Source: a virus
Length of the DNA: 64,000 bases
Reading direction: 5' to 3' (one strand)
Virus record (IMG/VR): IMGVR_UViG_3300027779_003464
Coordinates: 54,608 to 118,607 of that record
Position 1 is the first letter of the stretch. Every line of letters starts with the position of its first letter. The position numbers and the translations under genes are program-made. Below, in pieces: positions 1 through 64,000 of the stretch. The notes under the pieces are model-generated. The model saw nothing but the letters and a program-made list of their open reading frames with translations, did not search any database and had not been told where the DNA came from.

Positions 1-2
1 GA

Positions 3-569
3 GCTGGCAAATCACATCTAGTAAATAATTTCTTCAAAGGAAATAATAATCAAAATATTTTATACTATAAGTTTGCTTTTTCTGATTATATCAAAAAATT
101 ACGAATAGAAGATCATGAATCTGGTCCAGGGGTACATTATTTTAGTATATCTAATATATTAACAATACTTGGAATATCATCAACTTTCTTTAAAGATAAA
201 TGTATAGTATTCGATAGATCAATATTCTCAGCTTACGTTTGGTCAATATATAGAAAAAGAATGGGAAAGGATAGGTTGATTAGTGAATTCGATAAAATAT
301 TAAAAGATATTGAGTATAATAATTGTAAACTGATATATTTAACTAGAGATAGCTCGATATCTAGCATATCTAGGACGAAAGAAGATGTATTTAGTGAATA
401 TGAAAACTATTCAGAAGAAAAGTTAATATTTGATATGGTACTATCTAAATTTAAGAATCACACATCGGATAAAAATAGAAATAATGAATTTTTTGAATTT
501 GTAAATAAATTTGATCAAGATAGTGAAGAAGAATTTAATCGTTTATTAAAAAATATCACAGATAAATAA
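3..569 (+). CDS. dNMP/thymidylate kinase-like protein (5' truncated by window edge)
   Basis: Frame is open from nt 3 and reads AGKSHLV (end of P-loop) ... IVFDRSIFS (TMP kinase DR motif), continuous with the listed 261..569 ORF. Confidence 0.65.
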   Translation, partial: AGKSHLVNNFFKGNNNQNILYYKFAFSDYIKKLRIEDHESGPGVHYFSISNILTILGISSTFFKDKCIVFDRSIFSAYVWSIYRKRMGKDRLISEFDKILKDIEYNNCKLIYLTRDSSISSISRTKEDVFSEYENYSEEKLIFDMVLSKFKNHTSDKNRNNEFFEFVNKFDQDSEEEFNRLLKNITDK

Positions 570-587
570 TAAAAAATCTTACGTATA

Positions 588-1121
588 GTGAAAAATCGTG
601 TAAATAAATTTAAAGATTATGAGCATCTTAATGAGGATGATGGTAAACAAACTCCTCTGCGAGGATATACCGCATCTGTTATGATATCAAGAATAGAGCA
701 ATTAATGGAAGTTATGCCAGACCGAATTAAGTTTGGAGTTCCGGCGGATATTAAAGGATATTCTACGTCATATAGAGATGCAAATGGTGCTATTCAAAAA
801 ATTATGGACATAAGCCATTACTATTCTGGAAAAGGAGAAGATGTTTCTTTCTACTGTTGGAATGTTAGCTACTCAGGAAGCTGGGATGCAACCAAAGGAC
901 TAAGAGCTAAAATTGATGAATTTGGCGGATTTGGTAGAGAACAAAATATGAATCTAAAAAAAGTAGTTGAATATTTTGGAGATAATACTGAGGATGCTGA
1001 TAACGTGAGAAGTCTATCAATATCTATAGATACTATGTCAATTAGAAAAGCAACAAATAAACAATCAGAAGCAGAAGAGACTCCACCATCTAGAGAACCT
1101 ATTGAAGATAGTGAAGTTTAA
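588..1121 (+). CDS. hypothetical, putative internal head protein
   Basis: 177 aa; N-term KFKDYEHLNE resembles the T4 capsid-targeting sequence; ATAAATAA upstream at 562. Confidence 0.55.
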   Translation: MKNRVNKFKDYEHLNEDDGKQTPLRGYTASVMISRIEQLMEVMPDRIKFGVPADIKGYSTSYRDANGAIQKIMDISHYYSGKGEDVSFYCWNVSYSGSWDATKGLRAKIDEFGGFGREQNMNLKKVVEYFGDNTEDADNVRSLSISIDTMSIRKATNKQSEAEETPPSREPIEDSEV

Positions 1122-1142
1122 TATTTAAATATTAACGCGAAC

Positions 1143-2942
1143 ATGGCTGGAATAAATCATTTAAAGCAAATAAAAGAAAGGAAAGGAGACGACTTTTTAA
1201 ATAGTCTACTTAATAATTATGTTATCATTAATAAGAAAACAGACGGCACTTTCTTTGGTATGAAGAAGGATAAAGATACTGATTCCTTTAAATACTATAA
1301 AAAAGCTGGAGAAATTACTTATGTCGATAGAATGTTAATGAAATATTATAATCCGGCAATATCACACTTTGAAAAGCTAGATAAAGATAAAAAACAAAGA
1401 ATCCCTTCTAATTTCTATTTTGGATTTGAATATATGACTAAAAAAGATTCTAATTCTAATAATAGAATAGTATTATCATATATTCATAGATTAGATGACG
1501 AAGGAAAACCTATTGAAACATTTCAAACTAAGCAAGACTTAGAAAAGTGGGCATATTATTTAGGGGTAGATAATCCTCCAATATTATTCGAAGGAATGCT
1601 AGATGATAGTCAAAAGACTAAAATACTAGAATTTGTATACTCGCCATATGAAGAATTAGTAGAAAAATTTAAAACTACGTCATTTAGTAAATATATTATT
1701 TCTATGTTATCGGAAGATCACGAAGATTCAAAGTCTGATACTGAAGATTTAGATATAAGTAGTATTATATTTAGATTTTATGATGAAAATGATGAAAACC
1801 CAAAGCAATCTGCCTTTTTAGCTAAAATAGTAGATCCCTTATTTCAAGAATCTAATAAGTCAAATAAGCAAGAAAATCCTAAAAAATCAAGTGACTATAT
1901 TTGGTTAATTGTAATTGATTTAATGAATCATATAGAGATGTTTAGTGAGGATGATCTAAAAAACATGTGCGGCGATACTGAGTCATATGACTCTAAGTAT
2001 ATCGGATTAATTAACGGCATATTTAAAGAATTTATATCGACTTATGAATATAAGTATGATGGATTGGTTCTAGATATTCCAGAATACCTAAAAAGAGAAG
2101 AATTTGATGTAGATTATAGCTTAATAAATGATGCGAAAGTAACAGATCTAATTAAAGAAAATTCTACGTATCGAGAAATATATCGTATTCTAATAAACTT
2201 CTTTAGAAAAGTAAGAAGGAAATCATCAGCTCCCTTTTTTAATGAAGAGCTAATAGCTCAATTAAACATACAAGTTGGTAAAATAAAAAGAATTGTAATG
2301 GGAGACGTGTTATATGAGGGACTATTTCCGTCATTTAACGAATATATTGGAGCAGATATCAATGACCATATATATGTTGGGGAGCATGAAAATTTTATAA
2401 AGACTAAAAATAAAAAAATAGAACCAATAAAGGTAAACTTATTAATTGGCAAATTTCAACCAATTAATAACGGACATATTAAAGCGGCAGAAAGCCTACT
2501 TAATAAAAATAACCATCCTTGTATATTTGTTTCTGTTATGAATACGCCGAACCCAATATTTAGTGAAAAATCAGTAAATATTATGCTTAAAAAGGTTCAA
2601 CAGGAATATTCTAACGTTATAAAAGACGTTAAAATAGTAAAAGATTCATCAATAAAGAATATATTGAAGTCAATTATGCCAGAATACGAGCCTATCTTAT
2701 GGGCATCGGGCTCATCTAAGATAAAGGACTATGCTTTACAATTAGAATATATTAAAAACAAAGATATCCCATTAAGGATATCCAATAGTTTAAGATTAAT
2801 TGAAATTCCATCCTATTATAAATCTAAGGATGTAATATCTGCAATTAATAGCTTAGATTTTAATAAATTCAAAGAAATGGTACCAAAAAGCATAGCTTCA
2901 GAGTTTTTTAACCTACAACGGGAAATGGAAAGCAATAGGTAA
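1143..2942 (+). CDS. RNA-ligase-like nucleotidyltransferase domain fused to C-terminal HxGH-type cytidylyltransferase-like domain
   Basis: N-term KKTDGT (KxDG motif I) and FGFEY; C-term LLIGKFQPINNGHIK (G.FxP.HxGH-like). Confidence 0.55.
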   Translation: MAGINHLKQIKERKGDDFLNSLLNNYVIINKKTDGTFFGMKKDKDTDSFKYYKKAGEITYVDRMLMKYYNPAISHFEKLDKDKKQRIPSNFYFGFEYMTKKDSNSNNRIVLSYIHRLDDEGKPIETFQTKQDLEKWAYYLGVDNPPILFEGMLDDSQKTKILEFVYSPYEELVEKFKTTSFSKYIISMLSEDHEDSKSDTEDLDISSIIFRFYDENDENPKQSAFLAKIVDPLFQESNKSNKQENPKKSSDYIWLIVIDLMNHIEMFSEDDLKNMCGDTESYDSKYIGLINGIFKEFISTYEYKYDGLVLDIPEYLKREEFDVDYSLINDAKVTDLIKENSTYREIYRILINFFRKVRRKSSAPFFNEELIAQLNIQVGKIKRIVMGDVLYEGLFPSFNEYIGADINDHIYVGEHENFIKTKNKKIEPIKVNLLIGKFQPINNGHIKAAESLLNKNNHPCIFVSVMNTPNPIFSEKSVNIMLKKVQQEYSNVIKDVKIVKDSSIKNILKSIMPEYEPILWASGSSKIKDYALQLEYIKNKDIPLRISNSLRLIEIPSYYKSKDVISAINSLDFNKFKEMVPKSIASEFFNLQREMESNR

Positions 2943-2948
2943 TAATTA

Positions 2949-2975
2949 AAACCTGGCGCTTCTTAATGATATAAT
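2949..2975 (+). promoter_or_regulatory. putative middle promoter AAAC(C)-N16-TATA(A) (one of about 8 sites)
   Basis: Same spacing at 2949, 16141, 19489, 30279, 36633, 46224 (+) and 62189-62214 (-); N17 at 13272. Confidence 0.6.
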
Positions 2976-2991
2976 ATAACAAAAATACTTT

Positions 2992-4662
2992 ATGAGATTT
3001 AAAGAATTAACACAAAAAGATAAGGACTTTTTCAAGCAAACATACCTTGATAAAACATATAAGTGGGATCAAAGAATAAGCATATTAATGGAATATGCTG
3101 GAGTATCTAGACGTACTATACAAAAATGGCTTTCTAAACTTGAGCTAACTTCGTACATAGAGGCAGAATCCCCGGAGCTTATTAAAGCAAAGGAAAAGAA
3201 ATTTGATAAAAAGAAGAAAAGATTTATTATATCTTGGGCACAGAATAATACTCCGATTCATGAAAAATTTCTAAATAACATTGAAGGGTACGCTGAGTAT
3301 ATAGATGCGAGTATACATATAATTGCAGGCAGATATAGAAATCCTACTTCGATATTCACTGATAGTAAAAAAGATATTTGGCACGATAGAGTAATACAAT
3401 ATTTAGATGCAGCGAGACATGATGTTCATGAGTATGTATCTATAATGTCAGATGTTAAAATTCAACCGACGGCAATTAATCCAATGACTGGTTTACAAGG
3501 AATGAGTGGAATAAATTCTTGTGTATTCGGTTCTCCTAAAACTCAATTTATAACTATTCCAGTATTGGAAGGATGTAAGCCAAAGGCAATGGTTACTACT
3601 GGCGCATGTACTGTTAAAAATTATACAGATTCTAAATCTGGTAAAAAAGGAGAATTTCACCATACTCTAGGATTTGTTGTTGTTGAAATAAAAGATAACG
3701 AAACGTTTTTTATTAGACAAGTCACAGCAATGGAAGATGGAAGTTTTACCGATCTATACTATGACATATCATTTAATGGATCAGAAGATCCTATTGAGTT
3801 CGACACTAAAACTGAAGAGATAAATTGGTCCACTTCTAATTTTGGAGCTGAGCCAATTAAATTAAATGGAGAATCTATAGTTTCTAAAATTAAAGAAATA
3901 GATGCATGTGTTCTTGGAGATATACATTATGGACATGAAGATGGCGAAGTAATGTCATCAACCTTTAAAATGCTAGATATTCTTAAACCAAGTCATGTAA
4001 TTTTACATGATGTATTTGACGGAAGCTCAATAAGCCACCATCAAATGAAAGATCCTTTTATTCAATATAGAAAGGAAAAGCATGGAACTAATAATTTGAA
4101 AAAGGAAGTAGATTACATGATAGATGAACTTTCTAAATTTAAAAAGTTTAAAAATGTAATAATTGTTAGAAGTAATCACGATGATTTTGTAGATAGGTGG
4201 TTAAAAAATACAGATTGGAAAAAACAACCAAGCTATATTAATTCTCCAGAATATATGAGATATAGCCAAATATTATTAACTCAATATGCAGGAGAAGGAG
4301 AAGTAAAAGGAGTTATCCCCGCTCTTATAAATGAAGAATATCCAGAATACATTACATTAGGAAGATCTGAAAGCTATAAAGTCAATGGTTGGGAAGTAGG
4401 TCAACATGGAGACGTAGGATCAGGCGGAAGTAGAGGATCTTTACAGCAATTTAGAAAACTAAATACTAAAATTATAGTTGGACACTATCATTCTCCTGGT
4501 AGATTTGATGGAGCTCTTGCTGTTGGGACGTCATCTAATTTAAGGGTTGGATATAATCTTGGACCGAGTGGATGGTTGCAATCCCATGTTATTATACATA
4601 AAAATGGAAAGGCTCAGCATATTAATTTTATAGACGGAGAATATACTACGTTAAAATATTAA
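2992..4662 (+). CDS. HTH plus calcineurin-like metallophosphoesterase (T5 A1-like)
   Basis: GVSRRTIQKW HTH; DIHYG, HDVFDG, SNHD, HGD and GHYH metal motifs; 556 aa. Confidence 0.7.
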   Translation: MRFKELTQKDKDFFKQTYLDKTYKWDQRISILMEYAGVSRRTIQKWLSKLELTSYIEAESPELIKAKEKKFDKKKKRFIISWAQNNTPIHEKFLNNIEGYAEYIDASIHIIAGRYRNPTSIFTDSKKDIWHDRVIQYLDAARHDVHEYVSIMSDVKIQPTAINPMTGLQGMSGINSCVFGSPKTQFITIPVLEGCKPKAMVTTGACTVKNYTDSKSGKKGEFHHTLGFVVVEIKDNETFFIRQVTAMEDGSFTDLYYDISFNGSEDPIEFDTKTEEINWSTSNFGAEPIKLNGESIVSKIKEIDACVLGDIHYGHEDGEVMSSTFKMLDILKPSHVILHDVFDGSSISHHQMKDPFIQYRKEKHGTNNLKKEVDYMIDELSKFKKFKNVIIVRSNHDDFVDRWLKNTDWKKQPSYINSPEYMRYSQILLTQYAGEGEVKGVIPALINEEYPEYITLGRSESYKVNGWEVGQHGDVGSGGSRGSLQQFRKLNTKIIVGHYHSPGRFDGALAVGTSSNLRVGYNLGPSGWLQSHVIIHKNGKAQHINFIDGEYTTLKY

Positions 4663-5651
4663 GAATAGTTATATTCTATTATCTTAGAATCCCTAGCTGC
4701 TTTTGCCCACATATGATTTTTCCAAGCGTGAAAATACTTATCTGGTTTATTATATTTACCCATCGAATATACGATATACTTATATAAAATATCAGCAGCA
4801 TCCTTAGTATTCTTTGCATTCTTGAAACTATTGAACTTAGATACTCCCATTTCTGACTTGATAAACTTAATCATTTCTAATATAGTATCGTATGTACTTC
4901 CTATAATCTTATTATCTTTATATACTCCAGATTCAGCTAGTTTAACTAAAAGAGATTTTCTACGAGATCCCTGCCAACTTATTATTCCAAAATTAGTAGC
5001 ATGATTTTTTGGATCAGAATGGCTAGATGTTATTTTAGACCATCTTAAATTATTTTCTCTTCCTACGTTTCCTATTAAAGCTGCTATTGAATTAGTGTTC
5101 ATTCCTAAACTTTTACCTCCTTTTCTAATAGATTCAGCTACCTCCTTTTGTTTATCTGAATTTCTAGAAATATATAATTTTGCCATTTCGAAATTACTCT
5201 GTTCTTTTTTGCTAGAAAAAACTAACTTATTTGAATCAGAGTCATATACCTTTAAGCTTTTAGAGTATTTCTCATTTAATTCCTTTACACTTTTTTTGTT
5301 TTCAACAAGAGTCCACGACGTAGATCCCATTTTTTGATATTCCCAATATTTCTTAGACGAATCTATCTTATAATAAAAATTAGCCCTGCTTGATATTTTG
5401 TGCTTATCATATCCAGGTTTAGCATATACTCCTAATTTCTTATTATATTTTGAATTTAATGCAGATACACTTTGCTCATTCTGAACAAAGAACCAACTAT
5501 CAGCATCCTTTTTCTTATACGCCCAATATTTTTTACTACTAGATACTTTGTATACATGGCTTGGACGCGAAGGTATAGTATACTTCTCTTCATTATCTTT
5601 AGATACTTCTTTTTGTTCAAATATTTTAGTAAACGATATTATTCTTTTCAT
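4659..5651 (-). CDS. phage tail lysozyme (Phage_lysozyme2-like) with two N-terminal internal repeats
   Basis: SIAALIGNVGRE ... FGIISWQGSRR; duplicated YKxxSSKKYWxYxK...LNxKYxKxLxVY unit. Confidence 0.7.
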   Translation of the reverse strand: MKRIISFTKIFEQKEVSKDNEEKYTIPSRPSHVYKVSSSKKYWAYKKKDADSWFFVQNEQSVSALNSKYNKKLGVYAKPGYDKHKISSRANFYYKIDSSKKYWEYQKMGSTSWTLVENKKSVKELNEKYSKSLKVYDSDSNKLVFSSKKEQSNFEMAKLYISRNSDKQKEVAESIRKGGKSLGMNTNSIAALIGNVGRENNLRWSKITSSHSDPKNHATNFGIISWQGSRRKSLLVKLAESGVYKDNKIIGSTYDTILEMIKFIKSEMGVSKFNSFKNAKNTKDAADILYKYIVYSMGKYNKPDKYFHAWKNHMWAKAARDSKIIEYNYS

Positions 5652-5666
5652 ATCTTAATTAAGAAT

Positions 5667-5750
5667 TTAATTTAATAGATCCTCCTGCTTTTTTAACCAC
5701 TCTTCGGACACTGCTTCATTTAAACTATCGAAGGTTATTACTCTTTTCAT
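5667..5750 (-). CDS. 27-aa peptide with capsid-targeting-like N-terminus
   Basis: Read directly from the sequence: MKRVITFDSLNEAVSEEWLKKQEDLLN*; below the ORF-track size cut-off. Confidence 0.4.
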   Translation of the reverse strand: MKRVITFDSLNEAVSEEWLKKQEDLLN

Positions 5751-5818
5751 ATATCAAAGTTAGCTTTTATTATATAAATATTTATTAGAATTATGATAAA
5801 TAAAATAAAAGATTGCAA

Positions 5819-6025
5819 ATGGCTAAAAAGAAAAATTCGTCATACAATAATTATCTAAAATATTTAAATGGAACTGAGAAATTATCTAATGCTGTATTGC
5901 AGCATCCTGATGAGGCCGATGATAATAGTTCAATGTATTCATATATGAAGGGAGAAGTTAAAAGAAACATATGGATAATGCCGTGGAAGAAATTTAGAAA
6001 TATAGGTCTACCTAAAAAGAAATAA
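5819..6025 (+). CDS. hypothetical protein
   Basis: ORF after an ATAAATAA late-type promoter, tightly packed with the next gene. Confidence 0.5.
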   Translation: MAKKKNSSYNNYLKYLNGTEKLSNAVLQHPDEADDNSSMYSYMKGEVKRNIWIMPWKKFRNIGLPKKK

Positions 6026-6034
6026 ACTTATTAC

Positions 6035-7990
6035 ATGAATGTTAAAGATGCTATAAAATTAATGTCCAATAAAGTAGGAGGTAAGTCGAGTAATCAGGTG
6101 AGCCGACAGGCATCACTAGATGCTGTCAAAAAGACATTTGATGTACTACCTAATAATCTATTAGAAGTTGAACCGAATGACCCGAATATACAAAGGTTAT
6201 TTTTCTATTTAACTGATCCTAAAAAATTAGAATATATTGAGGAATTTACTAAAAGCGAAGCATATGCTTTAGAACAAATAATAAAAAAAGAAGATCCTTC
6301 TGGTGGTTCTAAAAAAATAGAAAATAATGATAAAGAGTATGCTAATTCATTTAGTGCCGCAGCTGTTCTGCTTGCTAGATTAGAAAAACTATATAAAATA
6401 TATTCTAAAGGAATAGAGCAGATAGAAATAGACAGGGATAAGCACCTAATTTCCTCTCTTAGAAACATGGGAATAGTATTAAATTTAGAGCCAATTTTAG
6501 GTAAAGGCAATGTTGGTACCATCGGTAAAATTGGAGGTATTGATAGTGATATAGATAAAGACTCATTTGAGCTAATTGTAAAGAGAGAATCTCACATCAC
6601 ATCTAAAAAAGATATACATAAAATTCTTAAAAAGCTTCCGGCAAGCAGTAATCTAAATAGTAGATCTAGGGGTAACCACCTAAAGACAATGAGCGATATT
6701 AAGAAAACTAGCTCTGACTCTATAAAGAGTTGGTATGAATGGGCATCAAAGACATTTGAAAAAACAATAGATACAATAGAAGCAGATGTAGAAGAAGATG
6801 CAGTAATAAAAATAGAAAACATAAAAGATTTTTCAGAAAGAGTTGGAGGAGATATTATATTAAATTTAGTAGTCAACCATAAAGGAAAAGAAACTAGTTT
6901 TGGATCCAAAATTAAAGAAAAGGAATTATCTTTACCTAGCTCTAAAAATTTAAAGGAAAAAAGGCAATTATTAACTAGAATTAGACGAGTTCTTGGCGTA
7001 GCAGAGCTTCCTGCATTTGACGATAATCAAATACAAAGACAGGGAGATTACTTTAGATTGTTTAATACGTTAAGAAATGAGAATATTGGATGGATGGATA
7101 CAATACTATTAACTGATATATTTAAAGGAGAAACTAATAAGTTTAATGGGTTTAAACAATACATTGAAAACGAAAGTGCTGAAGAGGCCGAGCAACTTAA
7201 TTACTTAACAGCATCTGAGCTTTGGATACTTAAATTTATTGAAAGCGACTATCTCGGGGATTTTAGTCCAAGGGAAATAAAGCAACATACTGCTACAATT
7301 CAATCCATGACTCTTGATAAATCTAAAGATATTAAAAACTCATATCTTTCAAAAGGATTTAATCTAGGTAACTTTAACTCTGTTCAAATTAACCCAGAAA
7401 TAAGTTTACCTTTATATAAAAAAGTTAAACTAGCAGTAAACGAAGCCGATAGAAAAAAAGAAAATCCCTTTAGAAATATAATGTCTGGGATTGGATCAGT
7501 AATAATGGGAATTATGCCAACTAAACTAGATAATTTTGATGCGGGCAGAGCAAAACAAAATAATGACCAAAATAAAGCAGTATTTAAAGGAATAAGTAAT
7601 GTAGTTAAAGGACTTGTTGGAATTACCGGAGGAAAAGATGCTGCTAGAAAATATGAAAAAGGTATGAAAAAAGTAACTAATAATATGGTATCAAAATCTA
7701 TAGGTGCAACCACGTTTGATCAAAACGATAATTCTATAAAAGAGGATATGGTAGCTCCACTTGACAGCGGACCTGGGGCGTTTCACCAAACTGGTCCAAG
7801 TATGGGAGGGGGATTTTCCCATCCTGATGGAACACCGGATCCATTTGCACTGATTGGTCCAGCTAGAAACACCACAACAAATAAGAAGAAAAAGAAGAAG
7901 AAGACTAAACCGGTTGACTGGAGAAAGTCTAGTTCTTTTGCAAGTAGCAAAGTACTTTCTTTTTCAGATTTTATAAACAGAGACAGCTAA
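6035..7990 (+). CDS. hypothetical, putative virion protein
   Basis: 651 aa ORF; C-term KVLSFSDFIN motif. Confidence 0.7.
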   Translation: MNVKDAIKLMSNKVGGKSSNQVSRQASLDAVKKTFDVLPNNLLEVEPNDPNIQRLFFYLTDPKKLEYIEEFTKSEAYALEQIIKKEDPSGGSKKIENNDKEYANSFSAAAVLLARLEKLYKIYSKGIEQIEIDRDKHLISSLRNMGIVLNLEPILGKGNVGTIGKIGGIDSDIDKDSFELIVKRESHITSKKDIHKILKKLPASSNLNSRSRGNHLKTMSDIKKTSSDSIKSWYEWASKTFEKTIDTIEADVEEDAVIKIENIKDFSERVGGDIILNLVVNHKGKETSFGSKIKEKELSLPSSKNLKEKRQLLTRIRRVLGVAELPAFDDNQIQRQGDYFRLFNTLRNENIGWMDTILLTDIFKGETNKFNGFKQYIENESAEEAEQLNYLTASELWILKFIESDYLGDFSPREIKQHTATIQSMTLDKSKDIKNSYLSKGFNLGNFNSVQINPEISLPLYKKVKLAVNEADRKKENPFRNIMSGIGSVIMGIMPTKLDNFDAGRAKQNNDQNKAVFKGISNVVKGLVGITGGKDAARKYEKGMKKVTNNMVSKSIGATTFDQNDNSIKEDMVAPLDSGPGAFHQTGPSMGGGFSHPDGTPDPFALIGPARNTTTNKKKKKKKTKPVDWRKSSSFASSKVLSFSDFINRDS

Positions 7991-8047
7991 CTAATTTGTA
8001 ATATCCTATTCTGTATTTTTTAATAAATAATAAAAAGAATCTATAAT

Positions 8048-10096
8048 ATGGGCAATATGCCAACTTTACCATTAGTACCCATGATTAATGACTTGGCTAG
8101 CGGTGTATCCTTATCGCTTGGTGACGAAGCCGGCGATCAATTTCATCTTCTGCAAGAAGCATATAGAGAGAAAGGTGATGCAATCGTTGATAAACATGAA
8201 CCTGTTCCAGGATCTCAGTCTCTATTTAATCCATTTAAAATATTTAAATATAGTAAATTTGGATTAAGTGATTATAATTTAGATTTACATTTTGATACTC
8301 CAAATAGTTCAATGAACCAAAATGATAGAGCAGCAATGTCTGGTTTATCAAACGGGGATTCATATTCTGCTCCTGGTGAAGGAGGAGGAACTGTAACTTC
8401 TGGCGGATATGGAGAAATGGCAGCAAATTTCCAACCGTTTTCTGATACTAGACGGTGGATGGAAAATCCAACAGCTACAAATATTATACAATGGAGTAAT
8501 CTTCAAACTCAAGCGGATAACACTGCAATTAGCCCTACACCATATGCTACTACTGATTTCCTATGGTGTAAGCATTATGGTAAAGTTCCAAATAATAGAA
8601 TGCTAACTCTTAGGAGATATGCTCTTCCAGTTGAAGATAACTTACAGATTAGACCGGATAAAGGTCCATTAGTTCCGACTGCCCAAGCAGTAAGCTGGTA
8701 TGGAACTGATCTTGGAAATCCGCTTAATAGTATCTTAGGATTAAGTTGGGGAATGAATTGGACTGAAGATAAATCTAAAGTTCAAGATATAACAGGTAAT
8801 GAAATATCAGTAGAAGATATTGCGGCTGCTGCTGGCGTAGATGACCCAAAAGTCATAAATATCCTTAAAACTCAAGTTTTTTCTGGGAGTGGAGGAAAAG
8901 TAGACATACTTAAACTCGCAGGATACGATACAGAAATTCAAAAGTATATTAGAGAAGCATATTCTAACGATGGTCCATATTGGAATAGAGTACTTGGTCC
9001 GGTCAACGTAATTGATAGTACTAAAAGAAGAGATAGAGGATTCACAAAGCAAAAGGGAATAACTATGAAATTTCATTATTCTCTTAGATCATATGCTGGA
9101 ATTAATCCTAAAATTGCATTCTTAGATTTATATTCTAATTTCTTGAGCTTGACTATGAATACTGCGCCGTTCTGGGGAGGAGGAGCTAGGTATTTCCAAA
9201 AAACTGGAGTAACTCTTCCAGGTTTTGGTATAGAAAATAAAATGTTAGATGGCGATGTAATTGGAGCAATATCCTTAGGATCTAAGCAAATACAACAAGC
9301 TGCACAACAAAATATTGAGCAATTAGTTGCTTTTGCTCAATCAATTAATGCAGGTAATTATAAAGGATCAAATTCAGATAAGGCAATTGAAGAAAGAAGA
9401 AAGGAATTAGATCAGGGCTTTTTAGATAACGTTCCAGAAGGAGAAACGGATCCAATATCTAAGCTTCTTGCTCCTAGGGTAGGTGAACTTCTTAGAAAGC
9501 CTCTTATATATCGAGCAATATTAGACGGTAGAGCAGTTGGAGAATGGCACCTAACTGTAGGTAATCCTATGAATCCAATGGCGGTAATTGGAAATCTATG
9601 TTTAACTACGGCATCTGTTGAGTTTGGGGAAGTGCTAGGAATAGATGATTTTCCAACAGAAGTAACATTTACAGTTAATCTAGATCATGGTAGACCGAGA
9701 GCAAAACAAGACTTAGAATCAATATTTAACTTAGGTAATGGGGCATTAGGATATTCTCAATTACCTCCACCTCCGTCGGCATCAAATAGCTATGGCGATA
9801 ATAATACACAGAAAATGAATTCGGCCTATGGAGGTAGGGTAGATGCAAGCACGAATCCTGATCAAATTGGAAACAAAGTCACTGAATCAGTTGACGATGC
9901 TGGAATGGGATATGAGGGAGTAACTAATACAAACTTAAACAGTAACGTATCTGATTCAGAAAATGCTGTAAATTCAGAACAGTTAGACGCCCTAGTGAAG
10001 CATTATGGAAAAAGAGTTACTGCAATGTATGGGGAAGGATTTGGAAATAGTCCAATACTTAAAGATTATTTCACAGAATTAAAAACTAAAGATTAA
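8048..10096 (+). CDS. putative baseplate/tail structural protein
   Basis: 682 aa; first gene of the baseplate cluster; C-term GEWHLTVGNP...DDFPTEVTFTVNL beta-rich tube-like segment. Confidence 0.5.
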   Translation: MGNMPTLPLVPMINDLASGVSLSLGDEAGDQFHLLQEAYREKGDAIVDKHEPVPGSQSLFNPFKIFKYSKFGLSDYNLDLHFDTPNSSMNQNDRAAMSGLSNGDSYSAPGEGGGTVTSGGYGEMAANFQPFSDTRRWMENPTATNIIQWSNLQTQADNTAISPTPYATTDFLWCKHYGKVPNNRMLTLRRYALPVEDNLQIRPDKGPLVPTAQAVSWYGTDLGNPLNSILGLSWGMNWTEDKSKVQDITGNEISVEDIAAAAGVDDPKVINILKTQVFSGSGGKVDILKLAGYDTEIQKYIREAYSNDGPYWNRVLGPVNVIDSTKRRDRGFTKQKGITMKFHYSLRSYAGINPKIAFLDLYSNFLSLTMNTAPFWGGGARYFQKTGVTLPGFGIENKMLDGDVIGAISLGSKQIQQAAQQNIEQLVAFAQSINAGNYKGSNSDKAIEERRKELDQGFLDNVPEGETDPISKLLAPRVGELLRKPLIYRAILDGRAVGEWHLTVGNPMNPMAVIGNLCLTTASVEFGEVLGIDDFPTEVTFTVNLDHGRPRAKQDLESIFNLGNGALGYSQLPPPPSASNSYGDNNTQKMNSAYGGRVDASTNPDQIGNKVTESVDDAGMGYEGVTNTNLNSNVSDSENAVNSEQLDALVKHYGKRVTAMYGEGFGNSPILKDYFTELKTKD

Positions 10097-10098
10097 TT

Positions 10099-10680
10099 AT
10101 GTTACTTAGCGATATTTTAAATAGTAAGAAAACAATATATAACAATGGATTTAGATCCACTGATATAGTTAGTGGAACTTTTAGATATCCTACTAATTCT
10201 AAATCAAATTTAGTATTGGTTGGATTCGACGAAAATATGAGACCTGATCTTGTTGTTAATAGAATATACGGTAATCAGATGATGTGGGATATTCTTTTAA
10301 AGTTTAATGGAATATCTAATCCATTCTCAATAGAACAAGGAGATTTATTATATGCTATGCCATTTGGTGATGGAGCGGGAGCTATTAAAAAACCACTCAA
10401 TATAATAAGTAGAGATAAAGGAAAAAGTGAACTTCCAGTAAGTCCTCTTTTAGATCCTAAGACAAAGAAAGATAAAGATAGATTAAAAAATCTTCAAAAT
10501 AAGATTGGAGAAGTAGTTCCGCCTAATGTAAATAGAGCAGGAGATAAAAACGTTAAGATAAAAAATGGAAAGGTAATATTTGGCGAAGATGTAACTACCA
10601 TCAAAAAAGATAATTGTCCAGTTCCTATATCTAGAAATAGATTACAAGCTGCCCTATTAAAAGATAAAATATTTATTTAG
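10099..10680 (+). CDS. baseplate wedge protein, gp53/LysM-like
   Basis: RPDLVVNRIYG...WDILLKFNGISNPFSI..GD.L LysM-like signature. Confidence 0.75.
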   Translation: MLLSDILNSKKTIYNNGFRSTDIVSGTFRYPTNSKSNLVLVGFDENMRPDLVVNRIYGNQMMWDILLKFNGISNPFSIEQGDLLYAMPFGDGAGAIKKPLNIISRDKGKSELPVSPLLDPKTKKDKDRLKNLQNKIGEVVPPNVNRAGDKNVKIKNGKVIFGEDVTTIKKDNCPVPISRNRLQAALLKDKIFI

Positions 10681-10681
10681 T

Positions 10682-12154
10682 ATGTCGTATTCTGATACTA
10701 TAAAAGGAGTATTACTCCCAAAGATTGCTACAAAGGAAATATCAGTAAGTGATACGGGTTCAGTAACTTCTGAAAATATCCAGTATAAACAACAGGGAGA
10801 TACTGGAGCCCCAGAAGATAAGCAGGGATCGGATGCACCTCTGGTATTTGTAAATAAGATTAGTATTACTCCTCAGTACTTATGTATTGATGAAACCGGA
10901 TATTTACCTAGAATTAAGTTAATATTTAAAGATCCAAGTGGAGCATTAACTGGTCCTAATTATCCTAAAAAAGATCCAATACTCAGTGTTTATATTAAAT
11001 CAGGTAATCCTAAACTTAAACCAATAGCATGTGATTGGCTGATAACTAATATTAAAACATCGCTGGACGAGGTTCTCGATGTAGATGACCCAGAAGGATT
11101 AACTATATTCACCGTAACAGGAGAATTGTTTATACCTAAAATATATGATAATAAATCAACCGCATATCCTAATCTTAGTTCAAAAGATGCACTAGAAAAA
11201 TTAGCAGGGGATTTAGATTTAGGTTACGCAATCAATAACGTTAGTACCGATGATTCTATGACTTGGATAAATACCAATAGAAATTCTCTTGATTTCATAA
11301 GGCATATATCTATGCATTCTTATTTAAACGAGGATTCCTTTTTCAATTCATTTATTGATAAGTATTACTATTTAAATTTTATTAACGTATCTGAACAGAT
11401 GAAGGGAGGTCATGATTTAAATTTAACCTATGATAATCAGGTTGATTCTAGTGAATTCTCTAAATCTTCAGCAATGAAGAATGCTGATTCTACAGATACT
11501 TCAGAACAACTTTCAGCAATGATGCTTACTAATAAACCAAGTAATAAGGGGAAACCTGATTTTATTATAAAGTATTCTTTACAGGGATCAAACGGAAGAG
11601 TTCTTAAAACTAAAGGATATAGAAAGAAAATATATTATTATGATCATACTCTAGATTCCGATGATAAGTTTACTAGTTTTTACATGAGCCCTCTTAGAAC
11701 AAGTGGAGACAATGACGATCTTGCTCTAATTCCAGAAAATGAATTTTTAAAAGATAGTATGATTAAGAAGTGGATGAATATTGACTATGGTAATAATCAT
11801 AGAGAATATAATGCAGCTGCTTTAATCAATAACCATAATATTAATGAATTAAATAAGATAAAGTTTAAAGTAGAAACAGCCGGTATTAATTTTCAAGTTG
11901 TTAGAGGAGCAGCCCTTCCGGTTGCAATATATCAACCTTCTCTTGCTGCACAGCAGAGAGAAGCAAAAACTGAAAAAATAATAGAAGAAGAAAAGAAGTT
12001 GACCGAGGGAGGTCTTGAAACGGATGATGTATTAAGTGGAAGATACTATGTAATGGGAACAAGATACATATATGATGAATTAAATGGAGCATTCCCATTT
12101 AAAACTGAATTTACACTAGGAAGAGTTGAATGGCTAGGAGAAAATAATATTTAA
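10682..12154 (+). CDS. baseplate hub protein (gp27/VgrG-like)
   Basis: Lies between gp53-like and gp5-like genes; C-term LSGRYYV...FKTEFTLGR typical of hub proteins. Confidence 0.55.
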   Translation: MSYSDTIKGVLLPKIATKEISVSDTGSVTSENIQYKQQGDTGAPEDKQGSDAPLVFVNKISITPQYLCIDETGYLPRIKLIFKDPSGALTGPNYPKKDPILSVYIKSGNPKLKPIACDWLITNIKTSLDEVLDVDDPEGLTIFTVTGELFIPKIYDNKSTAYPNLSSKDALEKLAGDLDLGYAINNVSTDDSMTWINTNRNSLDFIRHISMHSYLNEDSFFNSFIDKYYYLNFINVSEQMKGGHDLNLTYDNQVDSSEFSKSSAMKNADSTDTSEQLSAMMLTNKPSNKGKPDFIIKYSLQGSNGRVLKTKGYRKKIYYYDHTLDSDDKFTSFYMSPLRTSGDNDDLALIPENEFLKDSMIKKWMNIDYGNNHREYNAAALINNHNINELNKIKFKVETAGINFQVVRGAALPVAIYQPSLAAQQREAKTEKIIEEEKKLTEGGLETDDVLSGRYYVMGTRYIYDELNGAFPFKTEFTLGRVEWLGENNI

Positions 12155-12156
12155 AT

Positions 12157-13287
12157 ATGCATAATTTTACAGGATTAAATTTAAAACACGATAATTTTAG
12201 AAAAAGTACATTCATTGACCCGTTTGATGAGCCTACTTATCTTACCTTTGCTCTTGATTTTATGTTTGAACATACTCCTTCTTCTAGTAATGTTGACGAA
12301 ATAAACCTATGGAATAGCCCGTTATTTAATAAGGAGTCAGGGGCAATTGATTTTTTAGTTAATAGAGGATATAACCCGCAAGCCGATGGTCTTGTTACTT
12401 TTAGAGAAATATTAAGATACCTAACATTTCAAGCACCTTGGTATTTCCAATCAATTAGTGGGTTAGATAAATTATATGCAGCAGCAACTGATCTAGATAA
12501 GAAATCACTTAGATCAGGTGGAATAAGTTTAGGAATAGAAACATTAGAAGCAATAGATTTAAGAATAAACGAATTAGCTGGAATTTATCGTAATTCAGTA
12601 TACGATACTAAATATAGAAGAGAAAGAGTTCCTGATAATTTAAGATGGTTCTCAGTTGATGTATATATTGCAGAATTTAGAAATATGAGATATAGATTAC
12701 CTGGAGTGGCTCAAAATGCTGGAAATTTGTTAGGAATAAATACTGCCGCCATTGGTAATATTATGGGTGGAGGTAATATATTATCTAATGTATTAAAACA
12801 ATACGGATATGTTAAATTTAGATTAAGACAATGCGAGTTTGATTTCAGTGGAACTTTACCAATTGGCTCAACTGTAAAGGTTGGATCAGATGGAAGATCT
12901 ATGGAAAAGAATAATTTTAATATTAAAGTAGGGTGGGTTGAAGAAGAATCAAAATTTGGAGATGGCACTATCGTGTATGATGATCCTATGAAAACTGATA
13001 TAAGAAACCCATGGGGAACTAGAAATATTGGAACTTCAGTTCAAAATGCAGGATCTTGGCTAAGCGGCTTACCTGTAATTGGAGATTCTATATCTGGGTT
13101 TGGAGAAAAAATAGGAGATGCATTGGGAAGTGTTGGCGGGTTAATTAATCCAGCTTTAAATGCAGCAAGTAATTTTATAGATCCTCCAATAACTGAACTA
13201 GGGGATATATATCAAACTGGATACCGATCAAATGGAGATACTCCACCTACACCACCACCGGAGCCAAGTGGAAACCTGTATCCTTAA
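12157..13287 (+). CDS. putative tail tube / tube-initiator-like structural protein
   Basis: 376 aa in the baseplate operon; function inferred from context. Confidence 0.4.
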   Translation: MHNFTGLNLKHDNFRKSTFIDPFDEPTYLTFALDFMFEHTPSSSNVDEINLWNSPLFNKESGAIDFLVNRGYNPQADGLVTFREILRYLTFQAPWYFQSISGLDKLYAAATDLDKKSLRSGGISLGIETLEAIDLRINELAGIYRNSVYDTKYRRERVPDNLRWFSVDVYIAEFRNMRYRLPGVAQNAGNLLGINTAAIGNIMGGGNILSNVLKQYGYVKFRLRQCEFDFSGTLPIGSTVKVGSDGRSMEKNNFNIKVGWVEEESKFGDGTIVYDDPMKTDIRNPWGTRNIGTSVQNAGSWLSGLPVIGDSISGFGEKIGDALGSVGGLINPALNAASNFIDPPITELGDIYQTGYRSNGDTPPTPPPEPSGNLYP

Positions 13288-13308
13288 AAATAGTATAATT
13301 TTTATTAT

Positions 13309-14112
13309 ATGAGTATTGACAATCACGAAATAGAAAAAAGAAAAGAGGATTACGTTGACAAGAGTTACATGGGAATTGTCGAAGATCCTAATGATCCTAG
13401 AAAGGAAGGAAGATGTAAGGTAAAGATATTTGGAATTCACGATGATATTGAGACAGAAGATTTACCGTGGGCTTATCCTAAACAGAAGAGTGCGTTTTTT
13501 GGACAGGACGGTAAAGCAGGATCATTATCTATTCCTAAGAAAAATTCAATAGTTGCTGTTCAATTTAATAACGGTAACATATATTCTCCAGAATATTATT
13601 CTATACATGAGCTTGCCGATGATGCAAAGGAACAGTTAGAAAAAGATGGAGAATATCTAGGATCTCATATTATTTTATTTGACGGAGATGAGGAGTTAAA
13701 AATATGGTTCAGTGTAAATAAAGGATTGACTATTGAATTAAAGAAATCTAGAATAAACATTGGACAAGATAGTGCAATAACAATAGAGCACTCTGACTAT
13801 AATTCTTCACCCTCATCAATTGAATTAAGGGGAAGTGAAATCAATATAACAACAAAGAGTACTATTAACCTAACAGCCCCGAGTGAGATCGAGTTAGCTT
13901 CAAATGATATACATGTTAATGGAAATACTGTAAAGGTTGGACATAGTCCAATTCAAGGAAGTGCAGTATTAGGAGATCAATTATTTATATTATTAAAAGC
14001 AATGGCTTCTTTAATTGATGCAAAAGTTCCAACAAGTTTAGGAGCAGCAACTGCTCTAGTTGAGATGTATAAAACAATGGCTCTATCTGAAACGGTCAAG
14101 GTTTCTAAATAA
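13309..14112 (+). CDS. baseplate spike/hub gp5-like (N-terminal OB fold)
   Basis: YMGIVEDPNDPRKEGRCKVKIFGIH...LPWA signature followed by beta-helix-like repeats. Confidence 0.85.
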   Translation: MSIDNHEIEKRKEDYVDKSYMGIVEDPNDPRKEGRCKVKIFGIHDDIETEDLPWAYPKQKSAFFGQDGKAGSLSIPKKNSIVAVQFNNGNIYSPEYYSIHELADDAKEQLEKDGEYLGSHIILFDGDEELKIWFSVNKGLTIELKKSRINIGQDSAITIEHSDYNSSPSSIELRGSEINITTKSTINLTAPSEIELASNDIHVNGNTVKVGHSPIQGSAVLGDQLFILLKAMASLIDAKVPTSLGAATALVEMYKTMALSETVKVSK

Positions 14113-14482
14113 ATTTAATCAGTATAATATTTTATTAAAGGAAGATTGGAAAGATACTTCATGGGAAGATGATGATGGCAAAATAACCATAGAGGATGTA
14201 TTAGATTATATAGGAGATAATTTGGTTGATATTCCCATTAGTTATTTGAAAAAGGTATTGAAAACACAATTAGATAAAGTTACAAAGGAAGACGATAGGA
14301 TAATGCGAGCTGATTTACAATATCCCATTATAGTAGTTAAAAAAGATGGGTACATTTCTTACGTGTTAGACGGAAACCATAGACTACAAAAAGCAATAAT
14401 TATAGGGGTAAAATATATTAAAGCTAAGGTATTGGATATGAACAATCCAGATACTCCAGAAGAATTTAAAAGGTTATTATAA
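14060..14482 (+). CDS. ParB/Srx-like nuclease domain protein (start uncertain)
   Basis: ADLQYPIIV...VLDGNHRLQKA. Confidence 0.7.
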   Translation: MRCIKQWLYLKRSRFLNKFNQYNILLKEDWKDTSWEDDDGKITIEDVLDYIGDNLVDIPISYLKKVLKTQLDKVTKEDDRIMRADLQYPIIVVKKDGYISYVLDGNHRLQKAIIIGVKYIKAKVLDMNNPDTPEEFKRLL

Positions 14483-14504
14483 AGCCATATCTAAGGGTTG
14501 ATAG

Positions 14505-14705
14505 CTAGTCTCCCACATATGCCTTAACCTTTTCTCTTTTACTAGAAATAAGGTGATCTAACTCAGATTTATCTAAAAGACTTTCAAATCTATTATAAAA
14601 AAGTTCGACATATTTTTCTGCACCAGATAGTTGCTCTAGGGTTTCGCAGCTCTCTATTACTTTTTCTGCTTTAACTTTTGCGTTTATTAGTTCTAGAATT
14701 TCCAT
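14505..14705 (-). CDS. hypothetical protein
   Basis: 66 aa ORF overlapping the end of phoH. Confidence 0.5.
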   Translation of the reverse strand: MEILELINAKVKAEKVIESCETLEQLSGAEKYVELFYNRFESLLDKSELDHLISSKREKVKAYVGD

Positions 14706-15477
14706 TTCTTTTTCCGTTTAATTGTTCTTGCTCTTCTATATCGTCAAAAACCTTGATTATTTTTTTAATTATTGGATGACGCTGTACATCATCTCCACTT
14801 AATTCAACTATACCAATTTCTGGTATATTATTAAAATGCTCTAATAATATTTCTAATGCACTTTTTTGATTTTTATTTACAGATTTTTGAGAAACATCTC
14901 CTAAAAATATCATTTTAGAGCTTGGCCCAATTCTAGTTATCAACGTTCTTAAATTATCTTTAGATATTTGTTGAGCTTCGTCTACAATAACAATTGAATC
15001 ATCTAAAGTTACACCTAGAGCGAACTTTATTGGGAGAATATCGATTGCACCACTCGCCCTCAACTCCTGTGTTGCTGCTTTTCCTATAACCTTTTGAAAG
15101 TTATGTATAAATGGATATATATAAAGCTCCATCTTCTCTTCCATAGTTCCCTTTAAATATCCAATCTCTTCGTCTTTAGGAACATTTACTGACTTAACTA
15201 ATACTATTCGCTTATATGTTCTAGGTTTTTCCTTTAGTAGTTTTAGGGCCTGTGCACAAGATAAAAAAGTTTTACCGGTTCCAGGAGGCCCTATTACGAT
15301 AGTTATATCTTTATCCTTTATGGACTTTATTACTTCTTTTTGTGTTACTGATCTGCATTTAATGCTAACTTTGTTTTCTTTTAATGTTTTATTCATAATT
15401 TGATTTTTTCTATCCTGTTCCCATCCTTCGATCTCCTCGCGTAGCTCTTCATCGGTTAAGCGGTGTTTATTTTTCAT
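14671..15477 (-). CDS. phoH: PhoH family ATPase
   Basis: GPPGTGKT, IGYLKGTMEEK, IVDEAQ, LITRIG, GDVSQ and VQRH motifs. Confidence 0.93.
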   Translation of the reverse strand: MKNKHRLTDEELREEIEGWEQDRKNQIMNKTLKENKVSIKCRSVTQKEVIKSIKDKDITIVIGPPGTGKTFLSCAQALKLLKEKPRTYKRIVLVKSVNVPKDEEIGYLKGTMEEKMELYIYPFIHNFQKVIGKAATQELRASGAIDILPIKFALGVTLDDSIVIVDEAQQISKDNLRTLITRIGPSSKMIFLGDVSQKSVNKNQKSALEILLEHFNNIPEIGIVELSGDDVQRHPIIKKIIKVFDDIEEQEQLNGKRNGNSRTNKRKS

Positions 15478-15513
15478 ATTATAGTTAATATTTTTTTAAA
15501 AAGTCATATATAA

Positions 15514-16125
15514 TTAGTATATTTTTATAGAAATGACAATACCTAATAATATTTTTAGGTGATGTAAGTGTAAATCATAAAAAGACGTAATGATAGATTC
15601 TTCAGTTTTACCATATTTATGTTCAGCTGCCTTTATTTTTTTTAGTTTAATATCTTTAATCGATTCGCGGCTAAATGAATGCTCGTTATGCTCAAGTAAA
15701 TCATCTAATAATTTATTAAATGATGATCCGGCAACTAAGCTTTTTCCTATTTTTTTAATAAAGCGTTCACCAATCTTTATGGATTTTAATTTAATATGTA
15801 AATCACTAGAATCTAATCCGTTATCTAATGATTTTCTTACGTCATCAAATTTTAGAATGTCTACTGAATTATTAACTATAAAATTAATATCGTATGTATA
15901 AAATGAAAGGGTTATTCTATTATCTTTTCCGGTGTGCAGAAAGTTTACAAAGTCAGGAGCAGCAATTCCGCCTCCACCTGCACTCAAGACAATTGGGTCT
16001 ATTCCTAAATCGTCTAAGTAATCGGCTCCCTGTTCTAATGTAATAGTATAATCATCAAAAGGGAAGGACAATAGGAATGGAAATATATCGAATATGCTTG
16101 TATCTTTTTTATAAGCCTTTTCCAT
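15514..16125 (-). CDS. hypothetical protein
   Basis: 203 aa ORF. Confidence 0.6.
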   Translation of the reverse strand: MEKAYKKDTSIFDIFPFLLSFPFDDYTITLEQGADYLDDLGIDPIVLSAGGGGIAAPDFVNFLHTGKDNRITLSFYTYDINFIVNNSVDILKFDDVRKSLDNGLDSSDLHIKLKSIKIGERFIKKIGKSLVAGSSFNKLLDDLLEHNEHSFSRESIKDIKLKKIKAAEHKYGKTEESIITSFYDLHLHHLKILLGIVISIKIY

Positions 16126-16191
16126 TTTTCCGCGTATTTAAAACCTCCTTTTAATTATTTATATAAGATACGTACAAACAATAAGTAATAT

Positions 16192-17601
16192 ATGGACTTA
16201 AGTAAAGAAAAAAACATAAAAAAATTAGGACTTCAACAAGGGGCAATAAAAATTCTTATTAACTCAATATATGGAGCATTTGGAAATAAGTGGTTTTATT
16301 TCTATGATCCAGATATTGCACAGTCAATTACTCTTCAGGGACAAGATATGATTAAATTTGCAAATCAAGCAATTGACTTCTATTTTAAGAATAGGTGGCA
16401 TATTGATTCTGAATTACATGAAAAATTAGGAATATCTGACAAAACAATAATTCCAATAGAAAAAGATGAAAATATTGCTGTATATACAGATACAGATTCT
16501 ACATATGTAAACTTTGGCCCGGCAATAAGATCAATTCAAGGATTAGATTTAACCGAAGACGAGAGCGTAAAGCTAGTTATTGCAATCGATGATAATAGAA
16601 TTAGTGAATTCTATGATAAGGCATTCATAAAATGGTCAGAACGATTTAATACAACAAATAGACAAACATTTAAGCTAGAGAATATATCAACCGAAGGAAT
16701 ATGGATTAAGAAAAAAAATTATAGCTTACGTGTAGTTTACGAACCTAACCCAAAACAAGAATTATTTCAGTTAAAAGAGCGGTATCTTCTCATTAAAGGA
16801 TTAGAGCCGATTAAATCATCTTATCCAATTTGGGCAAGAGAACATCAAAAGAAATTTCTAGATTACATTATGAAAAATGGTAAAGAGTTTGACTTAGAGG
16901 AAGATCTTATTCCAATGATAAAGAAAGTTAATGATGAATTCAATACCTTAGATCCGGATGATATAGCTATGAATTTTAATATACGCCAATATGATAAGTA
17001 TGTGGAAAGCGAAGAAGACTGTTTATTTAAAAAAGGAGCAACTACTTACCCAAAAGCGGTAATCCATCATAATCACCTAGTTATTAAAAATCAATTAGAA
17101 GGAAAATATCCTAAACTTAGACAAGGTAACAAAATTAAATTTTTATACTGTGAACCCGGTCCTCAAGAAATAGATGTATTTGCATATAATCCTGGCAACT
17201 ATCCTGAGGAATTTGCGCCAGATATTGATACTAGGCAGCAGTTCTTCATATTAATAGTTGAGCCAATTAATAGAATTTTAGGAGCAATTGGACTAAATAA
17301 ATTAGATGAAAATCTAAAGAGAGCAGTTGAGTTTAAAACAACTAAAAGTAAAAAACCTCTTACTGATGCACAAAAATATCCGTTTCATGTAATTAATAGC
17401 GAAACTTTGGAACACGAAGAAGTAGATGAAAAATTCTGGAGCTTAATTGAAAATAAAGATTCAGACATACCGGAAGACATGTTTGATGAATATCTTCAAA
17501 CTATAACAAGATATGGATTAAATACAGTTATTCTAATAAACAAGAATTTAACTCCTTATAAAAAAAGAATATCTAAAAAGCTAGAACTTGATGTTTCATA
17601 A
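16192..17601 (+). CDS. family B DNA polymerase, C-terminal subunit (split gp43-like)
   Basis: Starts at motif B QGAIKILINSIYGAFG; has YTDTDS (motif C), KKKNY and IKGLE; no exonuclease domain or motif A. Confidence 0.9.
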   Translation: MDLSKEKNIKKLGLQQGAIKILINSIYGAFGNKWFYFYDPDIAQSITLQGQDMIKFANQAIDFYFKNRWHIDSELHEKLGISDKTIIPIEKDENIAVYTDTDSTYVNFGPAIRSIQGLDLTEDESVKLVIAIDDNRISEFYDKAFIKWSERFNTTNRQTFKLENISTEGIWIKKKNYSLRVVYEPNPKQELFQLKERYLLIKGLEPIKSSYPIWAREHQKKFLDYIMKNGKEFDLEEDLIPMIKKVNDEFNTLDPDDIAMNFNIRQYDKYVESEEDCLFKKGATTYPKAVIHHNHLVIKNQLEGKYPKLRQGNKIKFLYCEPGPQEIDVFAYNPGNYPEEFAPDIDTRQQFFILIVEPINRILGAIGLNKLDENLKRAVEFKTTKSKKPLTDAQKYPFHVINSETLEHEEVDEKFWSLIENKDSDIPEDMFDEYLQTITRYGLNTVILINKNLTPYKKRISKKLELDVS

Positions 17602-18724
17602 AGAAAATTATAAAATACAAGATTTTGTAGAAGATTTATTAAAGCAAAGGTTTCCTCGGATTACATTGAAGCAGTCAATAAATGATGAAGATCCTACTAA
17701 ATTAAATTTTGCATGCCCATACTGTGGGGATTCGGAAAAAGATAGCTCTAAGAAAAGAGGGAATCTATACTTAAATACTAATTCGTATAAATGCTTTAAT
17801 GATGGATGTTTAACGTGGGTTCCGCTCCATAAGTTTGTTTCTAAATTCTCGCTAGAATATTCTTTATATATTCCTAATATAGATATGACTTCTAAAATTC
17901 CGTCTATTGACTTAGGCAATAATAGAGGATCTATAATAGAGGCAATAGTTAATCCTAAAGTAAGAAATAGCTTGCTTGATTTTGCGTATGTGTCTGATAG
18001 GTTTTCCTTAATACCATGTAAAGATGCGAATCCTAATAGCAAAATAGGAGAGTATGTAAATAGCAGAAACCTTACTGGCCTTCCAGCGTTTGATAAGTCC
18101 TGTTATTATGACAGTAGAGAAAATAAAATATACATATTTAACCTTGATCTTATATCCGGTAAAGTTCTAGGATTAGCCATAAGAAAAATAGACGAGGACG
18201 CGTATGGACCGAAATATAATATAAAAAATTATACCGACCTTAAAAAAAATAATATAGTATCTGAAATAGATGAAGATATTTTAAATAAAATAAATGCGAT
18301 TAATAACTATTTTAATATTCTAAATATTAATTTTAATGCTCCAGTAATAGTAACTGAAGGACAAATAGATTCTATGTTTTTAGATAACTCTATTGCTACA
18401 ACCGGGGTATCTAAAAGTAAAACAATATTAGGGGCAGTTATTTCTAAAAAGAATGCTAGAATATTATTTGACAACGATAAAGCAGGTAAGCAAGAGTCTT
18501 TGAAATTTATAAATCAAGGATATAGAGTATTCATGTGGTCTAAGCTAATATCTGAGCTGAAAATTAAATATCCTAATAATATTAAAGATATAAACAATAT
18601 AAAGGATGTAAACGATTTATATTCTTTTTATAAAAAGATAAATTATGATATTAGATTTTTAGAGTTCAATGAAATGATATCTAATAATTTTACTGAATCA
18701 ATGTACGATTTACTACACATATAG
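17588..18724 (+). CDS. DNA primase (T4 gp61-like)
   Basis: NFACPYCGDS...KKRG...YKCFNDGC Zn finger; TEGQIDSMF and FDNDKAG TOPRIM motifs. Confidence 0.92.
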   Translation: MMFHKENYKIQDFVEDLLKQRFPRITLKQSINDEDPTKLNFACPYCGDSEKDSSKKRGNLYLNTNSYKCFNDGCLTWVPLHKFVSKFSLEYSLYIPNIDMTSKIPSIDLGNNRGSIIEAIVNPKVRNSLLDFAYVSDRFSLIPCKDANPNSKIGEYVNSRNLTGLPAFDKSCYYDSRENKIYIFNLDLISGKVLGLAIRKIDEDAYGPKYNIKNYTDLKKNNIVSEIDEDILNKINAINNYFNILNINFNAPVIVTEGQIDSMFLDNSIATTGVSKSKTILGAVISKKNARILFDNDKAGKQESLKFINQGYRVFMWSKLISELKIKYPNNIKDINNIKDVNDLYSFYKKINYDIRFLEFNEMISNNFTESMYDLLHI

Positions 18725-18753
18725 TCAAATAAATAATAAAAAATTCTAATACT

Positions 18754-19167
18754 ATGAATAACGGAAGAATTATAACAAACTTTAGTAATTTTACTAATGA
18801 GGCCGATGGGTCTAACGTAGAAGTAGACACTAAAATCTTAGATGTTCTAATTGAACTAGTAGGATCAGAAAAAGATGTAGAGATATGTGCCAAATCCGCA
18901 TTTAAAGATCTTAGAGAATCCTTTGAAAAAAATGAAGTAGAAGTAGATGGCAAAGAGCCTGCTGATAAATTAGCAATGGCCTCTTTAATTGTTAAACTTG
19001 TTGAGAGTGGAAAGTTAGGACCTGAAGATGCCGATACTTTTATAGAAGAGCACTTGGCAGGATCTGAAGAAGAAGCAGGAGATGAGGAAGAAGAAGCAGG
19101 AGATGAGGAAGAAGAAGCAGAAGAAGCAGGAGATGAGGAAGAAGAAGAAGCATCTAATAAATCTTAA
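18754..19167 (+). CDS. acidic hypothetical, putative internal head protein
   Basis: IITNFSNFTNE N-term motif; EEEAGDE repeats. Confidence 0.6.
   Translation: MNNGRIITNFSNFTNEADGSNVEVDTKILDVLIELVGSEKDVEICAKSAFKDLRESFEKNEVEVDGKEPADKLAMASLIVKLVESGKLGPEDADTFIEEHLAGSEEEAGDEEEEAGDEEEEAEEAGDEEEEEASNKS
19066..19150 (+). repeat. coding tandem repeat (GAAGAAGAAGCAGGAGATGAG units)
   Basis: About three 21-bp units encoding EEEAGDE. Confidence 0.8.
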
Positions 19168-19187
19168 AAATAAAATACTTAATAAAA

Positions 19188-19469
19188 ATGGTAGAAGTTT
19201 TAACCTTTGAAAAATTTAATGAGAGTCATCAAGACACGAACTTCGATGAATTTATGGATAGTTTAAATGTTGATAGTAAAGAGTCTAGTTTATTAGAAAT
19301 TCCATCTGGTGTTGATTCTAATTCAGATACAAGAAGACAGCTTGAGGTTGATTTATCTAAAATACAAAAGAAATATGAATCCTCATTTCAACCAGATTCA
19401 TATGCTTCAATTGACGAAATGTATTCGGCTCTAGACCGAATGTATGAAAAAGTGGAGATAAGGAGATAA
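19188..19469 (+). CDS. hypothetical, putative internal head protein
   Basis: VLTFEKFNES N-term motif. Confidence 0.55.
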   Translation: MVEVLTFEKFNESHQDTNFDEFMDSLNVDSKESSLLEIPSGVDSNSDTRRQLEVDLSKIQKKYESSFQPDSYASIDEMYSALDRMYEKVEIRR

Positions 19470-19538
19470 AAATAAATTTTATCTCGTAAAACCTTTTTCA
19501 ATTTAATTATATAAAAGACATATTAATACTAACTAATT

Positions 19539-19751
19539 ATGAAAAGACTCACTGTTCATTTAAGCAGCGTAAGAAAGAAATCAGAAGAAGTAGTTGTGGA
19601 TGGCCAAAAGAAAATTAAGAGTAAGATATACAATACTCTATCATTCAGTGTTAAGGGCGAAGAGGATGCAAATCTAATAGTATCAAACATCAATGACCAT
19701 CAACAGCCAAGGAATAATGTAAAGTCTTGGCATATATCTAATATTAGATAA
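19539..19751 (+). CDS. hypothetical protein
   Basis: 70 aa, preceded by AAACC-N16-TATAA. Confidence 0.55.
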   Translation: MKRLTVHLSSVRKKSEEVVVDGQKKIKSKIYNTLSFSVKGEEDANLIVSNINDHQQPRNNVKSWHISNIR

Positions 19752-19790
19752 TACATGTGTTATAATTTCTGTTCGAATAAATAATAATAT

Positions 19791-20294
19791 ATGGCGGACA
19801 AGAAAAAAAATATAAAAGACTTTCTTAAACCTAGAAAGGGAAGAATTAGACAGGGATATTTTAAACCTAAAAATCCTCAAAAATATAAAGGGGATCCAAC
19901 TAATGTAATATATAGATCAGGCTGGGAATTCAAATTCTTCAAATACTGTGATGAAAACGATATGGTTTTAGAATATGCTGCTGAGCCAGTTGGGATTCCA
20001 TATTGGAACTCAGTTAATAAAAAACAATCTACATATTGGATAGATTGTTATATGAAAACAATAGATAAATCAGGAAATACGAAGGAGTGGCTAGTTGAAA
20101 TTAAACCTAATAAGTATATACATCCACCTGAAGCTCCAAATAGGTTAACTGAGAAGCAAACTTATAGTTATGTTAGACATGCTAAAACATATATAATTAA
20201 CACCGAAAAGTTTAAAGCGGCTAAGGCATATGCTAAAGCACATAACATGAAGTTTGGTATAATAACTGAGAACTTTTTGTTCGGAAAGATGTAA
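19791..20294 (+). CDS. head completion nuclease (T4 gp4-like, TnsA-type fold)
   Basis: QGYFKPKNPQKYKGD...YRSGWE...IPY...LVEIKP...K.KAA...F.IITE. Confidence 0.9.
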   Translation: MADKKKNIKDFLKPRKGRIRQGYFKPKNPQKYKGDPTNVIYRSGWEFKFFKYCDENDMVLEYAAEPVGIPYWNSVNKKQSTYWIDCYMKTIDKSGNTKEWLVEIKPNKYIHPPEAPNRLTEKQTYSYVRHAKTYIINTEKFKAAKAYAKAHNMKFGIITENFLFGKM

Positions 20295-20304
20295 AATACA
20301 GTAT

Positions 20305-20952
20305 ATGATAAAGTTAGACGAAATATTAACTAATAATAGAGAAAGAAATTATTCTCAAATATTTGAAGAACACGGAGAAAAGGTAGTAAGGAATGAATTA
20401 TTACCAGGATACTATTATAGTATAGGTATACGATATGAGAACTTTAATGAGGATAGAATACCATCTTCTCTAGAGCAGTGGAAGGATAATCCAAGTTTTT
20501 ACTTAACGACAGAAAAGCACTTAGATTTTAATCCAACAGGATTAGTGTTCAACCATGATGATTGGAAAAACAGTGTATTAATGCTCAACTTAAAAATTAT
20601 TCCGCCTAAATATAGAGCTAAGCTTATAATAACTCATTTAAACCTAATAGAAAGTGACTTAGATAGAATAGATGCATTTTCAAAGGATGACAAGTTATCT
20701 TTTGTTGAAAGATCAAAGATTAATCTTTCAATGTATAAGATAACTCCAAAAATATTAGAACACCAAACAGGTATAAAGATAGGATACGCAATGAATAGAT
20801 ATAAAATAAACAAGATAAATAATGTTAGAGTACTGGACTGGAATAACATAGGAGAACTTCCCCTTGCTAATATAGAAACAAACGGTTTCAAATTCGCATC
20901 AGGAGCTTATGATATATCTACAGTTTTTAATACTTTTGAAGCAAAACAATAA
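20305..20952 (+). CDS. DNA end protector-like protein (T4 gp2-like)
   Basis: LNLKIIPPKYRAKL resembles gp2 LNLHYLPP.R; adjacent to the gp4-like gene. Confidence 0.55.
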   Translation: MIKLDEILTNNRERNYSQIFEEHGEKVVRNELLPGYYYSIGIRYENFNEDRIPSSLEQWKDNPSFYLTTEKHLDFNPTGLVFNHDDWKNSVLMLNLKIIPPKYRAKLIITHLNLIESDLDRIDAFSKDDKLSFVERSKINLSMYKITPKILEHQTGIKIGYAMNRYKINKINNVRVLDWNNIGELPLANIETNGFKFASGAYDISTVFNTFEAKQ

Positions 20953-20966
20953 AAAATTAAAATAAA

Positions 20967-22685
20967 ATGGCAGGATTCGGAGACAATATTCAAGGTAACA
21001 GCACAACAACGGCTCTTTCTAATCTAAGTAAATTTGGATCTAGATATGACGACTTACTTCTTAAAAATTCAAAAGCGATAGGGTTCGTTGAAGGACAACT
21101 CTCATCTAGATCAACCACTTTGAATAGTGGAAATGATCTTTTAAAGTTCTCAATGGCAATTGCGGATACCACATCTCAATTGAGAACGAAGGCAATCGCC
21201 TTCTTTCAGCTTGATTATGCAGTAAAGAGAGAAAGACTTAGAGATATTGCGTCTAACGGAGAAATCGAATTTGTCTTAGATACTATTGCAGATGATATGA
21301 TAGTATATGATGAAGAAAATAGGTGGTGTAGCCCAAATGATATAACAGGTAAAATACTATATAAAGGATCCAATAAAAAAGATAGACTTAATTATCAAGA
21401 AAATATAGTAAATAAGTATACTAATAATTTTGAAAATATTTACAATACTTGGGGATTTGGCGAAGGAATTGCAGCTTGGCAATATGCTTTTCAATTTTTA
21501 ATTGAAGGTCATTTATCCTTTGAAATCATATATGATAATCCAGAAAAACCTATGAAGGTTATTGGATTTAAGGAGCTCGACCCTGCTTCAATTGCGCCTC
21601 AACTAACTAAAGACGCCAAGGGAAAATTATATCTACAGTGGATGCAATATGATAATGGAAGTGGAAATACACGTACATTAACAGATTCACAAGTAATATA
21701 CATATCTTATGCTAATCACTTCAAAACAAAAAGAATTAGTTTTGTTGAAAGAATGATTAGATCATTTAATCTACTTAGAATAATAGAGCATAGTAAAGTT
21801 ATATGGCACGTAATGAATGCTCCTATTAGATTACAAACAAGTGTTCCAACTGGATCTAAGAGCTTTCAAAAAGCACAGGAGGATGTTAAAGAATTCTTAA
21901 ATCTATTAAAAGAAGATGTATTCTTTAATGGAGATACTGGTGAGTTAACCGTTGATGGAAAACCAAATATGCTATTCTATAAAAACTACGTTACTCCAAT
22001 AAACGATCAACAGCAGCAGGTTAAAATAGAGCCACTATCTTATCCCGGACCTAATTTATCTAGCTCTGAGTTACTTGGATATTTTACTAAAAAATTAAAA
22101 ATGGATTCTAAAATTCCTTACTCTAGATGGGAAGGACAATCCGGTATGGGAGCATTTACTTTAAACGCGGAAGGAATAACTAGAGAAGAAGTTAGATATC
22201 AAAAATTTATAAAAAGATTAAGATCGGCTTATTCTGAACTAATGGTTAAGCCTTGGTTTTTACAAATGTGTTTGGATTTTCCAGCACTTAAAAATGATTT
22301 TAAATTTAAAAATGCGATCGGTATAAACTACCACAATGATAACGTATTTGAAGAAATGAAAGAAAAAGAGTTAGAAGCTAAAAGAATAGCGTCATTTACT
22401 GCTAAGAAAGGCATAATGAAAGATGATGGAACTCCATTCTTCTCAACTGATTATTTAATTAGAACTGAATTGAGGATGACCGAATCTGAAATAAATGCAA
22501 ACGAAGAATGGTTTGAGATGAAAGAGCAAGCGATGGATACACCTCCTGGAGATATGGGAGCAGCAGCCGGAGGAGGAGACATGGGAGGAGGAGCAGGAGC
22601 AGCTGGAGCCGGAGGAGCAGAACCAGCAGCCGGAGGAGCAGAAACAATAGATGGCGGAGAAACTGGAGCCGACGGTTCATTATAA
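20967..22685 (+). CDS. portal protein (T4 gp20-like)
   Basis: FLIEGHL, LRIIEHSKVIW...AP, KIPYSR, ITREEVRYQKFIKRLR; Gly-rich acidic tail. Confidence 0.9.
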   Translation: MAGFGDNIQGNSTTTALSNLSKFGSRYDDLLLKNSKAIGFVEGQLSSRSTTLNSGNDLLKFSMAIADTTSQLRTKAIAFFQLDYAVKRERLRDIASNGEIEFVLDTIADDMIVYDEENRWCSPNDITGKILYKGSNKKDRLNYQENIVNKYTNNFENIYNTWGFGEGIAAWQYAFQFLIEGHLSFEIIYDNPEKPMKVIGFKELDPASIAPQLTKDAKGKLYLQWMQYDNGSGNTRTLTDSQVIYISYANHFKTKRISFVERMIRSFNLLRIIEHSKVIWHVMNAPIRLQTSVPTGSKSFQKAQEDVKEFLNLLKEDVFFNGDTGELTVDGKPNMLFYKNYVTPINDQQQQVKIEPLSYPGPNLSSSELLGYFTKKLKMDSKIPYSRWEGQSGMGAFTLNAEGITREEVRYQKFIKRLRSAYSELMVKPWFLQMCLDFPALKNDFKFKNAIGINYHNDNVFEEMKEKELEAKRIASFTAKKGIMKDDGTPFFSTDYLIRTELRMTESEINANEEWFEMKEQAMDTPPGDMGAAAGGGDMGGGAGAAGAGGAEPAAGGAETIDGGETGADGSL

Positions 22686-22691
22686 TATAAA

Positions 22692-23063
22692 ATGGAAGTA
22701 TCAATTATCATATCAATATTATTAATAGGAGTTGTTTGCTTTTGGGCTGGGCATAAGATCGGGTTGAATGCTCAAAGTAAAGCAGTAAAATCTGTCCTAG
22801 ATTCTTGGAAAGCAAATTATACGTTTACCTCAATTAATCATAAGGATAACTTATCAAATCATATTATGAATTCTGAATATGATGAGTGGGACTCAACTTC
22901 AACCTTCTCTAAAGATAATTACTTTTATAGTATATGTAAAGATTCTAGAAAAACTATTGAAGATAAGATGAATAAGGCATTAGAGCTAGAGGACTATGAA
23001 AAGGCTGCAAAGTACAGAGATATTTTAAAGAATATTAAAAAATCTGGCGGTTGTTCTAAGTAG
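22692..23063 (+). CDS. membrane-anchored protein with C-terminal UvrB/UvrC motif
   Basis: N-term TM helix; ALELEDYEKAAKYRD. Confidence 0.65.
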   Translation: MEVSIIISILLIGVVCFWAGHKIGLNAQSKAVKSVLDSWKANYTFTSINHKDNLSNHIMNSEYDEWDSTSTFSKDNYFYSICKDSRKTIEDKMNKALELEDYEKAAKYRDILKNIKKSGGCSK

Positions 23064-23247
23064 GCTTACTAAAAGTCCGTATAATTCTTTATAAATAAAT
23101 ATATAGTGGATAGTTAAACTATCCATAGGTGATAAGAAAGAAGCTGGAAGGGTAGAATGAAATTGTCACGTTCATTGTTTGTGCTGGAGAATAGAAGCCT
23201 TTTTTGGTTTCTCAATTAGATCCTAAATCTAAAAAAGCACAAAAGAT

Positions 23248-26200
23248 ATGAAAAAACTATTCACATTAGTATTACTTATACAGTTATTATTAGTCAATAA
23301 CTCAATTTCCCAATGCACACATACATTTACAGGATACGATTCTTATGGAGATGGGTGGAATGGAGCAAGTGTAACAGTTATGGTTAACGCTCAGCCAGTT
23401 GGGATGATTGCAATGGCTACTGGCGCACAAGAATCTCTTACATTTCAAGCAAACGATGGAGACTTAATTAAATTAGATTGGATTTCTGGAACATATGATT
23501 ATGAAATATCTTGGGATTGCCTAGATGGCGGAAATAATACTATTGCGATGGGAGTATATGGAACCGTTGGAGTCGGAACTGGAGCTTGTCCCGCACCTAC
23601 GCCCTGTGCTACATTAGATTATGTTCAAGACTTTGAAAGTGGAACTACACTACTCGCTGCTACAACTGGCGCGGGGTCAAGTGTTACGATCGATGGCACA
23701 TCCGCTAATTCTAGTGTTTATGGATTACATATGCAAGGAAATACTTCGTCCGGTTGGGGATCATCTTATGCCACAGGATTAGCCGCATTTACAAATTCTA
23801 CTAGCCACATTGCTTCTGTTAGCAGAGAGATATGTGCTCCTTTACAACCTACTGTTAAGATGACTTTTAATAAAATGCAGACATATACTTATAATGTAAA
23901 TTATTCATGGTTCAGAGTTACAGTTAACGGTACCCCTATACCAGATATAAATGGCAATACTTATTTTAATGGTTCTAGTAATATTTGGGAATCAATGGAA
24001 TATAATTTATCAGCATATACAGGAGCAGCTTTTACTTTAGCTTTTGAAACATGTAACAAATATTATACAGGTTATACAACCACTGGAATGGGCGGGGACG
24101 CATCTTATATAGATGATATTCTTATTGCTCAGTCATCAAGCCTATCACCTCCGACTGCCCCTGGATCGATATCAGGAAATAGTTATCCAAACTCCGGAGA
24201 AGTTATAACATATAGTATATCACCAATACAAGGAGCAGATTATTATACATGGACTACTCCTATAGGATGGTCAATAACTTATGGCCAAACGACAACATCC
24301 ATTACTGTGGCTACAAATAATAACTCAGGAACATTATCAGTAACTGCAACTAATCAAGCCGGCACCTCTTCGGCTACGACATTAGCGGTGACATCAGCAG
24401 TTTTAGTAACATCATATCCTTATGAAACAGCTTTCGAAAATGAAACAAATGATGTTACTACAGGCTCCGCTACAGGCTTTACCTTTACAGAAAATGGTTG
24501 GAGAAACGTTAGTGGTGATGATGGGGATTGGAGAACAGATGCAGGTGGAACGGGAAGTACTAATTCCGGTCCTGGTGGTGGAGCATCAAGTGGTGTATCC
24601 GATCATTATCCAGGAACATCATCTGGTAAATATATTTATACGGAAGCGTCAACACCTAATTATCCCTCTAAAGAATTTCATTTATGGTCACCACCCTTTA
24701 ATTTAACTTCTCTAACGGCGCCGACATTGACATTTTGGTATAGTATGTATAGTGTAAGCGGTGCATCCCTAGCCTTACAATATTCTCTTGATAACGGAGC
24801 TAATTGGGCAAATAATATTGCCTTCATGTGTACTACTACATTTCCAATCGCGGTTATTTATCAAGATATGGGAACTAATTGGAGACAAGGATTTGTCGAT
24901 CTATCTGCGTTACAGTCCAATTCGAACATCATGTTTAGATTTATAGTTACTACAGGTACTAGTTGGGATGGCGATATTTGTTTAGATGATATCAAATTAG
25001 TAGATGCTGCTAACACATCAGTGGATGTAGGAGAAAATATTACATTAGGTTCTAGTGCATATGATGGTGCTTATGGATTAGTATTAAATGGAACATCATC
25101 CCAAATAATTAATCCAGAAGGATATAGTATTTCAAATATAACAATTAATAATTCAGATGGAGTAACGGTAGATGGGAGCGATTTAAAGATAGATGGTATT
25201 CTTACATTAACTGATGGAGTAATAACTACCGGATCTAATAAAGTAATAACTACTGCTGCTCCAACTGGATCTATATCAGGCGGTAGTGCAACATCTTTCA
25301 TAAATGGAACACTGAGAAGATATATTGCTACTAGTTCAGCAACTTATATATTCCCTATAGGTAATGGAACTGGAACTTCAAACTACCAAAGAGCTGATTT
25401 AATAAATGGAAACTTAGTTGGAATAAGCTATATAACCGCTTCAACTACTGATATGGCTGGAGGTAATATGACTCAATTAAGTCCAGGCCTTACTCAAAAT
25501 ACTTCGGTATTAGCTGAGATCTTCGATAAGAGTTGGACATTAACTCCTAATGCACAACCGTCAGGCGGAACATATGGCGTGAATCTATATCTTAATGGAG
25601 TTGGTGGAGGAACAATAGCAGATGATAACTTTACAATTGTTAAACGACCAACTGGTTCTACAACATGGAATGATTGGGATTCATTTGAATCAACCACAAC
25701 TATACCGGTTGGGGGAGATCCGGGAAGAACTGTTGCTGGTGGATATATGCAAAAATCAGGATTTACATCATTTAGTGACTTTGGCGGCGGCGGATCCGGC
25801 GGAGGACCCTTACCGATAGTTTTAATTAGTTGGGATGCTGAAATAGTTGGAGAATCTACTTCATTAACTTGGTCGGTAGCTTCACAGGTAAACAATGATT
25901 TTTATTCAATACACAGAAGTTTAGATTGTGAACATTGGGAAGAGGTTGCTAAAATACCTGGAGCAGGTAATGCTAATTCATTAATGAACTATCATATTTT
26001 CGATGAGAATCCTTATATAGGACAATCTTATTACAGATTAATGCAAACCGATTATGATGGTAAAACTGAGAAATTTAGTTTATTGGGAGTATTTTACGAC
26101 AAACCAATTATACTAAGTATCAATCCAAATCCAGTTGAAGAGGTATTAACATTATACTTATCTGAAACGCTAAAAGGAGTAACTCACGTTACTATCTACA

Positions 26201-26349
26201 ATACAAGAGGACAACAACTTTACACCAAAGGTTTTATCGGAAATTGGAAAGTAATTGAATTAGATGTGTCAAACTATAAAAAAGGTTATTATCTACTAGA
26301 CGTAGATCACAACCACCGCAAGGGAACATTAAAATTTATAAAAGAATAA
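23248..26349 (+). CDS. large secreted protein with signal peptide, PKD-like and MAM-like domains and a T9SS C-terminal sorting domain
   Basis: Sec signal; DSYGDGWNG; DHYPG..GKYIYTEAS...GDICLDDI (MAM); PLPI.L...YYRL.Q.D.DG; NPNP...KGYYLL...KFIKE (Por secretion tail). Confidence 0.88.
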   Translation: MKKLFTLVLLIQLLLVNNSISQCTHTFTGYDSYGDGWNGASVTVMVNAQPVGMIAMATGAQESLTFQANDGDLIKLDWISGTYDYEISWDCLDGGNNTIAMGVYGTVGVGTGACPAPTPCATLDYVQDFESGTTLLAATTGAGSSVTIDGTSANSSVYGLHMQGNTSSGWGSSYATGLAAFTNSTSHIASVSREICAPLQPTVKMTFNKMQTYTYNVNYSWFRVTVNGTPIPDINGNTYFNGSSNIWESMEYNLSAYTGAAFTLAFETCNKYYTGYTTTGMGGDASYIDDILIAQSSSLSPPTAPGSISGNSYPNSGEVITYSISPIQGADYYTWTTPIGWSITYGQTTTSITVATNNNSGTLSVTATNQAGTSSATTLAVTSAVLVTSYPYETAFENETNDVTTGSATGFTFTENGWRNVSGDDGDWRTDAGGTGSTNSGPGGGASSGVSDHYPGTSSGKYIYTEASTPNYPSKEFHLWSPPFNLTSLTAPTLTFWYSMYSVSGASLALQYSLDNGANWANNIAFMCTTTFPIAVIYQDMGTNWRQGFVDLSALQSNSNIMFRFIVTTGTSWDGDICLDDIKLVDAANTSVDVGENITLGSSAYDGAYGLVLNGTSSQIINPEGYSISNITINNSDGVTVDGSDLKIDGILTLTDGVITTGSNKVITTAAPTGSISGGSATSFINGTLRRYIATSSATYIFPIGNGTGTSNYQRADLINGNLVGISYITASTTDMAGGNMTQLSPGLTQNTSVLAEIFDKSWTLTPNAQPSGGTYGVNLYLNGVGGGTIADDNFTIVKRPTGSTTWNDWDSFESTTTIPVGGDPGRTVAGGYMQKSGFTSFSDFGGGGSGGGPLPIVLISWDAEIVGESTSLTWSVASQVNNDFYSIHRSLDCEHWEEVAKIPGAGNANSLMNYHIFDENPYIGQSYYRLMQTDYDGKTEKFSLLGVFYDKPIILSINPNPVEEVLTLYLSETLKGVTHVTIYNTRGQQLYTKGFIGNWKVIELDVSNYKKGYYLLDVDHNHRKGTLKFIKE

Positions 26350-26356
26350 TATATAT

Positions 26357-26605
26357 ATGGATAATTTAAAAAATGCGTTATATGCTGGTCTAGGACTGGC
26401 TAAACAAACAGAAGATCAGGTAAAAGAAAAATTTGATTTACTAGTTGCAAAAGGAAAAAGAGTTGATACAGAAGGTAAACATTTAATTTCTGATTTATTT
26501 GAAGCTTTAACCGAAGTCAAGAAAAAACATGATGAGAAGTTTGTAGAAACTTTAAATGATAGTATTGATAAAGTAGAGGAATTACTTCAAACATTAAAAA
26601 AATAA
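26357..26605 (+). CDS. phasin-like (PHA granule-associated family) protein
   Basis: LKNALYAGLGLA..T...VKE.FD.LVAKG. Confidence 0.6.
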   Translation: MDNLKNALYAGLGLAKQTEDQVKEKFDLLVAKGKRVDTEGKHLISDLFEALTEVKKKHDEKFVETLNDSIDKVEELLQTLKK

Positions 26606-26621
26606 AATAAAATACATAACG

Positions 26622-27095
26622 ATGCAGAATCTTCCTAGCTACACTAACCTATTAATTAGATTAGTTTTAAGCGCATCTGGAATATTTTCAATGTTTATGC
26701 TTCCAATTATATTTGGACGCATGGACAGTTATAGTAGCTATTATATTTGTTCTCCTATATTATTTACATCATTATTTAGTATACTTGCAGTCGGGCTGTA
26801 TATACATAGTAATATACAATGGAGGTATCCAGCAATACTATTAATAATATTGTCTATATTTAATATGCATGACGCCCCATTGCTTCACTACGGCGCCGCC
26901 ATTCTATTTTTTATAAGCTCAACATATTCTATGTGGAATGATAAGAGAGTAGGTGGATTTGGAAAAATTTCTGCTATATTATATGGATTATTCTTTATAG
27001 ACTTATTAATATTTGAATTAATTCAAGTTATTATAATATGCTCATTTCATCTAATATACATATTTAAGATGATTAAAATTAAAGCTAAATCTTGA
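26622..27095 (+). CDS. multi-pass membrane protein
   Basis: 5-6 hydrophobic segments. Confidence 0.65.
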   Translation: MQNLPSYTNLLIRLVLSASGIFSMFMLPIIFGRMDSYSSYYICSPILFTSLFSILAVGLYIHSNIQWRYPAILLIILSIFNMHDAPLLHYGAAILFFISSTYSMWNDKRVGGFGKISAILYGLFFIDLLIFELIQVIIICSFHLIYIFKMIKIKAKS

Positions 27096-27096
27096 A

Positions 27097-27471
27097 TTAT
27101 TTATATAATATAGAATAAGGGCTCTTATCTCCATCTACTATAATATTTAAAACATATAGTTTATTTCCATTTGAATCCTTAGTATAATATGGGGATACAC
27201 TGATATTTCTTCTTTTTCCTTCAGATACGAATTGATTCATTTGGCTATTTGCCTCATCTGCTAATTGGAATGGATTAAGATCGAAATCAAATAGGTATTT
27301 TTCTACTTGTAATCCAAAGCTAGGCTCACCTAAAACTTCTCCTTTATTAGTTAGTAGTGTCATTCTAACTTGGGTAATACATGCTTCCAAATCATCATAC
27401 ACTTCTACTTGATCCTTTCTAAATTTAGGGTCTTCTTCTGATCTTGTATAAAAATCTCTAACGTTTGCCAT
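27097..27471 (-). CDS. baseplate wedge subunit gp25-like
   Basis: LLTNKGEVLGEPSFGL....LFD. Confidence 0.85.
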   Translation of the reverse strand: MANVRDFYTRSEEDPKFRKDQVEVYDDLEACITQVRMTLLTNKGEVLGEPSFGLQVEKYLFDFDLNPFQLADEANSQMNQFVSEGKRRNISVSPYYTKDSNGNKLYVLNIIVDGDKSPYSILYK

Positions 27472-27477
27472 ATAATA

Positions 27478-28074
27478 TTATTTATCTTCTCTGTATTGTG
27501 CTGCTGTCTTACCTAATATACCTAGCTCATCTAGCATATCTATATCAGATTGCTCCCATTCTTCTTCTCGTGCCCACTTAGCAGCAAACACTTCAATTAA
27601 TATAGGATCTGTAAGTACCCATCGCTTTTGATCATTCTTAGTACAGTGTGCATATAAAATACCGACCTGTCCATCTCCACTCCAACGTCCAGAATTTCCT
27701 GTTAAAAAGGAAGAGCCAAATCCTCTATCTTCAGTTGGGTTCCATTTTCTATGATCTGGGATATCTACCTTCTTATTCCAATCATATCCTCCTCTATCTC
27801 TTTTTCCTTCTTTATCGGCTCCCATTTCATAGTATAATCTACTTAAATCACTATATCTTACTCCTTCTTTTCCTGATTTATATATAAGTTCAAGCATATT
27901 AAGAGCTACACTTGTTTTATTATTTTTATATCTCTGTACCTTTTCTTTGTCACTTCCCTTATCAAAATCAGTATAAATATAGCTACCCATAAAATCAAAG
28001 AACTTTCCATCTTGTTGAATAGTTCCCTCTGTTATAAATTCACTAAAATCTGATATTGCTTTATGTTTGCTCAT
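27478..28074 (-). CDS. hypothetical, putative internal head protein
   Basis: ISDFSEFITEG N-term motif. Confidence 0.55.
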   Translation of the reverse strand: MSKHKAISDFSEFITEGTIQQDGKFFDFMGSYIYTDFDKGSDKEKVQRYKNNKTSVALNMLELIYKSGKEGVRYSDLSRLYYEMGADKEGKRDRGGYDWNKKVDIPDHRKWNPTEDRGFGSSFLTGNSGRWSGDGQVGILYAHCTKNDQKRWVLTDPILIEVFAAKWAREEEWEQSDIDMLDELGILGKTAAQYREDK

Positions 28075-28078
28075 ATTC

Positions 28079-28813
28079 TTATTGATTATATAAATACATC
28101 CAGTCTGTTGTATTTTCTCCTTTCATCATCGCTTTTACATCTTCCATTTCCTTTTCAGCAGTTGCTACTATACTTTGATAATTAAGAGTAACATCTCCTG
28201 GAAGTTGATAATTGAATGTCTGTAGCATATGCGATAATCTTACTTTAGCATGAGCCCTTACATATCTTTGAAATAATTCATCCTCATACAATTCTTCCTT
28301 TTCTATTTTCTTAAATACTCTAGCTACTGCGTTAGCTTTTGGAGTTCTCCCGATAAATCCTAACATTTTAGTATTTTTATTAAAGTCATATGCTATAGTA
28401 TCAAGTATTAAACCTCTAGTTAAATCTAAGAATGAAAACATAATAGTTCTATACATTATAGATTCTCCCATAAATGGAGTAAGGTATATCTCAGATCCAA
28501 TAAATTTTTGTTCAGAAAAGTCTCTATCAATTGTTGCAAAAATAGAAGCGCCCTTTGCTTCCTTTAGATCGGCAACAAATGCCACACAATCCGGCATCTG
28601 TATTTGTCTCTTTTCCTTAAAGCATTGATTCTTCATAAGCTCAGTTGGTATGATAATATATTGGGATTCTACAGCATGTCTCCAGTTATCATAGAAATAC
28701 TTAGAGTCTATTTCTAAAACCCGCTTTAATTCTTTTTCAGGTAAAGAATATGGAAGTGCTCCTGAGAATGTTATCTCATCTTGAATGTCTTGTAAAAGGT
28801 CTTGTTCAGTCAT
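28079..28813 (-). CDS. neck/head-tail adaptor (T4 gp13-like)
   Basis: C-term FQRYVRAHAK......L..F...LPGDVTLN...I...A.KE. Confidence 0.75.
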   Translation of the reverse strand: MTEQDLLQDIQDEITFSGALPYSLPEKELKRVLEIDSKYFYDNWRHAVESQYIIIPTELMKNQCFKEKRQIQMPDCVAFVADLKEAKGASIFATIDRDFSEQKFIGSEIYLTPFMGESIMYRTIMFSFLDLTRGLILDTIAYDFNKNTKMLGFIGRTPKANAVARVFKKIEKEELYEDELFQRYVRAHAKVRLSHMLQTFNYQLPGDVTLNYQSIVATAEKEMEDVKAMMKGENTTDWMYLYNQ

Positions 28814-28825
28814 ATTAGTTTTTAT

Positions 28826-29281
28826 TTATTGATTTGAGCCAGGTCCTCCAGAGTTATTGTCTCTACTGTGGCCCTGGTTTCCTAATTTTATAATATCAGT
28901 ATAGTTATCTTTTTTCTTACTAAATGCCCGTAGTGCTCTTTGATTTTTCTTATTTGACCGGTCATCCGCTTTTCCTGCTCTTTCCATACATATCTTAACC
29001 CATTCTTGTATATTATGGTCCTTTAATAGTTTTTTCCAATTACTATGAAATATTAAATTTATAGCTCTAGTTATATCTACTTCTTGTATCTCCGGAGTCT
29101 TAGAATATCTATATGGATTTCTAGCTGCTTTTTCATTAGCTAGCTCTTGAGCTATTGCTAAAATTTGAGAATGTATACTAGACACTGCTCCTTGCACCAT
29201 ACCTGCAAAATTAGTAGGATATACTGTTTTAATTTCAGTCTCATTAATATATTCCTTATATGTCTTTATACTTTTCTTCAT
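28826..29281 (-). CDS. hypothetical, putative internal head protein
   Basis: IKTYKEYINE, close to the T4 CTS MKTYQEFIAE. Confidence 0.6.
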   Translation of the reverse strand: MKKSIKTYKEYINETEIKTVYPTNFAGMVQGAVSSIHSQILAIAQELANEKAARNPYRYSKTPEIQEVDITRAINLIFHSNWKKLLKDHNIQEWVKICMERAGKADDRSNKKNQRALRAFSKKKDNYTDIIKLGNQGHSRDNNSGGPGSNQ

Positions 29282-29287
29282 AATTTA

Positions 29288-29575
29288 TTAAGCGACAACG
29301 GTTGCTTGATCAGCATTAGATTGAGCCTGATTTGCTTGGTTAGCCAAATCTACTGCTGTATCTGCCGCTACCTTATCAACCTTTGCCATTTCTTGATCTA
29401 GTAATATTCTTTTTTCCTTTACATTAGCTAATCTTTTTAATAGTTCAGCTTCTTCTTGATTTAAGGCATCATATTGTGATTGAAATTCTGGGTTTGCCCC
29501 CATTACCAACTGATCTTCTTTAATTTCTTTAGCTTTATTATTAGTATAGCTTTTAAATGATTTTACATGTGGCAT
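29288..29575 (-). CDS. hypothetical coiled-coil protein
   Basis: VKSFKSY N-term motif; coiled-coil character. Confidence 0.55.
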   Translation of the reverse strand: MPHVKSFKSYTNNKAKEIKEDQLVMGANPEFQSQYDALNQEEAELLKRLANVKEKRILLDQEMAKVDKVAADTAVDLANQANQAQSNADQATVVA

Positions 29576-29584
29576 TACTTTTAG

Positions 29585-29869
29585 TTATTTTTTTCTATTG
29601 GAAAAAGAATTACTTTTTCCTATAAAATCCTTATAAGTAAGAACTTTATTTTTTTTATCTTTAGACTTAGGATTTGCTCCAAGGTTAATTCCTGTTCCTC
29701 CTGACATAGCAGGAGAATTAGACCAATGTCTTGGAACCGCCGATCCTCTTGATGTAGTTATAATGTTCGTCCTAGGTCGAATATGGTCCGGCTGAAATAA
29801 ATGATCCGATGCATTTCTTCCAATTGTAACTTTTCCTTCTCTAATATATTTGTCAAATCCTTTTACCAT
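29585..29869 (-). CDS. hypothetical protein
   Basis: Likely start MVKGFDKYIREG; C-term KVLTYKDFI. Confidence 0.55.
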   Translation of the reverse strand: MVKGFDKYIREGKVTIGRNASDHLFQPDHIRPRTNIITTSRGSAVPRHWSNSPAMSGGTGINLGANPKSKDKKNKVLTYKDFIGKSNSFSNRKK

Positions 29870-29873
29870 ATCA

Positions 29874-30254
29874 TTAAAATTCAAAATCGTCAGCTGAACT
29901 ATTATTTTCATCGTTACCAGATTCTCCTTGAGACCAGGTTGGAGCAGATACTGGAGTATCTTTCGCGTATTCTGGGGTCACCTGATCATCACCAACCTCT
30001 ACTGTCTCAGTACCATCAATATTTATAGCGGAGTCTCCCTCGTGTGATCCTGAGGATACTCTAGCGCCTACTGCGTCTAATATCGATTTTAATGCCTCAT
30101 ATTCAGCATCTCCTTCAGAATCAAAGGAAGCTACCTTATCTAATAAATCTTTAATTGTCATATTTAATAGTTCCTGTGGCATAGGATCATCTGGATTATT
30201 ACCGTAAATGTGTTCTCCTTCTAAAAGTCTGTCTATAGTAGTATAGTCTTTCAT
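29874..30254 (-). CDS. acidic hypothetical protein
   Basis: 126 aa, preceded by ATAAATAA. Confidence 0.6.
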   Translation of the reverse strand: MKDYTTIDRLLEGEHIYGNNPDDPMPQELLNMTIKDLLDKVASFDSEGDAEYEALKSILDAVGARVSSGSHEGDSAINIDGTETVEVGDDQVTPEYAKDTPVSAPTWSQGESGNDENNSSADDFEF

Positions 30255-30337
30255 AATTACTTTTATTTTTATTTATTTGAACCATTAAGTATCTTTTAGT
30301 ATAATAATATAGTACGTTAAAAGAAAATACTAAAAAA

Positions 30338-30550
30338 ATGATAAATGAATTAAAAATAGTTCAAGATAAGCTAGAAAAGGATATTTTATCTAAAATAGAT
30401 GAGATACGAGAAAATATAATAATTGGAAAAGGACCGGGAGAAGTTGCTCAAATAGCCATGCTAGATGTAATAAGTGAAGAGCTATCTGATGTATTATTAA
30501 ATTGGGAACCATTACCTTATAATAGTAACATCGGAGATGATAAGTTTTAA
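30338..30550 (+). CDS. hypothetical protein
   Basis: 70 aa with a GAACC-N16-TATAAT promoter. Confidence 0.55.
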   Translation: MINELKIVQDKLEKDILSKIDEIRENIIIGKGPGEVAQIAMLDVISEELSDVLLNWEPLPYNSNIGDDKF

Positions 30551-30942
30551 AGATCCATTAATCTAAGATATCCTTCTTTAAAGTATTTAAATGACTTCTC
30601 AAATTGTCTCTGTATATATGGACTTATTGATCTTTTAGATATTGCAGAATATTTACTTAAAGCTGCATCTGTTAATGCGTCAAATGATTCTAGTATAGAT
30701 TTAATATCATCAATGTCATCTGCAATCTCAGGTCTTTCTTCTAAATTAAATGGGAGTTCATACTGATTTTCAATATCTTCTTCCTCTTCTTCATCTGGAT
30801 TTGCGCCTAACTCATAAAACCTAGAAGAAACATCAGGACGCTGGTGAGTTTCTGCACTCAGTAAAAACATCCTTAAATTCTCATGAAGTTCCTTTTTAAA
30901 ATTAGTTATCTCAACTTTACTATATTTCTTATTTGACCCCAT
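30547..30942 (-). CDS. hypothetical protein
   Basis: 131 aa ORF. Confidence 0.55.
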   Translation of the reverse strand: MGSNKKYSKVEITNFKKELHENLRMFLLSAETHQRPDVSSRFYELGANPDEEEEEDIENQYELPFNLEERPEIADDIDDIKSILESFDALTDAALSKYSAISKRSISPYIQRQFEKSFKYFKEGYLRLMDL

Positions 30943-30943
30943 T

Positions 30944-31540
30944 TTATAAATATCCTGGTAATTTTATTATTTTAACTTTTAAGTTTTCTAAATCTTCTTC
31001 TTTTAATTTTCTTTTTCTTTTGACAAAGTCTAAAGTCATCATACCTATACATTTCTTTTCTAAGTCAAACAGTCCCCAATGGTATGTAGATTTATTTCCC
31101 GCTTCTATTTGATGAACCTTACATAGTGAATTTGGAAAATCAGCATTTACATCATAATAAGGACAACACCAATTTTCAAATAAAGGTAGTAATGAAGCAT
31201 TACATGAAGAGACTGGTAAATCCTTGGATATATCCGACATTCTTTGTATTCCAGATGCGGCTACCTCATAGGTCATTGAAAGCTTTTGCATAGATTTTCC
31301 AGTATAAAATTCTCCTCCATTATGAAATTGTAATATAGTTAAACGATCGGCGTTAAATTTATCTCTAATCTCTTCTAAATTATCTAATAATTCTTGATCT
31401 TCTTTTATTTGAACATGAATTTTGCATTCCTTCTGATTTATCTTTCTAGACAGATAATTCTTATACCAAACTACGCTTAGTGCTGTTGCTGATCCAATGA
31501 TCGCTGTTAATATCGGCACTAAATATTCTTCTCCAAACAT
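30944..31540 (-). CDS. putative holin (single TM plus GAF-like domain, T4 T-like)
   Basis: N-term TM helix; DRL.ILQFHNG...S.TYEV; IGMMTLDF. Confidence 0.55.
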   Translation of the reverse strand: MFGEEYLVPILTAIIGSATALSVVWYKNYLSRKINQKECKIHVQIKEDQELLDNLEEIRDKFNADRLTILQFHNGGEFYTGKSMQKLSMTYEVAASGIQRMSDISKDLPVSSCNASLLPLFENWCCPYYDVNADFPNSLCKVHQIEAGNKSTYHWGLFDLEKKCIGMMTLDFVKRKRKLKEEDLENLKVKIIKLPGYL

Positions 31541-31565
31541 TCCTTTCTTCTAATTTTTTATAAAA

Positions 31566-32462
31566 TTAACTATCAGTAGGACATCCACAATGAACTCCAT
31601 ACTCTGCTCCTTGCCACCATGACTCAGGATCTTCTGCTTTATCAAATGAAAATGGATTATCTCCGGGTTCTACTGCTTGAGTTGAACCACAATGTTGACA
31701 CTTAACGAAGCAACTATCATCTACTTGATCAGATACTTGATAATCACTTTCAATATCTTTAATATCTAAATCATCGTCATTAAATAATAATTCAGCGTCA
31801 CTACCAGAATACATATCGTCTGTTTCATCTTGCCAATTATATTCCTCATCATCTTCCGTATCTAAATGAGATAAATCAAGATTATTAGTAATATCCATAT
31901 CATCCTTAATGTTAAAATCATCAAAGGATTCTAATACAAAAGAATTGGATGTCTTCCACTTAAAGGATTCATTAGATTCTTCATCTTCATCTTCGTCCTC
32001 ATCGTCGTCCTCATCGTCGTCCTCATCGTCCCCTTCAGGATTTCCATATGAACCATCATCCTCAGTATCTTCTTCATCAGATTCTTCATCCTCAGTATCT
32101 TCTTCATCAGATTCTTCTTCATATTCGCTATCAGATTCGTCCTCGTTTCCTTCAGCTTCTATTTCTTCATCTGAATCTTCACAATCTTCACATTCTTCTT
32201 CTTCCGGTTCCTCTATTCCATTATTTGAAGAACTAAAGGAAGGAGCGCCAGCATCTCCAGGTTGAGCGATTGATTCCTCAGATCCAATATCTACTGGTTT
32301 ATTTGGTCCTAACTCAGACTTATCATAGGTAGTCTCATCAAATCCTTGTGAGAAATTATCAGAAGCAGAAGCAATATCCTGTACGCTAGCTGCTTGATTT
32401 TGTTCAGAATCCACTGAAAACTTATCAGAAAACTCTTTAAAATTTAAAACTCTATCTGCCAT
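31566..32462 (-). CDS. highly acidic protein, putative scaffold/internal head protein
   Basis: RVLNFKEF motif; long D/E tract with 30-bp and 12-bp repeats; C-term CxxC...CxC. Confidence 0.65.
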   Translation of the reverse strand: MADRVLNFKEFSDKFSVDSEQNQAASVQDIASASDNFSQGFDETTYDKSELGPNKPVDIGSEESIAQPGDAGAPSFSSSNNGIEEPEEEECEDCEDSDEEIEAEGNEDESDSEYEEESDEEDTEDEESDEEDTEDDGSYGNPEGDDEDDDEDDDEDEDEDEESNESFKWKTSNSFVLESFDDFNIKDDMDITNNLDLSHLDTEDDEEYNWQDETDDMYSGSDAELLFNDDDLDIKDIESDYQVSDQVDDSCFVKCQHCGSTQAVEPGDNPFSFDKAEDPESWWQGAEYGVHCGCPTDS

Positions 32463-32521
32463 TTTTAAATAGTATTTTTATTTATTTATTCGTGTAATTT
32501 TGACGCGTTTGATAAACGTAT

Positions 32522-33463
32522 TTAAAATCTATTGGAGTAAGAGAACAGAGCGTATCCATATAAACTAGAAAGAACATTATCTAATAGCGGGATATTAGAT
32601 TTGTTATTAGATATAGCATCAATCATCATTTTAAATATTCCTCGCATAGTAGATCCCTCAATTATTAAGTCATCGATTACTAAATATGACGGGCTCATCT
32701 TAACTATATTATTCATCGATACTTTATTAGAATATGAATTACTTTTAAAGTAACCTTCATATTCATTTTGTTCATCTTCAATCGTTTTTATAATATATGA
32801 GTCAATAATGTGACCTGGCTTTAATAATCTCCTTACTCCAGATTTAAGACCTGCTGATTTCTTTATAAGTCCTTTAAATGAAGAAGAGTTATTCTTAATA
32901 AATATATCCATCATTCTTTTAGTTTCAGGATCTGCTTTTTCATACGCATCCTTATCTATTATATCATACATATCTATTCCATAATATGCTTTCATGATAT
33001 CTACTACTTTTGCCTTTGGGTAGTATAAAGATTTAATTGTATCAGCTACTCTTGATGCAAGAGGTGAGCCGGATCCTGTAACAAATAGTACCTTAACCGG
33101 TCTATTTTTAAGTTCACTAGGGTAGGAGTGATTAATTAAAGTACTCAAATCAGAATCACTGATAGATTCCCACTCTTTCATATATTCAGAAAATTGTTTC
33201 TTTTTATCTTTTAAATTTTCTATCTTATATCCGGAAAAAGTAAGTATTTTATTTAAGCGGCTAGGTTTTTTATCTCTAACTTGAGCTAATTTAATGATAT
33301 CTTCTTCTGTATCATTATCATAATCTATATTTATATTGCTATCTAAATATGAGTGAGTTCCGTGATTGAAGGTTATTCCTTCATTGACCCCATAAGATAT
33401 TTTATTCCAACCAGATATGAAATTCTTAATCTTATTAAATATCCTATAAGATAAAATATTCAT
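32522..33463 (-). CDS. phosphoribosyltransferase-like protein
   Basis: YLVIDDLIIEGSTM PRPP-binding loop; GSGSPL. Confidence 0.55.
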   Translation of the reverse strand: MNILSYRIFNKIKNFISGWNKISYGVNEGITFNHGTHSYLDSNINIDYDNDTEEDIIKLAQVRDKKPSRLNKILTFSGYKIENLKDKKKQFSEYMKEWESISDSDLSTLINHSYPSELKNRPVKVLFVTGSGSPLASRVADTIKSLYYPKAKVVDIMKAYYGIDMYDIIDKDAYEKADPETKRMMDIFIKNNSSSFKGLIKKSAGLKSGVRRLLKPGHIIDSYIIKTIEDEQNEYEGYFKSNSYSNKVSMNNIVKMSPSYLVIDDLIIEGSTMRGIFKMMIDAISNNKSNIPLLDNVLSSLYGYALFSYSNRF

Positions 33464-33472
33464 GAATAAGAA

Positions 33473-35101
33473 TTATTTTTTGCCGTTAAAAAAGTTATCT
33501 AGATTATCTTGTAAACCGTTAGACATTTTCATGAAATCATCAAAAGAATAAATAACAGATTCGTTAAATTTTTCTTCCTTCTTCTTCTTTCTGTTAATCT
33601 TCTTAATTAACCTCTTTTTCTTACGATCAGCTTTTCTATTTTTACGTTTTTTCCTTTTAGCATCTTTTAAATCACCTTTAGTATCTTCCAATTCCTTTTC
33701 TAATTCTTCTAATGACATATCGTCTAAAGATTCTTCTTCTTCTTCTTTCTTAGGCTCTTCCTTCTTAACTTCTTCTTTCTTAGGCTCTTCCTTTTTAACT
33801 TCTTCTTTCTTAGGCTCTTCCTTTTTAACTTCTTCTTTCTTAGGCTCTTCCTTTTTTGCTATTATATCAACAATCTTTTTAGCAGTGTTTGGTCCAACAA
33901 TACCATCTTCTGTTAGGCCATTTTCTTTTTGCCAAGCTTTAACTGCTTTGTCTGTACCTGGTCCAAATTTTCCATCAGCCTCTACTCCTAAAAATTCTTG
34001 AAGAGCTTTAACCGCTTCTCCGTTTCTTCCTCGTCTAAGAGATCTTTTAGTCTTTATTATATCTGATATTGTTCCATCAACTGTTTTAGATCCACTTGAC
34101 TTTTTAGTACTAGCAGTAGGAGTAACCGGTGTTAAAAATGAATCGGCTGTAGCCTTTCCTGCATTTGCAATCGCTAATTCTACTTTACCATCTTCGAGTG
34201 GAGTAGAAGATCCTTTAAGTTTAAGCTTAGATATTAGTTGTTTATATTTGTCAGGACTTGAAATATAATATGCTTTATTATTAGTAACATCTAATAACCA
34301 TCTAGTATTTCCTGCTGATGTTTTTCTAATTAATTTATATTCAATATTTTCTAGAATAGATCCAACCATTCTATCTACTTCTTGAGGACTAAAAAAATAT
34401 TTATTTGATTCAGAAATTCCTGCTGGAGTTCCTGGATGTTCCATATGAGCGTCTACATCTACTGAAATATCAATTGGAGTTTCAGAATCTACCGCTGGAT
34501 CAGGTAAATCTAATTTTTCAGCAGCATCTTTTAAATTATCACCTCCATGATATATTACTTCTTCTGATCTCCACATTTCTAAACTATGTTCTGTGCTTAC
34601 TCCCGATTTTAAAAAGGGGGTGGTAACTGCAACTCTTACTGAATTAGTAATATTTACAGCAGTATCTAAAGCATTAGTTAATTCATCAGATGATGTTGTA
34701 TATACAACATATTCTCTATCTGGCTCTGATTCAACTGGATTATGTTTATCACTTTTATTAGCAGTGACTTTAACTCTAAGATAAACTGGCTTATCTCCAA
34801 TCATTGCAGCTTCTCCGTCTTTACCATCTGCCCAAAGTTTAAGAGGTTCCGGTGAAGACCATACTCCTGCACCAGATGCAGCAATTGATCTTAATTCTTG
34901 TTCAACGTCTGAACCGATTGGCCATGCGTACATTCTACCAGACATTTTTTGTTTTTTAAGTGTTTCAAGGTCACCTTCATGTTGAACTGCTTCTTCAGAA
35001 CTGACATCATCAGCTCCGACTGGCATATCATCTCCGTCTAAATCAGGTGAAATACCCGTGTTCTCATAAAGTTTTTTCAAATCTATCTTTCTATAAAACA
35101 T
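33473..35101 (-). CDS. peptidoglycan-binding domain protein
   Basis: LRRG..GEAVKALQ..LG...DG.FGPGT..AVK.WQ...GL..DGIVGP.T (PG_binding_1). Confidence 0.85.
   Translation of the reverse strand: MFYRKIDLKKLYENTGISPDLDGDDMPVGADDVSSEEAVQHEGDLETLKKQKMSGRMYAWPIGSDVEQELRSIAASGAGVWSSPEPLKLWADGKDGEAAMIGDKPVYLRVKVTANKSDKHNPVESEPDREYVVYTTSSDELTNALDTAVNITNSVRVAVTTPFLKSGVSTEHSLEMWRSEEVIYHGGDNLKDAAEKLDLPDPAVDSETPIDISVDVDAHMEHPGTPAGISESNKYFFSPQEVDRMVGSILENIEYKLIRKTSAGNTRWLLDVTNNKAYYISSPDKYKQLISKLKLKGSSTPLEDGKVELAIANAGKATADSFLTPVTPTASTKKSSGSKTVDGTISDIIKTKRSLRRGRNGEAVKALQEFLGVEADGKFGPGTDKAVKAWQKENGLTEDGIVGPNTAKKIVDIIAKKEEPKKEEVKKEEPKKEEVKKEEPKKEEVKKEEPKKEEEEESLDDMSLEELEKELEDTKGDLKDAKRKKRKNRKADRKKKRLIKKINRKKKKEEKFNESVIYSFDDFMKMSNGLQDNLDNFFNGKK
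33741..33857 (-). repeat. coding 30-bp tandem repeat (KKEEPKKEEV)
   Basis: TCTTCTTTCTTAGGCTCTTCC repeated four times at a 30-bp period. Confidence 0.85.
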
Positions 35102-35129
35102 ATCTTGTTATTATTATTTTCTATTATAG

Positions 35130-35157
35130 TTTTATTTATTCACGTGAATAAATAAAA
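35130..35157. promoter_or_regulatory. perfect 28-bp palindrome forming back-to-back ATAAATAA late-type promoters
   Basis: TTTTATTTATTCACGTGAATAAATAAAA between divergent genes 33473..35101(-) and 35160..36626(+). Confidence 0.6.
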
Positions 35158-35159
35158 AT

Positions 35160-36626
35160 ATGAATAAGCACGTTTTAACATTCTCACAAATAATTAATGA
35201 ATCAGTTGGATTTGGATCTGTTTTATTAATAAAAGGTAAATCATCAGATGCCGGAAGATATTTATACGCAACTACAGTCAAAGGAAGTGTAGAAATAAAG
35301 CCAGGTCTTAGAATGGTGTTCATTGGCGATGAGGTATATAGAGTTATTAATAAAGAAGGAAAGTTTTTTGGTAGAAAAATATCATATGGATCAGAAGATG
35401 GACTCAAAGGAATATTTAATATGAGAAATCCTGGAAAGCCTAGTATTGTTTTAAATCACAATAAAACTCCATTTCATTGGATTACTCTTAAGCTTAATGA
35501 TATTGGATCAGCGCTAAGAGAACTTGGACCTAGATTATTTAGTCATGATTTAATACTAGAATCAGAAAATGATATTGATGCTGATGGAATAGAAGATTCT
35601 CAAGACGATGAAATATCAGTTCCAATAGATAATATGGATCAGAGAATTCAATCAGAAGAAAATTATGATGAATCTAAGAGAAAACAAGAATTATATGATA
35701 CAATATGTTATGAAGTAATTAAAGCTATTTCTGGAAAAGAATCAAACGTAAATCCTAAATTAATTGAGATGGAAGAAGTTGATTGGGAAGATGATTATCA
35801 AGAGCTTGAAGATAATTATGAATCATATGAATGGAGTATGCGTATGGAAGTTTACTTAGATCATTCTAAATTTAAAGACTTTGAAAAAGAATTAGCTGAT
35901 CTAGAAATAGCAGGAGATTTTATGGAAATGCTCGATGTCCAGCCTAGTATAGAAGTAGTTATAGGATTTAGTAGTGATATTGAAATTAGACACGAATATG
36001 AAAAAGGAGATCACTATGAACCTGACTATTCAGAAGTAACAATAGCTTCGTGCAATTCTTCAATAGATGATATAATAATAGAAGATATTTCAGGAAATGA
36101 ATCAATTTTAACAAAACCTGCTCCTTTACAAGAATTAGTTAAAAATTTAGAATATAGATTTAATGATAGTGAAGGATTTCTTCCAAGTGATATATGGGGA
36201 GAGTTTAAACATAATATAATGAAATCTAATGGATCCCATATTAATTTAGAACCTTATGAACAAGAAAAGTATATAAAACAAGAACTATTAAATAAAAAAT
36301 CTGATAAAGTTAGACTATTAAAAATATCTTTTGGTAAAAACTATAATAGTCAGAAAACAGAAATTCATATTCAAAATGCTAAAGATATATCTAAGTATTG
36401 GAAAGATAAGCTTAACATAAGTGAAATATCCGATAATGAATTATATAGATTACAAAAGATTACATATGAAATAGAGTATTTTGATGAGCTTATACCTTCC
36501 ATGGAAGGGAAAGTCCCAAAAATTATGGTGAACAGGAAAGGTTGGATGACTAAGCGAAGAGATAGATATGCAGAGGATCTTAAAGAAGAAATCAAAAAGA
36601 TAAAGTCCTCTAACAATTCTAAATAA
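35160..36626 (+). CDS. hypothetical, putative internal head protein
   Basis: HVLTFSQIINES N-term motif; 488 aa. Confidence 0.65.
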   Translation: MNKHVLTFSQIINESVGFGSVLLIKGKSSDAGRYLYATTVKGSVEIKPGLRMVFIGDEVYRVINKEGKFFGRKISYGSEDGLKGIFNMRNPGKPSIVLNHNKTPFHWITLKLNDIGSALRELGPRLFSHDLILESENDIDADGIEDSQDDEISVPIDNMDQRIQSEENYDESKRKQELYDTICYEVIKAISGKESNVNPKLIEMEEVDWEDDYQELEDNYESYEWSMRMEVYLDHSKFKDFEKELADLEIAGDFMEMLDVQPSIEVVIGFSSDIEIRHEYEKGDHYEPDYSEVTIASCNSSIDDIIIEDISGNESILTKPAPLQELVKNLEYRFNDSEGFLPSDIWGEFKHNIMKSNGSHINLEPYEQEKYIKQELLNKKSDKVRLLKISFGKNYNSQKTEIHIQNAKDISKYWKDKLNISEISDNELYRLQKITYEIEYFDELIPSMEGKVPKIMVNRKGWMTKRRDRYAEDLKEEIKKIKSSNNSK

Positions 36627-36679
36627 TAATTAAAACAGAGCTCTGTTTTTTAGTATAATATATTAAACTTTATAAAAAT

Positions 36680-37591
36680 ATGAAAAATGTATTAGTAACA
36701 GGAGGAGCAGGATTTGTAGGAAGTAACTTAATTAGTAAATTAAAAGCTAATAATCCAGATATTAAAATCACATGCCTAGATAATTATTTTACAGGTAAAG
36801 AAGAAAACCATATACCCGGCGTAAACTATATTAAGGGTAATACTTGGGAAGCAGACCTAATCTTTGAAGATAAACGAATTTCGTTCGATACAGTATTTCA
36901 TTTCGGAGAATACTCTAGAATTGTTCAATCCTTTGACGATATTCAATATGTTGCTAAGACTAATATGGGAGGGACTCCTATCATTTTAGAATTATGTAGA
37001 CAGTGGGGTGCTAAATTAATATATTCTGCATCTTCTTCTAAATTTGGTGACGATGGAAAAGACGAAAATCTTTCTCCTTATGCTTGGATGAAAGCAAAAA
37101 TGGTAGAATATATTAAGAATTATAATGATTGGTATGGATTAGAATATCAAATATGTTATTTCTTTAATGTATATGGTCCCGGCCAGATTATGAAAGGTGA
37201 TTATGCTACGGTTGTTGGTATTTTTGAAAGACAACATAATTTGGGTCAAAAATGTACAGTAGTTGAACCTGGAACTCAAAGCAGAGATTTTACTCATGTT
37301 GATGACATAGTAAGTGGGGTTGTAAAATCTGCTGAATATTTACATAAATCAGCAAATGATCCATCAACTATAAGTATTGAAAGAGAATGGTATTTAAAAT
37401 CAGGAAAAGAAAGAACTATAGTTGACGTTGCTGAGATGTTTGGTGATTGGGAATTTATTCCCGAAAGAAAGGGAGAAAGGCGTAATAGCGCAACTATTGA
37501 TAACAATACTTGTGAAAGATTAGGATGGGAACCAACTCATTCGTTAGAAAAATGGATAGTTAAACAAAAATGTACTAAAAGCTTAGTGTAA
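36680..37591 (+). CDS. NAD-dependent nucleotide-sugar epimerase/dehydratase
   Basis: VTGGAGFVGS, SASSS, SPYAWMK (YxxxK), FNVYGP, RDFTHVDD. Confidence 0.93.
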   Translation: MKNVLVTGGAGFVGSNLISKLKANNPDIKITCLDNYFTGKEENHIPGVNYIKGNTWEADLIFEDKRISFDTVFHFGEYSRIVQSFDDIQYVAKTNMGGTPIILELCRQWGAKLIYSASSSKFGDDGKDENLSPYAWMKAKMVEYIKNYNDWYGLEYQICYFFNVYGPGQIMKGDYATVVGIFERQHNLGQKCTVVEPGTQSRDFTHVDDIVSGVVKSAEYLHKSANDPSTISIEREWYLKSGKERTIVDVAEMFGDWEFIPERKGERRNSATIDNNTCERLGWEPTHSLEKWIVKQKCTKSLV

Positions 37592-37872
37592 TGAGTAGAT
37601 ATTCATCAACAGTTATTAACCCAGAAGGTACACTCCTTGAATTATCATGGGGATTTGATCACGCATTAGGATATTGGTACGATATATTCGATCGTGATAA
37701 AGGTACAGAAGAACATGAGCAATTAGTAGAATCATGGTCATCAACATTAGGATTTTTACCTAAACAACCAGGAAGAACAAGTAATAGCAGAAGTGTTATA
37801 TTGGAATTCCTTATTAAGTATGATCTTTCAGAAGAACATAGAGGTGCAGTCGGATCAGATTACCCGTTTTAA
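37591..37872 (+). CDS. hypothetical protein
   Basis: Translationally coupled (TAATG). Confidence 0.55.
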   Translation: MSRYSSTVINPEGTLLELSWGFDHALGYWYDIFDRDKGTEEHEQLVESWSSTLGFLPKQPGRTSNSRSVILEFLIKYDLSEEHRGAVGSDYPF

Positions 37873-37885
37873 AAGTAAATATAAA

Positions 37886-38251
37886 ATGAAAATTAAAAGA
37901 AGAATCGCAACAGAATGTAAAAAGATTAGAAGAAGTAAATCTAATCCAGGTTATTTCAAATATGAAGTAACAATTCAAGAAAAGGATGGAACTATTGATA
38001 CTCATCCAGCTTATGGTAAAGATATGCAAGGGGCTTTATCTAGATTATTAAAAAAAGAAATAACTACTAAAATAGAAAGAAAATTAAATGCAGGCTGGGT
38101 ATTTGTAGCTTGGATGATATTGATGGGATGGCCAACTCTAATTATGCCAAATATCGCTAATTCTCCTATATATATTGTTTACTCCTTTAGCTCAATTGCA
38201 ATAACTTTAATGTTTGCAGCAATATGGTATAATTACGTAAATAAAGAATAA
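37886..38251 (+). CDS. hypothetical membrane protein
   Basis: Two C-term TM helices; ATG at 37886 preferred as start. Confidence 0.6.
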   Translation: MKIKRRIATECKKIRRSKSNPGYFKYEVTIQEKDGTIDTHPAYGKDMQGALSRLLKKEITTKIERKLNAGWVFVAWMILMGWPTLIMPNIANSPIYIVYSFSSIAITLMFAAIWYNYVNKE

Positions 38252-38252
38252 T

Positions 38253-38489
38253 ATGTCAGGAAAATTTAAAGTAGGAAATCAATATAGAAATAATCCGCTA
38301 TCCAATAAACCTTCTTCTGTAATAGTTGAATTACATGAAAGAAATGGAACAACTAAAGTATACGATAATATACACAACGCGACAGCTTTTATAAATAGGG
38401 CATTTCAAAATCTATCTATAATATCAGCTACTGTAAAAGATTTATCAGATGACTCTTCTCCTAAACTTATATCAAACTATAATTTGTGA
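38253..38489 (+). CDS. hypothetical protein
   Basis: Tightly packed ORF. Confidence 0.5.
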   Translation: MSGKFKVGNQYRNNPLSNKPSSVIVELHERNGTTKVYDNIHNATAFINRAFQNLSIISATVKDLSDDSSPKLISNYNL

Positions 38490-38716
38490 TGGGTTTTCAC
38501 AGGAGATACATTGGCACGGATATTATAATAAGTAATTATAAAAGTGGAGGATCTAAATCAATTTTTGAAATGTATACTAGCGGGGTTGACGCATTAATAT
38601 TAAGCGGGGATTTATCTAGTGATCTAAATTCTATTATAAATGATATTAAATTAGAGGAAAAAGAAGTGCTTAGGGAAATATCTAGAATAGTAGAATCATC
38701 TAAAGATTTCAAGTAA
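38486..38716 (+). CDS. hypothetical protein
   Basis: Overlapping start/stop with previous ORF. Confidence 0.5.
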   Translation: MMGFHRRYIGTDIIISNYKSGGSKSIFEMYTSGVDALILSGDLSSDLNSIINDIKLEEKEVLREISRIVESSKDFK

Positions 38717-39205
38717 TTCATCTTTCATAGGATTCTTATCGCTTATGCAAATATCTCCTAATTCATTACTTTTACAGGTAACTCCTAAAGCTGATTTTAA
38801 TCTTGCCCAGACTTTATTAATAATTGGATTGTGGCGCCTTCCAATTCCAGAATAAAGATGTCCTAGCCAGTCTACTAAACTTCGATATATCTTAGTTCCT
38901 AATCCAAGTCCTCTAAGTTCTTCTGCCAATGTTATATGAATTTGATAAAGAATTCCTTGTATTATTTGAATATCTACTATTACTCCTTTCTTTATAATAT
39001 CTGTTTCTAATGGTATATCTAATTCTAACCAAATAATATTCCTGCCGTTATCTCCAATTTGTTTCCAATCTAAATCTCGCCAGCTTATCTTCTTTACCCA
39101 ATCTATATCTGATTTATCTATGTCAATTTGCTCTGGAAATCTTAATCCTCCGAGCTCTTCAAAGGATTCCCATAATTTATATTGCATTGCTTTATGGCTA
39201 GCCAT
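38696..39205 (-). CDS. GNAT-like acetyltransferase
   Basis: HITLAEELRGLGLGTKIY (R/QxxGxG acetyl-CoA loop). Confidence 0.6.
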   Translation of the reverse strand: MASHKAMQYKLWESFEELGGLRFPEQIDIDKSDIDWVKKISWRDLDWKQIGDNGRNIIWLELDIPLETDIIKKGVIVDIQIIQGILYQIHITLAEELRGLGLGTKIYRSLVDWLGHLYSGIGRRHNPIINKVWARLKSALGVTCKSNELGDICISDKNPMKDELLEIFR

Positions 39206-39207
39206 TG

Positions 39208-39522
39208 TTATATACTTTTATTTTTTCTTATCATATATAAAGATGCAGCTTCCTTTAAGCTTTCACTCCAGTCGCTTAACTTTAAAACATTATCCTGTAT
39301 AGAGAATCCGTTCTCTTTAAATTCTTCAAACATATGATGGTTTAATATATTATTCTTTTTTATTTTTATAGCCGTTTGTATTTCAATATCCTCTTTCTCA
39401 TGAAAAGGATTAGCCGATTTAATAAATTCTACTAGATCAGACAACATACCCATTAATTCTCTTTGGTCGTCCATTTGATTTTCAGACTCTCGTATTAGTC
39501 TGCTGTTTTGTCTATTTGCCAT
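39208..39522 (-). CDS. hypothetical protein
   Basis: 104 aa ORF. Confidence 0.5.
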   Translation of the reverse strand: MANRQNSRLIRESENQMDDQRELMGMLSDLVEFIKSANPFHEKEDIEIQTAIKIKKNNILNHHMFEEFKENGFSIQDNVLKLSDWSESLKEAASLYMIRKNKSI

Positions 39523-39610
39523 AGTTTAAGATTATTGTATATTACTATTTATTTTAATTATACCGAGATAATTAGTATAATATTTAGATAAATCATTAAA
39601 ATTACTATTT

Positions 39611-40045
39611 ATGAAATTACAATTGAATAAAGTTGAGATGTTAAAGGTATTACATAGTGCTTTCTGTAACGGAGGATTAAATGAATTAAGATATTGTGAT
39701 GTTGAATTAAACGTATTAGAAAAAGAATATGTAAATGCCAGAAATAGATTAGAAAAACAAATATTAAAGGGCAATAATGAAAACGTGTACTATGTTGGCA
39801 CAGATGGACCAACAGTTTGTTTAGAAGATGTATATTTAGAAATATTAAGAGAAGGAGAGGCAATTAATTTCATAGATCATAATAATGGTAAAAAAATAGG
39901 CTTTACTCTTAGTAAAGCAATAAAATCCTTATCCAGAGAAGAATTTGCGTCTGATGTATTAAAAACTGTAAAGGGTGGAGATGATGCTTGGACTGGATTT
40001 AATCTTATTCAAGGATGTTTATACGGAGAAGTAGTTTATGGATAA
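39611..40045 (+). CDS. hypothetical phage protein
   Basis: C-term Q..LYGEVVYG resembles a recurrent phage small-protein ending. Confidence 0.6.
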   Translation: MKLQLNKVEMLKVLHSAFCNGGLNELRYCDVELNVLEKEYVNARNRLEKQILKGNNENVYYVGTDGPTVCLEDVYLEILREGEAINFIDHNNGKKIGFTLSKAIKSLSREEFASDVLKTVKGGDDAWTGFNLIQGCLYGEVVYG

Positions 40046-40048
40046 ATT

Positions 40049-40258
40049 ATGATACATAAAGATACACTAATATCGGTTATAGAATCTAATAGAGCGTGGT
40101 CGACTGCTAAGCATAGGTCTGCTGATATGCTATTAAAATATCACAATAGCCAGGAAATAAGAGACTACATTTGGTCTCTTTTTGTTAAAACCAAGGATTA
40201 TTATTATTGTTCAATATTAAAAATGAAGAAGAATGGGAAAGAAGAGAGAAATAAATGA
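40049..40258 (+). CDS. hypothetical protein
   Basis: Packed ORF in the + strand array. Confidence 0.45.
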   Translation: MIHKDTLISVIESNRAWSTAKHRSADMLLKYHNSQEIRDYIWSLFVKTKDYYYCSILKMKKNGKEERNK

Positions 40259-40442
40259 ATATAGACAGGTAAAAGATTCAGTATATAAGCGGCCTAAAAG
40301 CCATGGAAATAGAATCAGTAGCTTATGTGGACTAGAGATAGATCTATTTGTAGAAGAAATGGTAAACGAATACCCGAATTACTATAGTCTAGGGCAAGCA
40401 CTCCATCATATCTATCTTGAAAATAAAAAATTAAATGAATAG
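40233..40442 (+). CDS. hypothetical protein
   Basis: Packed ORF in the + strand array. Confidence 0.5.
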   Translation: MGKKREINEYRQVKDSVYKRPKSHGNRISSLCGLEIDLFVEEMVNEYPNYYSLGQALHHIYLENKKLNE

Positions 40443-40531
40443 AAATGAACAAGAATTACACAAGGATATTAAGCGTGTGGCTATAGCCTTGGAAAAATTA
40501 GTTAAGTTAATGACAAAAATGATGAAAGAAA

Positions 40532-40741
40532 ATGGATGATAAAACAACATATAATTACAAAGAAGATAGTTACCCATACATGTATCATTTGTCTAATCAT
40601 AGAAGTAATGATCAGAAGTGGGCATGTATGATAAGGGAAAATTATACTAGCTACTTCAATAACCCAATATCGGTTAAAATAGGATACGGCGAAACTCCAG
40701 AGCTTGCATTTAAAAATGTTAAAGATCTAGAAGATGAATAG
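40532..40741 (+). CDS. hypothetical protein
   Basis: GYGETPELA motif; packed ORF. Confidence 0.5.
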   Translation: MDDKTTYNYKEDSYPYMYHLSNHRSNDQKWACMIRENYTSYFNNPISVKIGYGETPELAFKNVKDLEDE

Positions 40742-40774
40742 TATAAACATATAGAGATGCATAAAACTGAATAA

Positions 40775-41026
40775 ATGAACACACAAAAGCAATCCTATTA
40801 CGGAAGACATAACTTACCACAAAAGAATAAAATGTCAAAGGCATCAATGATCAATTTAGTTTATTACTATAATCTTAAAAAACTAGGAAGATCTGATGAG
40901 TACATATTTAATCTGATACAACCTGAAAGACGTGAACAGTTCTTTAAGGACATACTACACAGATATACACCAACACCAGTAAAAAAGAAAAATTGGATCC
41001 AAACACTATTTCAAGTAGAAAGATAA
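40775..41026 (+). CDS. hypothetical protein
   Basis: Packed ORF. Confidence 0.45.
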   Translation: MNTQKQSYYGRHNLPQKNKMSKASMINLVYYYNLKKLGRSDEYIFNLIQPERREQFFKDILHRYTPTPVKKKNWIQTLFQVER

Positions 41027-41036
41027 AGTAAAAACA

Positions 41037-41234
41037 ATGAGTAAGAAAAAAACATATCACATTAGAAAAACAATTTTTCCAGAAAAAATTTCAGTTATTA
41101 TTAATGATGGACTAGGAGTTGTAGCCGGTTTTAATTTTGATGAGGCAGTAAAGATGTGTCAATTATTAAACGCAAATTCTAATCATGATTGTAAATATGA
41201 ATTAGTACAAGTAAACCAAAACAAAGATGACTGA
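41037..41234 (+). CDS. hypothetical protein
   Basis: Ends within the junction motif (NQNKDD*). Confidence 0.5.
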   Translation: MSKKKTYHIRKTIFPEKISVIINDGLGVVAGFNFDEAVKMCQLLNANSNHDCKYELVQVNQNKDD

Positions 41235-41484
41235 ACAAGAAATAATATCACTAGGCTTTAAGAAGGAGACAGACGAAGACCTTGATGGACCATTCTACTA
41301 TTATGTATTAGACATAGTAGAAGGGCTATACTGTATTACAGATGCAAGTGATGAGGCTGCTCTTGAAAATGATGAGTGGACTGTAGAGCTAAGTTTTGAC
41401 TGTAACCCAAGAATAAAGTTCAGGGATGTTAAGTCATTAACTGAGTTAATTAACTTATTAAACCAAAACAAAGAAGATGAGTAA
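41227..41484 (+). CDS. hypothetical protein (cassette)
   Basis: Starts and ends in junction motifs. Confidence 0.6.
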   Translation: MTEQEIISLGFKKETDEDLDGPFYYYVLDIVEGLYCITDASDEAALENDEWTVELSFDCNPRIKFRDVKSLTELINLLNQNKEDE

Positions 41485-41683
41485 ATTAGAAGTTAAAAAA
41501 TGTACATTAGAAATAATAGATTATTTAGGTAGTAGAAATGGTTTTGATGATTGGTGGATGCAAGTAGAGGATGATGAAGAAATTGAGATAACTAAAAAGT
41601 TAGAAGATATTATTGAAAGAAGATTAAACCAAAAAGAAGAAACCCTATTATGTACTCCTGATAATTGTAGACATGGATATTAA
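41477..41683 (+). CDS. hypothetical protein (cassette)
   Basis: ATG supplied by a junction motif variant. Confidence 0.55.
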   Translation: MSKLEVKKCTLEIIDYLGSRNGFDDWWMQVEDDEEIEITKKLEDIIERRLNQKEETLLCTPDNCRHGY

Positions 41684-41698
41684 ACCGAAACAAAGAAG

Positions 41699-41809
41699 AT
41701 GAAAGAGATAACATTAACCTTAGAAGAATTAGAACAAGAAATTGAACAAGCATTTGTACATGGTCAGGGTAATTCAGTAATGAAAGAGAAGATTATACAA
41801 GTTCTGTAA
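41699..41809 (+). CDS. 36-aa ORF or gene remnant (cassette)
   Basis: MKEITLTLEELEQEIEQAFVHGQGNSVMKEKIIQVL*; ATG from the motif variant at 41682. Confidence 0.35.
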   Translation: MKEITLTLEELEQEIEQAFVHGQGNSVMKEKIIQVL

Positions 41810-41836
41810 TGAGTAGACTAATAAACCAAAACAAAG

Positions 41837-42214
41837 ATGAGAAATAAAGTAGAAATAGATGGTAAGTGGTATGAATTGGTACCCTTAGAAGAAGTAGAAA
41901 AAAAAGAAAGTAGTCCAGACCCTGTTTTCTATTACGGATGTGATAGTGAATGTGGGATTTTTAGATTCAACATATTATTAAATGATGATGGTGACGAATG
42001 GAAAGGTACTGGGTCATTAGAATACTACTCCAAAGGTGTAAATAATAAAGATGATGTTGAAATCTGGGATAATGACATTTTTTTAAAAGATGTGTTAGAT
42101 AATCCAACAGATACACTTGTCATTGAAGTTAAAGAAATAATAAAACATAATAGTGGGGAATTCGAAGACTTAGTTCATTTACTAAAACAAGTTAGAGAAA
42201 AAGGGTGGATATAA
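41837..42214 (+). CDS. hypothetical protein (cassette)
   Basis: ATG from junction motif; VEIDGKWY N-term. Confidence 0.6.
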   Translation: MRNKVEIDGKWYELVPLEEVEKKESSPDPVFYYGCDSECGIFRFNILLNDDGDEWKGTGSLEYYSKGVNNKDDVEIWDNDIFLKDVLDNPTDTLVIEVKEIIKHNSGEFEDLVHLLKQVREKGWI

Positions 42215-42229
42215 TCAAAAAAACAGACA

Positions 42230-42730
42230 ATGGCTAACATTACATTAAAAAATAATCCGGTAACAACCTCAGGAAATTTACCTAACATTGGCGAGAGTGC
42301 AAAAAACTTTTCTCTTATTGGAAAAGATTTGAAAGAAGTAACGTTAAACGATTTTCAAGGCGAAAGAATTGTAATGAACATTTTTCCATCTGTTGATACG
42401 GGAATTTGTGCTATTTCGGTAAAAACATTCAATGAAAAAGCTGCAAACCTTAGCAATACAAAAGTGCTTTGTATTTCAAGAGATTTGCCTTTTGCACAAA
42501 ATAGATTTTGTGGGGCAGAAAACATTGAAAATGTATTGACATTATCCGATTTTGCAAATGGAACTTTTGGGAAAGATTATGGGCTAACCATAATGGATGG
42601 CGCACTAGCAAACCTACATTCCAGATGTATTGTGGTACTGGATGAATCCCACAAAATAATACATACTGAGCAAGTAGATGAAATTACATCAGAGCCAAAT
42701 TATGAAAAAACAATAGCAGCATTAAATTAA
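42230..42730 (+). CDS. tpx: thiol peroxidase Tpx (atypical 2-Cys peroxiredoxin)
   Basis: NIFPSVDTGICA, ISRDLPFAQNRFCGAE and EITSEPNYE signatures. Confidence 0.95.
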   Translation: MANITLKNNPVTTSGNLPNIGESAKNFSLIGKDLKEVTLNDFQGERIVMNIFPSVDTGICAISVKTFNEKAANLSNTKVLCISRDLPFAQNRFCGAENIENVLTLSDFANGTFGKDYGLTIMDGALANLHSRCIVVLDESHKIIHTEQVDEITSEPNYEKTIAALN

Positions 42731-42803
42731 CATTTATAAAAATATACAATTAATTTATTAAAACAAAAAATGTGGTTACAAAGATTATAAAACCAAAACA
42801 AAG

Positions 42804-43022
42804 ATGAGTAGAACAGATTACTTACCACTAATTCCTATATGTTCAGATAAAGAACTAAAAGAAATAGCAGAGGATTGGTGTCACCTAGTCAGAGAAGAAC
42901 CCACTAATGCTACAATAAATGCATTTATGATGGGAGCAAAAATAGCTATATCTAATAAAGGATGGGTTCGTCGAGATAAGAAAGATAATATAAATGATTG
43001 TGGTGATGCAAATGAATATTAA
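42804..43022 (+). CDS. hypothetical protein (cassette)
   Basis: ATG from junction motif. Confidence 0.5.
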   Translation: MSRTDYLPLIPICSDKELKEIAEDWCHLVREEPTNATINAFMMGAKIAISNKGWVRRDKKDNINDCGDANEY

Positions 43023-43230
43023 ACAAAAAGAAAGACTAATGGGTGATAAAGAAATTGATATGGAAAATACAAAAGAAAATATTAAAAAGATATTCAAAGA
43101 AACAAAGGGGTGTACTAAGAACGAATTTATCATGGGAATAGAGAAATATTTTAAAAGGAACAAAATGCTAAGTGATAAGCAGCTTGATTGCTTAATAAAC
43201 TGGTACAAAGATACTAAAATAAAAAATTAA
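42994..43230 (+). CDS. hypothetical protein (start uncertain)
   Basis: LSDKQ motif; packed ORF. Confidence 0.45.
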   Translation: MIVVMQMNIKQKERLMGDKEIDMENTKENIKKIFKETKGCTKNEFIMGIEKYFKRNKMLSDKQLDCLINWYKDTKIKN

Positions 43231-43233
43231 GTT

Positions 43234-43473
43234 ATGGAAACATTATTAACCGTGCTAATTACTTTAGGAGTATGTACAATAGTATATACGTTTGTGAGGG
43301 TGATTAAGTTAAATAGGAAAGTTGAAGAGATCGACATTATAAAACTAGATTTATGCGACTTTGAAGATAAAATTTACAATATGATTGAAAATCTAGAAAG
43401 AGATTCGCGTAAAAATGATGATGATATACTAGCAAAGGTAGTGGAGTTAAAAGATAAGACAAAACAAGAATGA
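43234..43473 (+). CDS. membrane-anchored coiled-coil protein
   Basis: N-term TM helix. Confidence 0.55.
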   Translation: METLLTVLITLGVCTIVYTFVRVIKLNRKVEEIDIIKLDLCDFEDKIYNMIENLERDSRKNDDDILAKVVELKDKTKQE

Positions 43474-43745
43474 TTGAAGCGACAATTGCAAAATGGCAAG
43501 AATATTTAGGTTTGTTAGACTGGAATATAACTACTGAGCGGATAGATCCTAACCAAGTGATGTATAATGGAGAAACATACTTCATAGGAATATCTACTTT
43601 TCCAGAAACATTAAGCGGTATAATTTACCATGATATAGATTTATATGAAAATGCGATTCTTCATGAGTTATTACATGTTCGTTACCCAGAAAAGGATGAA
43701 AATTGGATAGTGAATAAGACAGATGAAATATTAAAACAGAGATGA
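43470..43745 (+). CDS. small HExxH metallopeptidase-like protein
   Basis: WQ..LGL.DW.I ... ILHELLH. Confidence 0.6.
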   Translation: MIEATIAKWQEYLGLLDWNITTERIDPNQVMYNGETYFIGISTFPETLSGIIYHDIDLYENAILHELLHVRYPEKDENWIVNKTDEILKQR

Positions 43746-44221
43746 ATAAAATTATTTTAGTAGGCAAAGCCGCAGCTGGAAAAGATTATATGAGAAAAAT
43801 ACTCGAAGAAAGAGGATTCAAATATGGTGTTTCCTATACCACTCGACCTAAACGTGAAGGAGAAATAGATGGGGAAGATTATTACTTCTTAACTGACGAA
43901 GAATTCGCAGATATGGATGCAGATAATCAATGGTATGAATATGTTCAATTTAACGGTTGGATGTACGGTACAACAAACTCGCAATTCTTAGATAAATGTA
44001 ATCTGTTTATCATGACTCCTGCAGGAATAGATTTTATCGATCCTGTAGAAAGAAAAAATTGTACGATAATTTATTTAGATATTCATCTTGAAGTTAGAAG
44101 AAGGCGATTAGAGGAGAGAGGAGATGTCAATGATAAAATTGAAAGAAGAATAGAGGCAGATGAAAAGGATTTTTCTAATTTTACCAATTTTGATATTATG
44201 GTAAATACTCCTAATTTTTAA
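43742..44221 (+). CDS. gmk: guanylate kinase
   Basis: GKAAAGKD, VSYTTRPKREGEIDGEDYYF, WMYGT. Confidence 0.9.
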   Translation: MNKIILVGKAAAGKDYMRKILEERGFKYGVSYTTRPKREGEIDGEDYYFLTDEEFADMDADNQWYEYVQFNGWMYGTTNSQFLDKCNLFIMTPAGIDFIDPVERKNCTIIYLDIHLEVRRRRLEERGDVNDKIERRIEADEKDFSNFTNFDIMVNTPNF

Positions 44222-44269
44222 TCTTATAAAAAACAATAGATATGAAACTAAAATTAAAACAAAAATAAA

Positions 44270-44521
44270 ATGGCAGACATAACGATGTGTACAGGAAAGG
44301 GATGTAATATGACAAATACTTGTTACAGATACAAAGCACCTGTAAATGAATACAGACAAGCATACTTTGTAAATGCTCCCCATAAAGATAAAGTAGATGA
44401 AGATAATAATACTATTTGTGATGAGTATTGGATGGTAGATAAACTTAGGGGATATAAAACAGGAATACCTGTTGAGGTGAAGGACACTTCTAAGGAGATA
44501 AACCAAAACAAAGATGAGTAA
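44270..44521 (+). CDS. small Cys-rich phage protein
   Basis: MADITMC.G..C.....CYRY; ends in junction motif (NQNKDE*). Confidence 0.6.
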   Translation: MADITMCTGKGCNMTNTCYRYKAPVNEYRQAYFVNAPHKDKVDEDNNTICDEYWMVDKLRGYKTGIPVEVKDTSKEINQNKDE

Positions 44522-44593
44522 AGCTACTCCAGTAGCAAAAACTACTAAATAAACTAAAAATAGCTACTATAGTATAAACCAAAACAAAGATGA
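44522..44593 (+). repeat. paired AGCTACT-NN-AGTA palindromes plus junction motif (copy 1)
   Basis: AGCTACTCCAGTA at 44522 and AGCTACTATAGTA at 44562; same arrangement at 46123/46164. Confidence 0.75.
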
Positions 44594-44742
44594 AGATAAG
44601 CATACATAAAATAGAATCACAACTCTATCTATTGCCATTTGTTAAAGTAACATATGATAAGGTACTTAACGGTAGCTACGAATTTGTAATAGGGTGGTTC
44701 AATATTGGGCTATCAATATCTTATAAACCAAAACAAAGATGA
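44590..44742 (+). CDS. 50-aa hypothetical protein (cassette)
   Basis: MKISIHKIESQLYLLPF...SYKPKQR*; bounded exactly by two junction motifs. Confidence 0.5.
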   Translation: MKISIHKIESQLYLLPFVKVTYDKVLNGSYEFVIGWFNIGLSISYKPKQR

Positions 44743-45428
44743 TGAGTAGAGTAAAGCTAATAACACATACTCCAGATGCTGAGGAAACTATTGTAGAAAT
44801 TGCAAGAGTAAGCTCCAAGAGAACAGATAAAAAATCAAAGCCGGAAGGACTTATTAATTATCTTATTAAGCACAAACATTGGTCACCATTTGAGCATGCT
44901 TCGATGACACTAGAGATTAATACTTCAAAAGCTATTGGTATTCAATTGATTAGACATAGAAGCTTTACGTTTCAAGAGTTTTCTCAAAGATATCAAGACG
45001 TAAATATTTTAGGAGAAATATTTGAACCAATAGAATTAAGAAAGCAAGCAGAAGATAATAGGCAATCTTCTACCGAAAGCTTTGATCCTAATATTAAAAA
45101 ATATATTAACAAAGATATTAATGGGTTTTTGAATGTACCTGCATCTGATTTAATTAATACTCATTTAGAAAATACTAAAGCCCTATATTCAGATCTTCTT
45201 GAAGTAGGAGTAGCGAGAGAAGTAGCTAGAATGGTTTTACCTTTATGTACTAAGACAAAGATATACATGACGGGTACATTAAGAAGTTGGATACACTTTT
45301 TTGATTTAAGAGATGACGGACATGCTCAAAAAGAAATACAAGAAATAGCAAAAGAAGGCAAAGAGATATTCGCCAACCAATTTCCAATACTATCTAAAGC
45401 ATTAAAATGGAAGATAATAAACGTGTAA
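44739..45428 (+). CDS. thyX: FAD-dependent thymidylate synthase
   Basis: HWSPFEH, QLIRHRSFTFQEFSQRY, AREVARMVLP, HAQKEI. Confidence 0.96.
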   Translation: MMSRVKLITHTPDAEETIVEIARVSSKRTDKKSKPEGLINYLIKHKHWSPFEHASMTLEINTSKAIGIQLIRHRSFTFQEFSQRYQDVNILGEIFEPIELRKQAEDNRQSSTESFDPNIKKYINKDINGFLNVPASDLINTHLENTKALYSDLLEVGVAREVARMVLPLCTKTKIYMTGTLRSWIHFFDLRDDGHAQKEIQEIAKEGKEIFANQFPILSKALKWKIINV

Positions 45429-45709
45429 CAAACAAATCCCAGGTGAGTGAAAAACTTTGGTATCTCTATGTTGTGGAATGTTCCGATAATTCACTCTACA
45501 CTGGTATCACTACTGACTTGAATAGAAGAATCACTGAACATAATTCATCAAACAAAGGTGCGAAATATACACGACCAAGAAGGCCCGTTACTTTAGTCTA
45601 TTCAGAAATACACCCGAACCGTTCGGCCGCATCAAAATCTGAATATCGAACTAAGCAACTTTCAAAACAAAATAAACTTTTACTAATCCAAAACAAAGAT
45701 GATGAGTAA
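45407..45709 (+). CDS. GIY-YIG nuclease (YhbQ-like)
   Basis: WYLYVVECSDNSLYTGITTDLNRR..EHN...GAKYTR.RRPV. Confidence 0.92.
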   Translation: MEDNKRVTNKSQVSEKLWYLYVVECSDNSLYTGITTDLNRRITEHNSSNKGAKYTRPRRPVTLVYSEIHPNRSAASKSEYRTKQLSKQNKLLLIQNKDDE

Positions 45710-45794
45710 ACATATGAGTTTACAAAACCTTATAAAAGTAAACAGATTTGTTTACTAATGGTTAGTACTGATTAATAATACAAAACTTAAATAA

Positions 45795-46082
45795 TTGGAT
45801 TTACCAACAGATTACACAAAATTAGATTGGAGGAAAGGAGAAAAGGCTAAAGTTAGAGAGCAATATATTATAGAGCAAAACAATAAATGCTACTACTGTA
45901 ACGAATCTTTAAGTGAAGAACCACCTAAAAGAATAACAGATAATAAAATTAACTTAGAATTATTCCCTCCAAATATGTTAGCACACCCTATACATTTACA
46001 ACATAACCACGAAACAAATATGACAGAAGGAGCAGTACACGCTTATTGTAATTGTGTGCTATGGCAATATGAAGGACGATAG
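45795..46082 (+). CDS. endonuclease VII-like / HNH protein
   Basis: Q...CYYC ... HLQHNHET....G.VH..CN. Confidence 0.65.
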   Translation: MDLPTDYTKLDWRKGEKAKVREQYIIEQNNKCYYCNESLSEEPPKRITDNKINLELFPPNMLAHPIHLQHNHETNMTEGAVHAYCNCVLWQYEGR

Positions 46083-46122
46083 TATTAATGGTAACATAGA
46101 AATAAACCACACTAAGCCATAT

Positions 46123-46200
46123 AGCTACTCCAGTAACAAAAGATAATCAGTAGTTAAAGAAATAGCTACTATAGTATTAATTAAACCAAAACAAAGATGA
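46123..46200 (+). repeat. paired AGCTACT-NN-AGTA palindromes plus junction motif (copy 2)
   Basis: Matches the 44522-44593 arrangement. Confidence 0.75.
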
Positions 46201-46270
46201 GTAATAATTTAAGATATTATTTAAAACGATTAGATATTTATAAGTATAAGAATATTATAAATTAATTAAG

Positions 46271-46498
46271 ATGAGCAGATTAGATATTAACGAGTGGACT
46301 AAAATAACCGATAGGTTTACAGAATTGTGTAAGTTAGGAAAAAGTCGACCTGGTGAATGCTATTTTCAAGCATTGGAAGAAATTAAACCTGATTTACATT
46401 CTAAACTAGTAAATACAGAGTATGATAGTTCAACATCAGAGCATAATCTAATAACTTTATTACACTATTTAAATGACTCAAATGAAATCAAGAGCTAA
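46271..46498 (+). CDS. hypothetical protein
   Basis: Preceded by AAACG-N16-TATAA. Confidence 0.55.
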   Translation: MSRLDINEWTKITDRFTELCKLGKSRPGECYFQALEEIKPDLHSKLVNTEYDSSTSEHNLITLLHYLNDSNEIKS

Positions 46499-47843
46499 GT
46501 TAGAAAAATTTATAAATTCTTTATTAAAAGATATAAAATCTAAAGTAGGACAAGATGCTGAATTTCCAAAGTATGGAAGTTTCTTTAATAAAAAGTCAGG
46601 CCGAGTAAAAGATATTAAATTAGACTGGGAATCATATGAAGAGGTTGACAAAGAAACGAATACTAATCATATTAACTTTGTATCTAATATAAAAGTTAGA
46701 GGTAAAGAATATAAAATAAGATTACATGGGCGACTCAACGAAAAAGAAATACATAATCTAGAAATAGATTTTGAACTATTAAATACAGAAGATTTAGATG
46801 GAAGATCTACGACTGGAACAGGTGATTCATTCCAAGTACTAGGTAAAATTTTTAGTGGAATAACTGAATTTATCAAAGATAATACAAAAATTCTATTATC
46901 GTTTCAATTCTCAGTAAAAGGAGTAAATAGAATAAGACTATTTAAATCCTTAGTCGAAACCATTACTTTACCGCAAATAAACTATACATATATCCTAGAT
47001 AATCACCCAACCGAAGATGCTATTATTTTTAGATTTCGTAGAATATCAAACAATCAACCTAAAGATTCTGTAAGAATTAATGATATAGATATATTAATTA
47101 ATCCAAACAGTAATGATGATATACCAGATACTATTTTAAAGGTTATATCAGTTCTTAAAGATAAACATAATATATTCACTAGTATAAAATGTGACCATCA
47201 TCCATATATCTATTCTAAAAAATATACTATTTCAGGAATAAAAAAACTAAAGATAGAAGAAAGTGCTTTGTCTAGAATTAAGGAAATATTAGAATTAAAT
47301 AAGGATTCAGAATCTCATGAAATGATAAAGTCAATACTTTCAAAAGAATTATCTCTAATTTGGAAAGAAGCTGATATAAAAACAGGATATAAAGAATATA
47401 ATAAAGATAAGATATCTTTTAAGGACGCTTTAAAGTTTAATGAGGATTATCATTCTTTAAATCTACATCAAGAATGTGTAATAAATTCTGAATATTTAGA
47501 TACTCCTATAAAAATTAGAGTAAAAACTAAAGATCTTATATCCATAACTTCGTCTCAAGAATATTTAGATCATTGGAATACTCAACTTGAAACTAATCTG
47601 CTATATAATAAATATTATGATATGTATAAAATCATTAGAAGATTTTGTAATTCTATATTTAAATATAAAATGTTTAAAAGTAATTTTTTTAGCAAAGATC
47701 AAATGCTATATCTAGAAAAATATTATTCGATCTTCGATAACACCATTGATAAGTCAGATAAAAAATTAAATAATATTGTTATGGATGCGTATAACAAATT
47801 TATAGAATTAAAAATATTTAAAACATATGGCAGAGAAAATTAA
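46473..47843 (+). CDS. hypothetical protein
   Basis: 456 aa ORF; TTGTGDSFQV motif. Confidence 0.7.
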   Translation: MTQMKSRAKLEKFINSLLKDIKSKVGQDAEFPKYGSFFNKKSGRVKDIKLDWESYEEVDKETNTNHINFVSNIKVRGKEYKIRLHGRLNEKEIHNLEIDFELLNTEDLDGRSTTGTGDSFQVLGKIFSGITEFIKDNTKILLSFQFSVKGVNRIRLFKSLVETITLPQINYTYILDNHPTEDAIIFRFRRISNNQPKDSVRINDIDILINPNSNDDIPDTILKVISVLKDKHNIFTSIKCDHHPYIYSKKYTISGIKKLKIEESALSRIKEILELNKDSESHEMIKSILSKELSLIWKEADIKTGYKEYNKDKISFKDALKFNEDYHSLNLHQECVINSEYLDTPIKIRVKTKDLISITSSQEYLDHWNTQLETNLLYNKYYDMYKIIRRFCNSIFKYKMFKSNFFSKDQMLYLEKYYSIFDNTIDKSDKKLNNIVMDAYNKFIELKIFKTYGREN

Positions 47844-48060
47844 AATGTCCGGTCAAGGATATAGATTAGAATATAGAATGGGAACAAGATGGAATGAAAA
47901 AAGTATGGGATGGTATATTGATTGTAAATCTTGTGGAGAACAAACGAGAATAGGATCAGATGAAGTAGATGCAGCAACCTGTTCAAGCTGCGTAAACGCT
48001 CAAGTAAATTCGATATTCCCAACAACAACCTTTAAAATTGAAGATAATGAAGATGCATGA
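47827..48060 (+). CDS. small Zn-ribbon protein
   Basis: CKSC...CSSC. Confidence 0.55.
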   Translation: MAEKIKMSGQGYRLEYRMGTRWNEKSMGWYIDCKSCGEQTRIGSDEVDAATCSSCVNAQVNSIFPTTTFKIEDNEDA

Positions 48061-48349
48061 CGGAATATCTATAAAGAACAAAAGAACTCTAACTTTAGAT
48101 TTTGGAGATCATATTGTCAACGTAGTAAAACAAGGAAAAGTAGATAGAAAATTATATTATTCATGGAGTACAATGGGAGCAACTGAATGCGGTCCAGAAT
48201 ATTCTAGTGAATTATTAACAGAAAACGAAGTAATAACTAGATTAGAATTAATTACGGATTCTAACTTAGATTCTCTTTCTTCTGAAGAATATTTAGCTGT
48301 CTCTCTATTATTAGGAAAAGGCGCAAATGTTTCATTATCAAACCTTTAA
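48038..48349 (+). CDS. hypothetical protein
   Basis: Packed ORF. Confidence 0.5.
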   Translation: MKIMKMHDGISIKNKRTLTLDFGDHIVNVVKQGKVDRKLYYSWSTMGATECGPEYSSELLTENEVITRLELITDSNLDSLSSEEYLAVSLLLGKGANVSLSNL

Positions 48350-48371
48350 AAATGCCTCAAATTAAATACTG

Positions 48372-48572
48372 ATGTCTAAGCCTCTTACTCAAATAGATTA
48401 CGATCATATCAATATGATATTAGAAGAATCGGCTAAGTATGGAGTAAAGCGAGAAGTTTGCGAAAGCGTATCTGAACTATTAAAAACGAATCCTGATATT
48501 GATATAATTGAAGCATATAACTCAGCCTTTAAATGGTGTCTTCCTGGTTCTTCCATCGAGTCCACAACTTAG
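48372..48572 (+). CDS. hypothetical protein
   Basis: Last gene of the + strand array. Confidence 0.45.
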   Translation: MSKPLTQIDYDHINMILEESAKYGVKREVCESVSELLKTNPDIDIIEAYNSAFKWCLPGSSIESTT

Positions 48573-49644
48573 ATAATTTTCTAATCGACTTTCTTCCAGC
48601 TAAGTTAAATTTCTTTTCCCAAAACTTTAGAAATATCTTAGGAGAAGATACCATTTTACTAGATAGTTCAGGAATATTAATAACTTCACCGTCAGATATT
48701 TGATTGGCCATATCATTATAACTGTATTCCCAGTTATCTATCAATTGTCTTAGGACTACATCTTTAATTTCTTCAATTGAAGTTTCTTTCTTATCATGTT
48801 TCCTTACTCTTTTAATTACTCCATCTGGAACTTTAAATGATTTAATGTATTCGTTTGATTTCCAATCTTTTAGATCTGTTGCCTGTCTCCATGCTCTAGT
48901 TTTCTTTATAAGATTAATAAACTCTTCATCAGTTTTTGGAGATTTTGCTCTTATTTCTCCCCATGCTTCGGATGTTCTCGCATTTAATTCAAATGATAAT
49001 TGCAAATATATTAAGAACATTAATCTATCCCAGTCGGCAACTGCTCCCATCTTATTCATTCTAGAAACATCTCCAGACATAGTATTAAAATCAGGAAGTG
49101 TACTTCCACTTTGAATTCTTTTATAGAATTCATATACATGAGTAAGTTCATGGAATAATACTGATTCTATTCTATACTTAAGGTGTGATTCCCATTCTTC
49201 TTCAAAGTTACTTAATACCTTATCAGCATCTATTGAGATCTCTAATGTTATCTTTCCTCCAACTAATAACGGAATTACTTCTCCACCTTCAAATGTAGCA
49301 TCAACTATATCAATATCTATATTATCAAACTTAGCATATTCAATATCATGAGACTCTCCCTTTACAATACTAAAATTAAATTCAGGTTCAACTAAAGGAA
49401 ATTCTTTAAGATACGGAACTTCTTCTATATTCCAGCCAAAATCAACAGCCAAGTTTTGAAGATCTTTTCCGGATATAGATACATCAATATCCAACATGGC
49501 GCTTTCTCCATGTTTTTTTACAAAGTCTGCAATTAATCCCTCTACTGTATGAGATAAAAAATCTACCCAGAATTCTATTCCAGACGGAACCCCTTGGGCC
49601 TCGTTAATTCTTGTCCATTTATAAAAATCAGTTAAATGCTTCAT
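48529..49644 (-). CDS. HExxH zincin-like protein, putative internal head protein
   Basis: VLFHELTHVYE ... FELNAR; N-term KHLTDFYKW..INEA. Confidence 0.65.
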   Translation of the reverse strand: MKHLTDFYKWTRINEAQGVPSGIEFWVDFLSHTVEGLIADFVKKHGESAMLDIDVSISGKDLQNLAVDFGWNIEEVPYLKEFPLVEPEFNFSIVKGESHDIEYAKFDNIDIDIVDATFEGGEVIPLLVGGKITLEISIDADKVLSNFEEEWESHLKYRIESVLFHELTHVYEFYKRIQSGSTLPDFNTMSGDVSRMNKMGAVADWDRLMFLIYLQLSFELNARTSEAWGEIRAKSPKTDEEFINLIKKTRAWRQATDLKDWKSNEYIKSFKVPDGVIKRVRKHDKKETSIEEIKDVVLRQLIDNWEYSYNDMANQISDGEVINIPELSSKMVSSPKIFLKFWEKKFNLAGRKSIRKLSKLWTRWKNQEDTI

Positions 49645-49657
49645 GCTTTAATTTGTT

Positions 49658-50068
49658 TTATATACTATAGTCAGCTTGTTTTAAAGCAAACTCAATATCA
49701 TCTAAAGCTATAGTTGAAACGGGCTGTCCCTCTGCTATACTAAAATACATAGTATTACCTTTACTGTATATAGAATTAATATAAAAATCTAAATTAGTAA
49801 ACTTATGTTCACTTACAGATATCCCCTGTTTAATTTTAGTATATACTTGAAACATTTCATGAATTGGAATACTTACTCCGTAACTTGTTTCTAAATTGAG
49901 CTTATCTTCAGATAAGCGTGCAGCTCCATCCAATACGAGGCCGCTTATTGGATCAATAGTAGGAGACTCTGCTCTTCTATATTGATAAAAATCTTCGAAC
50001 CCTTTTCTTAATTGGATTTTAGTTTTTCTTATTTCTTCTTTTCTGATGTTAGGAATGTTTCTAGACAT
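49658..50068 (-). CDS. hypothetical protein
   Basis: 136 aa ORF. Confidence 0.55.
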   Translation of the reverse strand: MSRNIPNIRKEEIRKTKIQLRKGFEDFYQYRRAESPTIDPISGLVLDGAARLSEDKLNLETSYGVSIPIHEMFQVYTKIKQGISVSEHKFTNLDFYINSIYSKGNTMYFSIAEGQPVSTIALDDIEFALKQADYSI

Positions 50069-50077
50069 AATGTTTAA

Positions 50078-50425
50078 TTATTTTATATTAAGTAATTCTT
50101 TTAATTTATAATATGCTTTTTCAAAGATTGAACTAAAGTTAGACTTGACTTCTTCTTGAGCTCTTTCAGATACTTGTTCTAAGTCTTCGTCCGATGGAGA
50201 TTGATTATTTATATCTTCAGAATATTCAGCAAGTAGAGAATCTAATTCTTCCTGAAACTTTTGAACTGATGTAGATACATGTTTAGCAACAAGCATAGCA
50301 GAGTTTACTCCAAGATCAGCTCTAGCTATAAGTTCTTCATAGGTAGATCTAAGTTTCTTCTTATATTCAACACTAAGCTTTACTGTTAATGCATCTAATT
50401 GCTCTAAAATCTCGTCAACCGACAT
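50078..50425 (-). CDS. hypothetical helical protein
   Basis: 115 aa, ATAAATAA upstream. Confidence 0.55.
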   Translation of the reverse strand: MSVDEILEQLDALTVKLSVEYKKKLRSTYEELIARADLGVNSAMLVAKHVSTSVQKFQEELDSLLAEYSEDINNQSPSDEDLEQVSERAQEEVKSNFSSIFEKAYYKLKELLNIK

Positions 50426-50479
50426 ACTATATAGATTATTTTTTATTATTTATTAAAGAAAAATCCTCTATCCTAAAGT

Positions 50480-51298
50480 TTATTTTAAAGAATCTTCGTC
50501 TTTTATAATAAGTAGATAGGTTAAACATGTGTATAGATCTGCGAACCATACTGGCGCTTCATGTGGATAAAACATTCTCATTGATTGATCCAGCTTCTCC
50601 ATTCTTTTAGTATAGGTTAAACTAGGATTTTGTTTACTTATTGACTCGAATAGTATTAGCATTTTCTTAAGATATGGATATCCCGTCGTAAGTTCTACAT
50701 TAGTTCTACCGGTATGGCAGTCATGTCCATATGGATTAGTAGCCTTATTTACTGATTTTATATTATCTAATCCTTTTTTATAGTAGTCAAATATATTATC
50801 GTAGTCCTCGCTTATTTCAAATATATCTTTTCGTTTATATCCAGTTACTTCATATGCTAGGTTTCTCATTTTCTGTAACCACACTGTATCTAAAGTTGAG
50901 GTCATCCTTAATGTTTCTCCTATTCCATTTAATATTTCTATAGAGTCTATTGTGTTTAATCTGCATTGAGTTATAATAATAGGAAATAAAGTAATGATAC
51001 CTCCATAGTTAAGACGACATCCTGTTCTTCCACGTAAAGAATCCTTTTGAGCTTTATAACATAGATCATAAGTAAGAGGAAGTAATGTAGTTTTAGAATC
51101 CTTGGCTTCATTCAATCGCGTAGCCAGTTCTCTGAACGCTTCCCCTATATTTACTCCACCTATTAGGAAATTCTCTAGCTTTACTTCCTCACACATATCC
51201 TTAGATCTAGTAGTTAGACCTGGTTTTTCTGGTATAGGTTCTAGGATAAATGCCAATTGCGCAGCTCTTGCTACTTCATATGCCTCAATCTTATTCAT
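50480..51298 (-). CDS. CitG/MdcB-like (triphosphoribosyl-dephospho-CoA synthase fold) protein
   Basis: N-term AAQLAFILE...KPGLTTR, LNYG.I.L.P, C-term ADL - pattern of CitG homologues. Confidence 0.55.
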   Translation of the reverse strand: MNKIEAYEVARAAQLAFILEPIPEKPGLTTRSKDMCEEVKLENFLIGGVNIGEAFRELATRLNEAKDSKTTLLPLTYDLCYKAQKDSLRGRTGCRLNYGGIITLFPIIITQCRLNTIDSIEILNGIGETLRMTSTLDTVWLQKMRNLAYEVTGYKRKDIFEISEDYDNIFDYYKKGLDNIKSVNKATNPYGHDCHTGRTNVELTTGYPYLKKMLILFESISKQNPSLTYTKRMEKLDQSMRMFYPHEAPVWFADLYTCLTYLLIIKDEDSLK

Positions 51299-51773
51299 GA
51301 TCTTTATTCAAAAATTTTTTTATGTCACTCCATTCCCACTGTACACCAAACTTCATTTTGGGACCTTTATGATTTTCCCAGAGACTTTTGTGAAAATCTT
51401 TATTGTAGGAAGAAGTTAATATCGCCTGTCTCCATCGTCTGTCATACATATCCCACTGCTTCATGTCTCCTCCGGTTCTTTCAATTTCTCTCTTTAGTCG
51501 GTTGTTGTAGTTTGTTTCAGCATCTAGATCAAGCCATATTAGTATATCAGCATCTTTAGCTATTTCTTTTGCGCCATACTCTTCTCCCCAAGCGCCTTCA
51601 ATTATCCAACTGTCATGTTTAAGATGTTCACGTAAGGAATCAAAGTATTTTCCTTTGTCTTCCCAAGGTTTTAATTTGTCAAGATGCAGAATAGAGATAT
51701 CGTAATCTTTAAGTATTCTATTTGCTAGCTTAGTTTTGCCGTTGCCCTTCTTTCCGAATATGTATATCTTCAT
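51291..51773 (-). CDS. P-loop kinase (adenylate kinase / FlaR-like)
   Basis: KIYIFGKKGNGKTKLA, LHLD, WIIEG, ADILIWLD. Confidence 0.75.
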   Translation of the reverse strand: MKIYIFGKKGNGKTKLANRILKDYDISILHLDKLKPWEDKGKYFDSLREHLKHDSWIIEGAWGEEYGAKEIAKDADILIWLDLDAETNYNNRLKREIERTGGDMKQWDMYDRRWRQAILTSSYNKDFHKSLWENHKGPKMKFGVQWEWSDIKKFLNKDHE

Positions 51774-52407
51774 CTAGTTTATTTATAGTCTATTGTTTAC
51801 TACGGAGTAACTCCTTCTACGGCTATCGGGCAACGTAGTTCCTGGTGCCGCGGCCCTACTTAATAATATTAATAAAAAGAATAACTCTATATAAGATAAA
51901 AGAAATTATATTTAATATCCTATAGACATTACTTAACCTATAGCTATCAAATAAAATAACCTTATCTATATAAACATTATCTTATACCGAGTTACTATTT
52001 TTAGATCTAGGTACAGGAATAAAAAAGGATAAAGGAATAACCCTTATCCTTAAGCTATAGAATAAGCTTTCGCTATAGGCTAAAGAAATCCAAAGCTAAC
52101 CCCAAGTATCCGGCTACCACGACCAGCGAGGTCTCAAGATATACAACAGGGGGACTACGGAGTCCCTGGCCTACGCTTACCCTCACGTTGGCCTCTGGGT
52201 ACTATAAAGGTTTTCTAGTGTTGGGCGTCTTTCCCGAGCCGTCTAGAAAAATATTCGAGCGAGGGAGCCAACATGTGCTCGCCCTACCCGGTGCTCTAGC
52301 TCGCTCATGTCTTGACAAAAGAATACTATCCCCTTAATAAATAATACTATAGATTATCACAGGTGTGACTACGGAGTACCTGGTTAATCTCAAATAAAAC
52401 TTATGAT
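51774..52407. other. 630-bp non-coding, partly GC-rich region with several inverted repeats (origin/terminus or ncRNA candidate)
   Basis: No ORF >=60 aa; stems at 52151-52166, 52211-52250 and 52257-52306; three CTACGGAGT copies. Confidence 0.5.
52021..52050 (-). terminator. intrinsic terminator-like hairpin with no adjacent upstream CDS
   Basis: Minus strand AGGAUAAGGG-UUAUU-CCUUUAUCCU followed by a U tract. Confidence 0.5.
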
Positions 52408-52989
52408 ATGACTAAAAAGGAGGCAATAGAAGTTATAGGATGTTCCTGGAGTACCTTGAGACGCTATGTCGGTAGGGGACTGATAGGAACCACCACTCTA
52501 CAGAATGGCCACAAGAACTATTGGGAAGACGATGTCTATGCCATGGTAGGTAAACGAATACCACAAGAACATTGGATAGCTATATACTGCCGGGTCAATG
52601 GTAAGTCTAAGGAGGCCGATGAAAAACTACTAGAACAGAAGAGAATTATCTATAGCTGGTGCGCTAAGCGAGGTATTACTATAGATAAAGTATACGAGGA
52701 GCGAGGTCCTTCTACGGAGTACTCACCGGAGCGTCGCCCTGTACTACATTCACTTATGCAAGATATATTTAGTAAGAAGGTAGATGCTGTTATAGTAGAG
52801 ACTAAAGATAGAATAGCTAGAGTCGGCTGGGACATGTTCCAAGAGATGTTTAAGTACCACGGCGTAGAGCCAATAGTTATTAATAAGGTAATTGAAGATC
52901 CGTTCTATCAAGCTGAACAGGCGGATGATATAACTAAGATACTAGAACAGGCTAAGATAGACCGCCTAGGAGATATCAAGAAAGATTAA
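52408..52989 (+). CDS. IS607 TnpA-like serine recombinase (MerR-type HTH plus resolvase domain), catalytic Ser replaced by Asn
   Basis: KEAIEVIGCSWSTLRRY...G...Y HTH; IYCRVN (canonical YxRVS); KDRIAR.G; no tnpB nearby. Confidence 0.85.
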   Translation: MTKKEAIEVIGCSWSTLRRYVGRGLIGTTTLQNGHKNYWEDDVYAMVGKRIPQEHWIAIYCRVNGKSKEADEKLLEQKRIIYSWCAKRGITIDKVYEERGPSTEYSPERRPVLHSLMQDIFSKKVDAVIVETKDRIARVGWDMFQEMFKYHGVEPIVINKVIEDPFYQAEQADDITKILEQAKIDRLGDIKKD

Positions 52990-53262
52990 TAGATCACGCC
53001 TAGGACACTCAATCTTCCATCATCAGTATATCTAGTATAGGATATAAAACATCATCGTCTAATAACAATAAATCACTATTTCCCGAATCACCCCGCGGAG
53101 CTAGTACATCTAGGGATCCAAAGTTCTCGGCGGGCACGGGAACCGAGCGAACAGGTATCCCATTGGATTTAAAGTGTCAATTTTTGATACTATACTAGTT
53201 GGCTCGGCCCGAGCGAGAAGTGGAAGTCTACCAGATCGCACTGTTGGCTCCTGGCTTGGAGC

Positions 53263-53290
53263 AAAAAAAAGGCCCAACCGAAGTTAGACC
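53263..53290 (-). terminator. intrinsic terminator
   Basis: GGUCUAAC-UUCG-GUUGGGCC followed by U8. Confidence 0.85.
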
Positions 53291-53316
53291 CTTTTCCCCC
53301 TAAAAATAAACAATTA

Positions 53317-54495
53317 TTATAGACTCGCGTATTGTGCGAATTCTAAATCATATCCTTCAGTAGTACCTTTAGCAAATAATTCTCCTGCTCTGTACTTTAA
53401 TTCGTGTTGATTATCCAATGGAAAACCTGCATTGTTAGAACCTAAGAAGGTCATTGAATTAACTACATCCCAAATGGTCATACCCGTTTTGATGAAAGCT
53501 TTCTGGCGATCAGCGAGTTTTGTAGGATCTTTTCCTTTTCTAGAAATTCTGGCTAAAGTATCTCCGTATGAATGGAAATAGTTTCTAGCTATAGAGTTCT
53601 GATATTGTTTCTTAATTGATGCGTCTCCTTCTTCTAGTTTATTTGTTGATAACCTAAAGGCGTTTTCAATTTCTTGTAGACTGGCTTTTGTTTGAGTAGC
53701 CTTATTGATAGCTGCTTCAAAGCCCGCTGGTTGAAACCCGTTCTTCTTCATTAAGTCTATCTTATTAAGAAATATCCTAACATCTTCTGCTCCGGTTCCT
53801 TGTAATCTAAATTTATCTTCGAATACAATAGCACTATTGTTTCCAATAGCTCCTTCACCTAAACTTACTCTTAATCCATTATCACATATGAGCCTTTGAT
53901 TATAGGACTCTACTATGGTATCTTTATTAGTTTGAATAAGAGAGAAACCAAATTTAAAGAACTCGTCTTTACCAGCTTGAGCAAAGCCAACCTCATCGTT
54001 GTTAAGTAGGTTTATACTTGACGTTCCGTTATATGGATTGTAATCGACAGTTTCAAGAGATAATTTAGGATTATCATTTAATATTCTTTCAGTCACATCA
54101 AAGAGGGTATCGTTAGTAACTCTTTTATATCTATTAGGAGAACAAATATCTACAACCTCTTTAGTCTTAGTGTTTGCAATAAGCATTACATCTTTCGTTC
54201 TCTTAGACGCAGCATAATCTTTTAGACCATTGATAAGTAATGATGCGATCTTATGATCTCCTGATTTAAGCATCTCACGTGTAAGACTTGTGTTTAACTT
54301 AAGCATACTTCCTAATTTATAAAAGAACCTATCAGATACGCTGACCTGTTGGCCACTGACTATTATTCTTTGTTTAATTAGACTATTACTATCTACTGAA
54401 ATAGCACCGATCGGAACTTGTCTGACTGCCTGTTCGGCTTGTCCTATCGTTTCTTTAATTTCTGCGAATTGATTTTCGCTAATTGTTTTTTTCAT
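53317..54495 (-). CDS. DUF932-like phage/plasmid protein
   Basis: RLICDNG motif and T.WD.VN..T C-term resemble the DUF932/DUF945 family. Confidence 0.5.
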   Translation of the reverse strand: MKKTISENQFAEIKETIGQAEQAVRQVPIGAISVDSNSLIKQRIIVSGQQVSVSDRFFYKLGSMLKLNTSLTREMLKSGDHKIASLLINGLKDYAASKRTKDVMLIANTKTKEVVDICSPNRYKRVTNDTLFDVTERILNDNPKLSLETVDYNPYNGTSSINLLNNDEVGFAQAGKDEFFKFGFSLIQTNKDTIVESYNQRLICDNGLRVSLGEGAIGNNSAIVFEDKFRLQGTGAEDVRIFLNKIDLMKKNGFQPAGFEAAINKATQTKASLQEIENAFRLSTNKLEEGDASIKKQYQNSIARNYFHSYGDTLARISRKGKDPTKLADRQKAFIKTGMTIWDVVNSMTFLGSNNAGFPLDNQHELKYRAGELFAKGTTEGYDLEFAQYASL

Positions 54496-54526
54496 TTGTT
54501 TAAATTTAAAGGTTAATTAATTATAC

Positions 54527-55651
54527 TTATATTTTCTTTTTAATTTCATTAGTTATTTCTAATGGGATATCTACGGAGTCATTTTCGTCTAAGTTAATTT
54601 CTGCTCCTCTAATAAATATGTCCTCAAACTTTTTACTTAGGTCTACTTGACGTACCGACTCAGCACTTTCAATCTCTTTAAGTTCGGCTGTCTCTTCAAA
54701 TCTAGTTTCATCGAATACTATTTCGCCATCCTTTAAGTTAAAGTATAATCTTTTACCGATCGCGGATCCTCCTCTTCTATTCTTAGAAAACTCTACATAT
54801 CTTAACCCAGCCTCATCAAATAATATCTCCATCATTGCAGTAGTAGCATGTTTTAGATAGGTCGACCCAACGTACTGTCCTCCTTTAGTCATATGCTGGA
54901 TCGCAAGGATAGCACATCCACTCTTCTCAGCGGAGTCAATCATAACGTTAGTTAACCATGACGTAGCGAAGGTTGTCTTCCAATTATGAACTTCTTTCAA
55001 TTTAACAAGAACATCTTGGTAGGAGTCAAGTAAAATGATATCATAGCCATCAGTAAAAGTTTGCATCAATACCTGATCGAGCTGTCCGGTCTTTACGTAA
55101 TCCATTAGCAGGAGAGTTGGTACGTCAGCAATAGATGGAGTCTTCTTATAATAGAATAAGATATCGTTTCTAGTCATCTCACTAGATATATAAAGTATCT
55201 TAGCGTCTGGGTTTTCTTTCTTAATTGAAGCTAACATATCAAGTAATAAAGTAGATTTACCTACGCCTGATTCTCCAATAACTATATTAACCGTTCCGCC
55301 ATATAGACCTCCACCTTCTTCGTGGTCAGACAATATATTATCAATTGCCTTGCCTGTCTTATGTAAAGAAAAGCTAGGAAATACCATATCTTTAATTGCA
55401 ATAACTTCTGCCTTGATAGGTTTGACTACTACGGAGTCATCCTTAAACGTTTTAGCTATCTCACTGTGGCCCTCTTCTACTATCTTTTTCATAGTACTAT
55501 TAAGACAACCATAGGAAATTTCAGGATGATCTATCTCAAACTTCCTGAAGACGTCAATTACTTTTGCATTGGTAGGTACTTTACCTTCCATTGTAGTGTT
55601 AAACCATTCTCTAACACGTTGTTCTTTTTTTGTTCCTTTCAATTGGATCAT
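54527..55651 (-). CDS. RadA/Sms-like RecA-family ATPase (no Lon domain)
   Basis: GESGVGKSTL, YISSEM, IILLDS.Q, HMTKGG..VGS..LKH, KNRRG (RadA KNRFG). Confidence 0.8.
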   Translation of the reverse strand: MIQLKGTKKEQRVREWFNTTMEGKVPTNAKVIDVFRKFEIDHPEISYGCLNSTMKKIVEEGHSEIAKTFKDDSVVVKPIKAEVIAIKDMVFPSFSLHKTGKAIDNILSDHEEGGGLYGGTVNIVIGESGVGKSTLLLDMLASIKKENPDAKILYISSEMTRNDILFYYKKTPSIADVPTLLLMDYVKTGQLDQVLMQTFTDGYDIILLDSYQDVLVKLKEVHNWKTTFATSWLTNVMIDSAEKSGCAILAIQHMTKGGQYVGSTYLKHATTAMMEILFDEAGLRYVEFSKNRRGGSAIGKRLYFNLKDGEIVFDETRFEETAELKEIESAESVRQVDLSKKFEDIFIRGAEINLDENDSVDIPLEITNEIKKKI

Positions 55652-55719
55652 GTTTATTATTTTTAGGGATTAATAATTAATTGTAAATATAGAAATAATT
55701 TTTGACAAATAAAAATATT

Positions 55720-56175
55720 TTATGAATTATTTTCAGATAATTTTTTAAGAGCTGAGTGTTCCTCATTCGATAAACCTTTTACTCCTACTTCTTTTATTCT
55801 ATCTAATAGATCATCTAAGTACCATACCTTCTTAGCTTCTCCTACTCCATGAAATTCTTCAAATGCTTTCTTCATTTCATTAAATGATATTTTATCAGTG
55901 ATCCTGCCTACACAAAAATCAAACTTGACTGAGCTGTCATATAGTTTAAATATCATATAAGGTAGGATTGAATCAGTCTCTTTCATTAGTATATTAAAGA
56001 CTTCTTCAATTTGTTCTGAGGTGTGATCTGTGTGAATCAGGGATAGTATACCTATAGGTAAAGGCATACCCATTTGCCCATCTAATTTACTATCACATAT
56101 AGCGTGTATTGCGGCTATATCTACTTCTGATGCTTCTTGATCTCCAAATCTAATAATTACATAGGATTCTTTCAT
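55720..56175 (-). CDS. hypothetical protein
   Basis: C-term LDDLLDRI...G...LS.EE...L (DUF6576-like ending). Confidence 0.6.
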   Translation of the reverse strand: MKESYVIIRFGDQEASEVDIAAIHAICDSKLDGQMGMPLPIGILSLIHTDHTSEQIEEVFNILMKETDSILPYMIFKLYDSSVKFDFCVGRITDKISFNEMKKAFEEFHGVGEAKKVWYLDDLLDRIKEVGVKGLSNEEHSALKKLSENNS

Positions 56176-56397
56176 ATTATTTGTTTTTAAGTGTTATTGT
56201 TATATTGTAAATATACTAAAAATGTTGGGAATAAAAAAATTTAGGGGAACTTTTTTTCAACTTTTCTACATCCCATCACGAGCGATTGTAAAGCCTAGAC
56301 ATATTTTTTCCCAGGGTATAAGTTGGCTCTATTCCCGAGCGAGAAAATCCTCGCTGTTAACATCTTTTCACATACTAGTTCGCTCTGGAGTATAGGC

Positions 56398-56425
56398 AAA
56401 AAAAGACCCAGATTTCTCCGGGCCT
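56398..56425 (-). terminator. intrinsic terminator
   Basis: GGCCCGGA-GAAA-UCUGGGUC followed by U7. Confidence 0.85.
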
Positions 56426-56452
56426 AATCAACAGCTATATAGACAGTACGCG

Positions 56453-56797
56453 CTACTGGGGATTTTCTTCTATTCTTTCTTTGTGGTATGTTATCATTCC
56501 TTTCTCTTCTTTTAATTTACCTTCATACCACTCTATACTTTCTCTAATACTTCTACGTTTCTTTCTAGTTTCTCCAGCTGAGGTACCTCTAACCGTATTT
56601 GCAAGAGGTCTAAGCGAACGTAGTTTAGTTTCAATAAACTTTATATTTTCCTTAGATTGTTGTAATAACTCTTCATCAGATATTTCTTCTAACATATGCT
56701 CGGGTAATCTAGTCTTCGGCTTAGCGATAGATTTTACTCTATTGATAGCAAAGGAACCTAGGTCCGCAAATAAAGAGTTTTTTAAAGTGTTTAACAT
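56453..56797 (-). CDS. hypothetical protein (possibly leaderless)
   Basis: ATG only a few nt after the promoter -7 box. Confidence 0.55.
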   Translation of the reverse strand: MLNTLKNSLFADLGSFAINRVKSIAKPKTRLPEHMLEEISDEELLQQSKENIKFIETKLRSLRPLANTVRGTSAGETRKKRRSIRESIEWYEGKLKEEKGMITYHKERIEENPQ

Positions 56798-57036
56798 ATT
56801 GTAAATATAAGAAAAATATTTGACATAAAAAAATATTATGTTACTTTTTTGTTTTTAATTGTTGTCTTATTGTATTACGTTTTGATATAAGTCTAGAGGT
56901 TTCTTCATCATCATTCTTATATCTTTTTAACTTCTTATCAATAAGGTTTAATTCATTTAGTTTGGCTAGCTGTGTTTTGTTGGTACCATTCTTTCTTCTC
57001 GACATTTTTAAAACTGGTTCTAAATTAATATTATGT

Positions 57037-57228
57037 TCACGCTTCCCCGCGAGTATTAACCGCAGACATTACCATTCCAAGTCTAGCTGGTAACACTACT
57101 CCAGAGTTACATGAGTTACAGCATCTACCTCGATTAACAGGTTCTGCATTATTCCCGTGATCCCATATAACTTCTCCTTCTGAATCCTTAATCTTTTCTA
57201 TTTCTTTTTCGCAAATTGAACACTTCAT
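57037..57228 (-). CDS. small Cys-rich Zn-binding phage protein
   Basis: MKCSIC...GNNAEPV..GRCC..CN..V.PAR. Confidence 0.65.
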   Translation of the reverse strand: MKCSICEKEIEKIKDSEGEVIWDHGNNAEPVNRGRCCNSCNSGVVLPARLGMVMSAVNTRGEA

Positions 57229-57229
57229 A

Positions 57230-57424
57230 TTATTGATTTTTTATTAATTGTATCTCGTTGTATATTTGTTGTAATATTTCTAATTTACCTAAAGTAATAT
57301 CTGCATACATAGTCTCTCCTACTTTTGCTACAGTAACTGATTGTCTGTATTCTTCTTCTAATAAGGTTATGTTATCCTCTATTAGTTTTTTAATTTCAGA
57401 TATTTTATCTTTTTCCTTAGACAT
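57230..57424 (-). CDS. hypothetical protein
   Basis: Packed ORF. Confidence 0.5.
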   Translation of the reverse strand: MSKEKDKISEIKKLIEDNITLLEEEYRQSVTVAKVGETMYADITLGKLEILQQIYNEIQLIKNQ

Positions 57425-57427
57425 TGA

Positions 57428-57730
57428 CTACGGAGTAGATATAATTAATGAATCTGTTACGTTGCTTACGTTATTAAAGTTAGGTGTTGTTCTAACTAAA
57501 GCAAGTAACTCTCCATTTTCATTGGTAATAAATGATACTCTTCCATTATTATAAGAAGCCTCCCAGGTACAATCCCAAGGTACTTCGTTATTCGGAGACA
57601 TATCTAATATTTCCTCAGGAACATCGCAGGAATATAAATTATATTCAGTCTGTTCTGTTGTACCTGCGTTTGGTGTTGTGCATGCGGATATTAATAATAT
57701 CCCTAATGCTAAGCTTAATATCTTTTTCAT
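57428..57730 (-). CDS. putative lipoprotein
   Basis: MKKILSLALGILLISAC lipobox; stop codon lies within a CTACGGAGT motif. Confidence 0.65.
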   Translation of the reverse strand: MKKILSLALGILLISACTTPNAGTTEQTEYNLYSCDVPEEILDMSPNNEVPWDCTWEASYNNGRVSFITNENGELLALVRTTPNFNNVSNVTDSLIISTP

Positions 57731-57792
57731 AGTTTGATTTTTAAGGGTTCATATAGTAAATATACTAAAAATTACTGACATAAAAAAATTAT

Positions 57793-58044
57793 TTAGTACT
57801 TTTTTATTTTTGCAATGATAACTTCTTTTTCTCCGGCGCCATCTACTATTGTAACAATATTAGAAATCTTCACTCGTTCAAGGGCCGCCTTATATCCAAG
57901 CCTTGGATTTTTTATCTCTCCGATAGACAGAGCCGCGTTATACGCAGCCTTAAAGCTACTCGCCGCTCCACAGTTTTGCCGGATGGTCTCTCCCAAAGGG
58001 GAGTAGATATCAAGAGAACCTAGTATGAAATACATATCCTTCAC
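57793..58044 (-). CDS. hypothetical protein
   Basis: Coupled ORF (ATGA overlap). Confidence 0.5.
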   Translation of the reverse strand: MKDMYFILGSLDIYSPLGETIRQNCGAASSFKAAYNAALSIGEIKNPRLGYKAALERVKISNIVTIVDGAGEKEVIIAKIKKY

Positions 58045-58316
58045 TCTTGTTTACCTTTTATTTTATCTATAATATTTCTTACTACCGAACAGTTTTCATA
58101 TTCCTCTATTGATACAAAATAATCCATCACCTTAGTAAGAGCCTTAATCTTATCAGCTGACGGTGTAGGATCATCTACCGCATACTCTTTATTATTATTA
58201 ATAGATTCAAATACTAATGAATAAAATCCATGTATATCCTCTTTCTTTAATCGAGCTAATAACTTTAATAGTTTAATATCTGCAGGTAGCAGATGCTTTT
58301 TAAAATCTTCCTTCAT
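58041..58316 (-). CDS. protein with UvrB/UvrC-like C-terminal motif
   Basis: YFVSIEEYENCSVVR. Confidence 0.55.
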   Translation of the reverse strand: MKEDFKKHLLPADIKLLKLLARLKKEDIHGFYSLVFESINNNKEYAVDDPTPSADKIKALTKVMDYFVSIEEYENCSVVRNIIDKIKGKQE

Positions 58317-58761
58317 ATTCTTTTGTTTTACATTTATTTAAATATTCAGATATAATTGATTCATAGTTATCCTTATAGTATTTTTCATCTAAACATTTAT
58401 GATACATTATACTTCTTTCATCACAATGATTTAAATTAAATACATAGTGGCCTAACTCATGGAATAGTATTACCCTTGTTGTATAGGGTCCACTACGGAG
58501 TTCATCTATATTTAACATTATAATACTATTATACTTATCTGAAACTCCAGCGTGACTACTGCTATTACCAATTATAATATTATCTATTCGTTTAAATCCT
58601 GCCATATATTGAATATCATTATCTTCCATCAACCCTTTCCATTCTTCTACGAGTGAGGTTAATTGTGGATCAACGAACGGTTCTTGCTCGAATTTAGCAT
58701 ATTGCTTTGCTAAAAACAAAGTAACTAATACTATAATGAATATGTATTTAATAGATCTCAT
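58300..58761 (-). CDS. secreted/membrane metzincin-like metalloprotease
   Basis: N-term TM helix; FHELGHYVFNLNH...SIM (Met-turn). Confidence 0.75.
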   Translation of the reverse strand: MRSIKYIFIIVLVTLFLAKQYAKFEQEPFVDPQLTSLVEEWKGLMEDNDIQYMAGFKRIDNIIIGNSSSHAGVSDKYNSIIMLNIDELRSGPYTTRVILFHELGHYVFNLNHCDERSIMYHKCLDEKYYKDNYESIISEYLNKCKTKEYEGRF

Positions 58762-58796
58762 GTGTAAATATAATAAATTTTTTTGACATTTAATAA

Positions 58797-59144
58797 TTAA
58801 TTAGACTTTTCTTCTTCAATAGATTTTTGTGCCTGTTTAAATATTAGGTCAGCAGCCTCTTCACCAAACATATCATTAACCATTCCTTCAAGAAAAGTTA
58901 AGCCGTCTTCTACTTTCCTAATATATAGTTTATCTACTTTCTTATCATTTACATTAGTTACTGCTCCTGAAATAATTAGGTCTGCTATATCTTTTATTAC
59001 ATCATAGTATATACTAGTACTGTGGTATAATCCTACTATTTCTGTTGGAGATAAATCCTGTATTTGAGCATCTTGAAAGAAGAAATCCTTTCCGATCTCA
59101 TGGTCATCCTCACCATTAAATATAATTACGCTAGTTGGTCCCAT
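58797..59144 (-). CDS. hypothetical protein
   Basis: 115 aa ORF. Confidence 0.55.
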   Translation of the reverse strand: MGPTSVIIFNGEDDHEIGKDFFFQDAQIQDLSPTEIVGLYHSTSIYYDVIKDIADLIISGAVTNVNDKKVDKLYIRKVEDGLTFLEGMVNDMFGEEAADLIFKQAQKSIEEEKSN

Positions 59145-59145
59145 T

Positions 59146-59880
59146 TTAAATATTGTTAGTTAATTTATAATTATCTTTCAAAGTCTGTCTAGCTTGATTT
59201 AGGATTTGACATACTCTAACTTGAGTTATTCCTACTCTTTCAGCTATTTCGATAGTAGGTACTTCATGTCCAGTTTCTATTCCATAGTATAATCTTATTA
59301 TCGTTTGGTCTCTATCTTTTAAAGTAGATAATAATGAATTAACTTTTTCCCGAAAGAACTCTCGGTTGTGATCACCGTTTACTGATGGCTCTACTTGAGT
59401 AAGATAATCTGCTCTTGTAGTAGTTGATTCACTTGATACGAAATCATCCATTTTTACGGTACTTAGATTATCTACATCTTCTCCATTTTTAATTGAGAGA
59501 TATCTTTGATATTCTTGATTAACAGGTAACCTAACTATTCTACCACATCGGTCAATTAATTCATTCATCATCTTAAGTATTCTGCTACTTGCAAAAGTAG
59601 CTAATCTTACATTCGAGTCTGGATCAAACCTATGAACTGATTCGTATAGTCCAATATTTCCCTGTTGAATAAGATCATCTACATCTATTCCTCTTCCCCT
59701 ATTCTTATTAGCTATAGTTACAACAATCTTTAGATTATGTTGAACCAACTTGTTTAAAGCAGCTTTGCTACCTTTGTGCGCTTTTCGCGCAAGACTTAAT
59801 TCCTCTTTTTTTGTTAGAGGATCTAAATTCTTAATAGATTTAAAGTATCTATCTAAACTTTCTGATTTTTGATAATACAT
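59146..59880 (-). CDS. RNA polymerase sigma-70 family factor (RpoD/SigA-like regions 1.2-4)
   Basis: LTKKEE..LA, LV.HNL..V..IA, DLIQQGNIGL...V.RFDP, RIVRLP, EIAERVGITQVRV.QI. Confidence 0.92.
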   Translation of the reverse strand: MYYQKSESLDRYFKSIKNLDPLTKKEELSLARKAHKGSKAALNKLVQHNLKIVVTIANKNRGRGIDVDDLIQQGNIGLYESVHRFDPDSNVRLATFASSRILKMMNELIDRCGRIVRLPVNQEYQRYLSIKNGEDVDNLSTVKMDDFVSSESTTTRADYLTQVEPSVNGDHNREFFREKVNSLLSTLKDRDQTIIRLYYGIETGHEVPTIEIAERVGITQVRVCQILNQARQTLKDNYKLTNNI

Positions 59881-59925
59881 GTGTTTGTTTTTAATTGTTA
59901 TTATTATGTTCTTTATTATAAATAT

Positions 59926-60087
59926 CTAGCTTTTCGGTAAAAGCCTCTCCATTATTCCATTATAATCTAATTCATACGTTTTATAATGGTGATGCTCTCC
60001 GTATCTAGTTAATTCCTTTTTTAGTTTGTCAATAGCTTTAATTAACTCTGGTCCAAACTTTTTCTTTTCAATTTTTTTAGGGTTCAT
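59926..60087 (-). CDS. 53-aa hypothetical protein
   Basis: Read directly: MNPKKIEKKKFGPELIKAIDKL...; fills the gap between neighbouring genes. Confidence 0.35.
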   Translation of the reverse strand: MNPKKIEKKKFGPELIKAIDKLKKELTRYGEHHHYKTYELDYNGIMERLLPKS

Positions 60088-60117
60088 GCTTTATTATATT
60101 AAATTAATAATTAGTTA

Positions 60118-60321
60118 CTACGGAGTTGATGTGGTATCTGCCTCTTCATTGGCTTCATTCCAACCTTCTACCATATAATCAATAGTTTGCTTAGTTGATT
60201 TAGCGCCTTCCTTAACTATATTATAAGGTTCTCCTTTTTCTTTTGAATCGTAATATCCTCCAATAGCACCTATTAGTATAACCAAGAGAATAATAGAAAT
60301 AATGTCTTTAAGTATTTTCAT
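60118..60321 (-). CDS. small membrane-anchored protein
   Basis: N-term TM helix; stop codon within a CTACGGAGT motif. Confidence 0.55.
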   Translation of the reverse strand: MKILKDIISIILLVILIGAIGGYYDSKEKGEPYNIVKEGAKSTKQTIDYMVEGWNEANEEADTTSTP

Positions 60322-60578
60322 CTTTTATTATTTTTAGATTGACGGTACAAGGTTTCCGCTTTGCCTAAGTTACCGTTTGCCGTAATGATGGCTCCTAATT
60401 CTACAGAAAAATTCTTCTTAAAGAAACTAATTGTTTTAGAATCTGTAGGATGTAGTATATAAGGAATGCATCCATATAACGAGGTTAATCTATCGGATAT
60501 TCCCATTCGTTTAAGCTTTTTGCGTACTCTATCAGTAGCGCCAATTTTAATTAATGTATCTATTTCAGTTGCTTTCAT
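60318..60578 (-). CDS. hypothetical protein
   Basis: Coupled ORF. Confidence 0.5.
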   Translation of the reverse strand: MKATEIDTLIKIGATDRVRKKLKRMGISDRLTSLYGCIPYILHPTDSKTISFFKKNFSVELGAIITANGNLGKAETLYRQSKNNKR

Positions 60579-60769
60579 ATGTTATTAAATTTTTTAGCTT
60601 CGTTAATCAATTCCTTTGCGTTAGATTTAACTAACTTAATATCATACTGAAGCTCGTGAAAATGTGATTTGAAATAATTAACCACATCTCGAATAGTCAT
60701 CTGTCCAGACTCTGCAATACGTTCTCTAATTTGAGATTCCGTAAATTTTACTATCATAATTTCTGCCAT
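60575..60769 (-). CDS. hypothetical protein
   Basis: Start MAEIM downstream of an early promoter. Confidence 0.5.
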   Translation of the reverse strand: MAEIMIVKFTESQIRERIAESGQMTIRDVVNYFKSHFHELQYDIKLVKSNAKELINEAKKFNNI

Positions 60770-60844
60770 GTTAAATTGTTTTAAGTTATTATAGTACAAA
60801 TATAGAAATAATAATTGGGATAAAAAAATCCTGGCGAACTTTTT

Positions 60845-61369
60845 TTAACAAAAGATTACTAATCCTTTATCTGATGCTATCTTCAGCGCGCTCATCCATT
60901 CATTATACTTATCAATATAGTATATAGAATCCTCACTATCATCGCAGTTCTCCTTAACATATTTCTTAAAGATAGTTTTATACTCTTTAAAGTCTCTGTA
61001 TAATTCAGCCGCTACGGAGTAACATATAGTTCCTTCACAATCTGAAAAATCTATTAAAGCTCCAAATGCTTCGCTCCCCCAGTATCTACCTGATGACCAG
61101 AAGTCGTCTGCACTTATACCATGTATTGCTTTACATAATATATCTCTAAATTGATTATATCCACGATAGCTACCTGCTCTAAAACTACCTTCAACGGATT
61201 CTGCAGTAAGATATACTTTTCCCATACCGTTTGTTAGTGGAAAAGAGTGGCATCTTTCCTTAAAATCGTCGCCAACTCCGAACGTAAATTCTTCAAACAG
61301 CTCGCTGCCTAAACCTAATAGTTCGTCCGATGTTTTGACTTTACTTATATACATAATATCTAGTCCCAT
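60845..61369 (-). CDS. conserved hypothetical phage protein
   Basis: MGLDI..., GSY.GYN.FR, LI.FSDCEG.I motifs. Confidence 0.7.
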   Translation of the reverse strand: MGLDIMYISKVKTSDELLGLGSELFEEFTFGVGDDFKERCHSFPLTNGMGKVYLTAESVEGSFRAGSYRGYNQFRDILCKAIHGISADDFWSSGRYWGSEAFGALIDFSDCEGTICYSVAAELYRDFKEYKTIFKKYVKENCDDSEDSIYYIDKYNEWMSALKIASDKGLVIFC

Positions 61370-61620
61370 TATTCTGGAAGGTATATAGGTTCAACGGCAG
61401 ACACAGATCTCCATGAGTTCTTCTTTAAATCGAAGTATGGAACTTGTTTTGAAGATGATTTTCCTGTACCTTTAGGATGGTCATCTAGAGGAACTAACTC
61501 CATGTTAGTGGTCCCCAAGGCAATCCTTAGGTTCCCGTCCTTCTTCCTAAATGCGAATTGAATTGTTCCTTTAGTAAGTCTTTCCCGTAATGCTGAGGGT
61601 GAAATAGGTTCTAATACCAT
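61369..61620 (-). CDS. SH3 beta-barrel (WYL_2/DUF2693-like) protein
   Basis: L..G...F.F.KKDG..R.A.GT ... YFDL.K..WRS. Confidence 0.8.
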   Translation of the reverse strand: MVLEPISPSALRERLTKGTIQFAFRKKDGNLRIALGTTNMELVPLDDHPKGTGKSSSKQVPYFDLKKNSWRSVSAVEPIYLPE

Positions 61621-61842
61621 AATATTTGTTTTTAATTGTTAGTTAATTATTATAGAGTAAATATACTAAAAATTACTGACATAAAAAAATTATTTCACAC
61701 TTTTTTTGAAAATAGTTTCGAGCCAACAAGCAACTCGCATGCCAAATTTGGCACAAGTTAGAGTTCGCTCAGAAGCCGAGCGAACATTACATTATCCGCC
61801 GAGGATTAACCTAAATCCAAGTTCGCCCCAGGAATCGAGCAT

Positions 61843-61867
61843 AAAAAAAGGGAAACCGAAGTTCCCC
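61843..61867 (-). terminator. intrinsic terminator
   Basis: GGGGAAC-UUCG-GUUUCCC followed by U7. Confidence 0.85.
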
Positions 61868-61892
61868 TTTTAAAATTAGACTTAGACTAGAG

Positions 61893-62162
61893 TTACGCCT
61901 TTGGTGTTGTTAAAACGTTTTTCATATTACTAGTTTGAAAATCTTTGATTACTTTAAAGTTTTTCTTTCTGTTACGTGTCGTATTGTACGCGACATTAAG
62001 AATCCTTTCGTTAGTTGATTTTCCTTCAATTACTGACTTAACAGTAGTTGAACTCATTCCAACCTTCTTTGCAATCTTAGACATATCTCCGTGTCTAAGT
62101 CTTGAGTTTACCACAACAAGTTTCTGAACTGGTTGTAATTTGGTGTAAGTTGTTTTTGACAT
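61893..62162 (-). CDS. small basic HTH DNA-binding protein
   Basis: LRHGDMSKIAKKVGMSSTTVKSVIEG; has its own AAACC-N16-TATAA promoter and terminator. Confidence 0.7.
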   Translation of the reverse strand: MSKTTYTKLQPVQKLVVVNSRLRHGDMSKIAKKVGMSSTTVKSVIEGKSTNERILNVAYNTTRNRKKNFKVIKDFQTSNMKNVLTTPKA

Positions 62163-62399
62163 ATATTATAAGTATTTAATTTATATTTTTATACCTTATA
62201 ATTACAAATGGTTTTAGCGAAACAGGCTAAAAACGCATTTATCTAATAAAAATAATGAACCTATTGCTAATACACTTGCTATTAAAATAGATCCAAAGAA
62301 AGATAAGGATATTACAAATACAAAGTTTATACATACTAGAAGTACAAATAGTTTAAATACAATTAATGCTAATTTTTTCATTGTTTAATTTTTAAGTTA

Positions 62400-62588
62400 T
62401 TATTCATTTAATGCTACAAATTCTCTTGCTAATTCTAATAGCGTCTTAGCAGACTCTATTTCAGAGTCGCTGGTATCAGTACAACGCTCTAGTTCATCTA
62501 CCCTTGTGTTTCGAAGGTCTCCACTATTCATGCAATCGCTGAAGTCAGTGGCTGTATTTTCAATTCTACAATAGCTCATATTTCCCAT
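62400..62588 (-). CDS. conserved small phage protein
   Basis: MGNMSYCRIENT..D..DC motif. Confidence 0.65.
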   Translation of the reverse strand: MGNMSYCRIENTATDFSDCMNSGDLRNTRVDELERCTDTSDSEIESAKTLLELAREFVALNE

Positions 62589-62741
62589 GTTGATTTAATT
62601 TAAAGGTTATTAATTAATTATAATACAAATATAGAAATAATATTTGACATAAAAAAACTTTTACGCATTTATTTTATAATAAATTCAGAGCGAACCCGGC
62701 GCGGTAACCGGAAATGCTTGTTGGCTCTAGAAATAAGACAT

Positions 62742-62766
62742 AAAAAAACCCTACAAAAGTAGGGTT
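62742..62766 (-). terminator. intrinsic terminator
   Basis: AACCCUAC-UUUU-GUAGGGUU followed by a U tract. Confidence 0.8.
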
Positions 62767-63067
62767 AAAAAGAAAAGAGAGTCCATCGAACTGAGTACAT
62801 TGTTTTCGTCGGTCTTCCAGTACTGCTTAGTATCAGGACTCTCTAATCTATTTTTATCTTCTATACGTAATTAATAGTTCTTTAGCTACCTGTAGTGTAA
62901 TCTCATTCTCACTATATAGTCTCCATATTAGTCTTGCCATTTTTATTTAATTTTATTTCTTTTTATATTTGTTTTACAAAAGGACCAAACTTTAGGTAAT
63001 TACTCCCAAGTCGGTCCTTTGCACCGTAACCCAAGTGATATCCCATGGTTACAGAGCTCTTAATATC

Positions 63068-63439
63068 TTATTCTAATACATCTAATACTTTTTTTGGTTG
63101 ATATCCTTGGTTACTTTTTACAACCCAGTCTCCATCTTTATTATACAGATATGCGTATTCTTCCCAATCATATGCTTCTTCCCAATAAGTATCCGCATCT
63201 GTATGAACAGTAGGTACTTCTCTTTTTTCTCCTCTTGACTTACCATACTTTTCATAATAAGCTTCATCTACTGTTGACCTACTTCCTTCATTTAAAAATT
63301 CCTCTACTTCATCAGATGAGGTAAATTCTTGATTTAATAAGTCATTACCGACTCCGCTTGGATAACCATCCCAGTGACAGTACACTGATTTTACGGTTCC
63401 ATCGTTTAATTCTACTGCAATTCTTGATCTCGTTGACAT
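63068..63439 (-). CDS. conserved hypothetical phage protein
   Basis: MSTRSRI...SVYCHWDGYP.GVG..L; EEYAYLY...W. Confidence 0.75.
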   Translation of the reverse strand: MSTRSRIAVELNDGTVKSVYCHWDGYPSGVGNDLLNQEFTSSDEVEEFLNEGSRSTVDEAYYEKYGKSRGEKREVPTVHTDADTYWEEAYDWEEYAYLYNKDGDWVVKSNQGYQPKKVLDVLE

Positions 63440-63745
63440 AATTTATTTGTTTTAAAAGGTTATTGTTATTAATTATAATACAAATATAGACAAAATTATT
63501 GGGATAAAAAAACTTTTATTCATTTATTTTCCTCTGTAATTTTAATATAACCATCACCAGAATAACCATATCCTGCCCATTTATTTCTTTGTTCCTCAGT
63601 TAACATTTGTGCCAATGAATCAATATCGTCAATTGACATACTATCTATTTCTTTTGCTGTATACATATTAAATTGTTTTAAGTTATTATAGTACAAATAT
63701 AGAAATAATTCTTGACATAAAAAAATTATTTCACACTTAATTTAA

Positions 63746-63979
63746 TCATAATTCAACAGGGCAATACTCGTTTGCTAGTTCTATAACTTCATCCATATCT
63801 AATATCATATCTGCTTCATCTTCGCAAAATCCCCAGATTCCGTTATTTCTTATTTGATAATAAGTAATACTACTTAATTCTACTTTATTAATTAGAGCGC
63901 CATAATCCGCTAGGTTAGATAACGCTTGTTCTAAAAGAGTTTCTGTCGTTGGAATGTTGCTGCCATTTAATTTTTCCAT
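63746..63979 (-). CDS. hypothetical protein
   Basis: 77 aa ORF in the early array. Confidence 0.5.
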   Translation of the reverse strand: MEKLNGSNIPTTETLLEQALSNLADYGALINKVELSSITYYQIRNNGIWGFCEDEADMILDMDEVIELANEYCPVEL

Positions 63980-64000
63980 GTTTATTATTTTAAGTTATTA

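Follow-up and report, generated by a model that had tools for sequence, protein, structure and literature searches.

A repeated 18-nucleotide gene junction in a marine jumbo phage that seems to be both a translation start and a seam for gene swap, gain, and loss

The window analyzed here, a 64,000-nucleotide stretch of a virus record (IMGVR_UViG_3300027779_003464; G000 below), belongs to an uncultured marine T4-superfamily jumbo phage. Its portal protein is nearest to those of Lak (Prevotella) and huge phages, one of its proteins carries a T9SS C-terminal sorting domain, which is host-type evidence, and promoter-like TAnnTTTG repeats precede small genes on the minus strand at 60.8 to 63.7 kb. 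The host is probably a member of the Bacteroidota. The accessory block described in Table 1 is one of the phage's hyperplastic accessory regions; only 4 of its 25 genes are matched by homologues in a related record, G004, where they are scattered over four places. Copies of a short motif occupy the middle of this block, and the motif arrays of G000 and G004 lie at different places.

TABLE 1 Accessory block, junction copies, and neighboring features (window coordinates)
Feature	Position	Strand	Details
Accessory block	39611..48349	+	~25 mostly small genes, minus-strand blocks on both sides; ORF list, gene map
Junction copy 1, exact	41213..41230	+	ATG 41227, 85-aa ORF; upstream ORF 41037-41234 reads through and ends in NQNKDD
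Junction copy 2, 1 mismatch, 3-nt spacer variant (..CAAAGAAGATGA)	41460..41477	+	ATG 41477, 68-aa ORF; upstream ORF 41227-41484 ends in NQNKEDE
Junction copy 3, 2 mismatches, spacer 3	41682..41699	+	ATG 41699, 36-aa ORF; upstream ORF 41477-41683 terminates at built-in frame-0 TAA
Junction copy 4, exact	41823..41840	+	ATG 41837, 125-aa ORF
Redoxin/AhpC-TSA family gene	42230..42730	+	Pfam PF08534, 5.8e-30; start without motif
Junction copy 5, exact	42790..42807	+	Gap after redoxin gene; ATG 42804, 72-aa ORF
Guanylate-kinase-like (nucleotide kinase) gene	43742..44221	+	Pfam PF00625, 2e-20; start without motif
Junction copy 6, exact	44500..44517	+	Upstream ORF 44270-44521 ends in NQNKDE; then 12-codon ORF of composite element
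Element copy A, 55-70 nt (AGCTACTCCAGTA..., then AAATAGCTACTATAGTAT)	44519..44575	+	Repeat families, alignment; directly upstream of junction
Junction copy 7, exact	44576..44593	+	ATG 44590, 50-aa ORF (44590-44742) ending in KPKQR
Junction copy 8, exact	44725..44742	+	ATG 44739, start of thyX
thyX (flavin-dependent thymidylate synthase)	44739..45428	+	229 aa (Thy1/ThyX); Pfam PF02511, 1.4e-52; start is motif
Small GIY-YIG nuclease-domain protein, 100 aa	45407..45709	+	Pfam PF01541, 1.8e-19
Junction copy 9, 1 mismatch	45685..45702	+	GIY-YIG ORF 45407-45709 ends inside (QNKDDE); then 19-codon ORF, hairpin 45738-45755
95-aa ORF, weak endonuclease VII-like match	45795..46082	+	PF02945, E 0.0039, 17.5 bits, below cut-off 23.6; between hairpin and element copy B
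Element copy B	46120..46182	+	Repeat families, alignment; same element as copy A
Junction copy 10, exact	46183..46200	+	Then 22-codon ORF

The motif, an 18-mer of sequence AAACCAAAACAAAGATGA, is present between positions 41213 and 46200 in seven exact copies and three variants, all 10 on the plus strand. Shuffled sequences gave 0.20 matches on average and 2 at most, and 10 were reached in 0 of 100 shuffles. Across the whole 118,607-bp record the motif was counted 10 times forward and 0 times in reverse (backwards control, 0), and the remainder of the record outside this interval held none. The original prediction, made on the window, had proposed this copy number and this confinement, and both hold for the entire record. 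As it had also proposed, the ATG of the motif opens the seven ORFs marked in Table 1, and the C-terminal tails that it listed for unrelated proteins are present in the translations of five ORFs. Five array genes start without the motif (at 42230, 43234, 43470, 43742, and 44270).

Three copies had been described as followed only by stubs that resemble empty slots. The short ORFs after the copies at 44500, 45685, and 46183 do exist, but the mini-ORF at 44514 belongs to a conserved composite element, which consists of motif, 12 codons, palindrome, and motif and recurs with 87% identity in contig L047. Copies A and B of the 55- to 70-nt element flank a module of small ORF, thyX, GIY-YIG gene, and endonuclease VII-like ORF. 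Elsewhere the element is restricted to five other loci; in L038, the hairpin adjoins it directly. The element is possibly a promoter or operator.

The motif has a 24-nt consensus, tTAAACCAAAACAAAGATGAGTAAA, with a stop in each of the three frames as well as the ATG: a TAA that lies 15 nt ahead of the ATG (frame 0), the TGA within ATGA (frame 1), and the TAA within GAGTAA (frame 2). It has A at −3, −6, −12, and −13 and invariant C's at −5, −10, and −11, and no position upstream of −15 is conserved. Among 319 unique contexts, the 14-nt core abuts the ATG in 275 and is separated from it by 3 nt in 34. ORFs that begin at a motif ATG have a median length of 59 aa, and 91% reach at least 30 aa, versus 23% for random ATGs. 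The built-in stops are widely present (frame-0 TAA at 245, frame-1 TGA at 280, a frame-2 stop at +5 at 175, and all three at 147 of 290 junctions), and 182 of 250 upstream ORFs stop precisely at one of them (frame 0, 55; frame 1, 54; frame 2, 73).

Shine-Dalgarno (SD)-like sequences precede only 5 of the record's 164 starts and 38 of 701 starts in other motif-bearing loci, and the initiation region has a predicted unpaired probability of 0.65 at the motif versus 0.56 at other starts (p = 5e-20). Gene calls for the controls in this work came from a crude custom ORF caller. The A's of the motif coincide with published Bacteroidia determinants: A at −3, −6, −12, and −13 were measured as positive determinants of initiation in Flavobacterium johnsoniae (PMC6847099). 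The rarity of SD-like sequences, the determinant A's, and the use of three-frame stops by upstream genes support the predicted role as an SD-less start or coupling site, and from these sequence features we infer initiation or reinitiation of translation at the motif.

A scan of viral sequences found the motif in at least 114 viral contigs. Among the matches listed, at least 69 contigs have 2 or more copies, at least 43 have 3 or more, at least 22 have 5 or more, and at least 5 have 10 or more, and in each of the 45 loci with at least three copies all copies share one strand. Five records of 126 to 380 kb hold the core in one to three arrays with 12 to 24 copies, versus 0 to 1 for a reversed-pattern control. 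Prokaryote genomes (596 Gb) gave 94 stretches with the motif, which is near chance; these were mostly single copies away from gene starts, or mis-binned phage contigs. The motif is identical at 18 of 18 positions between phages whose portals share 22% identity, yet LR756500, a relative with a closer portal (38.5%), has 0 copies. Ribosome preference accounts for the A's of the motif, not for its invariant C's or for the 18/18 identity, and these two properties would point to a sequence-specific factor or to homogenization by recombination.

Gene content around the motif is variable. Homologues of three window cassettes are ordered differently in loci L081 and L038, and the 50-aa cassette at 44590 occurs in at least five other viral loci in differing neighborhoods. 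The cassette at 42804 has counterparts of 69 to 75% amino acid identity in the motif arrays of three other records; portal identity to the window is 34% for G001, 22% for G003, and 67% for G004. Some cassette families include members without the motif. At 30 to 50, 50 to 70, 70 to 90, and 90 to 98% identity, neighbors were conserved in 0/31, 0/39, 12/87, and 4/52 pairs for motif-started small genes and in 160/474, 43/182, 39/91, and 31/58 pairs for size-matched genes without the motif, counts in which the pairs are not independent events.

Breakpoints were concentrated at the motif. Of 670 ends of blastn homology between loci, 30.1% fell inside it, compared with 5.8% for nearby random positions, and 40.7% lay within 5 nt of it, compared with 8.0% for the control. 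Dereplicated indel or replacement events numbered 27: both ends lay in motif copies in 7, one end in 7, and neither in 13, of which 9 were near arrays. Clean single-cassette insertions were found in the locus pairs L038/L113, L040/L046, and L071/L111; the flanking alignments overlap by 16 to 20 nt, which is the motif, and each of these one-cassette indels leaves a single motif copy behind. The original prediction had regarded the motif as a recombination point and had named invariant gene order, or breakpoints unrelated to the motif, as the contrary outcomes; neither was found, and variable gene order, the enrichment of breakpoints, and one-cassette indels bounded by two copies argue for such a role. 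General homologous recombination is the mechanism that we infer from these alignments; the record G000 has a gene for a RecA/UvsX-like protein (61 bits). Read-based joints at motif copies were discarded as repeat artifacts, as their sides were just 21 to 38 nt. Selection for intact genes also predicts breakpoints at gene boundaries.

In our preferred reading, to which we assign a probability of about 0.6, the repeat would serve a host without SD usage as a universal gene junction and would double as a short-homology crossover point. An upstream gene, in whichever frame it arrives, would meet a stop a few nucleotides at most from the next AUG, and ribosomes would restart, or load anew, at an optimal Bacteroidia-type initiation region, with the junction supplying the unstructured A/C-rich leader and the next start codon. 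Because the same 18 to 24 nt stand in one orientation before many small accessory genes, the copies could act as short-homology crossover points. Recombination between them, within one genome or between coinfecting phages, would delete, insert, replace, or reorder single-gene cassettes, and each product would stay properly terminated and translatable.

Letter-perfect conservation at 22 to 34% portal identity, C's included, is more than ribosome preference alone demands, and it would suit a motif that is chiefly an RNA operator, with shuffling as a by-product. A conserved phage-encoded RNA-binding protein would bind or cleave it, as a translational repressor or activator like RegA of T4 or as a processing nuclease like RegB, and thereby switch the small genes together. 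The motif overlaps the AUG, like RegA operators, and marks a single gene class limited to one to three arrays per genome, and its absence from LR756500 fits joint presence or absence of factor and site. However, the searches yielded no candidate factor, no protein is conserved beside the arrays across loci, and this explanation does not account for the preset three-frame stops or for the evenness with which they are used. The RegA family profile (PF01818) matched in 0 of 5 records, but with control matches also in 0 of 14 genomes this result carries no weight. We consider an operator as the chief role possible but rather unlikely; it is compatible with the junction reading, and both could hold. 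We are more doubtful of a DNA promoter for a phage-specific or modified RNA polymerase, with transcripts that start at or just before the ATG and mRNAs that are (nearly) leaderless. The length of 18 to 24 nt, strict conservation, and single orientation do resemble phage-polymerase promoters, and a search of the window found no TAnnTTTG host-type repeats within the array, unlike the minus-strand region at 60.8 to 63.7 kb. However, most F. johnsoniae transcripts are reportedly leadered (PMC6847099), nothing is conserved upstream of −15, and an ATG spacing of 0 or 3 together with three-frame stops in use follows translational logic. Moreover, upstream ORFs extend into the motif, a sign that messages may be polycistronic.

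Alternatively, the motif could be no more than a strong site for ribosome loading that is passed on together with its genes and has no part in recombination, and the arrays could owe their plasticity to something else, such as illegitimate recombination combined with selection that keeps genes intact. Mosaic joints of phages usually fall at gene boundaries, and the 13 of 27 events without an end in the motif, as well as the cassette families with motif-less members, are in keeping with this. It is nevertheless improbable in view of neighbor retention at 90 to 98% identity, which is far lower with the motif than without it, of the 16- to 20-nt overlaps, which are the signature of direct-repeat crossover, and of the unused stops already in place at most junctions. 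A true site-specific system, integron-like or based on a serine recombinase, with the motif as its site of cutting and joining is very improbable, even though single-gene cassettes are arrayed in one orientation and a small serine recombinase (193 aa, 52408-52989) is encoded in the window 6 kb downstream of the array. The homologue of this recombinase in the close relative G004 is the only one; the family is present in 2 of 5 motif-bearing records, with 0 in the three others, including the complete G003, and the gene lies, in the manner of an insertion element, within a GC-rich island of its own. Tyrosine recombinases were found in 0 of the 5 records, one of them 100% complete, versus 14 of 14 control genomes, and the junctions showed no dyad symmetry or hairpin (minimum free energy, 0 to −2.3 kcal/mol; z-scores, ≥−0.3). 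The lack of an integron integrase, noted earlier for the window, is borne out, and the description "integron-like" stands as an analogy only: with neither an integrase nor an attC-like hairpin, the array is not an integron.

Several known systems share parts of this design. Overlapping stop/start coupling of the ATGA type occurs in bacterial and phage operons, with the upstream stop a few nucleotides from the downstream AUG, as at the 280 of 290 junctions that have ATGA; such ordinary junctions serve one frame, whereas the motif is equipped for three and is reused as a portable unit. The RegA operators of T4 are A-rich RNA sites that, like the motif, overlap the AUG, in their case of many early genes, but they are loosely conserved and the motif is letter-perfect. 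Integron cassettes (attC plus IntI) likewise stand in arrays with one orientation, in which a recurring site separates single genes that mostly lack promoters, and their content varies among relatives. Unlike attC, the present site neither is an imperfect palindrome nor folds, it contains the start codon, and exchange most likely proceeds by homology rather than by a tyrosine recombinase.

According to Baez et al. (2019, PMC6847099), SD-independent initiation in Bacteroidia involves a "Kozak-like" A at −3 and −6 and an A-rich stretch from −11 to −14; the motif resembles these regions in its A's (−3, −6, −12, −13, and −14), the absence of an SD and of a second AUG nearby, and low predicted structure. 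The host regions described there follow a loose preference, whereas the motif is a fixed word of 18 to 24 nt with invariant C's, one that the prokaryote genome scan did not find before host genes. The closest known kind is the PeSL (promoter-early stem-loop), a mobile regulatory cassette of T4-type phages (Arbiol et al. 2010, PMC2839356; Comeau et al. 2014, PMC4122927). As described in these papers, PeSLs are short repeated expression signals that immediately precede small ORFan genes in the hyperplastic regions of T4-superfamily phages. Each spans the interval from upstream stop to downstream start codon, and recombination between copies leads to insertions, deletions, and replacements in which unrelated genes are swapped. 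PeSLs have a host σ70-like promoter, a terminator stem-loop, and an SD site; the present motif has no promoter consensus, stem-loop, or SD and is instead a 24-nt translational junction with three-frame stops, letter-identical across phages at only 22 to 34% portal identity.

The 18-mer AAACCAAAACAAAGATGA, which includes the ATG of the gene that follows, occurs seven times without mismatch in the window, together with three variants that differ from it at one or two positions (see the table for locations). As had been predicted, it is confined to this array: the remainder of the 118,607-bp record contains no further copy. All copies share one strand, and shuffled sequences yielded 0.2 matches, with a largest value of 2. 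The ATG of the motif starts open reading frames (ORFs), among them thyX; upstream ORFs that enter the motif end in NQNKDD, NQNKEDE, NQNKDE, QNKDDE, or KPKQR, and other upstream ORFs in the window stop at the TAA immediately 5′ of it. Three copies precede ORFs of merely 12, 19, and 22 codons. The repeat is a real, nonchance feature, and it is apparently undescribed so far. A full-text literature search for the 14-nt core that precedes the ATG returned no papers, and the accessible passages of main texts on promoter-early stem-loops (PeSLs), Bacteroidia translation, bS21 phages, and "moraphages" do not describe it.

Locations of the features discussed (window coordinates unless a contig or record is named)
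Feature	Location	Strand	Remark
Block of ∼25 mostly small genes	39611-48349	+	Contains the motif
18-mer, exact copies	41213, 41823, 42790, 44500, 44576, 44725, 46183	+	
18-mer, variants	41460, 41682, 45685	+	
ORFs started by the motif ATG	41227, 41477, 41699, 41837, 42804, 44590, 44739		44739 is thyX
thyX	44739-45428		
thyA	L034:3149-4117		Viral contig
55- to 70-nt conserved element	44519-44575, 46120-46182; also in L038, L047, L056, L075, L081		Directly 5′ of few junction copies
Hairpin	45738-45755		
EndoVII-like ORF	45795-46082		95 aa
Protein with T9SS sorting domain	23248-26349		1,033 aa
Serine recombinase	52408-52989		193 aa
GC 0.41 island	51800-53300		Contains the serine recombinase
Second hyperplastic region	60790-63700	−	
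Arrays at contig ends	G001:113-5539, G005:65-834, G003:375021-380231		Large virus records
bS21 genes	G003:336334-336486, G005:52455-52613		

The gene block that holds the array also encodes a redoxin, a nucleotide kinase, a small GIY-YIG protein, and a weak EndoVII-like ORF, and matches of the array region to cultured phages were limited to thyX and the kinase gene. No known RNA families were found in 39000-48500 and no tRNA in the window, and a sigma70 promoter scan remained at shuffle level (62 found versus 60.5). The window forms the right-hand 64 kb of an IMG/VR virus record. This record (estimated completeness, 45%) is a phage with a T4 gp20-like portal, a DNA polymerase, and an endolysin domain. 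By portal, the phages closest to it in GenBank are the Lak phages of Prevotella (33.5%) and, nearer still, uncultured huge phages (LR756500, 38.5%). Its host very probably belongs to Bacteroidota because of few Shine-Dalgarno (SD) starts, A-rich starts, a T9SS sorting domain, and TAnnTTTG repeats: an SD-like sequence is present at 5 of 164 gene starts, which are A rich at −11 to −14 and −2/−3, and a protein with PKD, MAM, and T9SS C-terminal sorting (Por_Secre_tail) domains marks such a host. TAnnTTTG is what we take to be the consensus of the Bacteroidota −7 box. A second hyperplastic region, near the right-hand end of the window, contains at least five copies of an ∼45-nt promoter-like repeat before small genes. 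The repeat reads ...TTTTTTTATGTCAA..ATTATTTCTATATTTGTAnTATAAT... and contains TATATTTG, which fits the TAnnTTTG box; this region has repeated, PeSL-like promoters in place of the junction motif.

An exact-match scan of IMG/VR retrieved at least 119 stretches from at least 114 contigs. With up to one mismatch allowed in the fetched DNA, the core occurred two or more times in at least 69 contigs, three or more times in at least 43, five or more in at least 22, and ten or more in at least 5. Among the matches listed, all copies had the same orientation in 45 of 45 loci with at least three copies. Five large records (126 to 380 kb) hold 12 to 24 copies in one to three arrays, versus 0 to 1 for the reversed control; their portals are 67% (G004), 34% (G001), and 22 to 25% (G002, G003, and G005, with marginal E values) identical to that of the window. 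In three of these records an array lies at a contig end, which may mean that the array lies near the end of the genome or may stem from assembly. No motif copy occurs in LR756500, which has a closer portal than G001, and the motif is absent from GenBank phages beyond chance-level partial matches. In the motif-bearing viral loci, an SD-like sequence was present at 38 of 701 long ORFs, none of 58 loci exceeded 30%, and the loci look SD-less throughout.

Scanning 596 Gb of prokaryote contigs produced 94 motif stretches, nearly all single and without a gene behind them. We rejected mimicry of host genes as an explanation: most of the matches either stand alone and open ORFs only a few codons long or lie in mis-binned phage contigs. 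Those with several copies are small contigs of metagenome-assembled genomes (MAGs) with the same cassettes (small ORFs started by the motif ATG), most likely mis-binned phage DNA. MAG contigs assigned to Promethearchaeia, Campylobacteraceae, Chlamydiales, and Aenigmatarchaeota (L168/L174, JAZGEW010000157.1; L171/L213; L188; L202) carry two to four junction copies with typical cassettes and are probably of this kind; L188 shares the cassette ending in KPKQR with window ORF 44590. We conclude that the motif is a widespread, phage-only signal.

The consensus drawn from 336 unique contexts is longer and reads tTAAACCAAAACAAAGATGAGTAAA. A T precedes the core in 83%, and the commonest bases after ATGA are G (53%), T (63%), A (78%), A (70%), and A (60%); the position matrix has no conserved positions upstream of −15. 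In 275 of 319 contexts the ATG adjoins the core, and in 34 exactly 3 nt separate the two. ORFs started by it have a median length of 59 aa, and 91% reach at least 30 aa, versus 23% for random ATGs. The consensus offers a stop codon in every frame, namely, a TAA 15 nt 5′ of the ATG in frame 0, the TGA of ATGA in frame 1, and the TAA of GAGTAA in frame 2. At 290 junctions, these stops are present in 245, 280, and 175 cases, respectively, and all three are present in 147. A built-in stop is the exact end of 182 of 250 upstream ORFs (frames 0/1/2, 55/54/73). Built-in stops therefore outnumber their use, and most junctions hold stops that the present upstream neighbor does not need.

Counted from the A of the ATG, the motif has A at −2, −3, −4, −6 to −9, and −12 to −14. 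In Flavobacterium johnsoniae (PMC6847099), A at 0, −3, −6, −12, and −13 is a measured positive determinant of initiation, and the motif possesses all of the positive determinants reported there. The predicted unpaired probability of the initiation region is 0.65, versus 0.56 at other starts. Pairing with 16S rRNA of Flavobacteriaceae (L223, the sole lineage compared) was not stronger than in shuffled sequences, either for the whole rRNA (−9.9 kcal/mol versus −10.9 ± 1.9 in 300 shuffles) or for its 3′ tail (−3.4 versus −4.3 ± 1.7). The motif shares with the SD-independent initiation regions of Bacteroidia the A's at −3, −6, −12, and −13, the lack of an SD sequence, and little structure, whereas the host regions are far less fixed. 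These counts establish the design features and the use of the built-in stops; judged from sequence, the motif would also drive translation and coupling, acting as a frame-independent stop-and-restart junction tuned to SD-blind ribosomes.

Comparative evidence backed the original prediction of a portable start that is also a recombination point. Homologs of window cassettes 41227 (A), 41477 (B), and 44590 (C) occur in two motif-bearing contigs, L081 and L038, with 57 to 91% amino acid identity, and their order is A, B ... C in the window, B, x, C, A in L081, and B-fragment, ..., C, ..., A in L038. They are bounded by the motif, which also sets the limits of nucleotide alignment (e.g., window 41212-41488 versus L081 699-425). 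The breakpoints expected among relatives do coincide with the motif: among 670 homology ends from the full set of loci, 30.1% fall inside it, versus 5.8% of nearby random positions. We also collected 27 dereplicated indel or replacement events from locus pairs whose flanks share at least 85% identity; both ends lie in motif copies in 7, one end in 7, and neither in 13. In three locus pairs (L038/L113, L040/L046, and L071/L111), the partner has one extra cassette of 129 to 360 nt and the flanking alignments overlap by 16 to 20 nt, which is the motif. Such an overlap at one-cassette indels is what crossing over between direct repeats leaves behind. In the pair L048/L082, one cassette stands in place of three, between motif copies.

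Gene order and content between motifs were as variable as anticipated, in that the neighbors of motif-started small genes are almost never conserved. Counting pairs times sides (events that are not independent), with size-matched genes without the motif as controls, neighbors were kept in 0/31 versus 160/474 cases at 30 to 50% amino acid identity, 0/39 versus 43/182 at 50 to 70%, 12/87 versus 39/91 at 70 to 90%, and 4/52 versus 31/58 at 90 to 98%; at 98% identity or more, neighbors were kept in both classes. Cassette 42804 is 69 to 75% identical to array cassettes of G001, G003, and G004, even though the portals of G001 and G003 are just 34% and 22% identical to that of the window. The window's record and G004 are collinear over a replication and portal block and have their arrays at different places; the window's block comprises 25 genes, of which only 4 have a homolog in G004, at four scattered sites. 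Among the matches listed, 312 motif-started ORFs form at least 215 cassette families, 158 of them found in a single locus.

Besides thyX in the window, the larger genes started by the motif include thyA, a C5 methylase, and a PD-(D/E)XK nuclease; some of these lie in loci with one motif copy, which may be chance matches. The motif starts thymidylate synthases of two unrelated kinds, the ThyX of the window and the ThyA of viral contig L034. An ORF of MAG contig L150 resembles thyA by its first residues, and L034 and L150 each have one motif copy. Joints between contigs from four DNA runs, nearly all of which, among those listed, link two motif copies, were rejected as evidence of shuffling: with shorter sides of only 21 to 38 nt, these joints are repeat induced. 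Among the sequencing runs listed for the window, none was an RNA run.

Because they are repeated identically in one orientation, the motif copies would be a preferred crossover point for the gain, loss, and reordering of cassettes, and exchange of single cassettes would run within and between phages. The pathway would be homology driven; the window's record encodes a RecA/UvsX-like protein, as T4-type phages do.

Some junction copies have a companion, a conserved element of 55 to 70 nt with three CTACT/AGTAG words, the palindrome TACTATAGTA, and weak predicted folding, which may be a phage-specific promoter or operator. Its copies in the window bracket a module of a small ORF, thyX, GIY-YIG, and EndoVII-like genes. 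The hairpin GTAAACAGATTTGTTTAC directly adjoins this element in L038; in the window the EndoVII-like ORF lies between the two, which suggests an inserted free-standing nuclease gene. The GIY-YIG and EndoVII-like proteins had no homologs in other motif loci at 1e-5, and therefore no nuclease is linked to the arrays.

Could a dedicated enzyme recombine the motif instead? A site-specific system is unlikely: the tyrosine recombinase family PF00589 (IntI type) matched none of five motif-bearing records (G000, the window's own, to G004, one of them 100% complete), with a control that matched 14 of 14 genomes; the family of the window's serine recombinase occurs in two of five records; and the motif has no dyad symmetry. 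Its distribution also led us to reject the serine recombinase as the motif enzyme. That protein has its catalytic domain behind an N-terminal extension of ∼56 aa, presumably the domain order of IS607-type transposases. GC-rich noncoding DNA with repeated CTACGGAGT words and no Rfam match flanks the gene, and its homolog in G004 (49% amino acid identity) adjoins homologs of the window's neighboring genes. That the motif is a promoter is less likely as well, given unconserved upstream sequence, fixed spacing to the ATG, and the three-frame stop logic. An RNA operator, read by a sequence-specific factor, could exist besides the stop-restart and recombination functions: the C's are invariant and the copies agree letter for letter even between very distant phages, which may point to such a trans-acting factor. 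Either this holds or frequent exchange homogenizes the copies. As to candidates, the RegA family (PF01818) matched none of five records and likewise none of 14 control genomes. bS21 genes were found in two records and not in G000, G001, or G002; present in only two of five motif-bearing records, bS21 is therefore no general partner of the motif.

We give a probability of roughly one in four to the broadest reading, in which phages actively maintain the junction as a standard for gene exchange that needs no integrase, a 24-nt universal adaptor that is kept letter identical by a dedicated phage factor or constant gene conversion and serves a common pool of small genes. If so, stops in all frames and an optimal SD-less start would let any ORF be inserted after any other with immediate expression, marine jumbo phages with core proteins only 22% identical would tap one pool of small host takeover or antidefense genes, and the junction would be a functional counterpart of the integron built from translation signals and homology. 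The motif bears on phage genomics and on how SD-less bacteria translate: it is a sequence tag for hyperplastic, probably early, gene arrays of uncultured marine jumbo phages with Bacteroidota-type hosts, it yields a list of over 200 families of small mobile genes that can be screened for antidefense or host takeover, and it is a compact candidate initiation and coupling element for Flavobacteriia genetic tools. To our knowledge, how large phages turn over small accessory genes with expression intact is known in detail only for PeSLs of coliphage-type T4 relatives.

The array had been called integron-like, which stands as an analogy, as both are one-orientation arrays of single-gene cassettes with variable content. 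It does not stand literally. Motif arrays lack both an IntI-type integrase, an absence predicted for the window that now holds for all five records, and the attC hairpin: four junctions folded as single-stranded DNA gave minimum free energies of 0 to −2.3 kcal/mol (z, −0.31 to +1.40), and no inverted repeats were found at junctions. The absent tyrosine recombinase and hairpin rule out an integron. Among known systems, the PeSL of T4-type phages comes closest; two reports (PMC2839356 and PMC4122927) describe PeSLs as repeated expression cassettes before ORFans in hyperplastic regions, with copies that recombine. Like PeSLs, the motif precedes small ORFan genes (median, 59 aa) in hyperplastic regions of a T4-superfamily phage with a gp20-like portal, and insertions, deletions, and replacements end at its copies (14 of 27 events have one or both ends there, 7 of them both). 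Location and recombination end points are thus the two of four testable PeSL features that it displays. As for the others, the motif neither contains nor adjoins a TAnnTTTG box (the five matches in the 9.5-kb array region approximate the window-wide density), and the junctions have no terminator fold; the hairpin and the 55- to 70-nt element accompany few copies only. Since promoter and stem-loop define the PeSL, we file the motif as working like a PeSL and not as one. PeSLs of coliphage-type T4 relatives depend on sigma70 promoters and SD sites; the motif would be the same evolutionary solution rebuilt for ribosomes that ignore SD sequences, with frame-independent termination added.

Follow-up and report, generated by a model that had tools for sequence, protein, structure and literature searches.

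A group of uncultured giant phages carries a transposase-derived putative DNA-binding protein and, around its gene, about 10-19 exact 9-base words that point in the same direction. In the stretch analysed here (the window, 64,000 nucleotides of a 118,607-base virus record), we consider it reasonably likely that the word, CTACGGAGT, is a putative docking box of a serine-less IS607-type TnpA homologue that bridges and folds the early/replication block; it looks like a jumping-gene enzyme has been reused to organise one block of a phage genome. Selection on the word acts at the DNA level, the variant of the word co-varies with the recognition helix of the dead TnpA, and the dead TnpA is always linked to the word. 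The binding, bridging and biological role of the protein are what we infer.

A recount returned the ten co-oriented exact copies of CTACGGAGT listed in an earlier note on this DNA, all on the + strand of the window and none on the - strand, against 0.1 expected. The expectation comes from 100 dinucleotide-preserving shuffles (mean 0.10, largest count 1). The reported absence of copies elsewhere holds for the window and for the entire record, which contains no further copy, and the word read backwards has 0 forward and 0 reverse matches in the same 118,607 bases. Variants with one mismatch do not exceed chance: there are three besides the ten exact copies, against 5.0 total matches expected; the reverse near-copy at 49875 is one of these three. 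Density peaks, again as reported (4 in 0.9 kb), at the recombinase gene and its non-coding stretch, where four copies fall within 0.92 kb at spacings of 355, 214 and 343 bp, with no regular phasing. Counting its flanks, the docking box would measure about 13-15 bp, with K-K-A-CTACGGAGT-M-M as its + strand sequence.

Boxes 1-3 occupy the non-coding focus of the array (51774-52407), in which an A+T-rich block (~51860-52000) lies between G+C-rich segments, a terminator-like hairpin is found on the - strand (52051-52025) and a search for Rfam families gave no match. Box 1 (51800-51808) is intergenic and, read on the - strand, is followed 12 nt later by a TATAAATAA box that precedes the start of gene 51291-51773, and box 2 (52155-52163) is within a G+C-rich non-coding stretch. 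Box 3 (52369-52377) has an operator-like position, ~25 nt past a AATAAATAA box (52336-52344, + strand) and 30 nt ahead of the recombinase ATG, where relatives also have a box, in either orientation. Box 4 (52712-52720) is within the dead-TnpA gene at aa 102 (codons P-S-T-E-Y-S). Two boxes fall in the ATPase gene, box 5 (54571-54579) in its C-terminal tail (aa 358, N-D-S-V) and box 6 (55429-55437) in its variable linker (aa 72, D-D-S-V). Boxes 7 (57428-57436) and 9 (60118-60126) overlap the TAG stops of the - strand genes 57428-57730 and 60118-60321, while box 8 (58493-58501) reads E-L-R-S within gene 58300-58761 (-) and box 10 (61012-61020) reads Y-S-V within gene 60845-61369 (-). The frames assigned previously are correct: D-S-V twice, Y-S-V, E-L-R-S, T-P-stop twice and S-T-E-Y, with three copies intergenic.

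The constraint had been proposed to act on the DNA and not on the protein, with conservation of the word at synonymous positions in related phages as the check; it is conserved there, and even at non-synonymous positions, so this reading survives. The linker box of the ATPase is kept in 8/9 homologues, two of them with the box inverted, and the peptide follows the orientation (x-S-V or T-T-E-S) within an otherwise unalignable linker. The site persists although the peptide changes with word orientation, as a constraint on the DNA would have it. The C-terminal site is occupied in 6/9 ATPase homologues, five reading x-S-V and one (L022), inverted, reading T-T-E-S. Boxes are also 2.5-fold enriched outside coding sequence (26/66 versus 10.4 expected).

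In every related phage contig examined, the word or a one-letter variant (ACTCCCTAG, opposite strand) forms a local array that is almost always co-oriented. Forward:reverse counts are 16:0 in G001, 1:18 in G002, 16:0 in G005 and 9:0 in G006, each within 12-25 kb, and a complete 271-kb genome has the variant word 10:0, all inside 8.2 kb (3% of the genome) with no copy elsewhere. Array extents are thus 8-25 kb in genomes of up to 271 kb, and the word is exact (88 exact versus 19 one-mismatch copies in 296 kb). Boxes are spaced 68 to ~4,400 bp apart in G-type phages; the C-type clade has phased runs of 2-4 boxes at 57-58 bp, with unrelated spacers. About 9 of the 19 boxes in G002 lie at gene ends or just past intrinsic terminators, before the next transcription unit. 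One clade has the words inverted in place with gene order unchanged (G001 16:0, L025 8:1, L026 6:0) and includes members of mixed orientation (L020 4:3, L021 4:1, L022 6:1); 80 bp separate a pair of opposed boxes in L020. Relative to the early genes, orientation is identical in 34/35 ATPase-anchored loci, and absolute polarity could matter after all.

The candidate reader gene (52408-52989, + strand) encodes a 193-aa homologue of IS607-type TnpA, in which a winged helix-turn-helix at the N terminus is combined with a serine-recombinase catalytic domain. It matches Pfam Resolvase (3.8e-11) and a PHROG transposase profile (2.7e-26), reaches 18.5 bits against Pfam MerR_1, under that family's cut-off, and its identity is also backed by a structure model and Foldseek matches. 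Alignment to solved TnpA catalytic domains shows the nucleophile serine replaced (R-V-N). In 21/21 clade members listed this column is N, G, P, K or A, and the active-site residues of the recombinase fold are otherwise conserved. The canonical phage TnpA L011 keeps S at the nucleophile, and its 214-kb record is without any copy of the word. Homologues of the dead TnpA are present in 31/31 ATPase-anchored loci reaching far enough and in 5/5 DUF932-anchored loci. Its conserved neighbours are a DUF932-like gene (53317-54495, - strand; 392 aa; Pfam DUF932 E 0.066; Atlas feature score 0.97 to DUF932 clusters), whose product is 55-67% identical among relatives, and a gene for a RecA/DnaB-type P-loop ATPase (54527-55651, - strand; 374 aa), its core flanked by boxes 5 and 6. 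Mean identity within the dead TnpA is 0.58 in the DNA-binding domain versus 0.50 in the remainder, and that the former is only slightly more conserved counts against the docking reading.

Among proteins with G-type words, residue 15 of the recognition helix is S, N or T in 15/15; among those with C-type words only, it is K in 9/9. This co-variation depends on a single deep split and on L053. The latter, nested in the C-type clade (support 100/100), has R at this residue and carries 7 G-type and 2 C-type words in homologous places; L049, L050 and L070 have both word types and depart from a simple one-residue code. Together with the nucleophile data, the co-variation makes the dead recombinase, the first candidate named in the earlier note, the most likely reader. 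A host machine had been named as well, but the same word is used by phages of 30-47% G+C and its one-letter variant tracks phage lineage, which argues for a phage-encoded reader. The linkage of TnpA to the word is confounded by common descent, since the word was found in no phage lacking the protein, and the boxes could be read by any other protein that these phages conserve. We nevertheless think it quite unlikely that the boxes are read by another protein of the module (DUF932-like, the ATPase N-terminal domain or a small HTH protein) with the dead TnpA a mere neighbour. The array is linked to the genes of the DUF932-like protein and the ATPase as strictly as to the TnpA gene, but the products of those two genes have no recognised sequence-specific DNA-binding domain, and the word change in L053 accompanies a recognition-helix change. 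Binding to 9-bp direct repeats, moreover, is documented for the TnpA family (PMC6188088).

If the dead TnpA docks on the boxes, it would be a domesticated transposase that has kept its winged-helix domain and recombinase fold and lost cutting. Each of its DNA-binding domains would read a single asymmetric box of 9 bp, much as canonical TnpAs of the IS607 family read their 9-bp direct repeats. The boxes are dispersed over the early/replication gene block, with peak density at the proposed reader's own gene. The AATAAATAA box is also found ahead of many structural-type genes in the record, which makes it a candidate element of late or middle promoters, and its place ahead of the TnpA gene suggests that synthesis of the protein probably follows the early phase. 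The protein would then occupy the boxes, one of them between its own promoter box and start codon, which would amount to autoregulation; an own-gene box between a ATAAATAA box and the start codon is found in G000 and in the group of G001, L021, L023, L025 and L026. A two-fold symmetric dimer or oligomer could bridge boxes as TnpA pairs transposon ends. Interwound DNA would bring direct-repeat boxes antiparallel, suiting a symmetric bridge, so that mutual orientation alone would matter. The result may be a folded or insulated early/replication domain, leading to early-gene shut-off and/or replication control. Against docking, the word is an all-or-none 9-mer in which mismatches are not tolerated, stricter than most helix-turn-helix sites.

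Canonical IS607 TnpAs bind 9-bp direct repeats, and IS607 element ends commonly carry short direct repeats of varying spacing, according to PMC6188088, the introduction of which raises the idea of domesticated transposases as DNA-binding or genome-organising factors. The phage protein has the same family and domain order as the TnpAs with subterminal 9-bp direct repeats treated there (IS1535, IS607, ISC1926), and the sites are alike in being short, asymmetric 9-bp binding units, directly repeated at spacings that differ between elements, on which TnpA nucleates and pairs DNA segments (PMC6188088). IS607 boxes, however, are helically phased within ~60 bp of the element end, whereas phage boxes extend over 8-25 kb, inside genes. 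The phage clade has also lost the nucleophile serine throughout, its locus is without tnpB, and its gene sits in a fixed syntenic place of one lineage and is not moving. Domesticated transposases, known mainly from eukaryotes, are similar in the loss of catalysis, retention of sequence-specific DNA binding (putative here) and vertical inheritance. We found no published description of this system in the literature, and no example of a domesticated IS607-type serine transposase in a phage. Plasmid and chromosome organisers of the ParB-parS and KorB-operator type act globally through a small number of exact sites in the neighbourhood of the gene that encodes them. The phage array resembles them in its dozen or so exact sites, some in genes, near the binding protein's gene, and in keeping one site sequence in replicons that differ widely in base composition. 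Their sites are palindromic, non-polar and read by a ParB fold, whereas the phage site is asymmetric, co-oriented and assigned to a transposase derivative; the parS analogy drawn in the earlier note holds only loosely, as regards the few exact sites near the binding protein's gene.

The dense cluster could instead be the phage replication origin, its boxes being iterons for an initiator derived from a transposase and the dispersed copies serving handcuffing or copy control through the same reader. We regard this as unlikely, although direct repeats adjoin the genes of the binding protein and the DnaB/RecA-type ATPase, an A+T-rich block with G+C-rich flanks marks the cluster in G000 and several relatives, and the C-type clade has its phased runs. 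The iterons found at plasmid and phage origins typically have about double the length of the phage word, are tightly phased and stay within the origin. The phage boxes share with them direct repetition by the binding protein's gene, the adjoining A+T-rich block, putative autoregulation and, in C-type relatives, phasing, but they are 9 bp long, mostly unphased and spread over many genes. This spread greatly exceeds any known iteron field, the window spacings are irregular, cumulative GC skew has no turning point at the array in the complete 271-kb genome, and no initiator-type domain is present. It is very unlikely that the boxes serve for strand-specific nicking or processing, with co-orientation avoiding double-strand breaks. 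The virion DNA of some phages does bear nicks on one strand only, and an exact, asymmetric, one-stranded word whose mutual and not absolute orientation is kept would fit, as would the conserved active-site residues; yet a nuclease was not identified, the freely varying nucleophile position is contrary to retained chemistry, and L020 has its opposed boxes.

It is in our view highly improbable that the boxes are integron-like crossover sites, at which early-gene cassettes would be exchanged or excised, or that they act as upstream activators of middle promoters. Many lie at gene ends or past terminators, as in G002, and the early region is gene-variable among relatives, but the recombinase is without its nucleophile and synteny blocks shared by relatives run through the boxes instead of stopping at them. 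Flank covariation is absent, hence there is no folded attC-like site. As activators, the boxes have no fixed-distance partner element within 60 nt except the neighbouring box of the 57-bp runs (293 non-redundant boxes), and the inverted boxes of one clade would fire antisense. The earlier note had suggested a polar signal like Chi or KOPS, or a cue for genome entry or packaging; to this, with a host machine or the terminase as reader, we assign almost no probability. Chi and KOPS words are likewise strand-polar 8-9-mers written through coding sequence, and contigs G000, G005 and G006 end in or just past the array with the 3' end of the word toward the contig end. Assembly, however, is expected to leave contig ends in hypervariable early regions. 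Chi and KOPS words occur genome-wide, are recognised by host motors and change strand according to replication or end geometry, whereas the phage word is local, is used over the G+C range given above, has lineage-specific variants, shows no orientation switch at the dense cluster near 52 kb, where a flip had been suggested as a check, and is inverted in one clade with gene order conserved. Chi/KOPS-like, packaging, RNA, hairpin and promoter readings were not supported. Within the array lies a gene for a phage sigma-70-family factor (59146-59880, - strand), which is conserved in L033 and L036.

The window contains ten copies of the exact 9-mer CTACGGAGT, between 51800 and 61020 and all on the + strand, against a chance expectation of 0.10 copies in dinucleotide-preserving shuffles. 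One-mismatch forms are not enriched in the window, with three beyond the exact ten and 5.0 matches expected in all. The earlier note had reported the ten + strand copies and their reading frames; its coordinates proved exact and its frames correct, and the both-strand count that it proposed returned ten copies in the whole 118.6-kb record, whose last 64 kb form the window, with no further copy outside the window on either strand. Of these boxes, three fall between genes and one within the region's sole + strand gene; the other six lie in - strand genes, where they cover all three frames and in two of the six cases provide a TAG stop. Four same-direction copies fall inside 0.92 kb around the recombinase gene (52408-52989, +), and the largest non-coding stretch, which lies upstream of this gene and is G+C-rich with an A+T-rich block, carries boxes 1-3. 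Assembled contigs of four low-depth runs, which hold few variants overall, have zero variants within the boxes. Three independent assemblies, of the record studied here (G000) and the virus records G005 and G006, break off within the array or shortly past it, with 22 nt to 3 kb left after the last box, which might mark a true genome end or an assembly failure in a hypervariable region.

Relatives were reached in three ways, by recombinase homologues and by using either the DUF932-like gene (53317-54495, -) or the RecA/DnaB-type ATPase gene (54527-55651, -) as an anchor; a related-locus search with single proteins returned no locus. Through recombinase homologues we reached contigs from viruses and metagenomes, with 33-47% G+C, and the same exact 9-mer surrounds the gene in every one. 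Recombinase and word were both present in all five contigs anchored on the DUF932-like gene, and all 35 ATPase-anchored viral loci have arrays, made up of ACTCCGTAG (the window word in reverse complement), of ACTCCCTAG (one letter different) or of both. A homologue of the recombinase, a serine-less IS607-type TnpA referred to here as the dead TnpA, was found in each of the 31 ATPase-anchored loci that reach far enough (30 by tblastn and one more by profile); the remaining four of the 35 stop within ~1.1 kb of the ATPase gene. Forward:reverse word counts are 10:0 for G000, 0:12 for G003, 16:0 for G005 and 9:0 for G006 over the whole records, 16:0 for G001 in an array spanning 25 kb of 127.5 kb, and 1:18 for G002 in an array spanning 25 kb of 80.5 kb. 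The complete 271-kb genome (G007) has the variant word ten times on one strand inside 8.2 kb and zero times elsewhere. The dead-TnpA family occurs once among bacterial genomes, in a metagenome bin, where its contig is 1.6 kb long; the phage collection searched contained no close relative and no cultured member of the clade. The word has zero copies in the record of another phage, L011, which encodes a canonical, serine-bearing TnpA. Across these records the word is a signature of the clade. L011 belongs to a 214-kb A+T-rich phage record (G004), and near its canonical IS607-type TnpA a different 9-mer, TTCCTGATG, has a 12:1 strand bias, part of it falling in a coding stretch of tandem repeats.

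The word is held to exactness in the relatives: 296 kb of related sequence contain 88 exact copies versus 19 for all 27 one-mismatch variants pooled. A consistent flank preference, K-K-A before and M-M after, extends the footprint to ~13-15 bp, and 293 non-redundant boxes hold no information outside positions -2 to +12. Boxes are 2.5-fold commoner outside coding sequence than expected, about half of those in G002 lie directly behind intrinsic terminators, and in-gene boxes sit at tolerant places. The proposal of the earlier note that the constraint is on the DNA and not on the protein is borne out by the ATPase gene, where 8 of 9 homologues have a box in a variable linker and 6 of 9 have one in the C-terminal tail. 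The linker box is thus conserved in related phages, as the note had asked to be checked, and the ATPase box is kept while its peptide changes with orientation, reading x-S-V when the sense strand is ACTCCGTAG and T-T-E-S when the word is reversed. The two ATPase boxes of the window (54571 and 55429) bracket the P-loop core; in seven phages such boxes are always in the same frame, 252-286 codons apart, so that their separation is a whole number of codons, and this fixed frame may be simple inheritance.

Several kinds of site were considered and rejected. A palindromic site is contradicted by the two symmetric versions of the word, which stand at background (5 and 4 copies versus 92 asymmetric). 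Boxes 1-3 of the window resemble extended hairpins; over 85 distinct boxes, flank pairs are Watson-Crick in 35 versus 34.0 in shuffles, and flanks without covariation imply no hairpin or cruciform. A structured RNA or RNA signal was set aside on the lack of an Rfam family, the lack of covariation and the existence of one clade that reverses the word against the same genes; reversed boxes would yield complementary RNA, which excludes a signal at the transcript level. The window has no Rfam family at gathering threshold (one chance-level match, E 0.87), and no tRNAs were found. Among the 293 boxes there is also no partner element at a fixed distance, the sole recurring hexamers, at 53-60 nt, being the neighbouring box of 57-bp runs. 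This lack of a second element argues against a promoter or activator box, as does the reversal of the boxes relative to the genes in the S-type clade. Taken together, these comparisons point to a constraint on double-stranded DNA.

The early-gene sense strand reads ACTCC(G/C)TAG in 34 of the 35 ATPase-anchored loci. One recombinase clade has the opposite or a mixed orientation, with gene order unchanged and words reversed at the same places (G001 16:0, L025 8:1, L026 6:0, L021 4:1, L022 6:1, L020 4:3), and reversal of the 10-mer requires two substitutions. The most economical rule is one in which boxes have to match each other in orientation, with two stable states and rare transitions via mixed fields. 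A two-fold symmetric dimer with one box per DNA-binding domain would favour direct repeats, and we infer that direct repeats lying antiparallel in interwound DNA would suit such a dimer. The polar signal of Chi or KOPS type that the earlier note had envisaged was not supported: all copies lie within 8-25 kb without a strand switch, and orientation stays the same beyond the dense cluster. GC skew in the complete genome G007 tracks gene strand only and was uninformative on this point. Polarity is the only likeness to Chi and KOPS, and a polar signal read by the host is less likely than the scaffold proposed below.

The 193-aa product of the recombinase gene combines a MerR-like helix-turn-helix at its N terminus with a catalytic domain of resolvase type. 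The Pfam Resolvase match is 3.8e-11, a MerR_1 match over residues 1-44 scores 18.5 bits, below the 21.6-bit cut-off, and the PHROG annotation is 'transposase'. A profile built from the protein and eleven homologues was aligned to solved IS607-type TnpA catalytic domains; it matches 3lhk, 6dgc, 3ilx and 6dgb and places the family R-V-N on the A-R-V-S nucleophile motif. The AlphaFold2 model (mean pLDDT 80.9) has a winged helix followed by a recombinase fold, with residues 3-46 forming helix-helix-hairpin-helix at pLDDT 86-91, and its best Foldseek matches are the same TnpA entries. The catalytic serine of the Y-x-R-V-S motif is replaced in the window protein, which reads R-V-N; in each of the 21 clade members the nucleophile column holds N, G, P, K or A, and the canonical L011 protein has S there. 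Because the clade column is never S, T, C or Y, catalysis has been lost rather than moved, although the protein is conserved and syntenic. The gene occupies the same syntenic place in all relatives and faces a long - strand run of the DUF932-like gene, the ATPase, a sigma-70-family factor (59146-59880, -) and many small genes; no neighbouring gene matched the family of a TnpB partner. In the window, in G001 and in the related loci L021, L023, L025 and L026, a box lies between a ATAAATAA-type box and the recombinase start codon. A G+C-rich element with GGTTGGGCG is conserved ~100-150 nt upstream of this start (window 52200-52300) and at homologous places in the same five relatives, which otherwise align poorly; it has no Rfam match.

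These comparisons show that an exact word forms a selected, local field of co-oriented copies that centres on, and co-evolves with, a catalytically dead transposase. The earlier note had listed the serine-less recombinase among its candidate readers, and we now favour it. The word variant follows its recognition helix. At residue 15 of this presumed helix, S, N or T is found in 15 of 15 proteins with G-type arrays and K in 9 of 9 proteins with purely C-type arrays, G and C denoting one-letter variants of the word. The C-type proteins form one clade (support 100/100). Within it, locus L053 lies on a long branch with R at residue 15, and 7 of its 9 boxes have changed to G-type at places homologous to C-type boxes of its relatives. 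Such co-variation is the pattern that would be expected of a protein and its site; it comes from no more than two or three evolutionary events, and a one-residue code is broken by three lineages that carry both types of word. According to PMC6188088, the N-terminal domain of canonical IS607-family TnpAs binds short, directly repeated motifs, and the TnpA of IS1535 spreads from four 9-bp direct repeats and pairs two DNA ends. On this evidence the dead TnpA is probably the reader of the boxes, and another phage-encoded protein is a less likely one.

The recombinase gene lies behind a ATAAATAA-type box shared with many structural-type genes, suggesting that the protein is made after the early genes, and it probably then acts on the early/replication block. 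On the boxes, the dead TnpA would form a bridging or insulating nucleoprotein scaffold. Bridging is a tentative assignment, held at somewhat less than even confidence, and silencing or insulation of the early domain is possible but rather doubtful. That the boxes serve as origin iterons appears unlikely: the A+T-rich block of the window cluster and a 57-58 bp phasing in C-type relatives speak for it, and the phasing is absent in the window. In those relatives, C-type boxes upstream of the recombinase gene form runs of exact 57-58 bp period (L056 13799-13978, L053 5475-5597, L049 15247-15830, L064 13920-13986, L070 10578-10643) with unrelated spacers, so the spacing itself seems constrained.

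Cassette crossover sites of the integron-like attC type are less likely than a scaffold, because flank pairing is at shuffle level (35 of 85 versus 34.0), synteny blocks of the pairs L025/G001 and L022/L020 continue through the boxes, and the recombinase has no nucleophile; nicking sites are likewise less likely. In a more speculative version of the scaffold, which we consider somewhat improbable, the transposase without chemistry would act as a sequence-guided zip, its symmetric oligomers synapsing co-oriented boxes and turning a giant phage's 10-25 kb early/replication domain into an interwound filament that serves as a chromatin-like on/off switch or a replication licence. The boxes' orientation relative to one another would serve as its grammar, with the field flipped by majority rule and re-coded by one letter and one recognition-helix residue. 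In a bolder form still, a partner enzyme recruited by the scaffold would process the DNA at the boxes strand-specifically.

The dead TnpA shares with IS607-family TnpAs a C-terminal serine-recombinase domain and an N-terminal MerR-like winged helix, in inverted domain order, and short directly repeated motifs near the gene, the putative sites here being likened by layout and not by motif letters. Without nucleophile, tnpB and mobility, the phage system does not qualify as an IS607 insertion sequence, but it may work like the end-binding mode of IS607 TnpA. Organisers of the ParB/KorB type are alike in layout and differ in fold and site symmetry. Our search for a printed account of the words, or of serine-less or domesticated serine recombinases in phages, returned only primers and unrelated work. 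If correct, the proposed system would be a clear example of transposase domestication in a prokaryotic virus, in which an IS607-type serine transposase became a site-specific DNA-binding factor and its word colonised a whole gene block. It would also provide a natural protein-DNA code of one helix residue versus one word base, with a natural reversion, and a rule that textbook systems explain poorly, in which sites agree with each other and not with genes. The array is a marker for a widespread clade of uncultured phages from marine and lake waters and bears on the separation of early from late genome domains in giant phages, and short, exact, orthogonal pairs of word and reader are possible tools.

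Other elements of the record were noted. An A+T-rich, promoter-like repeat of ~53 nt has ten intergenic copies in the - strand small-gene region (55683-63745); these are probably early promoters of the small genes, of a kind that we take to resemble the Bacteroidota promoter type. Contigs assembled from public runs join across some of them (e.g. 56800 to 62937), which may reflect recombination between repeats or an assembly artefact. At a distance of 15-35 nt ahead of their start codons, many structural-type genes and the dead-TnpA gene have the box (A/G/T)ATAAATAA, in many cases with an A-run behind it (e.g. 5795, 8022, 18728, 19776, 27486(-), 30277(-), 50454(-), 51787(-) and 52336); this box is a candidate promoter element of late or middle type. 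At the thresholds applied, neither Pfam nor PHROG matched the two genes at 50480-51773. At its C-terminal end, a 1038-aa open frame carries a type IX secretion sorting domain (PF18962, 43.9 bits; window 26119-26340, record 80726-80947), which fits a Bacteroidota host. Finally, a second motif family (GAGCCAAC / GAGCGAG-type) follows intrinsic terminators at 53243-53285, 61821-61863 and 62712-62748 and is among the most enriched 9-mers in the related loci L020, L022 and L026.
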